Of a stretch of 64,000 bases of DNA, positions 1 through 64,000 are shown piece by piece (positions within the stretch are counted from its first letter, which is position 1; every line of letters begins with the position of its first letter). Position numbers and translations under genes: made by a program. The notes beneath the pieces are model-generated. The model ran no database searches, was not told where the DNA came from, and saw nothing but the letters and a program-made list of their open reading frames with translations. Source of the stretch: Mobula hypostoma (Eukaryota); NCBI RefSeq assembly GCF_963921235.1, contig NC_086097.1, positions 141,858,001 to 141,922,000 on the forward strand. The letters run 5' to 3'.

Positions 1-1200
1 ATGATGCCCACAAGGCAGGAGAAGGCTATAGGAAGATAGCAAAGCGGTTTCAGGTAGCCGTTTCCTCAGTTCGTAATGTAATTCAGAAATGGCAGTTAAC
101 AGGAACGGTGGAGGTCAAGTTGAGGTCTGGAAGACCAAGAAAACTTTGAGAGAACTGCTCATAGGATTGCTAGAAAGGCAAATCAAAACCCCCATTTGAC
201 TGCAAAAGACCTTCAGGAAGATTTAGCAGACTTTGGAGTGGTGGTGCACTGTTCTACTGTGCAGTGACACCTGCACAAATATGACCTTCATGGAAGAGTG
301 ATTAGAAGAAAACCTTTCCTGCTTCCTTACCACAAAATTCAGTGTCAGAAGTTTGCAGAGGAACATCTAAACAAGCCTGATGCATTTTGGAAACAAGTCC
401 TGTGGACTATGAAGTTAAAATAGAACTTTTTGGCCACAATGAGCAAAGGTACGTTTGGAGAAAAAAAGAGTGCAGAATTTCATGAAAAGAACACCTCTCC
501 AACTGTTAAGCACAGGGGTGGATCGATCATGCTTTAAGCTTGTGTTGCAGCCAGTGGCACGGGGAACATTTCACTGGTAGAGGAAAGAATGAATTCAATT
601 AAATACCAGCAAATTCTGGAAGCAAACATCACACCGTCTGTAAAAAAAAATGCTGAAGATGAAAAGAGGATGGCTTCTACAACAGGATAATGATCCTACA
701 CACACCTCAAAATCCACAATGGACTACCTCAAGAGGCGCAAGCTGAAGGTTTTGCCATGGCCCTCACAGTCTCCCAACCCAAACATCATCAAAAATCTGT
801 GGGTAGACCTCAGAAGATCAGTGTATGCAAGACGGCCCAAGAATCTCACAGAACTAGAAGCCTTTTGCCAGGAAGAATGGGTGAAAACCCCCCCAAACAA
901 GAATTGAAAGACTCTTAGCTGGCTACAGAAAGTGTTTACAAGCTGTGATACTTGCCAAAGGGGGTGTTACTAAGTACTGCCATGCAGGGTGCCCAAACTT
1001 TTGCTTTGGGCTCTTTTCCTTTTTTGTTATTTTGAAACTGTAAAAGATGGAAATAAAAAAAGTAATCTTGCTTAAAATATTAAAGAAATGTGTCATCTTT
1101 AACATTATGCCTTTTGGAAATCAGTTCATCTTTTACTCACTTAACTATTCACAGTAACAGAAATTTTGACCAGGGGTGCCCAAACTTTTGCATGCCACTG
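1..1200 (+). mobile_element. Tc1/mariner DNA transposon (IR/DR type) with frameshifted DD34E transposase; 5' part lies outside the window
   Basis: ORF 650-907 has Tc1 motifs QQDNDPTH and WPSQSPNPNIIKNLW; upstream DNA encodes GRPRK and TVKHRGGSIM in shifted frames. Ends ...CATGCCACTG|TA at 1200. The 18-bp repeat GGGTGCCCAAACTTTTGC occurs at 987-1004 and 1174-1191 (inner and outer DR). Confidence 0.93.
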
Positions 1201-1209
1201 TATGCTTGT

Positions 1210-2140
1210 AAGAGATTCTGAAGATGCTGGAAATCCAGAATAACATACAAAATGCTGGAGGAAATCATCAGGTTAGGCAGCATCTATGGAAAGGAATAAG
1301 CATTTGAGATTTTGGGCTGAGATCCTTTATCGGGACAGGAAAGGAAGGAGAGAAGCCAGAATAAGAAAATGGTGAGGGCGGGGTGGTGTTGGTGGAAGGA
1401 GTACAAGCTTCCTGTACCAGCCAAGCTTGGGCGGTACAGTAGCATAGTGGTTAGCACAATGCTTTACAGTACCAGTGACCCAGATTCAATCTCCACAGCT
1501 GCCAGTAAGGAGTTTGTGTGTTTTCTGTGTGGATTTCCTCCGGGTTCTCCAGTTTTCTCCCACATCCCAAAGACATAATGGGTGGTAGATTAATTGCTCA
1601 TTGTAAATTGTCCCATGGTTAGGCTTGGATTAAATTGGGGAATTGCTGGGCAGTGCAGCTCAAAGGGCCTACTCTGTGCTGTATCTCATTAAATAAGTGA
1701 AAGGTGACAGGTGAGTGGGAGAGAGAGGATGAAGTGAGAAGCTGGGAAGTGATGGGTGGAAAAGATAAAGGGCTGAAAAAGAATCTAATAGAAGAGGAAA
1801 GTGGACCATGGGAAAAAGGGAAGGAGGAGGGCCCCCCACGGGGAGGTGATAGGCAGGTATGGAGAAGAGGTAAGGGGGAGTCAAGTTGCGGAATGGAAGA
1901 ACAGGGAGGGGGACCTACATCTTTGTTCTCTACCCACTTGCTCTCTTATCAGATTCCTCCTCCTTTAGCCCTTTTCCTTTTCCAGCTGGCATCTTCTAGT
2001 TTATTTTCCTTCCCTTCCCCCACCACCTTAATCTGGTTTCTTTCTTACCCCATCCTTTCCAGTCCAGATTACTGGTCTCAGCCGAAAATATTGACTGTCT
2101 AAATTCCTTCCCCCAGGTGCTATCTGACCTGCATTTCTTT
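1210..2140. mobile_element. Degenerate Penelope-like terminal-repeat fragments in inverted arrangement, split by a SINE
   Basis: Minus-strand copy (ACAAAATGCTGGAGGAA...GGCAGCATCTATGG, then purine-rich tract to about 1910) followed by a plus-strand copy (about 1915-2140) with a decayed CAGTC...GAAA...GACTG motif; same family as the GIY-YIG-bearing copies at 51.8 kb and 61-62 kb. Confidence 0.65.
1427..1697 (+). mobile_element. tRNA-derived SINE (HE1/V-SINE-like) with CR1-type tail
   Basis: A-box-like TAGCATAGTGG, decayed B box, central GGATTTCCTCCGGGTTCTCCAGTTTTCTCCCACATCCCAAAGAC, 3' AAGGGCCTACTCTGTGCTGTATCT and A-rich end. Confidence 0.8.
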
Positions 2141-2651
2141 TTGTATTCTTACTGTTATGCATTACACCTAGCTTCAATGTTTATGAATCTTTTTTTCCTT
2201 CAACTTTTGCAGCAAATTTTGATGTGATCTAGTTGTCCCAGAGTGTCCAGTCTCTGCCCTGCTTCTGCATTCCCTGTGCTTACCTGCTTAATTGAATCAA
2301 GATTTTGGTTAGTTTCAGCTCTAGCAATTGTGTTGAAGAGGAGTAGGATTTTGAAAGTTGACGAGTGGTCAACTTGCTTTTAAATTTTTATCCCTGTCCG
2401 TTGTAAATTGGTATGAATTGTTTGATTCTGAAAATAGCTGTAAATGCCATCTGACCTATTCACACCATATGTTGCAAAGTTTCTCATTTGTGTAAACGGA
2501 CGTTACTTTTATTGAAGGGAAAAGTGATAGTTTGTACCAGTGAAAATTGTTAATTTAAGAAACATGATTTCAAGCACTCAAAGGTTAGCCAGCTGGGTTT
2601 TTTGTTAGAGGGAAAGGAAGTCAACGATCTGTGAGTTCCATTAGGTTAGAG

Positions 2652-2731
2652 CAGGGGTTCCCAAAGTGGGCTCCACAGGTCCCTCTGTTAATTGTAGGGT
2701 TCTATGCCATAAAAAAGGTTGGGTACCACTG
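2652..2731. mobile_element. 80-bp hAT (Charlie/Buster-like) MITE
   Basis: Termini CAGGGGTTCCCAA...TTGGGTACCACTG; 8-bp TSD GGTTAGAG/GATTAGAG; related copy at 45529. Confidence 0.8.
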
Positions 2732-2907
2732 GATTAGAGGGTAATTGAGACTGGGGGTCTTTTACCTTTACACTGATAAACAGCAGTATCAACTGCCAGT
2801 TTGTGCTATTTGTCATTCCAACAACATAATAAATGAAAATTTATAAACAAAACCACAATTGCTCAAAATTTGAAAGAAAACAAAATGCTGGAAACATCTG
2901 AGCACTG

Positions 2908-3090
2908 TTGAGTCATCACCAACTCATGGTGACCCTATGGCTAGTGTAGCTGTCCGTACGGTTTTCGTGGCAAGATATGGAAGCAAATTGCCAGGCCTTT
3001 CTTCTGATAGATAGTGCCAGTTGCGATCCACCTGGTTTGGAACCCGGGACCATCCACCTCAGAAGTTCAGTGCTGGCGACACTACAGTAT
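2908..3090 (-). mobile_element. Short tRNA-derived SINE with RTE-type 3' tail
   Basis: Minus strand reads ...GGTCCCGGGTTCCAAACC (B-box-like)...AAGGCCTGGCAATTTGCTTCC...GAAAACCGTACGG...CATAGGGTCACCATGAGTTGGTGATGACTCAA, resembling RTE/BovB-derived SINE tails. Confidence 0.6.
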
Positions 3091-3394
3091 TCTGAAATTT
3101 GTCTTCTCCAGATAGCCATGAAACAAAGAAAGAACATGAAAGTTATTCAGAGAGAAACACCCACCCCACCCCCCACACACAAAAGAGTGGCATCCTGATC
3201 ATCATGGAATAGGAATATTGACCCCTGAAAAAACAAACCCTCCCCCACCAAAAAGCTAACAGAACATCAATCCACAAACACCCTCCCCTCGCACAACAAA
3301 GCAAGAAAGGAATGAGCGATTTAAAAAAAACACAATATAAAAACCACAAGTCTGAACAACACCACACAGCAACAACAACAGTGCTTCTACTTTC

Positions 3395-4000
3395 TTAGAA
3401 ATTTGTGCAGATGTGGTATGTCTAAAACTTCGGCAAACTTCTATAGATGCACAATGGCTGACTGGTTGCATCACGGTCTGGTATGGAAACCCTAGTGCCC
3501 AAGAACAGAAAAGCCCTCAAAAAGTGGTGGATACATCATAGTCCATCACAAGCAAAGCATGCCCCACTAATGAGCACAACTACAAGGAATGCTGCTACAA
3601 GAAAGGAGCATCCATTTCTCAAAGACTCCTACCATCCAGACCATGGTCTCTTCTTGCTGCTGCCATTGGGAAGGAGAGACAGGAGCTTTAGCTCCCATGC
3701 CACGAGGTTCAGGAACAGTTATTATACTTCAATTATCGGGTTCCTGAATCATCTGAACTGATTTCATGAGCTATAGACTAACTTTCAAGGAGTGTACAAC
3801 TCATATTCACAACATTGTTTCTTTATCTATCCATCTATTTATCTTTATTACTTATTTGCAGTTTGTCTTTTGCACATTGGTCATTTGTCATTGATTATTA
3901 TTTTTTTTCTACTGTGAATGCCTGCAAGAAAATGAATCTCAAAGTAGTATATGGTGACATATACATACTTTGATAATAAATTCACTTTGAACTTGGAACT
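3395..4000 (+). mobile_element. Rex1/Babar-like LINE 3' remnant
   Basis: ORF 3483-3761 contains HPDHGLFLLLPLGRR...TRFRNSYY, typical of the Rex1/Babar RT C-terminus, followed by AATAAA and a (TTGAAC)n-like tail. Confidence 0.75.
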
Positions 4001-4102
4001 TTGAGCCCTAAACATGTCTCTGTTGTCATCTGCAAACTTACTAATCATGCTAGCTACGTGCTCATCCAAATTGTTAATATATGTGTTAAACGACAGTGTT
4101 AG

Positions 4103-5162
4103 AAGCATGAGAAATTTTGCAGATGCTGAAAATCTAAAGCAACACACAAAAAGTGTTGGAGGAACTCAACAGGTCAGACAGCATCTATGGAAATTAATAA
4201 GCAGTCGTCTTTTGGGCAGAGACCCTTCTTCAGGACCAGAACGGAAGGGGGGAAGATGCCAGAGTAAAAAGGTGAGAAGAGGGGAAAGGAGGATAGCTGG
4301 AAGGTGGAGCCAGGTGGGTAGGAAAGGTAAAGGGCTGGTGAGGAAGGAATCTGATAGAGTAGAGTAGACCAAAGGAGAAAGGGAAGAAGGAGGGGACCCA
4401 AGGGGAGGTGATTGACAGGTGAGAAGTTAAAGGCCAGAGTGGGGAATAGAAGAAGAGGGGAGTGGGAGGAAAAGTGTTTTTACCAGAGGAAGAAATTGAT
4501 ATTATGCTATCCAGTTAGAAGCTACCCAGATGGAATATAAGGTGTTGCTCCTCCATCCTAAGGGTGTCCACATCATGGCTTAAGAAGAGACCATGGACCA
4601 ACATGTCAGAACAAGAATGGGAATTAGAATTAAAGTGTTTGGCTACCAAGAAACTCCACTTTTGGTGGATGGAGCAGAGAAGTGGCCCCTCAGTTTATGA
4701 CTACTCTTACCAATGTACAGGAGACTGCATCGGGAGCACCAGACACAATAGATGACCACAGCAGATTCGCAGGTGAAGTGTTGCCTACCCTGGAAGGACT
4801 GTTTGGGGTCCTGAACGGAGGTAAGGGAGGAGCTGAATGGGCAGGTGTGGCACTTTGGCCCCTTTCAGGAATGAGTGCCGGGAGGAAGATTAATGGGGAG
4901 GGACGAATGGACGGGGGAATAACAGAGGGAGCAATCCCTGAGGAGAGAGGGAGGGGAGGTAAAGATGTGTTTGGTGGAAGGGTCCCTTTGGAGATGGTGA
5001 AAGTTGTGGAGAATGATGTGTTGGATGTGGAGGCTCATGGAGTGGTAGATAAGGACAAGAGGAACTCTTATCACTGTTTAGGCGGGAAGGCGGTGGGAAG
5101 ATGGGGTGAGCGTGGATGTTGAGGAAATGGAGGAGATGCAGGTAAGGGCAGCATCAATGATG
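4103..5162 (-). mobile_element. Penelope-like retroelement 3' fragment (RT C-terminus, GIY-YIG endonuclease remnant, terminal repeat)
   Basis: Minus ORF 4865-5074 RVPLVLIYH...IQHIILHNFHHLQRDPSTKHIF; GIY-YIG-region DNA homologous to 51990-52316; terminal repeat with decayed hammerhead motif at about 4202-4238. Confidence 0.85.
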
Positions 5163-5609
5163 CTGTTAGATCTGGAGATGTCATTATCCAAAAGATTCTT
5201 CAGAGGTCAAGAACAAGGTGCATATGTTATGGTTAATGCTGTTTTATTTGATATTAACTTGAATCAGCAAGCAAGGCAGAAAAGTAACAAATGAATCTGA
5301 ACACAGACTTCAATTTTGTGCTGCAAAACTGGTCAGAATGGTTCTAGATAAGCCTATGAGTAGTGACTGATTCACACTTCAGCTTTACAGACAAGGACAC
5401 TGGAAGTACTGAACCATATGCAAGATTAAGATTAGTTTTTTTTTTGTCACATCAACGCATACAGTGAAATGCATCTTTCTTGTGTCAATGACCAAACCAG
5501 TCCGAGGACTGTGCTATGTTTCTATGTTGCTATGCTTCTGGCACCAATATAGCATGCAAACAACTAACTAACCCTAATTCGTATGTGTTTTTGAATGTGG
5601 AATGGAACC

Positions 5610-7150
5610 TGTACTATGCATCTATCTTCAGTGTGGAAGACACTAGCAATGTGTCTTAGGTCTGTTAGTGTTACGGAGCAGGAGTGGGTGCCATAGGAAA
5701 AAGTGCTAGGCAAATTCAAAGGTCTTAAGGTAGATAAGTTAGCTGGATCTTTCAAGAGGACTGGAAGATTGCAAATGTCACTCCATTCTTTAAGAAGGAA
5801 GGGAAAAAAAAAGAAATTATAGGCCAATTAGCCTAACCTCAGTGGTTGGGAAGTGTTGGAGGATAAGGTTTAAGGATGAAGTTTTGAGGTACTTGGAGAC
5901 TAATGATAAAGTAAGTCAAAGTCAGCTTTGTTTCTGTGAAGGGAAATCTTGCTTGACAAATCTGTTAGCATTCTTCAAGGAAGTAACAAGCAGGGTGGAT
6001 AACGGAGAGGGAGGCGGTGGATGTCAATTACTTGGATTTTCAGAAGGCGTTTGATAAGGTGCCACATATGAGACTGCTTAACAAGATAAAATCCTATGGT
6101 GTCACAGGAGAGATACTGGCATGGATAGAGGAATAGCTGACAGGCAAGAGGCAGCGAGTGGGAATAAAAGGGGCTTTTTCTGGTTGGCTGCTGGTGACCA
6201 GTGGTGTTCCTTGGGGTCAGTATTTCACATTATTTGTCAGTGATTTGGATAATGGAATTGATGGTTTTGTGGCAAAATTTGAGGATAATGTGCAGATAGT
6301 GGAGGGGTAGTAGTGCTGAGGAAATAATGCAATTGTAGCAGGACTTCGACATATTGTATGAATGGGCACAGAAGTGGCAGATGGAATACAATGTTGGGAA
6401 ATGTATGATAATACATTTTGGTAAAGGAACAATAGTGCAGACTATTATCTAAATGGGCAGAAGGGTCAAACATCAGAGGTGCAGGGGGACTTGGGAGTCC
6501 TCGTGCAAGACTCCCAGAAGGTTAATTTACAGATTGAGTCTGTGTTAAAGAAGGCAAATGCAGTGTTGGCATTTATTTCAAGGGGAATAGCATATAAAAG
6601 CAAGGAGATAATGCTGAGCCTTTAGAAGACATTAGTCAGACTGCACTTGGAGTATTGTCAACAGTTTTGGGCCCCATAGCTCAGAAAGGATGTGTCATTG
6701 GAGAGGGTCCAGAGGAGGTTAACGAGGATGAAGGGGTTAACAAATGGGGAGTGTTTGGCTGCTTTGGGCCTGTACTCACCGGAATTTAGAAGAATGCATG
6801 GATATCTCATTGAACCCTACCGAATGTTAAAAGGACTAGATAAGGTGAATATGGAGAGGATATTTCCTGTGGTGGAGGAGAGGCCTTTTAGAACGGAGAT
6901 AAGGAGGATTTTTTTTTTTAGCCAGAGAGTAGTGAATCTGTGGAGTGCTCTACCACAGTCTGCGGTGGAGGCAGAGTCCATGGGTATATTTTAAGGCGGA
7001 TGTTGATAGTTTCCTGATTAGTCAGGGCATCAACGGATATGACAAGAAGGCAGGTGTATAGGGTTGAGTGGGACCCAAAATCAACCATGATGGAACGGCG
7101 GAGCAGACTTGGTGGTCTGAATGGCTTAATTCTGTTCCTATGTCATGGTC
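5610..7150 (+). mobile_element. CR1 LINE ORF2 remnant with 3' UTR
   Basis: Fragments KSCLTNLLAFFKEVT, LDFQKAFDKV, LERVQRRLTRM, LGLYSPEFRRM; CR1 3' end AATGGCTTAATTCTGTTCCTATGTC. Confidence 0.9.
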
Positions 7151-7414
7151 TTACAAAAATTCAGTATGTGACTGCAGTATTTATTCATTCGGTGATGATG
7201 TTATCAAATACATAGCTGGTAGTTCACTGGTGTTTTAATTTTCTGGCTAATTTTAATCAAGATGTTTTAAGCTTTCTGATGGATGTAGAAACAAGAATGT
7301 ACTGTGTGTAAAGGTAATTACTGGAGGCAAAATAAATTGTAATATTTTCCAGAATATTGTAGAGAATGATTTGAAATAAATTCCTTTTCAGATAATTATG
7401 ATCTTTTTTAGATC

Positions 7415-7415
7415 T

Positions 7416-7466
<51 letters not shown>

Positions 7467-7545
7467 TATGTGTGTGTGGGTATATGTGTGTGTGGGTATA
7501 TGTGTGTGTGTGTATATATGTGTGTGTGTGTGTGTGTATATATAT
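7415..7545. repeat. (TG)n/(TA)n compound microsatellite
   Basis: Directly visible long TG run with GGTATA interruptions. Confidence 0.97.
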
Positions 7546-7799
7546 AGTACTACTGGTGGGCAGCCTTGTACTTGGCATCTCGCTTTTGCTAATTTACTTT
7601 TCTGATGCAATTCATTTTGTGCTGGTATGTTGCCCTCTGAAAACAGAACCTTGACAAATACATAGTACACATCAGAATTGAAAAATGGTGTTTGATTGTA
7701 AATTTGAGAATGGAGATCATACATAGGAAAGGGTTTCTTGAGTTGATGTATATTTTAAAAGTTAAACTAGACTGAAATGTCGAGAGAAAGTAGGCAGCT

Positions 7800-10603
7800 G
7801 CGTACATACATCTATTGATGCTTCTGGACACATCTTCAGTGATGTTCCTGGAATCATCGAATGTTTCGGGTTTTTCAACATCATACAACCTCCTCCAGGT
7901 GACCCAGCCGGGGCTGATCAGACCCCAGCTTGTGTCCAGATGGCTAGCTACTTATGACTCCATGGCTCCCCTCTTTTGAGCCACAGCCATCTTCAGGCCC
8001 TCTCTGCCGCATCGGTGGTACTGCAGATGGCTCTCCTCTTCCTCTCTCCCTCGATGCCCAAAATGCTGAAGGCTCTAAGTAAAGAATGGGCTACGAATCC
8101 CCTACAACCAACTTCCACTGGGAGACACCTCGCTCTCCATCCAGCCTGCTGACAGTTGCTGACCAGTCCTGCATACTTGGAGAGCTTCCTTTCAAAGGCC
8201 TCTTCCAAGCTATCTTCCCATGGGACTGTCAGCTCCAGCAGCACCACTTGCTTAGTCGACTCAGACACTAGGACAATGTCTGATTGCAGGATGGTGGCTG
8301 CAATATGGTTGGGGAACTTCAGCTGCCCTTCGAGGTCCACCAACAGCTGCCAGTCCCTTGCAGAGGTCAGAATGCCTGCAGATGTTCTTTTGGCAGGTAT
8401 TGGCTGCTCCCCAGCTCTGACAAAGGCAATGGTCTGCTTGGAGGGTCGGGACTACTTCGCCGACTCAACTGCTGTGCTGACGGCTTCAGTGATGGTCTTC
8501 AGGACCTGATCATGCCTGTACCATCCCTCACCAAGTGCCCTTGCACAGCCGCTGAGGATGTGCTCCAGGGTTCCTCGCTTGGAGCACAGTGGGCACTCAG
8601 ATGACTGTGCCTTGCCCCATGTGTGCAGGTTTGATGGGCTTGGAAGCACATCGTACATTGCCTGGATGAGAAATTGGATGCGGTGTGGTTGGGCTTTCCA
8701 AAGATCAGCCCAGGTCACTTTCCTCTCAACTGCATTCTCCCATCTTGTCCAAGCTCCCTGTTGCTTCATTCCCACCGCCTTGCAGGCTCTCATCTCCTCC
8801 ACGACTACTGTCACCTCCTCCTGAACTAGACGACGCCTTTCCTTCCCTCTGGTGTCCATTTGGGGAGTTGGAAAGGATCCTAGCCCAGCTCGGCCTCGTG
8901 TGACCACTCCCACCAGCCTCCTGTGACGCAGTCTTGCCTCTGCCTCCTGAACAGCTTCCTCTGCCCTCCACTTCCTGCCAGTACTTACTTGGATCCCTGC
9001 TCTAGCCACCTTCAGGTCACTTGAGTCCCTGTACTATAGCACTTCTCTGGCTCTTGTTACCTTGAATTCTTCCTCCAAGGATTTGAAGGGCAGTTGCAGT
9101 TTGTTGTGGTGTCCATAGAGTGTGATGCTGCTCAGGCTCTTTGGCAGCCCCAGCCATCTCCTGAGGTGGTTGCTGACCCTCCTCTCTAAGGTTTCGACTG
9201 TCGAGATCGGAACTGCATAGACGAGGAGGGGCCACAGGATTCTGGGAAGAATGCCATGCTGATACACCCAGGCTTTAAACATCCCAGCTAGGCCAGACTT
9301 GTCCACAGATTTCAGCCAGCCATCCAACTCGGTGCAGTTTGCCTGAATGGATGTTGTGTCCCTTAAAGAGCTGTCAAAAACTTTGCCTAAGCTCTTGACT
9401 GGCTTTTCTGTGATGGTTGGGATGGCTGTGCCTGCGATGCTGAACTGGATCTTGTGCTCCACCTTCTCTTTCCTCAGCACCATCGATCTTGATTTGGCAG
9501 GTTTGAAACGCATCCAGGCCCACTCCACCAGCTTTTTGAGCCCTTGCAGAATCCTCCGGCAGCCTGGGACTGATTCTGTGGTGAATGTGAGGTCATCCAT
9601 GAATGCCCTGATAGGTGGTTGCCGTTGAGCGGAATTCTTTATGGGCCCTCTGCACTCTGGTTCAGCAGACTTAGTGAGCATGTTCATGGCTAGGGAGAAC
9701 AGTGTCACTGAGATAGTGCACCCTGTGATGATGCCGATCTCCACCTTGTGCCAGGTTGATGTAATTGCTCCTGAAGAGACCCTCATCCTGAAGTTGCTGT
9801 AATAATCAGCAATAAAGTCTCTGATTCTGCTGGGGACGTGATATTTGGTCAGTGTGAGCTGCACCAGCTTGTGTGGAATGGAGCCATATGCATTTGCCAG
9901 GTCCAGCCACAACACTGAAGGTTGTCCTTGTTCTCTCTGGCCTCCCTGATGAGCTGTGTCACCACACTGATGTGCTCCAGACAGCCCGGCATCCCTGAAA
10001 TGCCACCCTTCTGGACTAATGTATCAATATAGGTGTTCTTTGCTAGGTAGGTGCACAGCTGGTTAGAAACTGCACTGAAGAAGATCTTGGCCTCGACACA
10101 CAGCAGGGAGGTGATGCGAAACTGACCTATCTGGGTGGCATTTTCCTCCTTCGGGATCCACACCCCTTCAGCCACTCTCCACTGTTCTGGGATTTTCCCC
10201 CTTCTCCAAAAGGTTCTCAGAATCTTCCGCAGACGCAGCAGGAGTTTGGGGCAATTTTTGTACACTTTGTACGAGGTGTTGCTTGGTCCTGGAGCCGAGC
10301 TTGCCCTTGCTTTGCGGACGACCTCTCTGACTTCCTCTAGTTGCAGCACTGACATGTCGAACTGCACATCCGGTTCAGGTGGGTCTATTAGGATGTCGCA
10401 CTCTCCCAACTCCTGCTCTCTTTCAGGATCATTATATATCTTCTTCAGATGTTGGTCTTTGTCTTCATGCGAACAGGCCAGTTTCCCACTGCACTTCTCC
10501 TCCAGCAGCTCCTCCGTGAACTTGAAGGGGTCGGTGATAAAGGCAGCATGTTTTCGGGCCCTTTCACGACGCCACCTCTGATGCCACTCTGCCCGGCGGA
10601 GAG
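7800..10603 (-). mobile_element. 5'-truncated non-LTR retrotransposon with RT, CCHC knuckle and restriction-like endonuclease (Hero clade, R2 superfamily)
   Basis: Frameshifted ORF pieces: APGPS...KVYKNCP, WLDLANAYGSIPH, GIITGCTIS, RAFMDDLT (RT); CPLCSKRGTLEHILSGC...RHDQVL (CCHC/RHD); (P)DIVLVS...LLELTVPWE...ERKLSKY (PD-(D/E)xK RLE). Confidence 0.9.
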
Positions 10604-11130
10604 TATTATTGTATTTTTTTCCTAAGAAGAACAAGAACCCACATAAGGATATTGAAATGCTTTTTGTGAATTGGATTCAGGAAACACATCTTTCTTTTGT
10701 AGATTTAATTTAAGTCATTTAACTTTTTGCATTGTTTTCATGTCATTGCAAGTTCTAAGATTTTTTAAATATTCTTTGAATTTGATTGTTTTCTCAAGGG
10801 TTGCAAATAGCCCTTAAGAATTTGATGGTTGCAGTATACAAGTTGGGCATAAAGAATGGAGAAGTATGGTGGTCATGAAAAAGAAAGAACTTAAACTGTC
10901 CAAATACATCTTGTAGCAGGACTAGCTTAAAGGGCAAAGGGAAGGATTTATGAATTGTATTTATGAAAATTTTTCTAAAAGTATCAACATATACTTTTGT
11001 GCTGTAAAGATGGAAGCATTGCTAAATCCTGGATTAATGGACACAATGACTTTCAAATGGAACAAGCATTGTGGAGGTGTTTTGGGAAATAGGTTAGTTA
11101 ATCTAGTCAAGGAATTTAAAGGATAAATTG

Positions 11131-12230
11131 CACTCAGTGGCCATTTTATTAGGTACACCTGCTCATTAACGCAAAGTAGTTCAGACCAAAGCATCAGAAT
11201 GGAGAGGAAATGTGATCTTATTGACTTTAACTGTGGAATGATTGTTGCTGGTCGATGGGGAGATTTGAGTATCTCAGAAACTGCTGACTTCCCAGGGTTT
11301 TCACACACGGCTATCTCTAGTGTTTATAAAGAATGGTGCAAAAAAAAAACCACCCCAAAGATATCCAGTGAGCACCAGTTGTGTGAACGAAAACATACTG
11401 TTAATGAGAGGGGTTGGGGGAGAATGACAGACAGGTTCTGTGGAGGTTGCTGTAAGGCAAAGGCTAATGACAGTGTATATTCCAGGGCAGTTGTTGTCAT
11501 GTTCAGACCTTTCAAGCGAGACCTCTGGAGATACCTCTGTTTACTACAGATGAGTTAGGCTGGGGTGACTGTGGCAGTCTGTATTGAAGCCAGGCGAGTG
11601 AGGCCTCTGCAGTGAGACTTTTCCAGAAAGGTCTTAGTAAAACGTAGTGTCCCTTTAGATAATAGAGGTGGCGGAGATAGATGAGTTGAGGATAACAGAA
11701 GGATGTGAAACATACTCGACAACTAAGGCAACTGATATCATCATCTGGCTAAGTAAAATATCATCCACTGCTTTCAGTTTTGATTGTATATTGTGAATGG
11801 CAGTTGATCCTGTAAGCAAGGAATTCAACATGTATAATTTACCAGATGGTCACTATTGATAACTGATAAGCCAATTCTGTATAAAAACAGCAAAGTTTTC
11901 AATCCTGTCTTCAGAACCGTGTGGGTGACAGGGGCCATGCTGTTCTCCTTGTACACAAATAAAATAAAAGGAATGCCTGAGCAATAAGAGTGTGTATGTG
12001 TCTTGGGCCCAGTTACTTTAGTTAATTTATTATTGGCAATGGCATTTCAAACTGACAGAAAGGCCACAGTAACTCAAAATAACAATGGGTTGCAATAGTG
12101 GCGTTTGGAAGTGTATTTCTGAATGCACAGCCCGTTGAGTCTTGAAGTGGATGGGCTATGGCAACAGAAGAGCACGAACATACACTTTGGCCACTCTACA
12201 CGAGTTACCTAATAAAATGGCTATTCAATG
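11131..12230 (+). mobile_element. Non-autonomous Tc1-like element, interrupted by a probable solo LTR
   Basis: TIRs CACTCAGTGGCCATTTTATTAGGTA (11131) and TACCTAATAAAATGGCTATTCAATG|TA (12230); internal paired-box-like remnant GMIVAGR...SISETAD.PGFSHTAISSVYKEW. Confidence 0.8.
11439..12044 (+). mobile_element. Probable solo LTR
   Basis: About 606-bp insert that interrupts the Tc1-like sequence, begins TG and ends CA, has AATAAA near 11960; flanks GTTC/TTTC (imperfect 4-bp TSD). Confidence 0.5.
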
Positions 12231-13187
12231 TAAGTTCATGGACAATACTAATTTTATTAGTGTTATGTAATCTGGCCAGGGTAAATCAATGGAAAGATTG
12301 GAAGACAATATTGTAATTAGTTAAAAGACAACTATTGAAATAGAACATAAATTGGCTGCACTTCTATTAGACGGAAAGAAGAATAATTAGCCATGTTTTT
12401 AAAAAAAGATACTTCCTAATGAGGCTCATTAAGGGGGAATTTAGGATTATCCATTTTGTTCCAGTGATATCTTGGAACTAACTTTTATAATAATTGACCA
12501 GTTTGTTTCTGTTTACCAAACTCCACATCCAAAATATCCTTAAACACAAATCAAAATTGTTGGTGAACTTATGTTGTTATAGAATTGTACATTGTGGAAA
12601 CAATCCCTATGGCACATGGTGTCTGCACTGACCTTAAGTGTCAATGAGAGGAAGGGCATAAAAGAAAGAAATTCATAGTTATAGATTGTTAAAATGCAAG
12701 TCCTAGATACATCTGTCCCTCCACATCCCCCTAACCCTCTTTACCTTTCTTGCTATTGTGCTTGCTTTTGGAGATCTAGTGATATGTCATACATCTGAGA
12801 AATAAACTCACTCACCCCCCCCCCCACAATGCTTTATGAATTTGATTATTTGCTGTATTTTTTTATTTCTTTCCAGCAGATCTTTTTTATTCTGCAGGAA
12901 GCATGTAAGTAAAGGTAAAATATTTTCCATATTGCATCTTCAGCTTGGAAAATTATCTACACCTTTCAGGAAAAAATGTAGAAAAATAGATTTAGTTCCA
13001 GAAGGAAATGTAGGGAAAATGGTCATAAACATCAATGAATTTTGCTTTATTAAGCAAAAAGGATGTTTGGAGAGCTGAATCCTTATGGGAAGTGATTTCA
13101 GGAGTAGAGGAGGTTGTCAAATGAAGTAGGAAGAAATTCAGTTTTGTTGGTCTTTTAGCCTTCATAGACGCACGGATTTTTATTTTT

Positions 13188-13246
<59 letters not shown>
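13188..13246. repeat. (TA)n(CA)n(TA)n microsatellite
   Basis: Directly visible. Confidence 0.95.
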
Positions 13247-13247
<1 letters not shown>

Positions 13248-13301
13248 ACACCCAGTTAGGTATGGTAGTAGTTCTTTTAAGACCACAAAGAATTGTAGAG
13301 A

Positions 13302-13960
13302 ATTGTGCCCTCAATTTCCCGGACAGCCGTCAGCCGTGCTCACATCATCCTACGCAGCTTCTGCCATCTTCAAAGGGGTTCTACCACTAAACACAGCTTT
13401 ACTTTACCCCCCCCCCACACTCTGTTTTCCACTGGGATTGATCCCCTCCATGATTCCCTTGTCCATTTGTCCCTCCCCACTGATGGAGTGAAATGCTACA
13501 GCTGGCCATTCACTTCCTCCCTCACCTTCATTCAGGGTTCAAACAGTCCTTCCACGTGAGGCAACACTTTGCTTTTGAATCTGTTGGGGTCATCCAATGT
13601 ATCCAGTGCACCTGATATGGCCTCACCTACATTGGTGAGACCTGACATAAATTAGGGGACTGCTTTGTCAATCACCTCTGCTCCATCTACCAAAAGTGGA
13701 ATTTTGAGGTGCCCAACGATTTTAAATTCCTATCTCCAGTTCCATTCCGATATGTTGGTCCATGGCCTCCTCTTCTGCCATGATGAGGCTACTTTCGCGG
13801 TGGAGGAGCAGCATCTTGTATTCTGGCTAAGTACCCTCCAACCCAATGGCATAAACATTGATTTCTCCTAGATTTTTTCTTTAAAAAAATCCCTCCCCTT
13901 TCTCTCTTCTATTCCCCACTCTGGCCTCTTACCTCCTCTCCTCACCTGCCTATCACCGTC
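13302..13960 (+). mobile_element. Penelope-like element fragment (GIY-YIG region)
   Basis: HIILRSFCHLQRG.TTKHSF, YIGET-like DNA (CTACATTGGTGAGACC), EEQHLVFWLSTLQPNGINIDFS. Confidence 0.8.
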
Positions 13961-14224
13961 TGCTGTTGCTGCTCTGCTACTGAACAGAAAGTACAAAAGC
14001 TTGAGGAAATGTACCACCAGGGTCAAGAACATATGTCCCGCTGTTACAAGACTCTTGAATGGACCTCTTACACAATACAGCTGAACTGTTGTCCTCCCAA
14101 TTTAGCTTGTTATCGCCCTTGCACTTTATTTGTCTACCTGCACTGTACAGTCTCTGTAACTGGAATGCTATATTCTGCATTTTGTGTTTTTTTTTCTTTT
14201 GGTGCTTTCGCAATATACATGTGT

Positions 14225-16570
14225 ATGGAATCCTCTCCACATCCACTCTGTCAAAGCCTTTCAACATTTAACAGGTTTCAATGAGATCTTTCCCCCACCG
14301 TCCCCCCCCCCATTCTTCTGAATTCCAAAATTCCAATGAGTAGAGGCCCAGAGCCATTAAACACTTTCCTTATAAACCTTTCAATCTGGGAATCATGTTT
14401 GTGAACACCCTTTCTTAAAAAGAAAAGGGGCTCAAAATTATTCATAATACGCTCCAAGTGAGGCCCCATCAGTGCCTTATAAAGCCTCAACATTACATCC
14501 TTGTTTTTGTATTCTAGTCTTCTTAAAATGAATGCTAACATTGCATTTGTCTTCCTCACCATCAACTACTTGCAAATCAACATTTGGGGAATCCTGCATG
14601 AGGACTCCCAAGTCCCTTGGCACCTTAGTTTTTGAATTTTCTCTTCATTTAGGAAATGGCCTACACTTTTATTTCTTCTGTCAAAGTATATGCCCATACA
14701 CTTCCTAACACTGTATTCCATCTGCCACTTCTTTGCCCATTCTTTGAATCTGTCTTAGTCCTTCTGTAGCCTCTGTACTTCCTCAGAACTACTTGCCCCT
14801 CCACCTGTCTTTGTATCATCCACAAATTTGGCCACAAAGCCATCACTTCTGTTGTCCAAATCATTGAAATGTAACATGAGAAGAAGTGGTCTCAACACAG
14901 ACCATTGTGGATAACAAGTGACTGGCAGTCAACCAGTAAAGGCTCCCTTTATTCCCACTCTTTTCTCCCTGCCAGTCAGCCACTGCTTTATCCATGCTAG
15001 TATCTTTCCTCCTGTATCATGGACTCCTAACTTGTTAACCAGTTTCATGTATGGCACCTTGTCAAAGGCCTTCTGAAAATCCAAGTACACAACATCAACG
15101 GATTCTCCTTTGTCTATCCTGCTTGTTATTTTTTCAAAGAATTCCAAAAGATTTGCCAGGCAAGAATTTCCCTCAAGGAAACTATGCTGATTGGCCTATT
15201 TTATCATGTGCCTCCAAGTACCCAAAAACACATCCTTAACAATTGACTGCAACTTCATCTCAACTACTAAGGTCAGACTAACTGGCCTATAACTTCCTTT
15301 CTTCTCCCTGTCTTCTTTCTTGAAGAGTGAAGTGGCATTTACAAATTTCCATTCCTCTGGAACCATGGCAGAATCTATTAATTCTTGAATGATAATTTCT
15401 AATGCCTCCACAATCTCTTCAGCCACCTCTATTAGAACAGCTGGGCATAGACCATCTGATGATGATGAATCTACCTTCAGGCTTTTTCAGTTTCCCAAGC
15501 ACTTTCTTCTAGTAATGGTAACTTCATTCATTTTTGCCCCCTTACACACTTGAACTTTTGGCATACAGCTAGTGTCTTTCACAGTGAAGACTGATGCAAT
15601 ATACTTATTTAGTTTGTCTGGCATATCCTTGCCCCCTGTTACTACCTCTCCAGCATCGTTCTCCAGTGGTTTGATACTTACTCTCCCCTCTCTTTTACAC
15701 TTACTATCTTTGAAGAACCTTTTAGTATCTTCTTTAATATTATTGGCTAGCTTACTTTGGTATTCCATCTTTTCCTTTATGAATTTTTAGTTGCATTCTG
15801 GTGGCTTTTAAAAGCTTCCCAATTGTCTAATGTCCACCAATTTTTGCTCTATTATATGCTCTCTCATTGGCTTTTATGTTGGCTTTGACTATTGAGTGCA
15901 GTTTTGCCCTCTTTGCTAGCAGTCTCACTGCACACTGCCTCTGTTTGTAAACCAATTACCCCAACCTCAGGCCTATCAGTCGGTTTCCATCCCCCTGCCA
16001 AATTAGTTTAAACCCTCCTGAACAGCTCTCGCAAACCTGCCCACAAGGATATTGGTCTCCCTCGGGTTCAGTTGAAACTGTCCTTTTTGTACCTTGCCCA
16101 GGAGAGTTTCCAGTGTTCCAGAAACTGAACCCCTGTCTCCTGCACTAGTTCCTCAGCCACACATTCAATTGCCAAATATCACTGTATTCTTATCCACAAT
16201 GGCATATGGCTACTACCCTGATTACTCCTCTGGAGTTCTTTTCAGCTTTCTAATTGGCTCCCTGGAATCTCTCCAGAGAGGTTCAGCTTTCTAAATCCCC
16301 CTTGTAGGTTGTACTGCACAACAGTATCCAAAGTGGTATATTTATTACTGAGGGGAATGGCCATGGGAGTACTCTGCATTGGTTGCCCATTTCCATCTTT
16401 CTCATGACAGTCACCTAGTTACCTGCTGCCTCCTTTAGCTCCTATCTATCACTTCCTCGATCTCTCACATGAGCTGAAGGTCATAGAACACATTCTCTGG
16501 GGAGTTGCCTTTTGCTGCACCTGTTTCAGATGTGGTTATCCGGGAGGCTGAAGATCTCCCAGAATTCCCA
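14225..16570 (-). mobile_element. CR1 LINE remnant (ORF1 fragments and internally deleted ORF2)
   Basis: Minus ORFs with LANNIKEDTKRFF, YRPVSLT, VYLDFQKAFDKVP, RLYKALMGPHLE; ORF1 esterase-like DNA at about 16000-16300. Confidence 0.85.
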
Positions 16571-18534
16571 CATCTCACACAAAATTGTTCTTGGAGCTAT
16601 TCCCACTGTGCTAATTTTGACTTAAACAGATGAAGAATGAAAAATAAAGAGGACGAAGGAACTTTCCAGATACTTGCCTCGCCCAAGCCTGACGAACAAA
16701 AACCACTCCAACACTTGGCCACTCTGTTTGCCTCTGCCTTATTTTTATTCGTTCTTCCTGAGAATCTTGTTCACTGGGTGCAGTTCAGCTTCAAAAACTA
16801 CTGCAAAGTGCTGCCTTTTTAAATATCAATCACGGGCCTGTGTAAAATTGCTGCTTCTTTCTTGTGCTCCTGTTCACAGTAATCACCATAACTGTGATAT
16901 TTTGGTGGCCTGGATAAACATTTCATTTGATCTTGACAGTTTTAAACGTTGAAATTTGATTTCAAGTCGAACTCTGTCAGATGTATGCAATTTCAACTGG
17001 TTTTGTGCAAACAAGCTATGTTTGTATGTGACTGCAATTCCTCTAAAGCAAGATTGATATAGTCATCCATCAAAATGATTTTTAAAAAATATATGGTTTA
17101 CCAATTCTAAAGGAGCAAGACTAAAAGTTGTGAAGCTGATTTCCCCATCGATCTGTAAAGCTGTTAGGCATTGAATTGATTTTTCCCAAATTTTTTTGTT
17201 TTTTTTTTAAATTGACAACCTCTATTGTGTCTTGTACTAAACTGTAAATATATAATGCTTTCAGATTTTGAAGATGAGAATCGACTATAAACTAGGATTT
17301 TGGATGGATAACTCAATTTGGTCTGATTTTTCATTGAAATGAATACTCAGTTATGGATTATAAATCATTGTGCCTGATACTGTAATAAATATGGTGAGAT
17401 TACATCAAGTTGTGTATTTATGGTTGTGGTATTAAATGGAAGTGAAACAAGAAGTTCGATGAAACTTGCCTTAGTCTGTCACAAAATGCTGTTAAGGCGA
17501 TCAAATAAAGAAAGTGGAATATCTGAACATTTAAATTCAGTATTCTGGTTTCAGTTCTTGCATCATTCAAGTGTAGACTGCTACAAATTAATTTAGTAAG
17601 GTTGGAAGGTTTTTTTGATATCCCATCAGAGCATTGGTCTCAAGATCATGCAGTCCAGGTTTTGGCATATTGTGGCTTTGCCAATCACCAGTTGATAACA
17701 GTACATTGAGACAGTACATAATCAGGTTCTGACAAAATTGTTTTAAAGGATAGATATTCATCTTAGTTGTTCAGAAGAGCCACTTTTAACTTTTCTGGTG
17801 AATTCCTTGTTCTTTTCTGAAATTGGTTTTCTGTGCGGGAAGCTGCAGTTTTTACCGACAGCGTTTGTAGCCTTCAAAGCATTTGAGCCTTTGAAATATC
17901 TAAGGTGGATTTCCATATTGATCATAAGGTGTGCACGCACAAAGTACAATTTCCTTTGCCCACCCCACTTCTTGTTCTTTATAACCTCATTGTTTCAAGA
18001 CCGCACATCAATAATCATTAAATAAACTGGTGGAAGGAACAAGCTTCGGTAACTAAATTACTTCATCTGTACCTCCACTTCGCAGACCACTTTCATAAAA
18101 ACGGAATTTTAAGTTGTTTGGTTTCTGTGAGCTCAGAGGCAGATTTACTCATCAGCCATTAGTGGTGAAAGAAATGGAAGGGTGAAACAAATATTTTTGT
18201 AATAACCAGGGAAGTCATCGTGACAACATATTCTGTTACAGTCTCAGTATACTCAATGAAATATATTTGTTTGTATTTGTGTGTGTTATATATGTGTGTA
18301 TATATTTCATTTGTATATTTCAATAGTACTTCAATTTTGTGTTTAAGGGGTTGACTAAAAGTTGACTATTTCCAGATAACTTTGCTTAATGGACAATACT
18401 GAAACCTCAGCACATTGTACTTCGCTAAAGATTGCTAGCAAGTTGATTTTATGTCTGATTTGATTTCTTATCATATCTCCCATTTCCTGAAATTAAACAT
18501 CCCTGCTCTGATTCCTGTGTACTCCACTCGAACA

Positions 18535-19410
18535 TAGAGAACAGCACAGGAATGGACTTTACGCCTATGATGTTGTGGCAAACTAATTAAACACCTAATT
18601 AAATTTATCCCTTCTGCCTACACAAAGTCAGCAGTCTTCTACTCTGCATGTTTGTGTGCTGAAAAAGCATGTCTTAAATAACTATTGTATTTAAGACATA
18701 CTTTTTATAACTACTATTGTATAACTACCTCTCCAGAAGTACATCACAGGCAGCCACACACAAAAAAAGATCTTGTTCCATACATCTCCTTGGCACTTGT
18801 CCTTTCTCACCTTGAATGCATGCTCTCTAGTATTGGACATTTTATCTCCGGTTGGGTGGATGGGGGCAAGCAGGGGGAATAATACCCACTGACTACTCAT
18901 CTATGTCTTTCATAGGTTTATAAAGTCCTATCAGGTTTCTCCTCCATCTCTACCACGCCAGAGGAAAAATTCCCAAGTTTTGTCCAACCTCGCAAAGTAC
19001 ATGCTCTCTAATCTCAACAGCATCCAGATGAACAACTTCTGTGTCTTCTCCAAAGATTTTGCATCTTTCCTATAACAGGGTGTCTGGAATTGAATGCAGT
19101 GTACCAGTTGCTGCCTAAACAGATTTTTTATACAACTGCAACATAATTTCCTGACTCCTGAGTTGAAGCCTCAACTAATAAAGGCAAGCATGCCATATGC
19201 CACCTTCACCAACCTATCAGCTTGTGAAGCCACTTTCAAAGAGCTATGATTCCTCTATAGCAATGCTGTTAAGGGTCTTGTCATTAACTTTGTATTTCCC
19301 TTTGATCTCCCAAAATTCAACACCTCACATTTGACAGGATTAAACTCCATCTGCCGTTTCTCTATCCATATCTGCAACTGATCTATAATCTCACTATATC
19401 CTTTGGCATC
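18535..19410 (-). mobile_element. Old CR1 LINE 3' remnant
   Basis: Reverse-complement CR1 RT C-terminal and 3' UTR motifs (e.g. TREHAFKVRK in ORF 18691-18900); heavily decayed. Confidence 0.65.
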
Positions 19411-20355
19411 TCACTATCTTTTACACTTGGATCTTGACCTGAAACATTGCATCTTGACCTGAAACATTGCATCAGGCAATATATGTGGAGGGAAAAGGCA
19501 ATATATCTGGAGGGAAAAGGGCAGTCAGAGTTCCTCCAGCAGTTTGCATCAGATTCCAGCTTCTGCAGTTTTTCTGCCTGGAAAATTCCCCATTTCTGCC
19601 ATGTTTACAAAAAATCCAGTTTGGCTAACTGTTGCCAGCAAATGTGTTCTCATTCAGTAGCAAAGTAATGAAAAGTGTTACTTATCCTCTTTACTGACGC
19701 CCAGTTTGGCTTTCACAATGATCATATAAGCAGGCCTCATGACAGTCTTCATTCAAACATGAACCAGAGTTGAATTTCAGAGCTGAGTTAAGAGTGATAA
19801 GTATTTTACATCAAGATAGCTTTTGACTAGGTGTGACCTCAAGAAGTCTTGTCAATGGGTATCCAAAAGAAACCCCTTCATTTGTGGACATAATACCATT
19901 GCACAGAGGAAGATTGTTGTTGGGGTTGTTGGAGGTCATTCGTTGTAGGCTTATGGCATCATTGTATAAGTTCTAAGATCTAGGCAACTTTTAAAGGCTG
20001 TGGGGTGGCAACCAGCATACGTGCAAAAATACTGGACAATAACTAATCAATCAACTCATAAAATTTAAGCTAATCTACCCAACTATCCCTGGCATTCAAT
20101 GGCCTTCCCATTACATATCCCAGAGATCACTGTTGACCAGAAATTGAACTGTCCACAGAAACACCATGACTACAATAGGAGTCAGTACCTCAGTGTCCTC
20201 CAGCTGATGACATGCCCCCTGATACCCCAAAACTTTACAACACCTATAAAGTACAAGTTAGGAGTGTGATGGAGTGTTCTCCACTTGCCTGGAGAATTGC
20301 TGCTGAAACAACTGTGGCAAAACTGATTACAATTAAAACGAAATAAGTACTTGTT

Positions 20356-20480
20356 TACAAACAAGAGAAAATCTGCAGATGCTGGAAATCCAAGCAACAC
20401 ACACAAAATGCTGGAGGAACTGAGCAGGCCAGGCCGCATCTATGGAAAGGAGTACAGTTGACAGTCGGCAGGACTGGAGA
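20356..20480 (-). mobile_element. Penelope-like terminal fragment with the hammerhead stem II deleted
   Basis: ACAAACAAGAGAAAATCTGCAGATGCTGGAAATCCAAGCAACACACACAAAATGCTGG... matches the other copies, but jumps GTTGACAG|TCGGCAGGACTGG, omitting stem II and GAAA. Confidence 0.8.
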
Positions 20481-21589
20481 AAAAAGGTTAGGAGCAGGTA
20501 CTTGTTTAATGTATCCTGTCACTACAGCACAGATGTTGCAATATGTTTCATCTACAAAATGGTCAATATTAACTTGGTTGCTGCTCTGACAGTATTTCAC
20601 AGGCCTCCACTGTGACCATCCAGGAGGCTAGAAGATGAGCTGTATGAAAACGTCATTACCATCACGCAACCTTCCGTTTTTCTCTCCATCTTGATTTGAA
20701 GATATATTGCCAACCCTAAATCCTGGAACTCTGGGTCCCTTACCAATCAGTACTGTGGGCCTATCTTCAAGCACCAGTCTCCAGTGGTTGAAGTAGTATG
20801 GGCAATAAATACTGATCTTGGCAGAAATGTACAGGTCACACAAAATGAATTGGTAATAGTCCGAAAGTAATATATTGTGGTGAGCATTTGGTCCATAATG
20901 ACAGACGAGGAAGCTCTTTAACTCAGCAACAGTTTTATTGTCATAGACACAAACAGACCAGGCACCATGACCCGGAGAGTGAACCCAACCAGTCTCACAC
21001 CGACAGGGGAGGTAACCATCACACACCTCAGTTACGGTTAGGGTGACCCACAAATACACAAGCAAATAACTGTATAACTCAAACTAAAATGTAACAATAA
21101 ATGAACTGGAACTTCCCACTGGTCATTAGAAATGCAGAGACAGGCTGTTGACCATGCCCTCACCCAGAACGTCACAATTTTTTTGCCATTCGCTTTCCTC
21201 ACTAATTATCTACTATGTTACAAAGCTCAGATAAGTACAACTAATTTATGAGCTTTATGAAATGTCTGTTTTGCAAGGCTAACTTTACTAGAACAAAAAT
21301 AGAGACCGGAACTATTCAGCAGATTGGGTAGCTCTGTGAAGAGAACAAGTTGACAGTTCAGGTTATGGACGCTTTGTAACTGAAAAAGTGAAAGGATGAG
21401 CACGTGAAATTGCAAACAAAAAGGGAGGTGAGAGAATAAAGGCCATGTTTGTAATAGGGTGTCTTCCAAAGTTGTTAAAGTAGTGTACTTAAAACAAATG
21501 TTGGCTTTATTTTCTGTTTCTAGTGCTGCCTGAATTGCTGACTCTTCCAGCTTTGCTTTCAGTTCAAAATTGTAGTATGCACTGATTAC

Positions 21590-23760
21590 TGGTTGGTTAG
21601 CTGTCTCTCCTGGGAGCCACGAGTAGGCCCTTTCCCCGCAAACCCATTGAGTTCCATTCAGGGGGTGCGGTGGTTCAGTTGTTGTATAAATAGCACAAGT
21701 AAGTCCACTTGCCTTCGAAATTACAGTAGGAGATAGTATTTGCTGGTTGGTCAGATCTGACAATGATGGAGGGCCATGATGTCTGACCCTCCCATTGGAT
21801 GGATTTTTTCTGGGGTGGGGGGGGGGTGTGAACGAATGTACCAACCATCAAAGCAGTGGCATCCACACTCTCCAGCTGCATCACTGGTCTGATTGTCATT
21901 AAAAAAAAAGGCCAAGACTGACCATTGTTCACTGCTGTTCAGAGGATTTGCTATCAGGGGAACCCCTTTTTCCCCATGGGGAGGAATCACTGCACACACC
22001 CAGCAGGCAGGTGAGTTAGTTTTCCTAGCATAACCATAGCAGTGACGGGAAGGTGTTTGACTTGGGAGCTACAATACAAGTGCTTAAGGTCAAGCATCTG
22101 TGGCTTGGTTTGTCTGGTTGCAATTGATTGGTCATAGTTGCCATATCTGAGCTAAATGGTGAATCGTGTCTGATCAGTAGGAGTAAGGGTGGCTATAGCC
22201 AGAGGAAACAAATCTCGGGAATTAACGGAATAAATAGTTAAGACAGTTCTTAAATAATTACAAAATCCCTGGGGATTGACCTTTTTGTCAGGGGTGGCAT
22301 ATTGAGTCTGTATTGGTTCCAGTAAGACCAATGGCCCTTGTTTGGGTCTCCAGACAAGGAGAGGTCCAATCTGACTGCAGGCAGAAACAGGTATTGGGCT
22401 TCCCAACTGTTCCGGAAGAATTACATCAGTCAGTGGCAATGCAAAGACTGTTGAGTTGGCAACTGAGGCACCAGGGTGAGAATCATAAGGGGGTGGGGAA
22501 CCACAGCGTGGTAAAACAGGTGCTGACACAGTTGTGGGTAGTACAGCAGGATTATTAGGTCACCTTACCCATTCCCAATCATCATCAGTATCGTTTGGGA
22601 AATTGGTCGATATGTCTAGATAGAGGCGGGGTACCCCAGAATTATTTTTATTTTCTGTTTCCCTTTTTCCTTTATTCATTCTTCCATGGTCAGTATGTTT
22701 TGTCAACTGATACAATTTCTTCCACGTCTTCGTCTGTTTCTGTCCCTTATCCCAATCTTCACTAATCATTCTTAACTCTTGCCAACTCTTAGGATTGCCT
22801 CTTTTTGTCACATACGTCTATCCCTCTTCGCTTGGTGTTATCGGTCCAACAATTTAATTTATGTCTTTGTTCTTTTATTTCTGCCTCTTGTCAATCAGGT
22901 GGCTATACTCTCTTCCTGTTCTGCCTGCCGAATTAAATTTAAATCAAATGTACCTCCTGCAGGCCAATTGTCTTTTCTCAAACGTTTAGACAATTGGAAC
23001 AACATTTGTCCCAGTTTCTTTTCATTGTCTAGCTATTTGTCTATTATTTTCTGTAATGGACTACTCCCCCCCACCTCCCTTGTCTAAGTGCACACCCATG
23101 GTATTGACTTACTAGAAGACTCAAATTTCTCAATTATTCTGGGGGCCACGAACCAGCCACCTCCTCTTCCCTTTGTTTGTTCCCTCATTTTGACAGGGGA
23201 AATCCACTGATGGGACCCAGAGTCATCAGAGAGTAGAGAGGAACCAAGGTTAAAGCTTACCCTAACGTTCTGTCTGTCCACTTCTTCAGTTTTGGTGAGG
23301 GGCTACCACTGACTGGGACCCTGCTCACTGCACCAAGAAGTTGATCTGCCTCTCTACCAGAGGACTTTAGGTTCAGACCACGGAATAAAAGTCAAAGACA
23401 GTTTACTTAAAATTACATACTGTTTATTTACAAACTTGCATCATGTAATTGATGTACAGAGTCCCATTCATGGAACCTAGATATCTGTAACCAAGTGAGC
23501 CCCGAGCACTGTCCGGGGCTGCTTGTTAAATATACATTATCACATAGTACTCTGAGCATTGCCAGACATCTTTGATTAGTGGTTACACAAAGCAGCTGTC
23601 TCATGCAACAAGCACTTTGTTTGTTGCATCTGCCTTTCAAGTAACCCTACGGTTCGCAGTTCAGTAAGGCACGATTAGTTATCTTGCAGCATTATTCTCA
23701 CAGCGCGACTAGTCAAGATGCAAACCAGTCAGTCAGGTTTTAACCCTTTTAATTCTATAT
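21590..23760 (-). mobile_element. Class I (gamma/epsilon-like) endogenous retrovirus remnant: 5' LTR, PBS, partial gag and partial env, no pol
   Basis: gag starts at 23099 MGVHLDK...DNWPAGGTFD (myristoylation site and MA motif); late domain PPPY in ORF 22152-22529; env SU motifs ACWVCAVIP (about 22000) and GTQWVCGERAYSWLP (about 21640); LTR-like segment about 23337-23760 with minus-strand AATAAA. Confidence 0.8.
23318..23335 (-). promoter_or_regulatory. Primer binding site, tRNA-Ser(UGA)-like
   Basis: Minus strand TGGTGCAGTGAGCAGGGT versus recalled vertebrate tRNA-Ser(UGA) complement TGGCGCAGCGAGCAGGGT; both differences are CpG-type transitions. Confidence 0.75.
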
Positions 23761-23974
23761 ATAATTCCTCCGGTCCTTTTGTTGTTTGTCATCTATATCA
23801 ATGATCTGGATGCTAATGTAGTTAACTGGATCAACAAATTTGCAGATGTCACCAAGATTGGGGGTGTAAAGGACAGTGAGGAAGGCTATTATGGCTTGCA
23901 GAGGGATCTAGATCACCAGGAAGAATTTAATGCAGACAACAGTGAGGTTTTGAACTTCGGTAGGACCAACCAGG

Positions 23975-24274
23975 TGTGGCGCTTGGCCAGGTGATCAGGG
24001 CTTTGGACCAACGATCTGAATGTCGTGGATTCGAGCTTCGGCCAAGGCAGCGTGTGTCTCCTTGAGCAAGGCACTTAACCACACAATGCTCCAGTCTATC
24101 CAGCTGAGAATGAGTACTGGCAAAAATGCTGGGGGTTAACTGGCGTCCTATTTTGGGGGTGGTGGTAAGGGGGGAAGAGTTTCGTACTCTCAGTCGCTCC
24201 ACACCACGGAAACTGGCATAAGCATTGGCCTGATGGGCCAGAAGGCTGTGATAGACTTTAACCTTTTAAATCTT
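23975..24274 (+). mobile_element. Full-length tRNA-derived SINE with CORE-like and possibly Meta-like domains
   Basis: 12-bp TSD GGACCAACCAGG (23963-23974 and 24275-24286); A/B-box-like head, GTCTCCTTGAGCAAGGCACTTAACC, 3' GGAAACTGGCATAAGC...GGCCTGATGGGCC...GACTTTAACCTT. Confidence 0.85.
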
Positions 24275-24374
24275 GGACCAACCAGGGTAGGTCTTGCACA
24301 GTGAACGGTTGAGCATTGAGAAGTAAAATAAAGAGATCTGGGAATACAGGTACATAATTCTTTGGAAGTGGTGT

Positions 24375-24968
24375 TGTCGTAAACTTCTTTCGATCTACCC
24401 GATGCAAAGACCACCACATGCTACGGTGAATATAACTTTAACTCTTTATTAGCAAGTTACCAGACAGAACCCTCCTTAAGCAATCTTTTGGGCTGCTCCG
24501 GGCATCTCTGGCTTCTGAAGCAAATACAGTGCTTTTTATACATATGCAGTCACATACATAGATGCTGGTGGGTTCACCCCCTTAGTTTCTGTACAGATGA
24601 GTATTGTTTAACTTACAGCCATAAATTGTTCGTGTAACAGCTTAACTACCCTTATGTCTAGGAACAGCCAGACATAAACTTACCCCTCAGAGCTTCCCAC
24701 CCTTGAAACAGGCATTCCTTATAATGCTTATCTAGCAAGCGCTATGTTTCTTGCAGCAGTTAATCAAACAATGGAACAGGTTGTTCTTAAACAAGGACTG
24801 AAGTTACACGGGTTGCATACCAAGAATAATATCACCTGCTCAGCTTATTTTGTGAGAAACACTTGTGCTTCTATGCTTTTTGTCAAAGTCTTAGCCGCTA
24901 TGATCCTTACAAAATAGCCAAGGTCACAAGAGGCCTGCGAGATGCTAACTTCTTAACATTATATTACA
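24375..24968 (-). mobile_element. Solo LTR (594 bp)
   Basis: TG...CA termini, exact 4-bp TSD GTGT (24371-24374, 24969-24972), minus-strand AATAAA near 24445; cleanly interrupts a CR1. Confidence 0.88.
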
Positions 24969-25944
24969 GTGTCACAGGTAGATAGGGTCATAAGGAAAGT
25001 GTTTGGCACACTGGCCTTCATAAAACAATGTATTGAGTACTAGGAGATGGGATTTTATGTTAAAGTTGTATAAGGTGTTGGTAAGGCTAAATTTGGAGTT
25101 TTGTGGGCAGTTTTGGTCACCTACCTACAGAAAAGATGTAAACAGGGTTGAAAGAGTGCAGAGAAAATTTGAGGATGTTGCCGGGTCTGAATGATCAGAG
25201 TTATAAGGATGGATTGAATAGGTTGGGACTTAATTCTTCCTCCTGGACACGGGCTGATTAAATTTAATTTATGCTTCAATTTCTTTTTAATTTTACACAT
25301 TTCCATCATCTGTATCTTTCCTTGCTATCAGTGGATTTGTATACCTTGCATCCTACATTTTCCGCTGGGACTTTCAGTAGTTTATTAAAAGCTGCAAATC
25401 CAGGACTAAATCTCACGAAATCCTTCAAGTAACAGTGTTCAGACCGTGAGGATCTATTTATCATTGTTTTTTGTTTGTTAATGAAGCACTTACTGGCAAC
25501 TCATATAATAAAAATTAATTAAAAGGCAATGGATTTCATAAGAACATTATATAAAAAAAAGGAAGATAATTAGGGCACCTGGTCCCTCAAGCCTGCCTAC
25601 CTTCCCATTCAATGTAATCATGACTCATCTGCCCCAGCCTCCGCCTCTTAGTTCCCTATACTGCTCAATTCATTGATTTTCAAAAAAAAAAATTATGTCG
25701 GTGTAATCTGGCAAGTTTAGCAGACCCTGGCTGACAAGATATTGAGGCACTCGCCAAGAAAAAGAAGTAAAAACATTGTTCTAGTGAGTGAATCCCTTGA
25801 TGACTAAAAAGATTAGGAAAATAGGAGGACAAAAAGAGGGTATGAGACGGATCTAGTAGGTAAGGTTAAGGAAAATCCCAAGAGGCCCTGTAGCTCTATT
25901 AAAAGGTTGTTAGGGGAGAATAGATCCTCTTCTAGCTAAGTATG

Positions 25945-26275
25945 GGCACCATGCCAGCGCAGCCATTAGCACAGTTGCTTTACAGCGCCAGTGATCACTG
26001 ATCAGGATTCTATTCCCACTGCTGACTGTAAGGAGTTTGTATGTTTTCCCTTTGCAGCATGGGTTTCCTCCGATGCTCTGTTTTCTTCCCATGTTCCAGT
26101 GATGTATAGGTTAGGTTTAGTGAGTTGTGGATATGCTATGGTGATGTTGGAAGCATGGTGAGACTTGGTGGGCTGTCCCCAACATGATCTTTTGATTGTG
26201 CTGATTTGATTTGACTGAACAACATATTTCACTGTATGTTTTGATGTACTTATTACAGAAGGCAAATCTTGAATC
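25945..26275 (+). mobile_element. V-SINE-like element with a different (L2-like) tail
   Basis: tRNA-like head, GGGTTTCCTCCGATGCTCTG core, tail ATTTCACTGTATGTTTTGATGTAC shared with 5430-5600 (minus) and 63800-63970. Confidence 0.6.
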
Positions 26276-26407
26276 ATAATCCTTAATCTAGGTCTAGAGT
26301 TGCTGGAGATGGGTAGGATTTTTAATATTTCTCCTTGTTTACTGAGAAGAAAATCATTGCTCAAGAGATGAAAGAAAGAAGTGGAGATGTTTTGGAGGAC
26401 ATTAGTG

Positions 26408-28818
26408 TAGGTCTAGATGGTTTAGAGTTTGTAAAATGTGTTCAGGAAAGTTTTCTAAATCAATATATAGAGGGACCAACTAGAGGGGATGCAATGTTGG
26501 ATCTCCTGTTAGGAAACGAGTTAGGACAAGTGACAGAAGTCTGTGTAGGGGAGCACTTTGGTTCCTGTGATCATAACACCATTAGTTTCAACTTGATCAT
26601 GGACAAGGATAGATCTGGTCCTAGGGTTGAGGTTCTTAACTGGAAGAAGGCCAAATTTGAGGAAATGAGAAAGGATCTAAAAAGCATGAATTGGGACAGG
26701 TTGTTCTCTGACAAGGATGTGATCGGTAGGTGGGAAGCCTTCAAAGCAGAAATTTTGAGAGTGCAGAATTTGTATGTTCCTGTCAGGATTAAAGGCAAGG
26801 TGAATAGGAATAAGGAACCTTGGTTCTCAAGGGATATTGCAACTCTGATAAAGAAGAAGAGGGAGTTGTACGACGTGTATAGGAAGCAGGGAGTAAATAA
26901 GGTGCTTGAGAAGTATAAGAAGCGCAAGAAAATACTTAAGAAAGAAATCAGGAGGGCTAAAAGAAGACATGAGGTTGCCTTGGCAGTCAAAGTGAAGGAT
27001 AATCCAAAGAGCTTTTACAGGTATATTAAGAGCAAAAGGATTGTAAGGGATAAAATTGGTCCTCTTGAAGATCAGAGTGGTTGGCTATGTGCGGAATCAA
27101 AGGAAATGGGGGAGATCTTAAATAGGTTTTTTGCGTCTGTGTTTACTAAGGAAACTGGCATGAAGTCTATGGAATTAAGGGAAACGAGTAGTGAGATCAT
27201 GGAAACTGTACAGATCGAAAAGGAGGAGGTGCTTGCTGTCTTGAGGAAAATTAAAGTGGATAAATCCCCGGGACCTGACAGGGTGTTCCCTCGGATCTTG
27301 AAGGAGACTAGTGTTGAAATTGCAGGGGCCCTGGCTGAAATATTTAAAATGTTGCTGTCTACAGGTGAGGTGCCGGAGGATTGGAGAGTGGCTCATGTTG
27401 TTCCATTGTTTAAAAAAGGATTGAAAAGTAATCCGGGAAATTATAGGCCAGTAAGTTTAATGTCGGTAGTAGGTAAGTTATTGGAGGGAGTACTAAGAGA
27501 CAGAATCTACAAGCATTTGGATAGACAGGGACTTATTAGGGAGAGTCAACATGGCTTTGTGCGTGGTAGGTCATGTTTGACCAATCTATTGGAGTTTTTC
27601 GAGGAGGTTACCAGGAAAGTGGATGAAGGGAAGGCAGTGGATGTTGTCTACATGGACTTCAGTAAGGCCTTTGACAAGGTCCTGCATGGGAGGTTAGTTA
27701 GGAAAATTCAGTCGCTAGGTATACATGGAGAGGTGGTAAATTGGATTAGACATTGGCTCGATGGAAGAAGCCAGAGAGTGGTGGTAGAGAATTGCTTCTC
27801 TGAGTGGAGGCCTGTGACTAGTGGTGTGCCACAGGGATCAGTGCTGGGTCCATTGTTATTTGTCATCTATATCAATGATCTGGATGATAATGTGGTAAAT
27901 TGGATCAGCAAGTTTGCTGATGATCCAAAGATTGGAGGTGTAGTAGACAGTGAGGAAGGTTTTCAGAGCCTGCAGAGGGACTTGGACCAGCTGGAAAAAT
28001 GGGCTAAAAAATGGCGAATGGAGTTTAATACTGACAAGTGTGAGGTATTGCACGTTGGAAGGACAAACCAACGTAGAACATACAGGGTTAATGGTAAGGC
28101 ACTGAGGAGTGCAGTGGAGCAGAGGGATCTGGGAATACAGATACAAAATTCCCTAAAAGTGTCGTCACAGGTAGATAGGGTCGTAAAGAGAGCTTTTGGT
28201 ACATTGGCCTTTATTAATCAAAATATTGAGTATAAGAGCTGGAATGTTATGATGAGGTTGTATAAGGCATTGATGAGGCCGAATCTGGAGTATTGTGTTC
28301 AGTTTTGGTCACCAAATTACAGGAAGGATATAAATAAGGTTGGAAGAGTGCAGAGAAGGTTTACAAGGATGTTGCCGGGACTTGAGGAACTCAGTTACAG
28401 AGAAAGGTTGAATAGGTTGGGACTTTATTCCCTGGAACGTAGAAGAATGAGGGGAGATTTGATAGAGGTATATAAAATAATGATGGGTATAGATAGAGTG
28501 AATGCAAGCAGGCTTTTTCCACTGAGGCAAGGGAGAAAAAAACCAGAGGACATGGGTTTAGGGTGAGGGGGGAAAAGTTTAAAGGGAACATTAGGGGGGC
28601 TTGAGAGAGTGGTGGGAATATGGAATGAACTGCCAGATGAGGTGGTAAATGCGGGTTCTTTTTTAACATTTAAGGATAAATTGGACAGATACATGGATGG
28701 GAGGTGTATGGAGGGATATGGTCCGTGTGCAGGTCAGTGGGACTAAGCAGAAAATGGTTCGGCACAGCCAAGAAGGGCTAAAAGGCCTATTTCTGTGCCG
28801 TAGTTTCTATGGTTTCTA
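26408..28818 (+). mobile_element. Young 5'-truncated CR1 LINE with long open ORF2 segment (RT domain)
   Basis: ORF 26335-28566 has PTRGDAMLDLLL, KSPGPD, GNYRPVSL, QHGF...RSCLTNLL, YMDFSKAFDKV, SGVPQGSVLGP, KFADD; 3' UTR ends (TTTCTATGG)-like; near-identical to 54662-57075. Confidence 0.96.
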
Positions 28819-28944
28819 TTACTGGGATGCAGGTATTTACAACCTTACAGCACATTAAAGTGGACAAATCCTGACCAAGTGCATCTTTGAACTTTGTGAG
28901 AGTTTATAGAGAGTCGATTGCAGAGCTCTTGTTTGTTATATATT

Positions 28945-29215
28945 TAATTAGAGATGCAGAGTGGAACAGGCCCTTCTTACCCAGCAGGCTGCACCTATCC
29001 AGCACCCCACCTACTTAACACTGGACAATTTACAATGACCAATTAACTTTCTAATCAGTATGTCTTTGGACTTTGGGAGGAAACCAGAGCACCCAGAGGA
29101 AACCCAAGCTGTCACATGGAAAATGTGCAAACCCCTTGCAGGCGGTACTGGAATTGAACTCTGGAATGCCCCAAGATGTAACAGCATCGCCCTAACTGAC
29201 TGCCATGCTGTCATT
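28945..29215 (-). mobile_element. V-SINE/HE1-like SINE
   Basis: Reverse complement of the GGGTTTCCTCTGGGTGCTCTGGTTTCCTCCCAAAGTCCAAAGAC core and a CR1-type tail. Confidence 0.75.
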
Positions 29216-29242
29216 ATGGAGGTAGTTACTTCATCTATAACT

Positions 29243-29520
29243 ATGGTAGTGTAGTGGTTAGTGCGACACTATTACAACTGTGGGCGTTGGAGTTTGGAGT
29301 TCAATCCTGGCATCCTTTGAAAGTAATCTCTGTACGTCCTCCCTGTGAAATATGTGGGTTTTCTCTGGGTCCTCTGGTCCCCCACCACAGTCCAAAGACA
29401 TACTGGGTAGGTTAATTGTAAATTGTTCTGTGATTAGGTTAGCATTAAATCAGGGTTGCTTGGCAGTGCGGCTTGAGTGTCTGGAAGGGCCTATTCCGTG
29501 CTTTATCCCTAAATAAGTAA
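29243..29520 (+). mobile_element. V-SINE/HE1-like SINE
   Basis: TAGTGTAGTGGTTAG head, GAGTTCAATCC B box, core ending CACAGTCCAAAGAC, tail GAAGGGCCTATTCCGTGCT...AAATAA. Confidence 0.8.
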
Positions 29521-30391
29521 ATGCCACCAATGGAGTTCTTGAAGGCTGGAAGGTGGCTAATGTCATTCCAGTTTTTTAAGTGTTGCAAGGACAGTAGAGG
29601 GAACTATAGGCTGGTCAGCCTTATGTCAGTACTGGGACAGTTACTGGAGGCTATTTTGAGAATCAGGATCTACCAGATAGTCTGTTTCAGAGGAGTTAAC
29701 GTGGCTTTGTGCTTAATGGAAATTGTTTGTAGTTTTTTTCTGAAGAAGTAACCAAAAAGATAGAAGAGGGTAAGGGCCTTGGATGTTGTCTAATTGAACT
29801 TTAGTAAGGCCTTTGACGAGGTCCCATGTGGAAGGCTGGTTTGTAAGGTTAGGTCCCCTGGAATCCTAATTAGGTGGATTCAAAATTTGCTCTGAGGTAG
29901 GAAACGGTGTGATAATTGTTTCTCGGAATGGAGTGTGATGACTAGTGGTATTCTGTGTGGGGTTGGCGTTGGGACCCATTTATTTTTTTTATTTATATAA
30001 GTGACTTGGATGTGAATGCAGAAGGCTTGATCAAGTTTGCAGATGACTTGAATTTAGTAGATGTTGATAATGAAGAAAGTCATTGTAGATTACAAAGAGA
30101 TCTTGATCAGTTAAGGAACTGGGCTGAGTGGCAAATTAATTTCAATATAGATAAGTGTGAAGTAATGCATTTTGGAAAGTCAAAACTAGTACTATGAACT
30201 TGTACTATGAATAGGCACTAGGGAGTGTAATGGAACAGAGGTACTTAGTTCTAAGTGCATAGTCAGTTGAAAACTGCATTACAGATAGACAGTGTGGTGA
30301 AAAAATATTTTCAGCATGTTGACCTTTAGTCAGGGCACCATGTGAAATCAAGTTGAAAGAACTGGAAAATATGTAGATCTACATACCCAAT

Positions 30392-30785
30392 CACAAACAA
30401 GAGAAAATCTGCAGATTATGGAAATCCAAGCAACACACAAAATGCTGGAGGAACTCAACAGGCCAAGCAGCATCTATGGAAAAGAGTACAGTGGACATTT
30501 TGGGCTGAGACCCTTCGGCAGGACTGGAGGGAAAAATGCTGAGTAGATTTTAAAAGGTGGGGTGGAGGAGAAGAGAGAAGCACAAGGTGATAGGTGAAAC
30601 CTGAAGGAGGAAGGATGAAATAAAGACCTGGGAAGTTGATTGGTGAAAGAGATACAGGGGGAGAAGGGTGAGCCTGAGAGAAGAGGACAGAAGGCCCTGG
30701 GGGAAAGAAAACGTCAGAGGAGCTCCTGAGGGAGGTGATGCCTGGCCTGCTGAGTTCCTCCAGCATTTTGTGTGTGTTGCTTGAA
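30392..30785. mobile_element. Short Penelope-like element with inverted termini
   Basis: Left arm CAAGCAACACACAAAATGCTGGAGGAACTCAACAGGCCAAGCA (about 30427-30470); right arm TGCCTGGCCTGCTGAGTTCCTCCAGCATTTTGTGTGTGTTGCTTG (30738-30783); decayed hammerhead motif at about 30489-30526 (minus). Confidence 0.8.
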
Positions 30786-30786
30786 T

Positions 30787-32703
30787 CTTCTTGTTGTTCA
30801 TCCATCATCGTCGTAGATGAAGACCTCGACACCATTAGTCACTTTGAGACTGGATGCGATGTGTTCGAAGGTGACTGGTCAGGCCAATTTGAGCATGAAA
30901 TGTCCTGGCACATGTTGGGCAGACGTGTAGGTACTACAGTTGTTGCGCTGGTGGCTCTGGACTTGCGCAGCTCACGCTTATGTTATGCTTCAACAATGCA
31001 CCTTGCTTTGTAAGGTTGACAGCTCTTGTGGATAAGGCCATGCCAGGTGGTGGAGTTTTGTGCCAGTGTTTCCCAGATGGTCGTGTCTATGTCAAGTGAC
31101 TTCAGGGAAGCCTTTAGTGTGTCTTTGTAACGTTTCCTCTGCCCTCCATGCGAGCGTCTTCCAGCAGAGAGAGCCCCAAAAGGAGCTGCTTGGGTATGCG
31201 CTCGTCCGGCATGCGGATGATATGACCTGCCCACCGGGTCTGTGCTCTCATCAGCAGTGTGTGGACTGATGGTCGACTTCCTCTAGAGAGAACTTCAGTG
31301 TCTGGTACTTTGTCTTGCCATCTGCTGCCTAATATTCTGTGAAGACAAGTCATGTGGAAATGGTTGAGCTGTCCTGCATGCCTTCGATACACAGTCCACG
31401 TTTCACAGTCGTAAAGGAGGGTAGTGAGTACCATGGCTCTGTAGACCTTCAGTTTTGTTGCTGGACTGATTCATCAGCGTTCCTATACAGTGGGGCGCAG
31501 TCTACCGAAAGCAGAACTTGCCTTTGCTATTCTGCAGTTAACTTCTGTATCAATAGTCACTGTTCGGGAGAGGGTGCTACTAAGGTAAGTAAACTGGTCA
31601 ACTGCCTGTAGTTTCTGTCCTTTGATTGTCATTTTCGATTCTGTGTGCAGTGCATGAGGGGCAGGCTGGTACATGACCTAATAGCTTGAAGTCTCCTCAG
31701 GTTGAAGAGCTTCCCATCCACTCTGTACTTGAGGCTGATTCCAGCATCACTGTCCTGGAAGACATCATCCAGCATGGCAGAAAACATCATGCTGAACAGT
31801 GTGGGTGCAAGCACACAGCCCTGTTTGACACCATTGGTGACTGGGAACGCTGTAAAGGATTCTCTGCCGTCCAGCACTCTGGCCATCATGCCATCATGGA
31901 ACTGGCGTACCATCTGAATGAATTTGGCGGGGCAGCCAAACTTTGACACAGGCCTTGTCGGCAGACAGTGTCGAAAGCTTTCGTGAAGTCAACAGAAGTT
32001 GTGTAGAGTTCGAGATTCTGCTCCTGACACTTCTCCTGAAGTTGGTGCGCGGCAAAAATCATGTCAATGGACCCACGACCTTTGCAAAAGCCACACTGTG
32101 ACTCTGGCAGCAGGCCCAGCTCCAGATGAGTGACCAGACGATTTAGCAGGACTATTGCAAGGGTTTTTCCTGCGATAGAGAGCACGGGGTTCCTCGGTGG
32201 TTGTCGCATACTTGTCGATTTCCCTTCCTCTTGTAGAGGTGTACGATGGATGCATCTTTAAGTTTCTGAGGAATGGATCCTTGCTTCCAAAAAGACTGGA
32301 ACAACTCGGTGAACTTCTCTATAAGTCCAGGACCACCGGCTTTGTAAGTCTCTGCAGGTATGGTATCTGTCCCTGGGGCTTTGCCACTGGATAGCTGGCT
32401 GACAGCTTTTGTGACTTTGGCTACTACCGGTGGGTCATCCATGGCGCTGTTGGTGTCAACCTGGGGAATCCTGTCTATCGCCTCATCATTAATAGATGAC
32501 GGTCTGTTGGGGATGGCTTCAAAGTGTTCAGTCCACCTCTGCAGGTTCTGAGCCTTCTCTGTAATGAGAGCTGTACTATCTATACTCAGGAGGGGGGAGC
32601 TCCCGAGGGACTGAGGTCCGTAGAGAGTGTTAAGGGCTTCATAGAATTGTTTCAAGTCGTTTCTGTCAGTGTATCCCTGTATTTCGTCTGCCTTAGCACT
32701 CAG
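30787..32703 (-). mobile_element. RTE-clade LINE, 5'-truncated and frameshifted
   Basis: GKAPGTDTIPAE.YKAGG, LPESQCGF...DMIFAAHQLQEKCQEQ, NGVKQGCVLAPTLFS, LLYDCETW, RWAGHIIRMPDERIPKQLL, GGQRKRYKDTLK; 3' tail ...GATGATGGATGAACAACAAGAAG. Confidence 0.93.
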
Positions 32704-33151
32704 CAATCTACAAATCTAAGTGACTCTGGAACTCTTTACGTGCTTAGATCTCAATTCTGGCCAGAGTGTGCAACAAATAAATTATTTATTCATCTTTTTT
32801 GGCTAAAAAAAACTTGCTCTTTTCCAGGAAGTGACTAAAATGTCTTGTTTCTATCTGTACCTCCTGTCTTCTAATGAGGATTGGCTCATAGACCTCCAGC
32901 TCTCTGGCTTCTTCCTCCTATAGTTGATAATTAGCTTTTTGTTTTGCTGACTTTGAATGAGTGGTTTTCTTTACAAACCTTTGATGTCCCTTGACATCCA
33001 TATTTTCTTGGTTTTGCTGTCCTTGGTTTTTTTTAGCTCACACAAGAACATGTTGGCCCTGAACTCTGTTTTCCAGTTTTGAATAACCCCCATAAATACC
33101 ACAGAGAAATGAAGTAACAGCATTGACTAGTTTTTTTTCATATATCCCTGA

Positions 33152-34262
33152 ATACTTTATACTTTATTGTCGCCAAACAATTGATACTAGAACGTACAAT
33201 CATCACAGCGATATTTGATTTTGTGCTTCCCGCTCCCTAGATTACAAATCGATAGTAAATATTAAAAATTTAAATTATAAATCATAAATAGAAAATAGAA
33301 AAATGCAAAGTAAGGTAGTGCAAAAAAGCTGAGAGGCAGATCCGGATATTTGGAGTGTACAGCCCATATCTGGGTCAGGATCCGTTTAGCAGTCTTATAG
33401 TTGGAAAGAAGCTGTTCCCAAATCTGGCTGTATGAGTTAGTCTTCAAGCTCCTGAGCCTTCTCCCAGAGGGAAGAGGGACGAAAAGTGTGTTGGCTGGGT
33501 GGGTCATGCCCTTGATTATCCTGGCAGCACTGCTCTGACAGCGTGCGGTGTAAAGTGAGTCCAAGGATGGAAGATTGGTTTGTGTGATGTGCTGCGCCGT
33601 GTTCCCGATTTTCTGCAGCTTCTTCCGGTCTTGGACAGGAACTTCCATACCAGGTTGTGATGCACCCTAGAAGAAAGCTTTCTACGGTGCATCTATAAAA
33701 ATTAGTGAGGGTTTTAGGCGACAGGCCAAATTTCTTTAGTTTTCTCAGAAAGTAAAGGCACTGGTGGGCCTTCTTGGCAGTGGATTCTGCTTGGTTGGAC
33801 CAAGTCAGGTCATTTGTGATATTGACCCTGAGGAACTTAAAGCTTTTGACCTGTTCCACTTGCGCACCACCGATGTAAATTGGGTCGTGTGGTCTGCTAC
33901 TCCTTCTGAAGTCAACAACCAATTCCTTCGTCTTGCTGACGTTGAGGGATAGGTTATTGTCTTCGCACCATGCCACCAGGTTCTTAATTTCCTCTCTGTA
34001 CTCAAACTCATCATTACCCGAGATACGGCCTACAATTGTTGTGTTATCAGGAAACTTATATATTGAGTTTGATGGAAACTTGGCTGCACAATTGTGGGTG
34101 TACAGTGAGTACAGCAGGGGGCTGAGTACACAGCCTTGTGGGGCACCAGTGCTCAGAGTGATTGTAGAGGAGGGCTCATCCCTATTTTTACAGCCTGGGT
34201 CCTGTCTGTGAGGAAGTTGAAGATCCAGCTGCAGATCTGAGTGCTAAGACCCAGGTTCTGGA
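33152..34262 (-). mobile_element. Rex1/Babar-clade LINE 3' portion
   Basis: WCEDNNLSLNVSKTKELVVDFRR, FKFL.VNITNDLTWS, LYFLRKLKKFGL, HPANTLFVPLPSGRR; tail AATAAAGTATAAAGTA. Confidence 0.9.
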
Positions 34263-35229
34263 GTGAAGGATCACAGAATCAAACCTATTGCTGCTTTGTT
34301 CTGCCCATATCACAAGTTTAAATCTGTGACTCAAGTGGTTGCAGATGCTGGAGCAGCACACTAAAAGCTGGAGGAACTCGGCAGGTCTACAGAAGAAATG
34401 TGCTGTGCCGAGACCCGTCAACTGGACTGAGAGAAAGGGGCCAGTATAAAAAGATGTAGTTAAAGGGGTGGAGTTAGAGTTGGTTGGTGATAGTAGATTC
34501 AGGTGAGGTGGTTGATAGGCAGATGGAGGCACAGAGAATGGGAATAACGTCAGAATCTGGGAGCACTTCTCTCCCTTTATTCTATGCTGTGTCTTCCTCT
34601 GCTTTCACATTCCATTATCATTAGCCTTTTGTCGCTTTTACCCATCACCTCTCAGCTAAGATATCATTTCGTATATTTATCTACATTTCACTGTCAAAAG
34701 TTTGTGATTTCAGCCTTAATTGGAATCCAGAAGGAATTCTGTTTCTCTTCATAGGGCTGCCAGAATATGGTTATCATTAGATTATTTGTTTATTAAAGAT
34801 GTAATAACTTTTTCTGCAGTAATAATATATGCACTTTTGTTATAGTTATTGTTGAATCCTTGTGGGACTAAATTTGATATCTGCCTGATTTTGTAAAATA
34901 ACTTTTTTCTCTAGTGTGCGTCATTGGATAGGTTAAACATGGCATTGCCAGAGCAACTTGCATTCAGTAAATACGGGGGCAAGTGTTATCTTCTCTGGTG
35001 TGTCTGTTTTTTTGTGTTAGCAGCTTTCATTGTCTCCATGGATCATCTATTTTGAAACTCTTAGACAATAATGAAATATATTTTGACACTATGGAATTTT
35101 ATTCCAAGTCCATTTGTGGCTCTGTTTCAGAGCTGTGATGTCATTTTGATTGTGTATTGATTGCTTCGATGATTTTGAATACCTAAATTTTTGTTGTAAG
35201 GAAACTCCACTATAAAAATGATTCAAGAT

Positions 35230-35623
35230 TGTTGTTGCATGAATGAACAACATGAGAGAATTAATGGTAGATACAAAGCAGTTTCTTTCTTCAACTAAAC
35301 AAGGTACAGCAGGCATTATATGGAAACACTCGGTGGAAAGGTCTGCAGGCTCAACATGGGGCTCGATATTTATTTGCTAAACACAAAGGACAATTCCATA
35401 TTTACGAAGTATAGACAATGCTTTCTTTTGAAGCTGCATACAAACTTCACACCTTCTGATTCGCATCCATCCCACAGATGCCAGCAGCGTCTGGACTGGG
35501 ATCCACAGCTTTTAGCACTGCATTGTCCCAAACTGAATCCACTACATTATCAAGGAACAGAAGACTGGTAGCCAAAGCCATTTGCTAAATGTAAATTACC
35601 TAAACCCAAAAATCACTCTAACA
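35230..35623 (-). repeat. 3' LTR of the provirus
   Basis: Direct repeat of 39863-40261; preceded on the minus strand by PPT AAGAGGAGGGAC (35624-35635). Confidence 0.92.
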
Positions 35624-36764
35624 GTCCCTCCTCTTGGCCCTCCTGGACAAAAATAAATTTGTTCCAGAAAAGTACAATCTAGCAGGATCTACTCTTATAG
35701 GGCAGCAAAAATGCCCTGCCTTGAAGTTCCCTCCAATTTTGTGTGCCTTGATATCTACCCTAGCATTCCCTAATCACTACCTACCAAATATTAAGCAGAG
35801 AGGTTGTTCCAGAAATTTGAACAAGTCTTTAGAAATGCTGCTGCTTTTGTGTGCCTGTCGGCTCTTTCCCAGCAGGCTGATTGCAGCGTAATCACATTCC
35901 TTGTCTTCACCCCTTCATTCTCTGGTCACTGAAACTCTCCGTCCAGGAGCACCCACAGGCCCGCTCATCGATGTACAGGAAGGGGTTGGGGTGGTCTCTT
36001 TGTAAGTATCTACAAGGATCTTTCCCCGGTGGCACCCCCTTCTGAACTGTCCAGTCAATCACTGGGCCAACTGCTGAAAAGGCCCCAGTTCCTCATTCAG
36101 ACTGGGGGTGACTGCTTTAACTTCAGAATCCCTCCCCATCTATTTTTCAATATCTTTCCTATTCTATGCTATTAAACTAATCATCTACCTTCAGCAACCA
36201 GCCTTCATTACAGAGTACCATCATCATCACATTTTAGCATTTTCTGTCCCGCTCTCTGTGTCTTCTGCCATGCTCTTGTTTTGCGTTTCCTCCAGGTATG
36301 TTTTCATCAGCTATGGTCAGGTCTGGTATGGCCGGCTGGTGTTCCTCTCTTAGGTTCTCTGTAATTACATGGTATTGGGTACACTTGATCCCCCGCTCTG
36401 ACTGCGGGAGCAACAAGAAGGTGAGTCATATGCTTTAAGCCAAGTCCAGTGTTTCCACTGGCTGCCTCGCCGAGTCTGTACGCAGTCACAAGTATCATTG
36501 GTTAAGAGTACCATCTGTGGTCCTATCCACCTAGGGGCAAACCCTGGCCTTTCCAGCAGCACCCTCACCATGACCTCGTTGCCGGGCTGTGGAAGGACCA
36601 TCTTTCCCTCTGGCTGTCTCTGATCTGCGATTCACTGCTGTTGTTTCACTAGATCCTTCAACACTTTAACTTGATTATAAAGGTCTTTCACGTACTGCGT
36701 TGTTCTATCCCTATAAGCCCCAGGGTCCCTGCAAATCGTAATTACCCCATGATATAATTATAGT

Positions 36765-37403
36765 AGTATCTTCTGGGCGGGAGGAGAGAGAGCAGCGTGC
36801 TGCACGTGCATAGCCCTCCAATGAAATATGATATTGTATCCATTAAATAGGGGCCGTGGACAATTCTGATTTGATGGAGACAGACGTGAAAGCACAGAGG
36901 AACATCTGGAGAAATTTCTGAAACACCAGTTCACTGCTGTTGTTACTGTGCGATCGGGAATCTTCCGGAGGGAAGGCCTCAAAATCCCCGGCTTTGCCTG
37001 CTGTTGGCGACCGAGATTGAGGTTGAATTGTTCGGATAGAGATGGCGCTCAGTACTCGGTGTCGGAGGGCTGATCAGAGGCTCGAAGTTTTCTGATAACT
37101 CAGAGTCGGATTGTGGTCAGGAAGGGGGAGTTTTTCTTCCTTCTCCCGTCTGCATGAGATGTGGGACATTTGAGGGGCTTTGAACTTTTTACTGTGCTCA
37201 TAGACTGTTCTTCATCAAGTTGTGGTATTGTTGCACTGTTGTAACTAAGTATATGTTATAATTATGTGGTTTTGTTAGTTTTTTCAGTCTTGGTCTGTCC
37301 TGTGTTTTGTGATATAACACCGGAGGAAATATTGTATCATTTCTTAATGCATGCATTACTAAATGACAATAAAAGAGGACTGTGTGTCTTCATAATCTAA
37401 TCT
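36765..37403 (+). mobile_element. Putative non-autonomous retroposon inserted in the provirus pol
   Basis: Non-retroviral segment in opposite orientation ending AATAAAAGAGGACTGTGTGTCTTCATAATCTAATCT; pol-like sequence lies on both sides. Confidence 0.55.
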
Positions 37404-39842
37404 GCCTAATACATGGTGGGCCACTGCAACTCTTTTCACCCCTGTGTGCCCAGCTCCCACCTGGTCCTTCCTTTGCTCCCTTTCTCCGCCACCTCTCCTT
37501 TTCTTCTGCCTCCACCTCTTCGTATAATTTTACTAAACTGGTTTCTGTTGTTTCTTCCTGCGCACTTGCAATTTCAATTGCCTCTTGTTCCTCTGCTGCC
37601 TTATTTGCAGTAATGTCTGCCCTCGGAAGGACTGGAAAAACTTTATGTTCTGGAGACAAGCCATTCAGGATTGTTGTAGGGCCTGCCACTGTGGAATGCA
37701 GTCTCAGCATGGTCTTAAGGGCGGTATAGCCTGTTGTTAATGGATATGATCCACTGGGCTTAATTGGCTATATAGGCGAGTTAGCAGTGGCTGCAGTCTC
37801 TCTGAGTGTCCCCTGATGTTTTTGTTCCTTCACTATACCCTGGACAGCTGTCAGTGTGTCAGATTTTATAGGCTACTGCTTATGGGGTTTATGCAGGTCC
37901 CCATTTATTTTAATTGTGTTTATGTTTACTTCACTACAATATTGCTTGTGTCTAGCCCACACAACTGGGAACTGCTGGTTCCACCACAATCTTGGTGATT
38001 GGGGCAGCTGCGACTATGCTAGTCAGGTTGTGTATTCTGTTGGTTGTACCCGTTCGCTGCCCCTGACTGTCCATGTTATTTCTCCCTTTCCCAAATCGAT
38101 TACGGCCCCTGCTTCCCTTAGGATGTCAATTCCAAGGATGGTGCCCTCATTATTTGGACATACCCAGAAATACACTGGAAGCTGCACTCCCCCAATTTTG
38201 AGTATTTGCGACTTGCTTCTTTCTGCTTTTCACTTTTTCCTCCCACACCCCTAATAAAAATGGCCTGTCCGGTTATTGGCAAGGGTAGGTCTGCTATTGA
38301 TACCGATGCCCCTGTGTCCACTAACATACTGCATTGCCCGCCCCCCCCCAACAATGCTGTTGTGTACATCTGTGGGTCACCAGCGCTGGCAGTGGAGCTT
38401 GCCGCCACATCGTTTTCCTGTCCTAGGAGCCATCTTTTCTAGCTCTATAATCTGATCAGCAGCCAGATTGTTCAGACTGGGCACCGGTGGGGTGGGAGAT
38501 TGTGTGTCTGCTGTGATGTTCACCTGTTTTTCTTTCCTCTTTTTTTTTGGACAGTGCCTCCAACCATGTCCCAATAGGATGCACCTGTAGCATATCAACT
38601 CCTTGACCCTCCCACGTCTATTTCAGCAGTTCCTTGCTTCGAGCCTTGGTCGCCGGCAAACAAAACGAACTGTCTGGGACATCACAGATGCTGCATCCAC
38701 TATGGCCACATTGTGATCTCTCTTGTACTTTCTTTGGGTCTACCTCACTGGCCCACGAAACTATCGAAGAGTAGTTCGACCCCACTGTTATGCCTAAATC
38801 TAAAACTTCCTGGTGGGCTGAGCTCAGACCTTCCTTAAGCATTTTCAGGAAGACTTGGTCATCCCTCCCTGGATCATCCAACCTGGAAGACTCTTCATAC
38901 ACTCTGTTTATGTTCTGCATAATCCATGGCTGTCTCATTAGCTTTTTGAATCACTACCCAGTTACTCTCGTCTCCCCCCCCCACCCCCATCGCTGCTTCA
39001 CTTCCCCTTTAAAAAAGCAATATCTTTCTTCATTGCTGGCTTTCCCGGTAGTTGCCCAGGTACCATTCCGTGCCCCTTGGGCCATCCTGTCCCACATATT
39101 CCTCGGGCACTTTGCTTTTGCATACACATGTATATCTTTAGGGTGCATCTGGTGAATTTCAACCATTTCTTCAAGCTTATGCCAGAATTCTGAATTACCA
39201 CATGCGACTTTAAGTGAGGGCAACTCTGACAAAGTGCTCTGTTTCTTCCCGGGGGCGAAGGGCTTAAGAATAGTTGTAATCATTGTCAAGGGCTGGCTTG
39301 GATCATCAGGGTTCTCAGCCTGACGTTTCTTGATCTCAATAGGTGCCATCCTGACAGATATATCTGGGTAAAACCTCTCCCTGAAATACCTCCACATTAA
39401 TTCCCACACTACGCAAAATACCAGTTAAACAGCACATACTTAAAACGGCAGAGTATGTACTCCGCAATCTGCCACTTTTGAGCACCTGAACTCATGATGC
39501 CTGCAGTATTCCTTTGCATCACACTTGCAAAATGTATATACTAAAATGCAGCTCCCCGAATGAGTATACATGCCCCACTCTGGCGTCCCGAACCGTGTTT
39601 ACGGTAAGCACCCTTTGCAACTGGTGGCTTCGTCTCACCCAATTAACACGTTTCCTTTTTTTACATAAACACATACATGCACACACACTACTTTTATATC
39701 TACCAGTACAGCTGTCTGCGTTTGTGATACCTCATGTTCCCGTGTACCACCGATCTGAACAGATCCAAGTGTGAGTGCTATTTTAGAAAATACTCACCCA
39801 CTTAGACTGAAAATCACTGGCCACACAATGGGTCACGAAGGT

Positions 39843-39860
39843 ATCCCACTTCTGACACCA
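39843..39860 (-). promoter_or_regulatory. Primer binding site, tRNA-Leu(CAA)
   Basis: Minus strand TGGTGTCAGAAGTGGGAT, 2 nt after the 5' LTR end; complementary to the recalled vertebrate tRNA-Leu(CAA) 3' end ATCCCACTTCTGACACCA. Confidence 0.9.
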
Positions 39861-39862
39861 AA

Positions 39863-40261
39863 TGTTGTGACGTGAATGAATTGCTGGAGAGAATTACTGG
39901 TAGATACAAAGCAGCTTCTTTATTCGACAAAACAAGGTACAGCAGGCATCGTATGGAGAGGCTTTCGGTGGAAAGGTCTGCAGGCCCAACGCGGGGGTCG
40001 ATATTTATTTGCTAAGACACAAAGGACAATTCCATATTTACAAAGTATAAACAATGCTTTCTTTTGAAGCTACATATAAACTTCATACCTTCTGATTTGC
40101 ATCCATCCCACAGATGCCAGCAGCGTCTGGAGTAGGATCCACAGCTTTTAGCAATGCATTGTCCCAAACCAAATCCTCAATATTTTATTGAGGAACAGAA
40201 GACTGGTAGCCAAAGCCATTTGCTAAATGTAGATGACTTAAACCCAAAAATCACTCTAACA
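39863..40261 (-). repeat. 5' LTR of the provirus
   Basis: TG...CA, adjacent to the PBS, followed by TSD AAGAT (40262-40266). Confidence 0.92.
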
Positions 40262-40919
40262 AAGATTATTTTCATATTAAAGCAAATTAACAATTTAGAT
40301 AATTTCAGTAGCTGTATGTTTACAATTTCAGAGACGCTTTTGACAACCCATGTTCAGAACTAACTTTTATTTTCTAAGAATTCTAATCTTCCTTAGAAAT
40401 CCACTCAAAGTAAGTATTTTTTTGTTGCAGTTCTAGAGATGTTCTTTATCTGGTGCAAAGTCCATTTCTAGTGATAAAATGTCCTGCTGTATCAATGCAA
40501 CATTGATTGTATTAATCAATGTCTTATTCAAGTTCATTATTGACAACAAATTGTCTTAATTTTTAGTGCAGGCTTTAGTGTAGTATAAAGCAGACTTTAT
40601 ATTGCTTTATTCATATAATATTCCTGCTCTATCTTGTTGATCAAAATGAAAATGATAAAAAAAAACTGTTGGAAATCTGGTAATGGAAACAGAAAATTCT
40701 TTTTAAGTATTCAGCAGGTTAGGCAACATCTATAGAAAAAGAAATGTATTATTTTTGGCAGTAGACTCTTGGGGGGGAGATTTTAAAAATAAGATTGTGA
40801 GTTGCAGAGAAGCTGGCAGGAGAGATGGATAGGATAAAGTGAATATCTATGCTAAACTGAGAACAGCATCGCTCGGGATAAGTTTTTGGGGATGTCCACT
40901 CAGCTGGAAGTTAAGGATC

Positions 40920-41995
40920 TTAACACAGAGGGCACAATTTTAAGGTGCTTGGAAGTAGGTATAGAGGAGATGTCGGGTAAGTTTTTTTACGCAGAGTGGT
41001 GAGTGTGTGGAATGGGCTGCCGGCAACAGTGGTGGCGGCAGATACGATAGGCTCTTTTAAGAGACTCCTGGATAGGTACATGGAGCTTAGAAAAATAGAG
41101 GGCTATGGGTAACCTTAGGTAATTTCTAAATAAGTACATGTTCAGCACAACACTGTGGGCCGAAGGACCTGTATTGTGCTGTAGGTTTTTTATGTTTCTA
41201 TGATTTGATGGTAGCTGGACTATGTGATGCATCCAGTAGATCAGGCTGTATTAATGGAAAGGGAATAATTCAGCAAGATGGATGACTGCAACAGAACTGC
41301 TAATACTGTTACAGGCATTGAATGAGAGAATGCTGATTTGAAGAATGTGATATTGAATCCAGATTGCTGCAGCATGTCTGGTCAAAATGAGGTATTGCTT
41401 GTGTTTCCCTGATTTTAGCAGTTTATTTTGTCACAAATTGGGATGGAAGATTAAAATGATAGGCAATACAAAGCTCATGCTCCCTTCTTCTTACTGAGCA
41501 TAGGTGCTCTGCAAAGGAGCTACTTCATCTAAATTTTGGTTTCTCCAGCTTACTACAGACAATACTGAGAATACACTGAATAGAAAGAAATGCAAGTGAA
41601 TTGTAACTTCATCTGGAAAAATTTGTGGGACCGTAAATGGTGGGAAGAAAGAGATAAATAAGCTGATGTTGCATCTTCTTTTGGGATTGCATGGGAATAT
41701 ACTGTAATGGCTAGCACGAGAGGGCATAGTTTTAAGGTGCTTGGAAGTAGCTACAGAGGAGATGTCAGGGGTAAGTGTTTTTACGCAGCGAGTGGTGAGT
41801 GCGTGGAATGGGCTGCTGGTGGTGGTGGAGGCGGAAGCGATGGGGTCTTTTTAGAAACTCCTGGATAGGTGCATGGAGCTTAGTAAAATAGAGGGGTGTG
41901 GGTAAGCCTAGGTAGTTCTCAACTAAGGACATTATTGGCATAGCTTTGTGGGCCAAAAGGCCTGTATTGTGCTGCAAGTTTTCTACGTTTCTATG
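40920..41995 (+). mobile_element. Two short related CR1 3'-end copies (about 40920-41200 and 41712-41995) within a decayed Penelope-like remnant
   Basis: Both read GAGGGCA.A.TTTTAAGGTGCTTGGAAGTAG...TGTGGGCC.AA.G.CCTGTATTGTGCTG...TTTCTATG. Confidence 0.8.
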
Positions 41996-43114
41996 AAAGG
42001 AGTTGCAATTGGAGAAAGAAAGCAATTAAAAGCTGGAGTCATAAAGGGAGTGGTTTGAGAATGTCCAAAAAGGAGGAGAGGGGAATATTTGGTAGAATCG
42101 TGTTGGATCTGGCAGCAATTGTTTATTCCTTGAATGTGTTCAAAGATGAGAAGCAAAGGACCTCTGACTGGGAGAAGAGGAGTTAAGTGCATAGTTGTGA
42201 AATACATGAGATGCAATCCACCCACGGTGTTAGAAGGGCAGCTGTGGTTCAGGAAGGAGGAAGACATTTCAGAGGAAAGTCTGGTCATTGAAACAAAAAT
42301 GACAGACAAAAAGGAACTGGGTGAATGGATTGGTCTTTACGGGAGACAGGGTGGGAGTAAATATCTCTATGATATCTGTGGACCAATACGGTTTAATGTT
42401 GTAGTTTTATCATTTAAGTCTGGCAGATTTTTTTTTTTCTTTTGCCCTTTTACTTGGCATTTTCATTTGTTAAACAAAATGATGCACACTTTCACTTCAC
42501 TGTTAACTCAATATGGAATTGGATTTTTCTGCTGCATGGCACAATGTTACTTATCTTAACTGTTCCTTTAGTTTTTGATAGGATTATTCATGCATTGTAG
42601 AATATGGAATGCACTGACGTTGTAGACAGCGAAACTCCAAATACCTTACATGCTCAAAGTTTTCGTGCCAACTGGCAAATTTTTTTGGAATTATTGGATG
42701 TAATTCCTATTAATAAAGCAGCACACTTGTGATTTTTTAAAACATGTACAGTACATAGTTTTATAATAAATTTTCCAGTCAACTGAGTAAGGTTAAAATT
42801 GCACATGAACTGGGTCACTTGTGAGTTCTAGAGGAGTATGTTGAATTGGACACAATGAATATCAGGTGAGCACAGGGATTAGTACCCTGATGAGTCTTGG
42901 GGATAGCATGGGAACCATGACCTGGTAAGCCAGATGCTGAACCATAGGAATCTTGAAGTAATCAGATCATGTATTACTGGAGTTTTGTTGTATGTTTGAT
43001 GTCTAATCTTAAAATTCAAAATCCTAGTAATATTCTACAAATGAATTCAGATGATGGGGAATAAAATCAATCAAATCAGCCACTTCAGATATTTGAAGCA
43101 AGTCTCTGCTGCTG

Positions 43115-43990
43115 TTTACATCAGAATCTGGTTTATTATCAGTGGCATATATCATGAAATTTATTGACAGTAAGAAATATATTAAAAAAATGGTGCAAAT
43201 GAGAGCAAAATTGTGACAGTATTCATGGATCATGCAGAAATTGATGGCGGAGGGAGAAAAACTGTTCCTAAAAAACATTTGAGTGTGCGTTTTCAGGCTC
43301 TTGTATCTCCTCCCTGATGGTAGTAATGAACATAGGGCAGGTCTGGATGTTGAGGGTTCTTAATGATTGATATTGTCTTCCTGAGGCACCACCTTTTGAA
43401 GATGTGCTCAATGGTGGGAGGCTAGTGCCCAAGAGCTAGCTAAGTCAACAAACCTTGGCAGTTTTTTTTTGGTCCTCTGCATTGGAGCCTCAATACCAGG
43501 TTGTGATGTAACCAGTCAGAATGCTTTTCACAGTATATCTGTAGAAATTTGCTGGAGTCTTTGATGACATACCAAATCTCCTGAATTCCTAATAAAGTAT
43601 AGCTGCTTCTATGCCATCTTTGTGACTGTATCACTATGTTGGGTCCAGGATAGATCATCTGAGATATTGAATCCTTGGAACTTGAAACTGTTCACCCTTT
43701 CCACTCCTGACCCCTTGATGATTGGTGTGTCTTCCCAATTTCCCCTTTCATAATCAATCCTTGCTCTTACTGATGTTGTGTGTAATATTGCTTAACCATC
43801 CTATCCATTTCACTCCTATTCACCTCCTTGTCACCATCTGAGATTCTGCCAACAACAGTTATGTCAGTGATGAATTTATAGATGGTGTTGTGCCTAGCCA
43901 CGCAGTCATCAGTTTAGAAGGGGTAGAGCAGTGCATTGTTGAGCCTGTGTTGATTGTCAGCGAGGAGGAGACATTACTTCTGATCTGTAA
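43115..43990 (-). mobile_element. Rex1/Babar-like LINE remnant
   Basis: Reverse-complement motifs FRNSFSPSAI and FKFQG, homologous to 33152-34262. Confidence 0.7.
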
Positions 43991-44809
43991 TGACTGTATG
44001 TCAGTATAACTGTTGGCCTTATTTGTGTCATTGTGCCTCACTCACTATCTTTGGGAAGTACAGTTGAGTTTTCTCTCTGGAAAAAGGTGGTCAATTTTTC
44101 ATGACTCACTACTTTAAAAGATTTAATCGTGCTGAGGGTTGATAGAGTATAGGACTGGTACTCTATGGTCTGTACAGTTTAATTGCATGCTTTGTGGTTT
44201 GTTTATGTTAATAATGGGTATTGTTGATAGTTGTAACTTTTTTTGTCTCGTGTTATGATTTAAGAGTTATGAAATTGTACACTTATGCTTTCATTTTACT
44301 TGGCTTATTGCATTCCCCGGTATTTAATTTTTGAGCGTTTTCCTTGGGAAACAAAATACTCAGGTTTCAAAATTTGGATCAGTGAATTTATACAGCTATT
44401 AGGCCTTTTGAAAGACATGATGGAATTTTTTTATTTGTTTATGGGATATGAGTTTTGATGGCAAGTTCAGCATATGGCAACAAACTCAATGTGATGAGCC
44501 ACCTCCCTGAATCACTGTGGTTTTTCTGATGCTGGTCCTCCATTAGTGTTGGTTAGCAACTTCCAAGTTCTACTTCAGTGATAAAGAATAGTGCTATATT
44601 TCCAGATGCTACTATCCAAATATGAATTTATCAGTGGTGGTTTTTGCTACCGTTGTCCTCAATCGGTAAAATGTTTCCTGTCCGAGTAACCCAGTGAGTA
44701 ACTTTATTTGCTTAGGGGTATGATAGTTAGATGTTGATTTATTAGATGTTGAGAGGACATAGTTTTGAGAGAAGGAAGTGGTCATTTTAAATTAAAGCTT
44801 AGAGTAATG

Positions 44810-46255
44810 TCTTCTGTCTGGTAAATTTGCAAATGACCCTGAAATTCGTGGTATAGTGAACAGTGAAGAAAGTTGTCAAATGTTACAACAGGATACAGAC
44901 CAGCTGAGAAAACAGCCAGGTGGAATTTAGCTTGGGTCAGTGCAAAGAGTTGCATTTTGAGAAGGTAGACCAGACAAGGACAAGTACAGTGAATGCAGAA
45001 CCCTGGGGAGTGTTAAAACAGAAAGGCCCTGGGGTAAAAAGTACATTATTTTTCTTTAAACTGGAGAAAAGGTACACATGATGGCTTTGAAAGCCATATG
45101 GTATGCTTGCTTTCATCAGCTGAAGCATTAAATATTACATAGCATTGGGAATTACACTGGAAAGAGTATGAAGGAGATTTATGAGATGTTGCCAGGACTC
45201 TGTTACGGAGAAAGGTTGAGCAGGTTTGGACTTGTTTTAATGGAGCATCGTAGAATGAGGGTGATTTTGTAGAAGGTTTATAAAATTGTGATTGGCATAG
45301 ATAGGGTTAACGTGCAATGTCTTTTTCCCAGGGTTGGAGAATCAAGTAATAGAGGGCATAAGTTTAAGGTGAAAGGGGGAAGATTTAATAAGAAACTGAG
45401 GGGCAACTTTTTAAATCCTGAGGGTAGTCAGCATATGGAATGAGTTGACAGAGGAAGTGGTTAAGGCAGGTGCATTAACAACATTTAAAAGGCACTCAAA
45501 CAAGTACATGGATAGAAAAAGTATAGAGCAGGGGTTCCAAACGTGGGGTCCACAGACTCCTTGGTGAATGGTAGGGGATCATGGCATAAAAAAAGCTTGG
45601 TAACCCCAGGTTTAGAGGGATATTGGCCAAATGTGGGCAAATTGGATTAACTTGATAGGAATTTTGGTTGGTGTGGAGCAGTATTTTGAAGGGCTTATTT
45701 CCATACTGTATGACTATAACTATTCATGTTACAGTGGTACAAAACGGGCTGCACTTGGAGTATTGTGTGCAGTTCTGCTCACCTTTCTATGGAAGGATGT
45801 GATGAAGCTGGAAAGGGAGAGCTGCTTGGATCAGAAGGCATGATTTGTAAGTACAGGTTGGATAGGCAAGGTTCTTTTGCCCCAGAGTAAAGAATGCTGA
45901 GAGCTGACATGATAGATATCTATAAAGTTATGAAAAGCCTAGCTTGGGTAGATAGCCAGTGGTAGGGTTGTCTAAAGCGAGAGGGCACAGATTTAAAATG
46001 AGAATGAGGAGATTTAAAGGGGATCTGAGGGGTAAATTTTTCACACTGTATCTGGTATTTGTAATGTGCTGCCAGAGGAGATAGTGAAGGCAGGAACAAT
46101 AACAAGATTTACAAGGCACCTTGATGGGTACTTGGATGACCAAGGCATGGAGAGATTATGGACTTAATGCAAGCAAGTGAAATTAGTATTGCGAGACATG
46201 CTGGTTGACATAGGCACAGTAAGCTGTGGGACCTATTTCCATGCTGTACAATTCT
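44810..46255 (+). mobile_element. Old CR1 3' remnants (at least two pieces)
   Basis: KFANDPEI...EESCQMLQQD and RGHKFKVKGGRF-type fragments; CR1 3' UTR motifs near 45690 and 46230. Confidence 0.7.
45529..45609. mobile_element. hAT MITE, second copy
   Basis: CAGGGGTTCCAA...TTGGTAACCCCAG with 8-bp TSD GTATAGAG/GTTTAGAG, inside a CR1 3' UTR. Confidence 0.8.
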
Positions 46256-47065
46256 AGGGTGGGGAGTTTCTGCAATTCCCTACCACTTAAGATTGTGACG
46301 ATTAGATCATTGGAGGTATTTATGAGGAGGTAGATTAATTAATGATTCAAATAATGTAGAATTGAGGGCTTTGTGTAATGGGCAGAAAGGAGGAATTTAG
46401 AAGTGGGGCCTATCAGCTATTTTCCAGGGGAATCTTGAAAGGTTAGGTTAGGTGTCTGACATCTGTTCCTTTTTTGTTCTGTTATTTATTCAACCTAAAG
46501 GCTTTGCCACTGGAATGTGAGAGAGTTGGGTGAGATTGTACTTCATGTTGTTTGGACCATGTAAATGCAGAATTGCCACTTGATAAGCTATCCAGTGAAT
46601 CAAATCAGTGAACTGGACTTGGACAGTTCGTACAATCTTTTCCTTTCACTTGAAAAGCTGAAATTATTTAAGTTTGTTGCTTTATTTGGGAAATGATGTA
46701 AAACTAGATATCTATTTGCATAGTTCTAGTTCCCTGTGCAAATGTGCATTATTTCCTTGTTCCTCATACATTAATTGTTTAAAAGTATGCAGAATCTCCC
46801 AGCGTATGCGTGTCTCAGGTATGGGAACTGCAGTCAGTTCCATTATTGGAGTAGATGAATGAATCTTCCAAACTGCAATTAATAAGATTTGAGCTAATTG
46901 AGGTGACACAAGCAATTTTTTTCATAGTACCTGGATAATGCAGTTCAATATCTTGCTGCAGTGGGCCTTTATAATAAATATATATTTTTAATCTATTTTA
47001 AACAGAGGTTAAAATAGGCAATCGATTCATTCTCCAGAAATCCTCATATTAGTATTTGTTCACAG

Positions 47066-47207
47066 ACACCGTCGCTTGGAGTGGAAATGGGCTGTGGAAA
47101 GGGCAGCAATTGTCAACCGCTGGACATGGTTGCAAGCTCAGGTGTCTGACCTAGAATACCGAATACGGCAGCAGACAGACATATACAGACAGATCCGTGC
47201 AAACAAG
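47066..47207 (+). CDS. KANSL1: Internal coding exon (142 bp) of KAT8 regulatory NSL complex subunit 1
   Basis: Acceptor TTTGTTCACAG| and donor AAG|GTAAGT. Translates (x)[47 protein letters not shown], matching recalled human KANSL1 [43 protein letters not shown] better than KANSL1L. The ORF-track extension past 47207 is intron. Confidence 0.93.
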
Positions 47208-49039
47208 GTAAGTGCAGAGATTGACACGGGGCCAGAAGGTGTTTTTCTGCTTAAGTGTAGGACAATGTCATCTATTTACACATCATGCACTATTAATTCA
47301 AAATTTAGAAATGTTGTAGATCAAGGGGATGTGTTGTTATTTTAGCAACGTTTTCCAACTGGGACGTTTATTTTGTTCTTTGATGACACTAATATTTTTG
47401 CACGGGAGGGATAGTAATACATTATTACATTACTTTAAATATTAAACACCTCCAATTACATTCAACTTAGTGAATTTTGTGTCTACCAGAGAAAGTATTC
47501 AGATTTAGTAACAAATGAAAGTTCAGAACTATAAAAAGAAAACCATATGCTGTTAAGTGTTTTCAGTTATTACATCATAGTAACTTTCTCGGGTATCAAA
47601 ATGATCTTAGCCTTTTTCAGTGCCAAGTTTGCATTTTGATTGCTAAAGTGGAGATAACTGGAATGAATTACAAACATTAGGGCGAATTTCTCCAATGATT
47701 TTAATCCCCATCTCAGTTTTCTATGTTAATGCAATTTGGCTTGATATTAAATCTTTGGTACTTGTAGAATAACATCTTTTCAAACTGAAGTTTTAAGTTT
47801 CAGAACTGCCTTATCAAATGCCTCCCAATGTAAAACAAAATTTAAAAATCACTTATTTCTGCTTACATAACATTCATTAAATTGCTGACCTTCACTAACT
47901 TTTGGTTTTACTTCTTCTTGACTGTATTCTCAAATATTTCCTTGGCCTAGTCCTATATCATTCCTCCAACTTATTAGTCATAGTCATACTTTATTATTGA
48001 ATGTGTTCCTTCTCTAGTTCTGCTGTTTTGGAATTGAACTTATTTGCCGTTGTGAAGGTCTGTAACATTAGAATTCTGTTTATAAATTCCTTTTCACAGT
48101 GACTTTTTCCTCTGTTAAGGCATTCTTAAATATATCATCTTGATCAAGGTGTGTATAGCTGCCTTGATATAGTATGACCTTAATTTTGACAAAATTGCTT
48201 TAAAAAAGAGCCTTGTAATAATTTAGTCTGTTAGAATTAAAATATTTTTGTTTCAAGAGCAATCATTCAGCCTTAGTACCCCTGATACCAAGATTTTTCC
48301 ATATTTAAATAATTTCCCATAATTAAATTTGTTTGTGCTTGATGTATATTATATAATGTTGCAGTTGCATTTAATCTCTGTTTACATGATCCTTTCAAAC
48401 TGGCCAATAAGTCTGTAAACCTTAAGTTACTATTTTTGTCAATTTTCATGTATTTAGCCAGCTACCTTTTGAATATATTGTTGAATCTCCCTCAATTTTT
48501 ATTCCTGATGATGCATTTCAAGCAAGAACCACTTTCTGTGTGACGAAGTATCTTCTCATCTCTGTTTAGTACCCTGCCGACAAATGTGTTTGTCTTTTCA
48601 TATTAACTCTTTAGCTTTCTTAAAAAAAGGATTTAGATATGCATAATGCTTACATGATTACCTAAATAATGGCCTAGAATTTTTCAACTACTGCAGAGGT
48701 AATGTGATTTAACTTTATTACAAAATAATGTTTTGAAGGGAATTGGAGTTTTAAGAATTCCACGAAGACTATGATAGACTTCTGTGCCTAGTGTGTTCTT
48801 ATTGTGGACATGGGGATTTGATAGGAGAAAAACATGCAGCATATGCCTAGCTGCTACTTCTGTCACTTGGATCTTGGCATGTTGTCACAGCACTCGCTTG
48901 TTTCATTTTCTCCTGTCCTACTTTTCACACCAGAGCTGAAATTATTGTTTATAGCTTTAATACAAAGAAAAGGCCTTGTCCTACAGGAATGCCTTGGTTC
49001 CTGTTTGCTCTAGAGTTTTGCCTCATGACTAAACCTCTA

Positions 49040-49701
49040 AAGCATTAGCTGACTGGCAGAAGACAAACAGTGGAAATAAAGAGAGCCTTGTTCTTATTTG
49101 CTGCTGGTGACAAGTGTCCCATATGGGTCAGTGTTGGGATGGTTTCTTTTTACCTTGCATGTCAGTGATCTGGATGGCAGAATTGATGGCTTTGTGGCTA
49201 AGCTTATGGACAATACCAAGATGGGTGGAGGGGCAGGTAGTGCTGAGAAAAAAGGGGAAGCTGCAGAAGGTCTTGGACAGACTAGAAGAATGGGCAAAGA
49301 AGTGGCAGGTGGAATATACTGTTGGGAAGTATACGGTCATGCACTTTAGTAGAAGAAATAGAAGCGTATACTATTTTCTAAATGGAGAGAAAATTCAAAA
49401 ATCTGAGGTGCAGTGGGACTTGGGAGTCCCCGTGCAGGATTCCCTAAAGGTTAACTTGCGGGTTGAGTCGGTGATGAGAAACATAAATGCAATGTTAGCA
49501 TTTGTTTTGAGGGGACCAGAATATAAAAATAAGGATGTAATGAGGCTTTATAAGGCACTGGTGAGGCCTCATTTGAAGTATTGGGAGTAAATTTTGGTCC
49601 CTATTTAAGAAAGGATATGCTGACATTGGAGAGGGTTCAAAGCAGATTAATGAAAATGATTCCAGGAATGAAAGACTTGTCATATGAGGAACATTTAATG
49701 A
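49040..49701 (+). mobile_element. CR1 ORF2 remnant, cut off by a Gypsy LTR
   Basis: VTSVPYGSVLG, LDRLEEWAKKWQ, RLYKALVRPHLKY; stops at the TG of the LTR at 49702. Confidence 0.88.
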
Positions 49702-50254
49702 TGTTATGTTTTATAGCTTCAAAACGTTAAACTAATTGAAAGGAAACCAAGAGTTGGGAGATGGGTCTTGCACTTTTTTTTTACTTTAAATGAGGTGCGT
49801 ACCTATCACCATCATCACATATGCAATTCACTTATTTTTACATATAACCATAATGAATTATATAAACAAAGAATGCTTTATGAAACAATATATTTACAAG
49901 ATTACTCAAATGTTACTTAAATATTAAATACACACCATCCCTGCTTAGCTATAGACTCCAACTCAATGTAGAATCATCTCAGCTCACATACATAATAGAC
50001 AATATGATACAACTATTATATAGACTTCCACAGCATGGTAAATTTTAAATTGTCCCATTCATGCCTAAAGATTTAATTACTGTAAAAGATGCCTTATACC
50101 CATGGGATAATGCATTTTCTGATGAGGGAGGTCACTGTGCTTGGCAGGTGAGACTTGTGGCTGTGAATACAATCTCAATCCCTGGGCCTTCTCTGATGGT
50201 TGTAGGAGTTGACTCTGAGACCACAGGAAGTGGTTCTAACAGCTCTGGAAACCT

Positions 50255-50900
50255 TTCTTCTCATTTTCTCAGTTTTTCTCTCTCTGGGTTTACTTTGTTC
50301 CCTTTCTTTTCTTTCTCTCATTCCTTTTCTTTCACACCTTTCTCCTTCCAGCTCACATTCTTTATCTTTCTTCTCCCTTTTCTTTGAGTTTGTGCATCTT
50401 GATCTTGAGAAGGTCCACTTAGTTCACTGGAGTATTCTTAGTAATCCTTCCATTGCTCCTTTTCTAATCTGATCTCCCTTGGTTTCTTCATCTATAGCAT
50501 TCTCTGTTGTCATTTCTCAATTGTTTCCTTTTTGGCCTTGCATTCATCCTGCTAGGCTTGGTCTTTGCATCTATTTTTGCAAGCAGCTCTTTGTCTCCCA
50601 CTTGAAATTCATGCAATAACCTTAATGCACGCAGAGTAGATTGTGTTTATTTATACTCACAAAAGCTGAACGCATGCAACTTTCTGAAGCTTTGAACTCT
50701 TCCAGCTTAAAACCAAGCCACATTTCACAAACAACTGCCTGATTAACATATCAGAAGCTTTCTCAGATATGTTGCTCACAAAAACTATTGTGGTCGGATC
50801 ATTGCTTTCATCAGTTTCATGATTCCTCTGAGCACCATGGTCCTCCTTCGGTCCAATATGCTTTCTAACCGGAAGCGCAGCGGTTGACACACATCTGTTT
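50255..50900 (-). pseudogene. RBM25: Processed (intronless) RBM25 fragment embedded in the Gypsy element
   Basis: Minus strand gives VRKHIG...PTTIVFVSNISEKASDMLIRQLFVKCGLVLSWK, then in shifted frames AFSFCEYK*TQSTLRALRLLHEFQVGDKELLAKIDAKTK...DEETK..QIRKGAMEGLLR.YSSELSGPSQD and an RE/K-rich tract. This matches the recalled RBM25 RRM and following region; stops and frameshifts are present. Confidence 0.9.
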
Positions 50901-51821
50901 GCCCTTTGGGGAACAGTGCATGGTGTACAGCATGGAGACGGTTGTGGCATCATCCAGTACCTTAATTTACCTTTAGTTGATTCTATTGTAGGGGATGTGG
51001 CATGCAAATTGTCAATGGATATCCAATCAAGTTATAATTGTTTCAGCCAATTAGGGCCCCATAATACTGATCCTCCTGTTTTTCCCACATACAAGCCCAA
51101 CGTGGCTTGTTGGTTGCTGTAATTCATTATTATGAATGTCACTCCCAGAGTTATCTTTTCCTCAGCATATGTTCTTTGTTAGATATCTAGCCCTAAGGCT
51201 TTAGTTTAGTGTTTTTGAAATACTGTTCAAACTTGTCTTGTGGAATGACCATAATAGCTGAGTCAGTGTCCAATTCCATTTTAATTCATTTGCTGTTAAT
51301 TTTTGCTGTAAGCCGTAGTGCTTGTCTCCTGTTAGTTTTCACATTGTACGTTAATCTCAAGGCCGCCCTTTCCTGTGCCACATTCATCATTATCAGATTT
51401 TCCAGTAACGGCATGAAGATTAGTGCTCTTTTTGAAACTGCAACTTGACTTTTTATATTTTACTTTTCCCTGGGCAGTCTATTTATTTTTGTCTGTTGAA
51501 CATGCTCTTTGTATGTGTCCTACTTTTTTGTATTTTCTGCTAGATTCGCCTTTAAACCTGCGTTGGTCAGCTGTATGTGAGCCCCTGCCACAACGGTAAT
51601 GCAATTTGTTCAGCCAAGCAGACCTCCGTCTAGTTGCTGCAGATTTGTTCACACACACTTTCATTCCCGACTGCAATTCAATTGCGTCCCTCTGTTTCCG
51701 TTGAAACAGCAATTTCAACTGCTGTTTTAAATATGAGATGTGCTTCAGTTAGGAGCCACTTTTGATGCTTTCTTGTAAGGTTCTTAAAAAAAATAATAAT
51801 AAATGATCTCTCGGTGTCTCA

Positions 51822-52753
51822 CCCTCTCTCTCTGCTTTCCACAGGGATCGCTCCCTACACGACTCCCTTGTCTATTCGTTCCCCCCATCCCTCCCCACCG
51901 ATCTCCCTCCTGGCACTTATCCTTGTAAGCGGTACAAGTGCTACACATCCTCCCTCAATACCATTCAGGGCCCCAGACAGTCCTTCCAGGTGAGGCGACA
52001 CTTCACCTGTGAGTCAGCTGGAGTGACATACTGCGTCCAGTGCTCCCGTTGCGGCCTTCTATATACTGGTGAGACCCGATGCAGACTGGGAGATCGTTTC
52101 GCTGAACACCTACGCTCTGTCTGCCAGAGAAAGCAGGATCTCCCAGTGGCCACACATTTTAATTCCACGTCCCATTCCCATTCTGATATGTCTATCCACG
52201 GCCTCCTTTACTGTCAAGATGAAGCCACACTCAGGTTGGAGGAACAACACCTTATATTCTGTCTGGGTAGCCTCCAACCTGATGGCATGAACATTGACTT
52301 CTCAAACTTCCGTTAATGCCTCACCTCCCCCTTGTACCCCATCCGTTATTTATTTATTTATATACACACATTCTTTTTCTCTCTCCCCTTTTTCTCTTTC
52401 TGTCCCTCTCACTATACACCTTGCCCATCCTCTGGGCTTCCCTCCTCCCCTTCTTTCTTTCTCCCTAGGCCTCCTGTCCCATGATCCTCTCATATCCCTT
52501 TTGCCAATCAACTGTCCAGCTCTTGGCTCCATCCCTCTCCCTCCTGTCTTCTCCTATCATTTGGGATCTGTCCCTCCCCCTCCCACTTTCAAATCTCTTA
52601 CTAGGTTTTCTTTCAGTTAGTCCTGACGAAGGGTCTCGGCCCAAAACGTTGACTGTTCCTCTTCCTAGAGATGCTGCCTGACCTGCTGCATTCACCAGCA
52701 ACTTTTATGTGTGTTGCTTGAAATTCCAGCATCTGCAGATTTCCTCGTGTTTG
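51822..52753 (+). mobile_element. Penelope-like element 3' portion (GIY-YIG endonuclease and terminal repeat) inserted in Gypsy gag
   Basis: ORF 51990-52316 FTCESAGVTYCVQCSRCGLLYTGETRCRLGDRFAEHLR...EEQHLIF.LGSLQPDGMN; imperfect TSD TGATCTCTCGGTGTCTCA (51804-51821) and TGATCTCTTGGTGCTCA (52756-52772). Confidence 0.92.
52618..52655 (+). ncRNA. Minimal type I hammerhead ribozyme motif (mutated copy)
   Basis: TAGTC-CTGACGA-A-GGGT CTCG GCCC-(A)AAA-CG-T(T)-GACTG: stem I, intact CUGANGA and stem II; GAAA and the GUC cleavage triplet are altered by CpG-type transitions. Confidence 0.75.
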
Positions 52754-53158
52754 TGTGATCTCTTGGTGCTCATTACCAAGCTGCCAATACTCAGACTTCT
52801 TCAATTTATCCATGTATGCTGAGATTGACTCCCCTTCCTTTTGGTTCCACTTATGACACCTGAAGTATTTTGCAATCAACAATGGATTCAGTTCCAGATG
52901 TTCCTGCATTACTTCTACTATATCAGCAAAGCTCATTTCAGCTGGTTTGGTTAGAGCAGTTAAACTTTGAAGCTAATTGTCTGCCTTTAAACCCAATACA
53001 CTTGACAAAATTGGTACTCATTTCTCATTGGCTATTTCATTTGCTTCAAAATACTGTTCAATTAGCTCAGTATACATGAGCCAGTTACCGCAGTTGAGAG
53101 TTCAAACATGACTAATGTTTCAACATAGCCAGCCATTTCAGTTCTTTTTTAATGATTA

Positions 53159-54380
53159 CTAGAAAACAGGGTGACCTGTTGGGGCACCCTTTGAGAGAAG
53201 GGTAGTGCAGTCTGATGTGACCAGAATGAACATTAAATTTTCCAGAATGCTATTGGTATCGCTTTGCTTTGGAAACTGTGTAGAAAACCTCAGTTTATTA
53301 AAGAAGAACGACGCGTAGCAAAGCAAATATCGCTCCTCCTCGTTTAACGAAGGACACTTTTGATGGCATCATTTCTGGTTTCGCTGTCACGCTTGTGCCT
53401 CTCGTTGTCATTCTGGAGACGTGCAGTCCTTTCATCCCCCGTCTCTTCATCTCTTCTGCTGTTTGTTCTTTTTCTCTGATTCTGGAGGTGTGCATTTCTC
53501 AGCCTCTTTGTCTCTTCCTCTCTCCTCCTTCTGTGCTTGTTTTTGTCATTCTGGAGACGTGCAGCCCTTTCATTTCCCATCTCTTCTGTTTGTTTGCCTC
53601 TGATCCTGGAGATGTGCATACTTCTCCTTCTCTATCTCTTCTTCTCTCATCTTTTTTTGTCCTGACTCTTTGATCCTGGAGTCGTGCATCCCTGGCCTCA
53701 TCCGATTCTTGTCCTCTCCCTGTCCTTGCTGCTTCCCGATGATGTTTGGCATCATCTCGTGACCATAATGTCCCCCTTCCCTTCCCATGTGGCATAATTA
53801 GGCTGACTTTTTTTTTTAACCCTAGTGCTGGATAGAAGATACAAAGCAGTAACACCAAAAAGGATGCTGATTATTCTTGATGATGTGGTTGGCGCTGTCC
53901 TAAATGGACGTGATAATAGTCACCGCTGTTCTTTGACTGCAGCAAAGGGCTTTATGGGTGTCTCGAAGTACGTCATTACAATAAGATTTAATTATCTCTT
54001 ATTGATGAGTGGCAGTTTGATCTGTTCCAATCCTGCACATGCTGATGATGATTAGCAGAATGTGACCCCTCGAAATAGAGCTGCCCTGCCTTTTTGCTCC
54101 GGTAGGTGTTGCTGCTGAGGCTGGCCATGCACATGTGTCGGGCTGTGGCGTCTCGATTTCCATGATGGCCGATCAGGTCTTGGGTGAAAGCTAGCCTGTT
54201 GATTTTTGGTGAATGAGCAATTTTATACGAATATATAACCCTGAACTTTGCCTGCATTCTGTCAGTTAGCGCATTTTAATTAGATGTAGCCAAAAATAAG
54301 TGCCGCTGTAATGCAGCATTTGTGCTGATTGGAGGTCACAAACAGACAGACAGAGCATGAGAGTTTTAGTAGTATACAGA
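53159..54380 (-). mobile_element. Non-autonomous Helitron (1222 bp) with decayed N-terminal STPR-like repeat ORF
   Basis: Minus strand begins A|TCTGTATACTACTAAAA...TCTGTCTGTCTG and ends with hairpin GGGTG...CACCC then TGTTTTCTAG|T. Internal 69-nt repeats (53411, 53480, 53549) encode ET.EER.ARLQ.D-type units; ATG at 53795. Confidence 0.88.
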
Positions 54381-57300
54381 TCCCTGCAAAAGCATCATCC
54401 CAATTCACACCCGCAAGTTCTAGCCTTTTAGCCTCATAATTTGCCCTTCCCCAATTAAAAATTTTCGTGTCCTCTCTGATTCTATCCTTTTCCATGATAA
54501 TGTTAAAGCCCAGGGAGCGTTGGTCACTGTCCCCCAGATGCTCACCCACTGAGAGATCTGTGACCTGACCCGGTTCGTTACCTAATACAAGATCTAGTAT
54601 GGTATTCCCCCTAGTCAGCCTGACAACATACTGTGACAGGAATCCGTCCTGGACACACTTCGAACCATAGAAACTACAGCACAGAAACAGGCCTTTTGGC
54701 CCTTCTTGGCTGTGCCGAACCATTTTCTACCTAGTCCCACTGACCTGCCACGGACCATATCCCTCCATACACCTCCCATCCATGTATCTGTCCAATTTAT
54801 TCTTAAATGTTAAAAAAGAACCCGCATTTACCACCTCGTCTGGCAGCTCATTCCATACTCCCACCACTCTCTGTGTGAAGAAGCCCCCCCCTAATGTTCC
54901 CTTTAAACTTTTCCCCCCTCACCCTTAACCCATGTCCTCTGGTTTTTTTCTCCCCTTGCCTCAGTGGAAAAAGCCTGCTTGCATTCACTCTATATATACG
55001 CATCATAATTTTATATACCTCTATCAAATCTCCCCTCATTCTTCTACGCTCCAGGGAATAAAGTCCCAACCTATTCAACCTTTCTCTGTAACTGAGTTTC
55101 TCAAGTCCCGGCAACATCCTTGTAAACCTTCTCTGCACTCTTTCAACCTTATTTATATCCTTCCTGTAATTTGGTGACCAAAACTGAACACAATACTCCA
55201 GACTGGGCCTCACCAATGCCTTATACAACCTCATCATAACATTCCAGCTCTTATACTCAATACTTTGATTAATAAAGGCCAATGTACCAAAAGCTCTCCT
55301 TACGACCCTATCTACCTGTAACGCCACTTTTAGGGAATTTTGTATCTGTATTCCCAGATCCCTCTGTTCCACTGCACTCCTCAGTGCCTTACCATTAACC
55401 CTGTATGTTCTACCTTGGTTTGTCCTTCCAACGTGCAATATCTCACACTTGTCTGTATTAAACTCCATCTGCCATTTTTCAGCCCATTTTTCCAGCTGGT
55501 CCAAGTCCCTCTGCAGGCTCTGAAAACCTTCCTCACTGTCTACTACACCTCCAATCTTTGTATCATCAGCAAACTTGCTGATCCAATTTACCACATTATC
55601 ATCCAGATCATTGATATAGATGACAAATAACAATGGACCCAGCACTGATCCCTGTGGTACACCACTAGTCACAGGCCTCCACTCAGAGAAGCAATTCTCT
55701 ACCACCACTCTCTGGCTTCTTCCATCGAGCCAATGTCTAATCTAATTTACCACCTCTCCATGTATACCTAGCGACTGAATTTTCCTAACTAACCTCCCAT
55801 GCGGGACCTTGTCAAAGGCCTTACTGAAGTCCATGTAGACAATATCCACTGCCTTCCCTTCATCCACTTTCCTCGAAAAACTCCCAACAGATTGGTCAAA
55901 CATGACCTACCACGCACAAAGCCATGTTGACGCTCCCTAATAAGCCCCTGTCTATCCAAATGCTTGTAGATTCTGTCTCTTAGTACTCCCTTCAATAACT
56001 TACCTACTACTGACGTTAAACTCACCGGCCTATAATTTCCCGGATTACTTTTCGATCCTTTTTTAAACAACGGAACAACATGAGCCACTCTCCAATCCTC
56101 CGGCACTTCATCCGTAGACAGTGACATCTTAAATATTTCTGCCAGGGCCCCTGCAATTTCAACACTAGTCTCCTTCAAGGTCCGAGGGAACACTCTGTCA
56201 GGTCCCGGGGATTTATCCACTTTAATTTTCCTCAAGACAGCAAGAACCTCCTCCTTTTCAATCTGTACAGTTTCCATGGTCTCACTACTTGATTCCCTCA
56301 ACTCCATAGATTTCATGCTAGCTTCCTTAGTAAATACAGACGCAAAAAACCTATTTAAGATCTCCCCCATTTCCTTTGGTTCCGCACAAAGCCGACCACT
56401 CTGATCTTCAAGAGGACCAATTTTATCCCTTACAATCCTTTTGCTCTTAATATACTTGTAAAAGCTCTTTGGATTATCCTTCACTTTGACTGCCAAGGTA
56501 ACCTCATGTCTTCTTTTAGCCCTCCTGATTTCTTTCTTAAGTATTTTCTTGCACTTCTTATACTCCTCAAGCACCTGATTTACCCCCCGTTTCCTATACA
56601 TTTCATACAACTCCCTCTTCTTCTTTATCAGAGTTGCAATATCCCTTGAGAACCAAGGTTCCTTATTCTTATTCAATTTGCATTTAATCCTGACAGGAAC
56701 ATACAAACTCTGCACTCTCAAAATTTCCCCTTTGAAGGCTTCCCACCTACCAATCACATCTTTGCCAGAGAACAACCTGTCCCAATCCACGCTTTTTAGA
56801 TCCTTTCTCATTTCTTCAAATTTGGCCTTCTTCCAGTTCAGAACCTCAACCCCAGGACCAGATCTATCCTTGTCCATGATCAAATTGAAACTAATGGTGT
56901 TATGATCACTGGAACCAAAGTGCTCCCCTACACAGACTTCTGTCACTTGCCCTAATTTGTTACCTAACAGGAGATCCAATATTGCATCCCCTCTAGTTGG
57001 TCCCTCTATATATTGATTTAGAAAACTTTCCTGAACACATTTTACAAACTCTAAACCATCTTGACCCCTAACAGTATGGGAGTCCCAATCAATGTATGGA
57101 AAATTAAAATCCCCTACCACCACAACTTTATGTTTCCTGCAGTTGCCTGCTATCTCTCTGCAGATTTGCTCTTCCAAGTCTCGTTGACTATTGGGTGGTC
57201 TGTAATACAATCCCACTAATGTGGCCATACCTTTCCTGTTTCTCAGCTCCACCCATAAGGACTCAGTAGACAAGCCCCCTAATCTGTCCTGCCTGAGCAC

Positions 57301-58600
57301 TGCTGTAATATTTTCCCTAACAAGCAATGCTACTCCCCCACCTTTCATTCCTCTGCCTCGATCACATCTGAAACATCGGAACCCTGGAATATTAAGCTGC
57401 CAATCCTGCTCCTCCTGTAGCCAAGTTTCACTAATTGCTACAACATCATAATTCCACGTGTCAGTCCACGCCCTCAACTCATCTGCCTTCCCCGCAATAC
57501 TCCTAGCATTGAAATATATACACCTCAGAAGATTTTTACCACCACTCACAACCTTTCTATCAGCAGATTTGCTTAAACTTGCAACATCATTTATTTTCAC
57601 CCCATCCACACTGTCAGCTCTGGCACTCTGGTTCCCATCACCCTGCAAATTTAGTTTAAAGCCTCCCCAATAGCACTAACAAACCTCCCTGAAAGGATAT
57701 TGGTCCCCCTGTGGTTCAAGTGTAACCCATCTCTCTTGTACAGGTCCCACCTGCCCCAGAAGAGGTCCCAATGATCCTGAAATCTGAAACCCTGCCCCCT
57801 ACACCAGTTCCTCAGCCACTTGTTCCTCCTCCAGAGCATCCTATTCCTACCCTCACTGGCACCTAGCACAGGTAGCAATCCTGAGATTACCACCCTTGAG
57901 GTTCTGCTTTTCAACTTCCTACCAAGCTCTCTATACTCACTGTCCAGGACCTCTTCACTCTTCCTTGCTATGTCATTGGTACCAATGTGCACCACGACAT
58001 CTGGCTGGTCACCCTCCCACTTCAGAATGTCATGCAATCGATCAGAAACTTAACAAACTCTGCCTCGTCTAAACCATTGGAACTAATCAGGTGCCAATCA
58101 ATATTAGGGAAGTTAAAGTCACCCATGATAACAACCCTGTTATTTTTGCACCTTTCCAAAATCTGCCTCCCAATCTTCCCCTCTGTATCTCTGCTGCTAC
58201 CACGGGGCCTATAGAATACTCCCAACAGAGTAACTGCTCCCTTCCTGTTCCTGACTTCTACCCATACTGACTCAAAAGAGGATCCTGCTACATTACCCAC
58301 CCTTTCTGTAGCTGTAATAGTATCCCTGACCAGTAATGCTACCCCTTCCCCCCTTCCCTCCATCCCTTTTAAAGCACTGAAATCCAGGAATATTGAGAAT
58401 CCATTCCTGCCCTGGTGCCAGCCAAGTCTCTGCATCATAATTCCATGTATGTATCGAAGTTCTCAGTTCATCACCTTTGTTCCTGATGCTTCTTGCATTG
58501 AAATAATGCACTTTTGCCTTTCTAGCGTACTACCTTTACACCCTTTATTCTGTTTCTCTTTCCTCAAAGCCTCTTTATATGTTAGATCTGGCTTTACTCC
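54381..58600 (-). mobile_element. Older CR1 (endonuclease region) split by the young CR1; pieces 58047-58600 and 54381-54661
   Basis: ORF 58022-58438 ends ...GDFNFPNIDW...DEAEFVK and ORF 54280-54723 resumes CVQDGFLSQYV; ACTT occurs at both junctions. Confidence 0.85.
54662..58046 (-). mobile_element. Young CR1 LINE: ORF1 SGNH-esterase C-terminus and nearly full ORF2 (APE and RT) with a frameshift near 55870
   Basis: VVVHIGTNDI...DGLHLN (esterase); YFNARSI, ISETWL, GDFNFP, SSDHN (APE); RT motifs SGVPQGSVLGP and KFADDTK; 3' UTR nearly identical to the 26408-28818 copy. Confidence 0.96.
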
Positions 58601-60349
58601 ATGCTCTCCTCTGTGCCCCGTTATTTTGCCTTCTCCCCATAACCTTTCACACCTATCAACCTTAGCCTTAAATATACCTTCACAGCCACCCATGGCAACA
58701 AATTTTGTGGATTCATCACCCTCTGGCTAAAGAAATTCCTCCTCATCTAAATGGATGTCCTGTATTCTGAGGTTGTTCTCTCTGGTGCTAGACTCCCTCA
58801 GTATAGGAAACATCCTCTCCATACCCGCTCTATCTCGGCCTTTCAACATTCGATTGGTTTCAATGAATCCACTCCTCCCTTCATTCTTCTAAATTCTGAC
58901 GAGTACAGGCTCAGTGACATCTGTTGTGCATTTAATATTTCAGTAATATCTGAGTAATCTTGTAAATATGTTGTTTCATTTAGCAATGAAATATAAAAGC
59001 CAGCAGCCACAAACCAGCACTTTGAATGAATATAATAGAAAATATGAATTTGTGAAGGTGGAAAATATTGAAAAGTTGAACAGTGTTTACACAATGTAAT
59101 CCTGGAGAAATGAGGCAAGATTATTTCTTCATCCAGATGGTTGAAAAATATTTAAAAGCAAATATACAGATTGATAAAATGAAAGAGAATTAAACAATAC
59201 TTACAGCAAGTTAGCAAAGGTTTGATGACTTGAATGCACCATTTTCAGGGATCTACAAATTAAATAATATTCCTACTCTTATGTCTAGCCTTCGGTTTCT
59301 TTTTCTTCTCTGCATTCTTTGCTCCAGCTGTTTTGATATTTTGTTTGGAATGCAAGTAATCGGTCCTGTTGGTGTTTCCAAAAGTCCCTTCTTCCCATTT
59401 AAAAAAAAAATAGGCTTTCTCAGTGTAAGACTAGTACAGGACAATCATCCTTTATGATGCTGTTAGCCAATTGACAGAGGCTGAGTCCTTAGCCTGGATT
59501 TAGCAGTCATGGAAAGACTACAAAATAAACTTAGTTTGTAGTAGTTCTCCCAGTGGGAATGTGGAAATAGATGGAGAATTATCAAAGTGAGGCTCAACCC
59601 CAACCCACAGCAACAAACATTCAAGGGAAGTTTTTGCAGTACTGTTGAGCTGCAGTAGCAGCTGTCAGCTGTCTCATATATGGATAGCTCATCTTGTTAG
59701 GGGTGTTGTTTGGCTGGCTGTCAGTGAACTGCCAGAAGGAGGGAAAGGGGAGAGGTCAGAATCTAAAAGGATTATCATTTAAGTAGGGAATTGAGAATTT
59801 CACTTTGGAGGGTTGTGAGTATGAACGGGAGGCAGTGAATAGAGCAAGTCTCATTGCGTATAAGTGTCACTGTGAAAGATTGAGAGTTAGAGCGAGTTCT
59901 GTGTGAGAACTGGAAAATTTGAAAAGAGCAAGTCTTGTTAATGAGTTTCACTGGGGCCAATAAAAAGAAGTTAGGCTTAAGTGGAGTGGTCATTGTTGGA
60001 GTGGAAGCAGAGATGCATTTTGGGTATGTTTCCTTCTCTTTATCATTGTTTGAGTTTCACTTGCATAAATCGGGACTTGGACCAAAGATAGAACTGAAAA
60101 GAGTTGAGTTTCACTTACAGGAACTTAGAGTAAAGTCAGCTAGCTTTTAGTTAATAGGTGATTGGCTAATTTGCTAAATATTAGCAGCCAGTAAAAAGAA
60201 ACTGGGGCAAGTGGAGTGGCCATCTTGAGAGGGGTTGTTTTCTAGTCAAAATGCTGCAGGTTGTCAAAGTGCGGACTTTGGTGTAAAGGGGAAACAACAC
60301 TAGTTAAGGTAAGGGTCTCCTTTTTCTCTCAAAGCGCTTTTAGACAATG

Positions 60350-60830
60350 ACAGGTGAGTTCACTGATGGTATGCTCCTTTGCAATGTGGAATTGCGGGGA
60401 TGCTGTCAGAGAGGCTCCTTATAGATCACATGATGGCCCTAGAGCTGCGTATAGATTCACTTTGGAGCATCTGCAATTCAGAATATTGTAGATATTACAT
60501 TTAGTGAGGTGGTCACACTACAGTTTTAGGGAAAGAAAGGGTGACCCAACAGGCAGAGCAGTAGCAAGAAGATACTGTTAGGAGATCCTTGTGATCATCT
60601 TGCTTTGAAACAGATGTACTGCTTTGAATACTGTTGCAGTGATGGCTTATCAGGGAAGGTAGCAATAGGGAAATATTTCATGGTGAGGGAAATGGACAGG
60701 AGCTTCTGTAGTCACAAATGGGACTCCTGCATTGATGTGTTGACTCCCAAATACAAGGGTTAGGGATATCTCAGAGTGGCCGCAGGGCATTTACAGTCCT
60801 CAATAGGGAATGATTGTGAAGACCTTCCTG
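60350..60830 (+). mobile_element. Highly decayed CR1 ORF1 region
   Basis: DNA resembling C..C.MW, LELRIDSL.SI and FSEVVT and the start of the esterase domain; no intact ORF. Confidence 0.45.
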
Positions 60831-61182
60831 AATGTTGACATGAAAATTGCGATAATCATGGATTAGTTCTTTGACTAAATCCCTGTGCAGACTGGGGTCA
60901 ATCAAGTTCTCTGCTATTGCACCTTCCCTCTTGATCTTTATTGTGCATTCTTGCCTGTTGGCTCTAATATGGTTCCCTCTCAAGGCTGTTAATTTGCATT
61001 TTGATTCTGAAAATTGTCAACCTTTGCAACATCAGAATCAGAATTACTCCAACTTTAAGTAATTGCCTCTGTACTATTCCAATGTGTTCTTGTAGCTACA
61101 CTCCAATCCAGGCATATCCTGGTTAACCTCTTTCCTCATTCCCCCTGTAATGCACCAACCAAAAGTATACAATTCTCCCAAG

Positions 61183-62606
61183 CAACACACACAAAATGCT
61201 GGTGGAATGCAGCAGGCCAGGCAGCATCTATAGGAAGAAGTACAGTTGATGTTTCAGGTTGAAACCCTTCATCAAGACTCATGGAAAAAAGAAATAGAGA
61301 TTTGAAAGTGGAAGGGGGAGGGATGAAGCGAAGAGCTGGGAAGTTGATTGGCAAAAGGGATACAAGGCTGGAGAAGGGGGAGTATCATGGGACAGAAGGC
61401 CTTGGAAGAAAGGAAGAGCGAGGGGAACACCAAAGGAAGATGGAGAACAGGCAAGGAGTTATTGTGAGAGGGAAAGAGAGAAAAAAAAATTAGGGGTGGG
61501 GTAAGAAGGGGAGGTGGGGCATTAACGGAAGTTAGAGAAGTCAATGTTCATGCCATCAGGTTGGAGGCTGCCCAGATGGACTATAAGGTGTTATTCCTCC
61601 AACCTGAGTGTGGCTTCATATTGACAGTAGAGGAGGCCATGGATTGACATATCGGAATGGGAATGGGATGTGGAATTAAAATGTGTGGCCACTGGGAGAT
61701 CCTGCTTCCTCTGGCGGACAGAGCGTAGGTGTTCGGCAAAGCAGTGTCTCAATCTGCGTCGGGTCTCACCAATATATAGAAAGCCACACTGGGAGCACCG
61801 GGCACAGTATATCACACCAGCAGACTCACAGGTGAAGTGTTGCCTCACCCGGAAGGACTGTCTGGGGCCCTGAATGGTGGTGAGGGAGTAAGTGTAAGGG
61901 CAGGTGTAGCACTTGTTCTGCTTACAAGGATAAGTGCCAGGAGGGAGATCGGTGGACGGCAGATTGGGAGACCGCTTCACTGAACACTTATGCTCTGTCT
62001 GCCAGAGGAAGCAGGATCTCCCAGTGGCCACACATTTTAATTCCACGTCCCATTCCCATTCTGATATGTCAATCCATGGCTTCCTCTACTGTCAAGATGA
62101 AGCCACACTCAGGCTGGAGGAACAACACCTTGTATTCCATCTGGGTAGCCTCCAACCTGATAGCATAAACATTGATTTCTCTAACTTCCATTAATGCCCC
62201 TCCTCCCCTTCATATCTCATCCCTATTTTTTTCTCTCTCTCCCTCTCACAATAACTCCTTGCCTGTTCTCCATTTTCCTCTGGTGCTCCCCTCCCTCTTT
62301 CTTTCTTCCAAGGCCTTCTGTCCCATGATACTCCCCCTTCTCCAGCCTTGTATCCCTTTTGCCAGCTCTTCCCAGCTCTTGGCTTCATCCCTCCCCCTCC
62401 TGTCTTCTCCTATCATTTTGGGTCCCCCACCCCCTCCCATTTTCAAATCTCTTGCTGTCTCTTTTTTCCGTGAATCCTGACCAAGGGTCTCGACCCGAAA
62501 CGTCGACTGTGCTTCTTCCTACAGATGCTGCCTGGCCTGCTGTGTTCCACCAGCATTTTGTGTGTGTTGCTTGAATTTCCAGCATCTGCAGATTTTCTCG
62601 TGTTTG
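61183..62606. mobile_element. Penelope-like insertion with inverted architecture (minus arm to about 61955, plus arm about 61956-62606) inside a CR1 remnant
   Basis: Both arms encode the GIY-YIG C-terminal region (ORFs 61591-62046 minus with IYC...YIGET, 61934-62194 plus); 13-bp direct repeat CAATTCTCCCAAG at 61170-61182 and 62607-62619; CR1 LQLYITFVRPHLG continues across the site. Confidence 0.92.
62472..62509 (+). ncRNA. Minimal type I hammerhead ribozyme motif (G8 mutated)
   Basis: GAATC-CTGAC(C)A-A-GGGT CTCG ACCC-GAAA-CG-TC-GACTG: perfect stem II, intact GAAA, palindromic ACGT stem III and GUC site; CUGANGA altered to CUGACCA. Confidence 0.78.
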
Positions 62607-64000
62607 CAATTCTCCCAAGTGTGGTCTAACAAAAGTTATATATAGCTGCAACTCGATTTTCCTAATTTTATACTTTAATGCATCCACTGATGAAGACAAA
62701 TATTCTGAACATCATCTGTATCATGCTGTATACTTGTGTTATTGCTTTTTCAGGGAGCAAAGTGCAATACCTGCATGCTGCACTAATTATTGAAGTTGGG
62801 ATGACCTTGATGCTAAACCTTAGGCAATATGATCATGTTTTCTGTTTTTACTATAAATTACTTCCAGTCTTAATTGGAAGTTTATTGGAGGCAAGGTGTA
62901 GCATCCCAGCAAGAAAGTTTGGAAAAATTTGTCAGGACATTAATTTATTATTTTTTGCACTAATCTTCACTGAAATGGCTTTACAGTTATGTTTACTTGG
63001 ATCTGGGCTTGTATACCATTATGAAGCAAACATAAGGTGGAGCCATATTTCATAAGGCAATGAATTTGAAGGTGCAGTCAATTCTATTTAAAGTCAAGGG
63101 CTTTGCGAACAAAAGGGCCTCGTGTAATGGTTGGTGCTGCTCTGTGCCGCCTTCATGAAGTTGCTGTGCAGTGTAGATCATGCCTATTAAGTGTCTCCAT
63201 GGATAGTATCACGAAGTGTACAAAAGTGTGTTTTAGTTGCTTTTGGCCTGTAGGGATAGTGTTGGGAACAGGAGAGTTAGGGGACTATATTTGAAGACAG
63301 AAATGTACTGGAGTCAGAGGTCAAACTGAAGTCTAGGCCTCCTCTCTGCACTTAAAGGCCAGCAATGTGGATGAGTGACAGAAGGACCGTGGTGGGATGT
63401 TGGTCTGCAGATCACTGAGGGTGAGGGCTGGTGGCCCCTCTCTCCAACCCAGTGAGTCATTGGCAAGTTCTGGGATTGGAGTTCTGTGTTGGCAGGAGGC
63501 ATGAGAGATGGTGAGAGATAAGTTTGAGAATCGGTGTGTCCAGCGTTCAAGGACTGGAGTTTGGATCCTCATTCATCATTTCGGAGAGGCCTGAGGTTGA
63601 TATCAAAGATGTAAGCTCGAACGTTGGTCTGAGTCTGTAAGTTGAAGCCTGATGGCTGGAGCTCTGAGTCTGCAAACCCACTGGGACAGTTGAAGCCCAT
63701 TGTCTGTGAATCCACATCTACTGGAGATGACCAATCCTGGGGTTGGAGCAATGTCCATGTGTGGGTCAGTGGGAGGAGTGGGGCTTATTTTGGTGCTTGT
63801 TATATCCTGTTTTGTGTTGTTCTGCCAAGCAGTGTGGGCAAGCCTTATTGGCATCAGAATACATGGCAATACTTAAGAGATATCCCCAGCACATACTTAA
63901 ATTTGTTGGTTGATAATGCAAATGATGTATTTCACTTTGTTTTGATGTACATGTGATAAATGCATTTAATCTAAATTTGGCCTGATGCTTGTTGGCCAGT

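Follow-up and report, generated by a model that had tools for sequence, protein, structure and literature searches.

A dispersed Ty3/Gypsy family that carries spliced RBM25 sequence in place of most of pol

General features of the Gypsy copy in the window

The window, a stretch of 64,000 nt, covers positions 141,858,001-141,922,000 of contig C1 in a genome of 3.48 Gb. A Ty3/Gypsy LTR retrotransposon copy was identified on its minus strand, with gag, protease, an RBM25 piece, an integrase tail, a polypurine tract (PPT) and an LTR in this order. A first-pass annotation had proposed the same arrangement, and sequence, translation and alignments all bear it out. The 3' LTR (49702..49937, minus strand; 236 bp, TG...CA) aligns end to end with both LTRs of the two-LTR copies L058 and L053. 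The PPT (about 49938..49949, minus strand) was recognized from its sequence and occupies the same place 5' of the 3' LTR in other copies. The integrase C-terminal tail and 3' UTR of the parent Gypsy (49950..50262, minus strand) were delimited by parent copies, which match from 50262 on. The spliced RBM25 fragment (50254..50949, minus strand) comprises the end of exon 3, a cassette exon X, exons 4-7 (encoding the RRM), a piece of exon 9 and the start of exon 10. Translation identified the decayed 3' part of gag and the aspartic protease (50950..51783, minus strand), which are 70-80% identical to parent copies that continue into reverse transcriptase (RT). We take a stretch near 51600 to be a zinc-knuckle remnant and one near 51285-51240 to be the protease motif. 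The end of the 5' UTR and the 5' part of gag (52768..53158, minus strand; ATG at 53136) were assigned by translation and by comparison with other copies.

This copy is dead and truncated. The 5' LTR, the primer binding site (PBS) and most of the 5' UTR are missing, and a separate Helitron-like repeat (53159..54381, minus strand) stands in their place, adjoining the truncated 5' end. The copy carries two later insertions and has internally lost exon 8 and most of exon 9, and its RBM25 fragment contains frameshifts and stops, the former as originally annotated. A repeat of roughly 980 bp within gag (51784..52767, plus strand), missing from other copies, had been overlooked. This later insertion in gag is presumably a Penelope-like repeat fragment; it shows a weak GIY-YIG match (E 0.012, below the cut-off), and its repeat occurs again at 61179-62606, where two related, presumably Penelope-like fragments lie in inverted arrangement.

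A protein search with 50657-50905 returned 46 matches, the best of which is RBM25 (E 5e-20). All named proteins among the 46 are RBM25, RBM25-like or RRM proteins, and the rest have placeholder names. A PDB search gave weak RRM matches only (E 0.44 or higher).

Several other features were found in the window. An internal exon of a KANSL1-like gene lies at 47067-47210 (plus strand) and is the only exon found in the window; its best protein matches are in rays, which points to a batoid source, and an Atlas search with it gave no usable match. The Gypsy element is antisense to this gene, 2.5 kb past the exon, and likely lies in the intron that follows it. A fragment of pol from the parent Gypsy family, 72% identical to parent copy L137, is present at 36845-37403 (minus strand). 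A 64-bp 5' fragment at 58922-58985 (plus strand) belongs to the same LTR family as the element. It was considered as the missing 5' LTR and rejected, being a short piece in opposite orientation with no PBS or gag after it. A 628-aa open frame at 55789-57675 (minus strand), better preserved than the Gypsy copy, is presumably a CR1-type LINE encoding an endonuclease and the start of an RT. The Helitron-like repeat is 1.22 kb long and non-autonomous, with 2,434 first-look candidates. It was found at 39 further places with 84-90% identity, mostly with the same two ends; most of the 19 copies viewed start with TC and end with a hairpin and CTAG, and the repeat holds internal repeats of roughly 55-70 nt.

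Host RBM25 gene and the captured isoform

A C-terminal protein query located the host RBM25 gene at 99.79-99.84 Mb of the same contig, 42 Mb from the window, and found that gene only, with no free-standing RBM25 retrocopy. A PWI family search for the host gene was set aside, as none of its three matches aligned to RBM25 proteins. The window piece matches host exons X, 4, 5, 6, 7, part of 9 and the start of 10 (numbered here with our own labels) in order and at 80-90% identity, with the exon junctions spanned and the introns gone. The piece had been described as about 650 bp of intron-free RBM25 sequence beginning at the RRM. Its intron-free nature and its inclusion of the RRM stand; its length is 696 bp, and it starts farther upstream, with the last 10 nt of exon 3 and the cassette exon.

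Exon X (50939-50895, minus strand, in the window copy) was recognized by its match to the host, where it forms an in-frame cassette of 48 nt bounded by AG and GT. The gar and frog proteins P0021 and P0013 lack it, and shark protein P0001 has it at its start. The copies share one 5' junction. The fragment starts 5-11 nt upstream of exon X in all 30 loci compared; for 26 loci the start is -10, a position at the end of exon 3. By-eye counts at that start gave ACT, as in host exon 3, in 21/30 loci and the parent's GCA in 0/30.

Exon 8 and a larger part of exon 9 survive in copies such as L004, L016, L022 and L175, which shows that the original capture extended from exon 3 into exon 10, a length of about 1,070 nt. 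Among the 54 copies in which both junctions were measured, inserts range from 473 to 1,038 nt, and exon 8, the middle of exon 9 and the exon 9/10 join are missing in 29.

The joint in the chimera is 3-X, which means that the captured isoform included exon X and skipped a 30-nt micro-exon, Y. Exon Y is an in-frame exon between exons 3 and X of host RBM25 (about 99,837,474-99,837,503, minus strand; L208:8575-8604). Joints 3-Y, Y-X, Y-4 and X-4 occur in contigs of a presumed-RNA run that bears the same organism label as the best-matching runs, and joints 3-Y and Y-4 occur in another organism. The 3-X joint without Y was not among the joints listed in the presumed-RNA contigs.

Replacement of pol and the two junctions

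The parent copies align with the window as far as 50943 and once more from 50262, and four of them have 3.0-3.15 kb of their own sequence between these points. RNase H followed by integrase was identified in parents L133 and L137 (RT_RNaseH before rve; Pfam, 4 of 9 ORFs matched), and the RT of the parent copies was read from translation, with no Pfam match. The RT-RNase H-integrase stretch of a parent copy has no match inside the window element, in agreement with the annotated absence of RT, RNase H and the integrase core. The RBM25 piece thus replaces about 3.1 kb encoding these three enzymes rather than interrupting pol. An exact motif search retrieved 384 loci in which the pre-junction sequence does not lead into exon X. 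Most of the 30 fetched from these run on into RT-like sequence, and two are mutated chimeras. In the parent-type copies L078, L091 and L100, no more than about 1 kb separates the protease from the integrase tail, and the match begins at the 3' junction of the chimera; these copies are possibly other internally deleted derivatives.

Both breakpoints, mapped against the Gypsy parents, fall on words shared by donor and recipient. At the 5' switch point the 7-nt word TGCCACA (50943..50949, minus strand) occurs both in the pol linker of the parent and at the point where host exon 3 ends. The 9-nt word GAGAAGAAA (50254..50262, minus strand), common to host exon 10 and the parent integrase tail, forms the 3' switch point; it is the purine-rich join already pointed out in the first-pass annotation. 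In random breakpoint pairs, 7 or more shared nt occur at a frequency of 6e-4 and 9 or more at 5e-5. The gag-protease frame is in frame with RBM25 at the 5' join, and RBM25 is out of frame with the integrase tail at the 3' join in the copies viewed by eye. The insert is co-oriented with the element, with no poly(A) tail and no internal target site duplication (TSD) around it, as had been noted from the letters. The proposal of LTR-mediated transduction instead of a LINE-made retrocopy is upheld by the replaced pol, the microhomology at both breakpoints and an end inside exon 10.

Copy number and dispersal of the chimera

The chimera has transposed as a non-autonomous element to many dispersed loci. 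A total of 157 exact chimeric-motif occurrences were retrieved genome-wide (backwards control, 0), and chimeras account for about 29% of the motif-bearing copies (157/541). A 706-nt query gave 2,848 candidates, and all 40 that were scored matched. Recapture was calculated from 114 copies found independently on fully listed contigs, 8 of which were among the motif matches. It puts the total at about 2,200 chimeras (1,200-5,100), a figure based on 8 recaptures that likely errs low because both samples favour well-preserved copies. The RBM25 match is present in 59 of 60 extended loci, and Gypsy flanks were seen in all 30 first-fetched loci.

The termini of the family were read from other copies, as the window copy has a 3' LTR alone. 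These carry pairs of LTRs of about 245 bp (TG...CA), with a conserved word starting with TGG, a candidate PBS, after the 5' LTR, and homology between copies stops at the LTR ends. Both termini were called in 24 extended loci. The 5-bp TSDs match at 4 or 5 of 5 nt in 13 of these 24 two-LTR copies (shuffled mean 1.3, maximum 8 in 20,000) and poorly in the other 11. This result comes from other copies, the window copy having lost its 5' end. The five perfect TSDs all differ from one another. The suggestion of a possible non-autonomous family was therefore an understatement: a genome-wide search for the chimeric junctions returns many loci with TSDs that differ between them.

Multiplication by segmental duplication or Helitron transduction has a negligible probability: a Helitron-like repeat adjoins the window copy, and L003 and L008, alike at both junctions, may be a duplicated pair, but homology stops at the LTR ends and TSDs differ per locus. 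Helitron transduction of the Gypsy element was rejected, since the Helitron-like repeat ends at the same point in its other copies, which lack Gypsy sequence.

Age of the family

All copies are old, differing by about 11% from the column majority. Across 73 copies, identity is 86% to host RBM25 and 89% to the column majority. LTR pairs have a median K2P divergence of 0.25 (20 of 24 pairs; the four with K above 0.5, likely misaligned by inserts, were left out). Genome-sized runs of two other organisms, X17 and X18, whose RBM25 introns differ from those of the window genome by about 3-7%, contain many diverged contigs with the X-exon 4 joint. Judged on this joint by itself, the family therefore likely predates the split from those organisms.

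Fate of the RBM25 fragment

Decay of the RBM25 part is neutral, and nothing indicates that the captured piece was preserved for its protein. In 74 copies, the RBM25 frame gives an N/S of 1.01 (0.92-1.11), which does not differ from off-frame controls, and the RRM gives 0.99. A naive pN/pS of 0.8 was a transition artefact that became 1.01 once stratified by substitution type. The copies radiate nearly star-like in this part. Only 10 excess-frequency variants are present, 2 of them synonymous with 2.0 expected, and with so few shared variants the selection test is weak for the founder lineage. Spread of the RRM for its function, implied by the original description, thus finds no support in these ratios.

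Apart from one split CpG-type column, the gag-pro-RBM25 frame of the column yardstick is open. The yardstick differs from the host at 31 columns, of which 24 are synonymous; the other seven comprise four split columns (three of them near-ties), two at a deletion join and one that agrees with the shark protein. Since these differences are mostly synonymous, the founder probably carried a near-intact RBM25 piece and spread soon after capture. The best 150 of 5,555 protein-level candidates contain no young or clearly preserved copy. These 150 are 64-85% identical to shark RBM25, and 13 of them have no stop within the match but are 70-80% identical.

A benefit of the cargo was considered as an alternative to passive carriage. 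It is unlikely that an RRM-bearing element gained a replicative edge, through an in-frame Gag-protease-RBM25 fusion or an RNA signal, that produced thousands of copies, themselves a possible source of small RNAs directed against the RBM25 mRNA of the host. The simpler proposal that the cargo aided spread, as a Gag-protease-RRM fusion or as an RNA signal for packaging, export or escape from silencing, is also quite unlikely. The in-frame 5' junction and the nearly open yardstick frame favour it; an in-frame join is a one-in-three chance, and the ratios and variant counts above, like the lack of a preserved copy among the best 150, speak against it. Almost every copy that extends to the tail retains exons X to 7 (insert mostly 550 nt or more), and loss of exons 8-9 is frequent, but purine-rich repeats explain this loss and retention of exons 4-7 is partly built into the queries used. 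The share of chimeras among motif-bearing copies is also in keeping with a benefit. We regard the RBM25 piece as most probably a passenger.

gag-protease variation and recombination with helpers

A different pattern was observed upstream of the insert. The 5' half of gag has an N/S of 0.73 (0.62-0.87) and the protease region one of 0.98, as measured in 36 chimeras whose gag-pro is uninterrupted. Near-fixed differences between chimeras and parents number 0-1 per region, the two groups are interleaved on trees, and parent-type copies also carry 21 of the 54 high-frequency gag-pro variants (background, 1%). Four-gamete violations affect 279 of 1,128 site pairs, with weak decay of linkage disequilibrium with distance. 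The 33 gag-pro variants unshared with the sampled parents are mildly biased to synonymous changes (14/33, p 0.02). Repeated recombination with co-packaged helper RNAs is suggested as the simplest reading of the gag variation and fits mobilization in trans; selection on the chimera's own Gag is possible.

Origin of the chimera

The window element is very probably a dead copy, truncated at its 5' end, from a non-autonomous Ty3/Gypsy family whose RT, RNase H and most of the integrase were replaced by a spliced RBM25 fragment. The family likely arose by one capture through two template switches and was then likely copied in trans by parent enzymes. Under this scheme, an RBM25 mRNA of the isoform with exons 3-X-4 and without Y would have been taken up into a virus-like particle in germ-line cells. 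At GAGAAGAAA, RT would have switched from the integrase tail to RBM25 exon 10; it would then have copied the mRNA in the upstream direction as far as the end of exon 3 and, at TGCCACA, switched back to the element. The product would have kept both LTRs, the PBS, the PPT, gag and protease, making packaging and integration by helpers possible. During the subsequent spread, purine-rich RBM25 stretches would have been lost by nested deletions, and gag-pro segments were likely swapped with helper RNAs.

An origin at the DNA level, in which a genomic Gypsy copy underwent microhomology-mediated repair or gene conversion with an RBM25 cDNA or retrocopy and then transposed, is very unlikely. Microhomology at both ends fits it equally, and repair with cDNA leaves identical junctions. 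A donor retrocopy is nonetheless not seen with the C-terminal query, the RBM25 match is missing in just 1 of 60 extended loci and Gypsy flanks were present at all 30, and the fragment shares the orientation of the element and is cut short at either end, like the retrocopies described by Tan et al. (2016, PMC5131818). Insertion of a LINE-made processed pseudogene into a Gypsy copy with later deletion of pol is extremely improbable: presumed CR1-type LINEs are plentiful in the window, but the piece stops inside exon 10 without 3' UTR, poly(A) or TSD, both its ends lie on words common with the parent, and about 3.1 kb of pol is gone exactly between them.

Comparison with known systems and significance

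Transducing retroviruses with gag-onc fusions are helper-dependent and carry spliced host mRNA in place of pol with an in-frame 5' fusion. The RBM25 family resembles them in all these respects, its helper dependence being the likely one, but differs in that no env, evidence of infection or selection on the captured ORF was seen. Pack-MULEs, Pack-TIRs and gene-capturing Helitrons are DNA transposons that mostly take genomic fragments. They share with the RBM25 family the non-autonomous amplification of a host gene fragment, whereas the latter captured a spliced mRNA. The poly(A), own TSD and intact mRNA 3' end of LINE-made pseudogenes are absent from the RBM25 piece, and purifying selection and an intact copy, as in functional retrogenes, were not found in the copies analyzed.

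The closest counterparts are the LTR-mediated retrocopies of animals described by Tan et al. (2016, Genome Res, PMC5131818). In these, a partial intron-free mRNA replaces internal ORFs, both LTRs are kept, switch points show microsimilarity (median 6 bp) and neither poly(A) nor a TSD accompanies the insert. That study proposed that such chimeras can go on to spread as non-autonomous elements, and it documents only a few sites. The RBM25 family agrees with these retrocopies in its intron-free partial mRNA, ORF replacement, microsimilarity (7 and 9 nt) and further retroposition; it differs in comprising one capture with an estimated ~2,000 copies, nested deletion subfamilies and signs of helper recombination. 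Maize Bs1 and other gene-transducing LTR elements of plants likewise hold sense-oriented host genes acquired by retrovirus-like transduction, and a plant review describes transduced ORFs in one or a few copies (PMC7264820). Unlike Bs1, which combines pieces of several genes, the RBM25 family carries one gene at very high copy in a vertebrate. The literature searched, by title or abstract start for comparable cases, yielded no paper on RBM25 in LTR/gypsy elements or shark retrocopies and no comparable high-copy vertebrate case; Repbase or Dfam may already catalogue the family.

The capture mechanism is already known (Tan et al., 2016), and the scale is unusual. The family stands out for that scale, for the preserved isoform and for the signs of helper recombination. 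A fragment of one essential gene became a repeat family of thousands by LTR-mediated capture, very probably in the manner set out above, at a scale far above the published cases compared. The family will be a source of error in gene annotation and in the mapping of RBM25 reads for these genomes. It is also a fossil of an ancestral germ-line RBM25 isoform, and its shared junctions would offer many markers for ray phylogeny. Finally, it provides a natural test of how a helper-dependent element recombines with its helpers, and of whether silencing of such a family by the genome also endangers the donor gene.

What the first reader, a model, noticed from the sequence alone, without database searches (positions are those of the whole stretch)
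52618..62509. Minimal hammerhead ribozyme in the abundant Penelope-like terminal repeat
Seen: copies at about 1300(-), 2060(+), 4202(-), 30489(-), 52618(+), 61243(-) and 62472(+) give the consensus CAGTC CTGANGA A GGGTCTCGRCCC GAAA CG TC GACTG. This reads as stem I, CUGANGA, an extra A, stem II, GAAA, a palindromic ACGU in place of stem III and a GUC cleavage site. Known: PLEs carry minimal type I hammerheads thought to act as dimers. Inference: the consensus is catalytically competent, and this high-copy repeat has seeded hammerhead motifs genome-wide. Every copy here has at least one core lesion, mostly CpG transitions. Plus-strand copies lie sense within the presumed KANSL1 pre-mRNA.
Basis: partly seen in the sequence, partly recalled or inferred. 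Interest (0 to 1): 0.7.

Follow-up and report, generated by a model that had tools for sequence, protein, structure and literature searches.

The report
Ray Penelope retrotransposon hammerhead relics
The motif is real but of a known kind: it is the tiny hammerhead RNA motif in the end repeats of a very abundant Penelope-like jumping gene of a ray, and the copies in this window are mutated and likely dead; genome-wide, short copies begin at the motif's front edge about ten times more often than at its cut site, so the RNA that gets copied is likely uncut.

Summary
All seven copies sit at the stated coordinates, and each has a core lesion. A variant closing stem II with G-U occurs 39,183 times and is the form in 20 of 20 long-ORF copies. 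Three fetched loci are complete Neptune/Nematis-type Penelope-like elements: a ~1,040-aa RT + GIY-YIG frame between direct repeats, each holding the motif. It meets the published minimal-hammerhead features (PMC4209133). The motif is conserved between subfamilies (3 of 38 changes, against 19 of 35 in the flanks) but decays neutrally after insertion. Corrections: the host gene is a KANSL1 paralogue; about half the lesions are CpG type; the 61243 and 62472 copies are two arms of one insertion; no strand bias was seen. Extra: 5' junctions cluster at the motif's front edge (1,946 and 1,952 at two bases) and are rare at the cut site (87). That fits uncut templates, as in PMC11167929. The scan noted this before on other DNA. 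Cleavage itself is untested.

The parts
52618..52655 (+). Minimal hammerhead relic (G12A, C17U); predicted cut after 52650
51818..52756 (+). 5'-truncated Penelope-like copy: linker and GIY-YIG end (open frame 51807-52316), pLTR, hammerhead, tail ending 106 nt past the cut site; 87% identical to the intact young element; 13-nt target-site duplication with one mismatch at 51804-51816 / 52756-52768
61179..62607 (.). One head-to-head insertion: left arm 61179-61955(-) ending +70, right arm 61959-62607(+) ending +104; 13-nt target-site duplication at 61170-61182 / 62607-62619
61243..61280 (-). Hammerhead relic in the left arm (C3U, G16.2A, G1.1A)
62472..62509 (+). Hammerhead relic in the right arm (G8C, stem I mismatch)
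30489..30526 (-). Hammerhead relic in an older pLTR piece 30394-30617 (A6C, G12A, 15.2 and 1.1 changed)
4202..4238 (-). Hammerhead relic in an older copy 4110-5151 that also carries an endonuclease-region fragment (4504-5151)
1301..1338 (-). Heavily decayed hammerhead relic (10 substitutions)
2060..2097 (+). Heavily decayed hammerhead relic
20455..20476 (-).
34403..34429 (-). Extra partial relic (5' half only)
47066..47208 (+). The only host coding exon in the window (KANSL1-family paralogue); the rest of the window is intron

Best explanation
The motif is the minimal type I hammerhead in the terminal repeat of a recently active Penelope-like retrotransposon (likely Neptune clade), scattered as mostly truncated copies, and the copies in this window are mutated relics that likely do nothing. 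Shown: complete elements consist of a direct repeat with the motif, a ~1,040-aa RT / Zn-linker / GIY-YIG frame, and a second direct repeat, with 3,503-3,518 nt from cut site to cut site. Shown: the motif is held nearly constant between subfamilies and decays neutrally once inserted. Inferred mechanism: the element's protein binds its RNA, cuts both DNA strands, and starts reverse transcription about 65 or about 102 nt downstream of the hammerhead. It copies through the still uncut motif and often stops early. This leaves stubs or two cDNAs joined head to head, so every insertion deposits a hammerhead. Inferred: in the parent RNA the motif cuts only as a two-copy dimer (ACGU pairs with ACGU) and probably only with the element's protein, as a late or occasional processing step that insertion does not require. 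[quoted passage not shown]
For: Exact counts of 6,803 and 39,183, controls 0. L043-L045 have two direct motifs around frames of 1,039, 1,043 and 1,041 aa. Pfam RVT_1 E 7.6e-5 and GIY-YIG E 0.0043. DKG, YIDD, CX4CxxC linker, GVIY-YIG and CCHH motifs are present. Majority sequences of the young (39 copies) and older (57 copies) groups differ at 3 of 38 motif positions, all structure-neutral (2.5 C/U with G, N7, 11.1 C/U with G), against 19 of 35 in the two flanks (Fisher p 2e-5). Non-CpG core positions decay at 66/918 and tail positions at 166/2228, p 0.82. 3' ends fall at +59 to +73 in 13 of 30 and +95 to +109 in 16 of 30 loci, like the two RT starts in PMC11167929. 5' junctions by 13-nt window: 26 of 100 at the front edge, 6 of 100 around the cut site, 7 of 100 just upstream (counted by eye; p 2e-4 and 5e-4). 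Single-base junction counts: 1,946 and 1,952 against about 39,183 copies, versus 87 at the cut site against about 24,285. 18 of 30 front-edge loci have no inverted partner, and many show a target-site duplication abutting the junction.
Against: No cleavage or RNA-end data exist for this family; the runs found are contigs only. Both Pfam hits are under the curated cut-offs, and Rfam does not detect even an intact copy. No two-sided covariation separates the subfamilies: U-A in place of C2.1-G1.1 appears in only 4 of 102 copies, and G1.1A is also a CpG change. The motif is not significantly more conserved than the downstream tail (3/38 against 16/83, p 0.18), so selection could act on a larger RNA signal. 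The youngest subfamily replaces the canonical G10.1-C11.1 pair with G-U, and its upstream bases are predicted to sequester CUGACGA. The cut site has 87 junctions against 17 at one control base three positions further on, so a small cleaved fraction is not excluded. About 21 of those 87 are explained by stem I microhomology (counted by eye). There is no cap-G excess at the front-edge junctions: G 38, T 38, C 24 of 100 (by eye).
Confidence: 0.88

Rival explanations
1. Rolling-circle model: the two hammerheads cut out a 3.5-kb unit, it is ligated into a circle, and RT copies the circle through the re-formed motif, giving more-than-unit insertions.
For: Proposed in PMC4209133. L044 and L045 carry more than 1 kb of the next unit upstream. 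Insertions contain the motif plus downstream tail, which a cut linear RNA would lack.
Against: A circle has no 5' end, so it does not by itself explain the pile-up at the front edge. In vitro, catalytic mutants insert normally and uncut RNA is the main substrate (PMC11167929).
Confidence: 0.2
2. The front-edge pile-up comes from RT release or microhomology joining at the motif's hairpins, not from an RNA 5' end.
For: Several junctions use self-complementary bases of the motif. An alternative hairpin covers positions just upstream of and inside the core. The pile-up spans about 10 bases.
Against: The equally self-complementary 3' half of the motif is not enriched. 18 of 30 front-edge stubs have no partner arm to anneal to.
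Confidence: 0.35
3. Intact sense-oriented copies cut host pre-mRNAs and are selected against, or have been co-opted by the host.
For: An estimated 95,000 intact motifs (56,000-150,000) exist genome-wide. The host gene has 9 sense against 18 antisense pieces.
Against: Three genes together give 22 against 28 (p 0.48), and intact copies 4 against 5. Core decay equals flank decay. Monomers were inactive in PMC4209133. All window copies carry lesions.
Confidence: 0.05
4. The motif is no longer catalytic in the young subfamily and is kept as a protein-binding, promoter or splice signal.
For: G-U closing pair; off-folds favoured by 4 kcal/mol; tail similarly conserved. PMC8557442 notes that Naiads thrive without hammerheads.
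Against: Every catalytic base is retained in both subfamily majorities while the 14-nt spacer next to it changes at 7 positions.
Confidence: 0.12

Closest known systems
Minimal hammerheads (min-HHR) in pLTRs of metazoan Penelope-like elements (Cervera and De la Pena 2014, PMC4209133)
   Same: Type I, no helix III, palindromic 15.2-16.2, extra base between 9 and 10.1, short helix I, one motif in each flanking repeat, most copies solitary or in opposite-strand pairs.
   Different: Helix II is 4 bp, not the 7-8 bp described for Schistosoma. The commonest form closes helix II with G-U. At least 45,986 exact copies, against about 4,000 (coelacanth) and 9,000 (Xenopus) there, counted with a different method. 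No shark or ray term was found in the one supplement file searched (file 1 not searchable).
Neptune/Nematis clades of EN+ Penelope-like elements (as defined in PMC8557442)
   Same: Single ORF, RT followed by C-terminal GIY-YIG with CCHH, CX2-5CxxC linker, DKG motif, partial tandems, inverted 5'-truncated arm, 30-40-nt optional tail.
   Different: No tree against reference clades was built. Neptune rather than Nematis rests on the vertebrate host.
Poseidon element PAc of Anolis (Frangieh et al. 2024, PMC11167929)
   Same: Two RT start sites downstream of the hammerhead that define the tail; both strands extended; uncut RNA as template.
   Different: PAc is Penelope/Poseidon (no Zn linker) and its ORF starts inside the hammerhead. 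Here the first in-frame ATGs lie downstream of the cut site. A 5' pile-up at the motif's front edge is not described in the text I read.
Non-LTR retrozymes (bioRxiv 10.64898/2026.07.22.740005)
   Same: PLE-derived hammerhead-bearing repeats, also reported from one chondrichthyan.
   Different: Retrozymes are tandem arrays of non-coding units. These copies are dispersed truncations of a coding element.

Membership tests
min-HHR of PLEs | C3UGANGA9 and G12AAA15.1 boxes with U16.1-H17 | tested here: met
   not met in any window copy
min-HHR of PLEs | Helix I of 4-5 bp and helix II | tested here: met
   pair counts in 102 copies
min-HHR of PLEs | Extra nucleotide between 9 and 10.1; palindromic 15.2-16.2; no helix III | tested here: met
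   A in 98 of 102 copies (table offset by one position); C-G is the commonest 15.2-16.2 pair
min-HHR of PLEs | G10.1-C11.1 closing pair | tested here: inconclusive
   G-C in 48 and G-U in 43 of 102 copies; G-U in 20 of 20 long-ORF copies; met by the older form only
min-HHR of PLEs | Located in both pLTRs of a PLE | tested here: met
   L043, L044, L045
min-HHR of PLEs | Self-cleavage as a dimer or with protein | not testable with these tools
   folding energies only
Rfam hammerhead families | Score at a family's cut-off | tested here: not met
   no hammerhead hit
EN+ PLE | One ORF with RT then GIY-YIG, DKG and CCHH motifs | tested here: met
   (Pfam hits below curated cut-offs; motifs present)
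EN+ PLE | Partial tandems, inverted 5' arm, tail | tested here: met
Neptune/Nematis | CX2-5CxxC linker between RT and EN | tested here: met
   residue 908 of the L045 frame
Neptune | Placement in an RT phylogeny | not tested
   no named reference sequences were fetched
Non-LTR retrozyme | Tandem array of non-coding units with two or more hammerheads | tested here: not met
   window copies are dispersed or inverted
KANSL1 orthologue (host gene) | Best match of mammalian KANSL1 in this genome | tested here: not met
   P0103 scores 522 bits on the C91 locus against 234 on the host locus

The most novel reading that the evidence does not exclude
In this ray Penelope-like family the template RNA begins at the first bases of the hammerhead's stem I (an initiator-like TTAGTCC or CCAGTCC). 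Only transcripts started there lack the upstream bases that sequester the core, so the start site switches the ribozyme on. The tens of thousands of stubs would be a genomic map of that RNA's 5' end and would show that insertion uses uncut RNA in vivo.
Probability: 0.3. Interest if true: 0.5.

Novelty: new member of a known kind. Interest (0 to 1): 0.24.

Why it matters
The motif and its setting were described in 2014, so the finding as stated is ordinary. Two things give it modest value. First, the role of hammerheads in Penelope-like elements is still called unclear (PMC8557442); this genome gives a large natural read-out that templates are uncut, plus a sharp prediction for where the RNA starts. 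Second, it holds young intact-ORF elements of the Zn-linker type, whereas the only element reconstituted in the papers I read is a Poseidon. It has no demonstrated bearing on the host gene.

Tried and rejected
Rfam scans gave no hammerhead hit. Pfam did not recognise the short window endonuclease fragments, and PDB had no match to the full ORF. No RNA holder was listed on record. The contigs laid cannot show ends or strand; they listed no end pile-ups and no clear splice joint into the motif, and repeats swamp the signal, so this is no evidence either way. A splice acceptor just before stem I, as in Drosophila Penelope, was considered: the sequence has a pyrimidine tract and two AGs, but the 30 front-edge loci share no common upstream exon, so it is unsupported. 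A cap-derived extra G at front-edge junctions was not seen. Cleavage in a shifted register at the front edge was rejected because stem I cannot pair there and the older subfamily lacks the triplet. I first read the copy at about 20460 as truncated at the cut site; it is an internal deletion. The first per-position table was offset by one column and was redone. A dimer between the window's 61243 and 62472 copies is excluded because they lie on opposite strands. The paper on PLE hammerhead dimers (PMC5785218) was not held.
Full report
Observation. Read as a type I hammerhead, the motif has stem I (5 bp), C3UGANGA9, one extra A, stem II (4 bp, CUCG loop), G12AAA15.1, C15.2 G16.2 U16.1 C17, the cut site, and the stem I 3' strand. 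Each window copy has at least one catalytic-core lesion. CpG-type changes are 22 of 52 substitutions in the ten window pieces. Rfam does not detect the motif in the window or in an intact copy.

What carries it. Directly upstream of the 52618 copy is an open frame for the end of a GIY-YIG endonuclease. A genome search with it gave 150 scored matches out of 205,364 candidates. I fetched the 20 with the longest open frames. Five have frames over 1,000 aa. Three (L043, L044, L045) have direct repeats on both sides, each with an intact motif, 3,503-3,518 nt apart. The protein hits RVT_1 and GIY-YIG in that order, both below the curated cut-offs, and carries the DKG, YIDD, CX4CxxC linker, GVIY-YIG and CCHH motifs. 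By the definitions in PMC8557442 (passages read) this is an endonuclease-bearing Penelope-like element of the Neptune/Nematis type. I built no tree. All 20 long-frame copies close stem II with G-U, and that form has 39,183 exact matches.

Abundance and selection. In 66 arbitrarily placed 10-kb stretches a profile found 110 pieces, which extrapolates to about 580,000 genome-wide. Of the 63 that span the motif, 18 were intact, giving about 95,000 (56,000-150,000). 'Intact' means all core bases, a 15.2-16.2 pair, and at least 3 of 4 pairs in each stem. Of 173 pieces in all 1,064 kb examined, 102 span the motif; 39 young and 57 older ones were split by one tail base and 6 were left unassigned. Their majority sequences differ at 3 of 38 motif positions, none of which breaks the structure, against 19 of 35 in the flanks (p 2e-5) and 16 of 83 in the tail (p 0.18). 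Within inserted copies, non-CpG core and tail positions decay alike (7.2% and 7.5%). The motif is thus maintained in the source lineage and is neutral afterwards. Two-sided covariation is not convincing.

Host gene. The exon at 47066-47208 matches a 1,269-aa 'KANSL1-like' protein of a stingray at 100% and other rays at 98%, so the genome is a ray's by inference. The gene runs on the plus strand across the whole window. Spliced contigs in three related runs contain exactly this exon. Mammalian KANSL1 matches a different locus better, so the host is a paralogue. Across the three KANSL-family genes there are 22 sense and 28 antisense pieces, with 4 and 5 intact. That shows no bias, but the sample is small. 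The copies at 61243 and 62472 are two arms of one insertion with a 13-nt duplication; they end 70 and 104 nt past the cut site.

How it likely works. PMC4209133 (parts 1-2 of 4 read: abstract, results, discussion; one supplement file searched, one not searchable) reports no monomer cleavage and weak dimer cleavage for such motifs. PMC11167929 (parts 1-2 of 4 read, covering the main text; supplements not read) reports for an Anolis Poseidon element two internal RT start sites, extension on both strands, cleavage only with the element's protein, and uncut RNA as the main substrate. This family shows matching genomic signatures. 3' ends cluster at +59 to +73 (13 of 30) and +95 to +109 (16 of 30), and head-to-head arms are common. 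Folding puts the hammerhead monomer (-7.0 kcal/mol) above an off-fold (-11.0), and the double hammerhead (-11.5) above a rod duplex (-30.3), which fits a need for help from protein. In the young form, 11 upstream bases form a hairpin over CUGACGA (-12.4); the G-C copy tested did not.

Where insertions stop. Among the first 100 listed young copies per search, 5' junctions fell in the 13 bases ending stem I's 5' strand in 26 cases (one more ambiguous), in the 13 bases around the cut site in 6, and in the 13 bases further upstream in 7 (counted by eye; two arms of one insertion count twice in a few cases; all from the start of one contig). Whole-genome single-base counts agree: 1,946 and 1,952 at stem I positions 2.4 and 2.3, and 787 at C3, against about 39,183 copies. 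The cut site has 87 and a control base three further on has 17, against about 24,285 copies. After allowing for an extra letter filter the difference is about tenfold. Of 30 loci with a front-edge junction, 18 lack an inverted partner (two of them are duplicates of one site), and many have a target-site duplication next to the junction. The simplest reading is run-off at the RNA's 5' end, at a sequence that fits an initiator consensus (recalled, not from a call). RT release at a hairpin remains a serious rival. No cap-G signature or shared upstream exon was found. In Drosophila Penelope the start lies 46 bp upstream of an intron (PMC2377424, passages) whose end maps at helix I (PMC4209133), so the arrangement there differs.

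Known or new. The motif class, its place in pLTRs and its genome-wide spread in vertebrates are published. Five literature searches returned no paper devoted to ray or shark PLE hammerheads or describing the front-edge pile-up. A 2026 preprint includes one chondrichthyan in a retrozyme survey (passages; supplements not seen). PMC6155905 and PMC6765202 were seen as passages only; the dimer paper PMC5785218 only as a title in a reference list. Eight earlier notes of this scan describe the same family, six of them the same pile-up, two in this genome. I had recorded the pile-up before reading them, and they are not independent support.

Verdict. A real, new member of a known kind. The window copies are likely dead relics. 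Interest is low, raised a little by the testable 5'-end map and by the intact young elements.

Noticed in passing
L043:minus strand, L044:4372-7503, L045:4378-7503, L046, L047: Five copies with open frames over 1,000 aa, about 97-98% identical in DNA to L044: the family was active recently and may still be.
   Followed up: partly
G000:C1:141781312-141952267 (window exon 47066-47208): The genome has three KANSL1-family genes (C1, C91, C18). The host is a 1,269-aa paralogue whose exon also matches 'KANSL1-like' proteins of sharks, a caecilian, coelacanth and marsupials.
   Followed up: partly
window 26410-28814 and 54663-57066: Two young LINE copies (RT frames of 746 and 628 aa; CR1-like by recall) in opposite orientation, 94-97% complementary over more than 2 kb and 26-28 kb apart, on either side of the host exon; they could pair in the pre-mRNA.
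   Followed up: no
window 7993-10676 (-): Broken non-LTR element with RT (Pfam RVT_1 E 7e-14) and a C-terminal restriction-like endonuclease region (clade resemblance recalled, not tested).
   Followed up: partly
window 38118-39424 (-) and 21227-22068 (-): Fragmented frames with a DTG protease-like motif and a CWxC envelope-like motif, possibly old LTR or retroviral remnants (motifs recalled; no Pfam hit).
   Followed up: partly
window 50657-51031 (-): Frame with a weak RRM hit (E 0.008), probably a processed-pseudogene fragment of an RNA-binding protein.
   Followed up: partly
L163-L192: Stubs of about 90-140 nt (motif plus tail only) with target-site duplications of roughly 8-15 nt; they look like SINEs but share ends with the parent element's RT start sites.
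   Followed up: yes
L027/L028 (G000:C1:11077235 and 11078523): Two intact motifs on the same strand 1,288 nt apart, a rare setting where a cis dimer could form.
   Followed up: no
window 53394-53711: Four diverged direct repeats of about 55 nt (family D14), unexplained.
   Followed up: no
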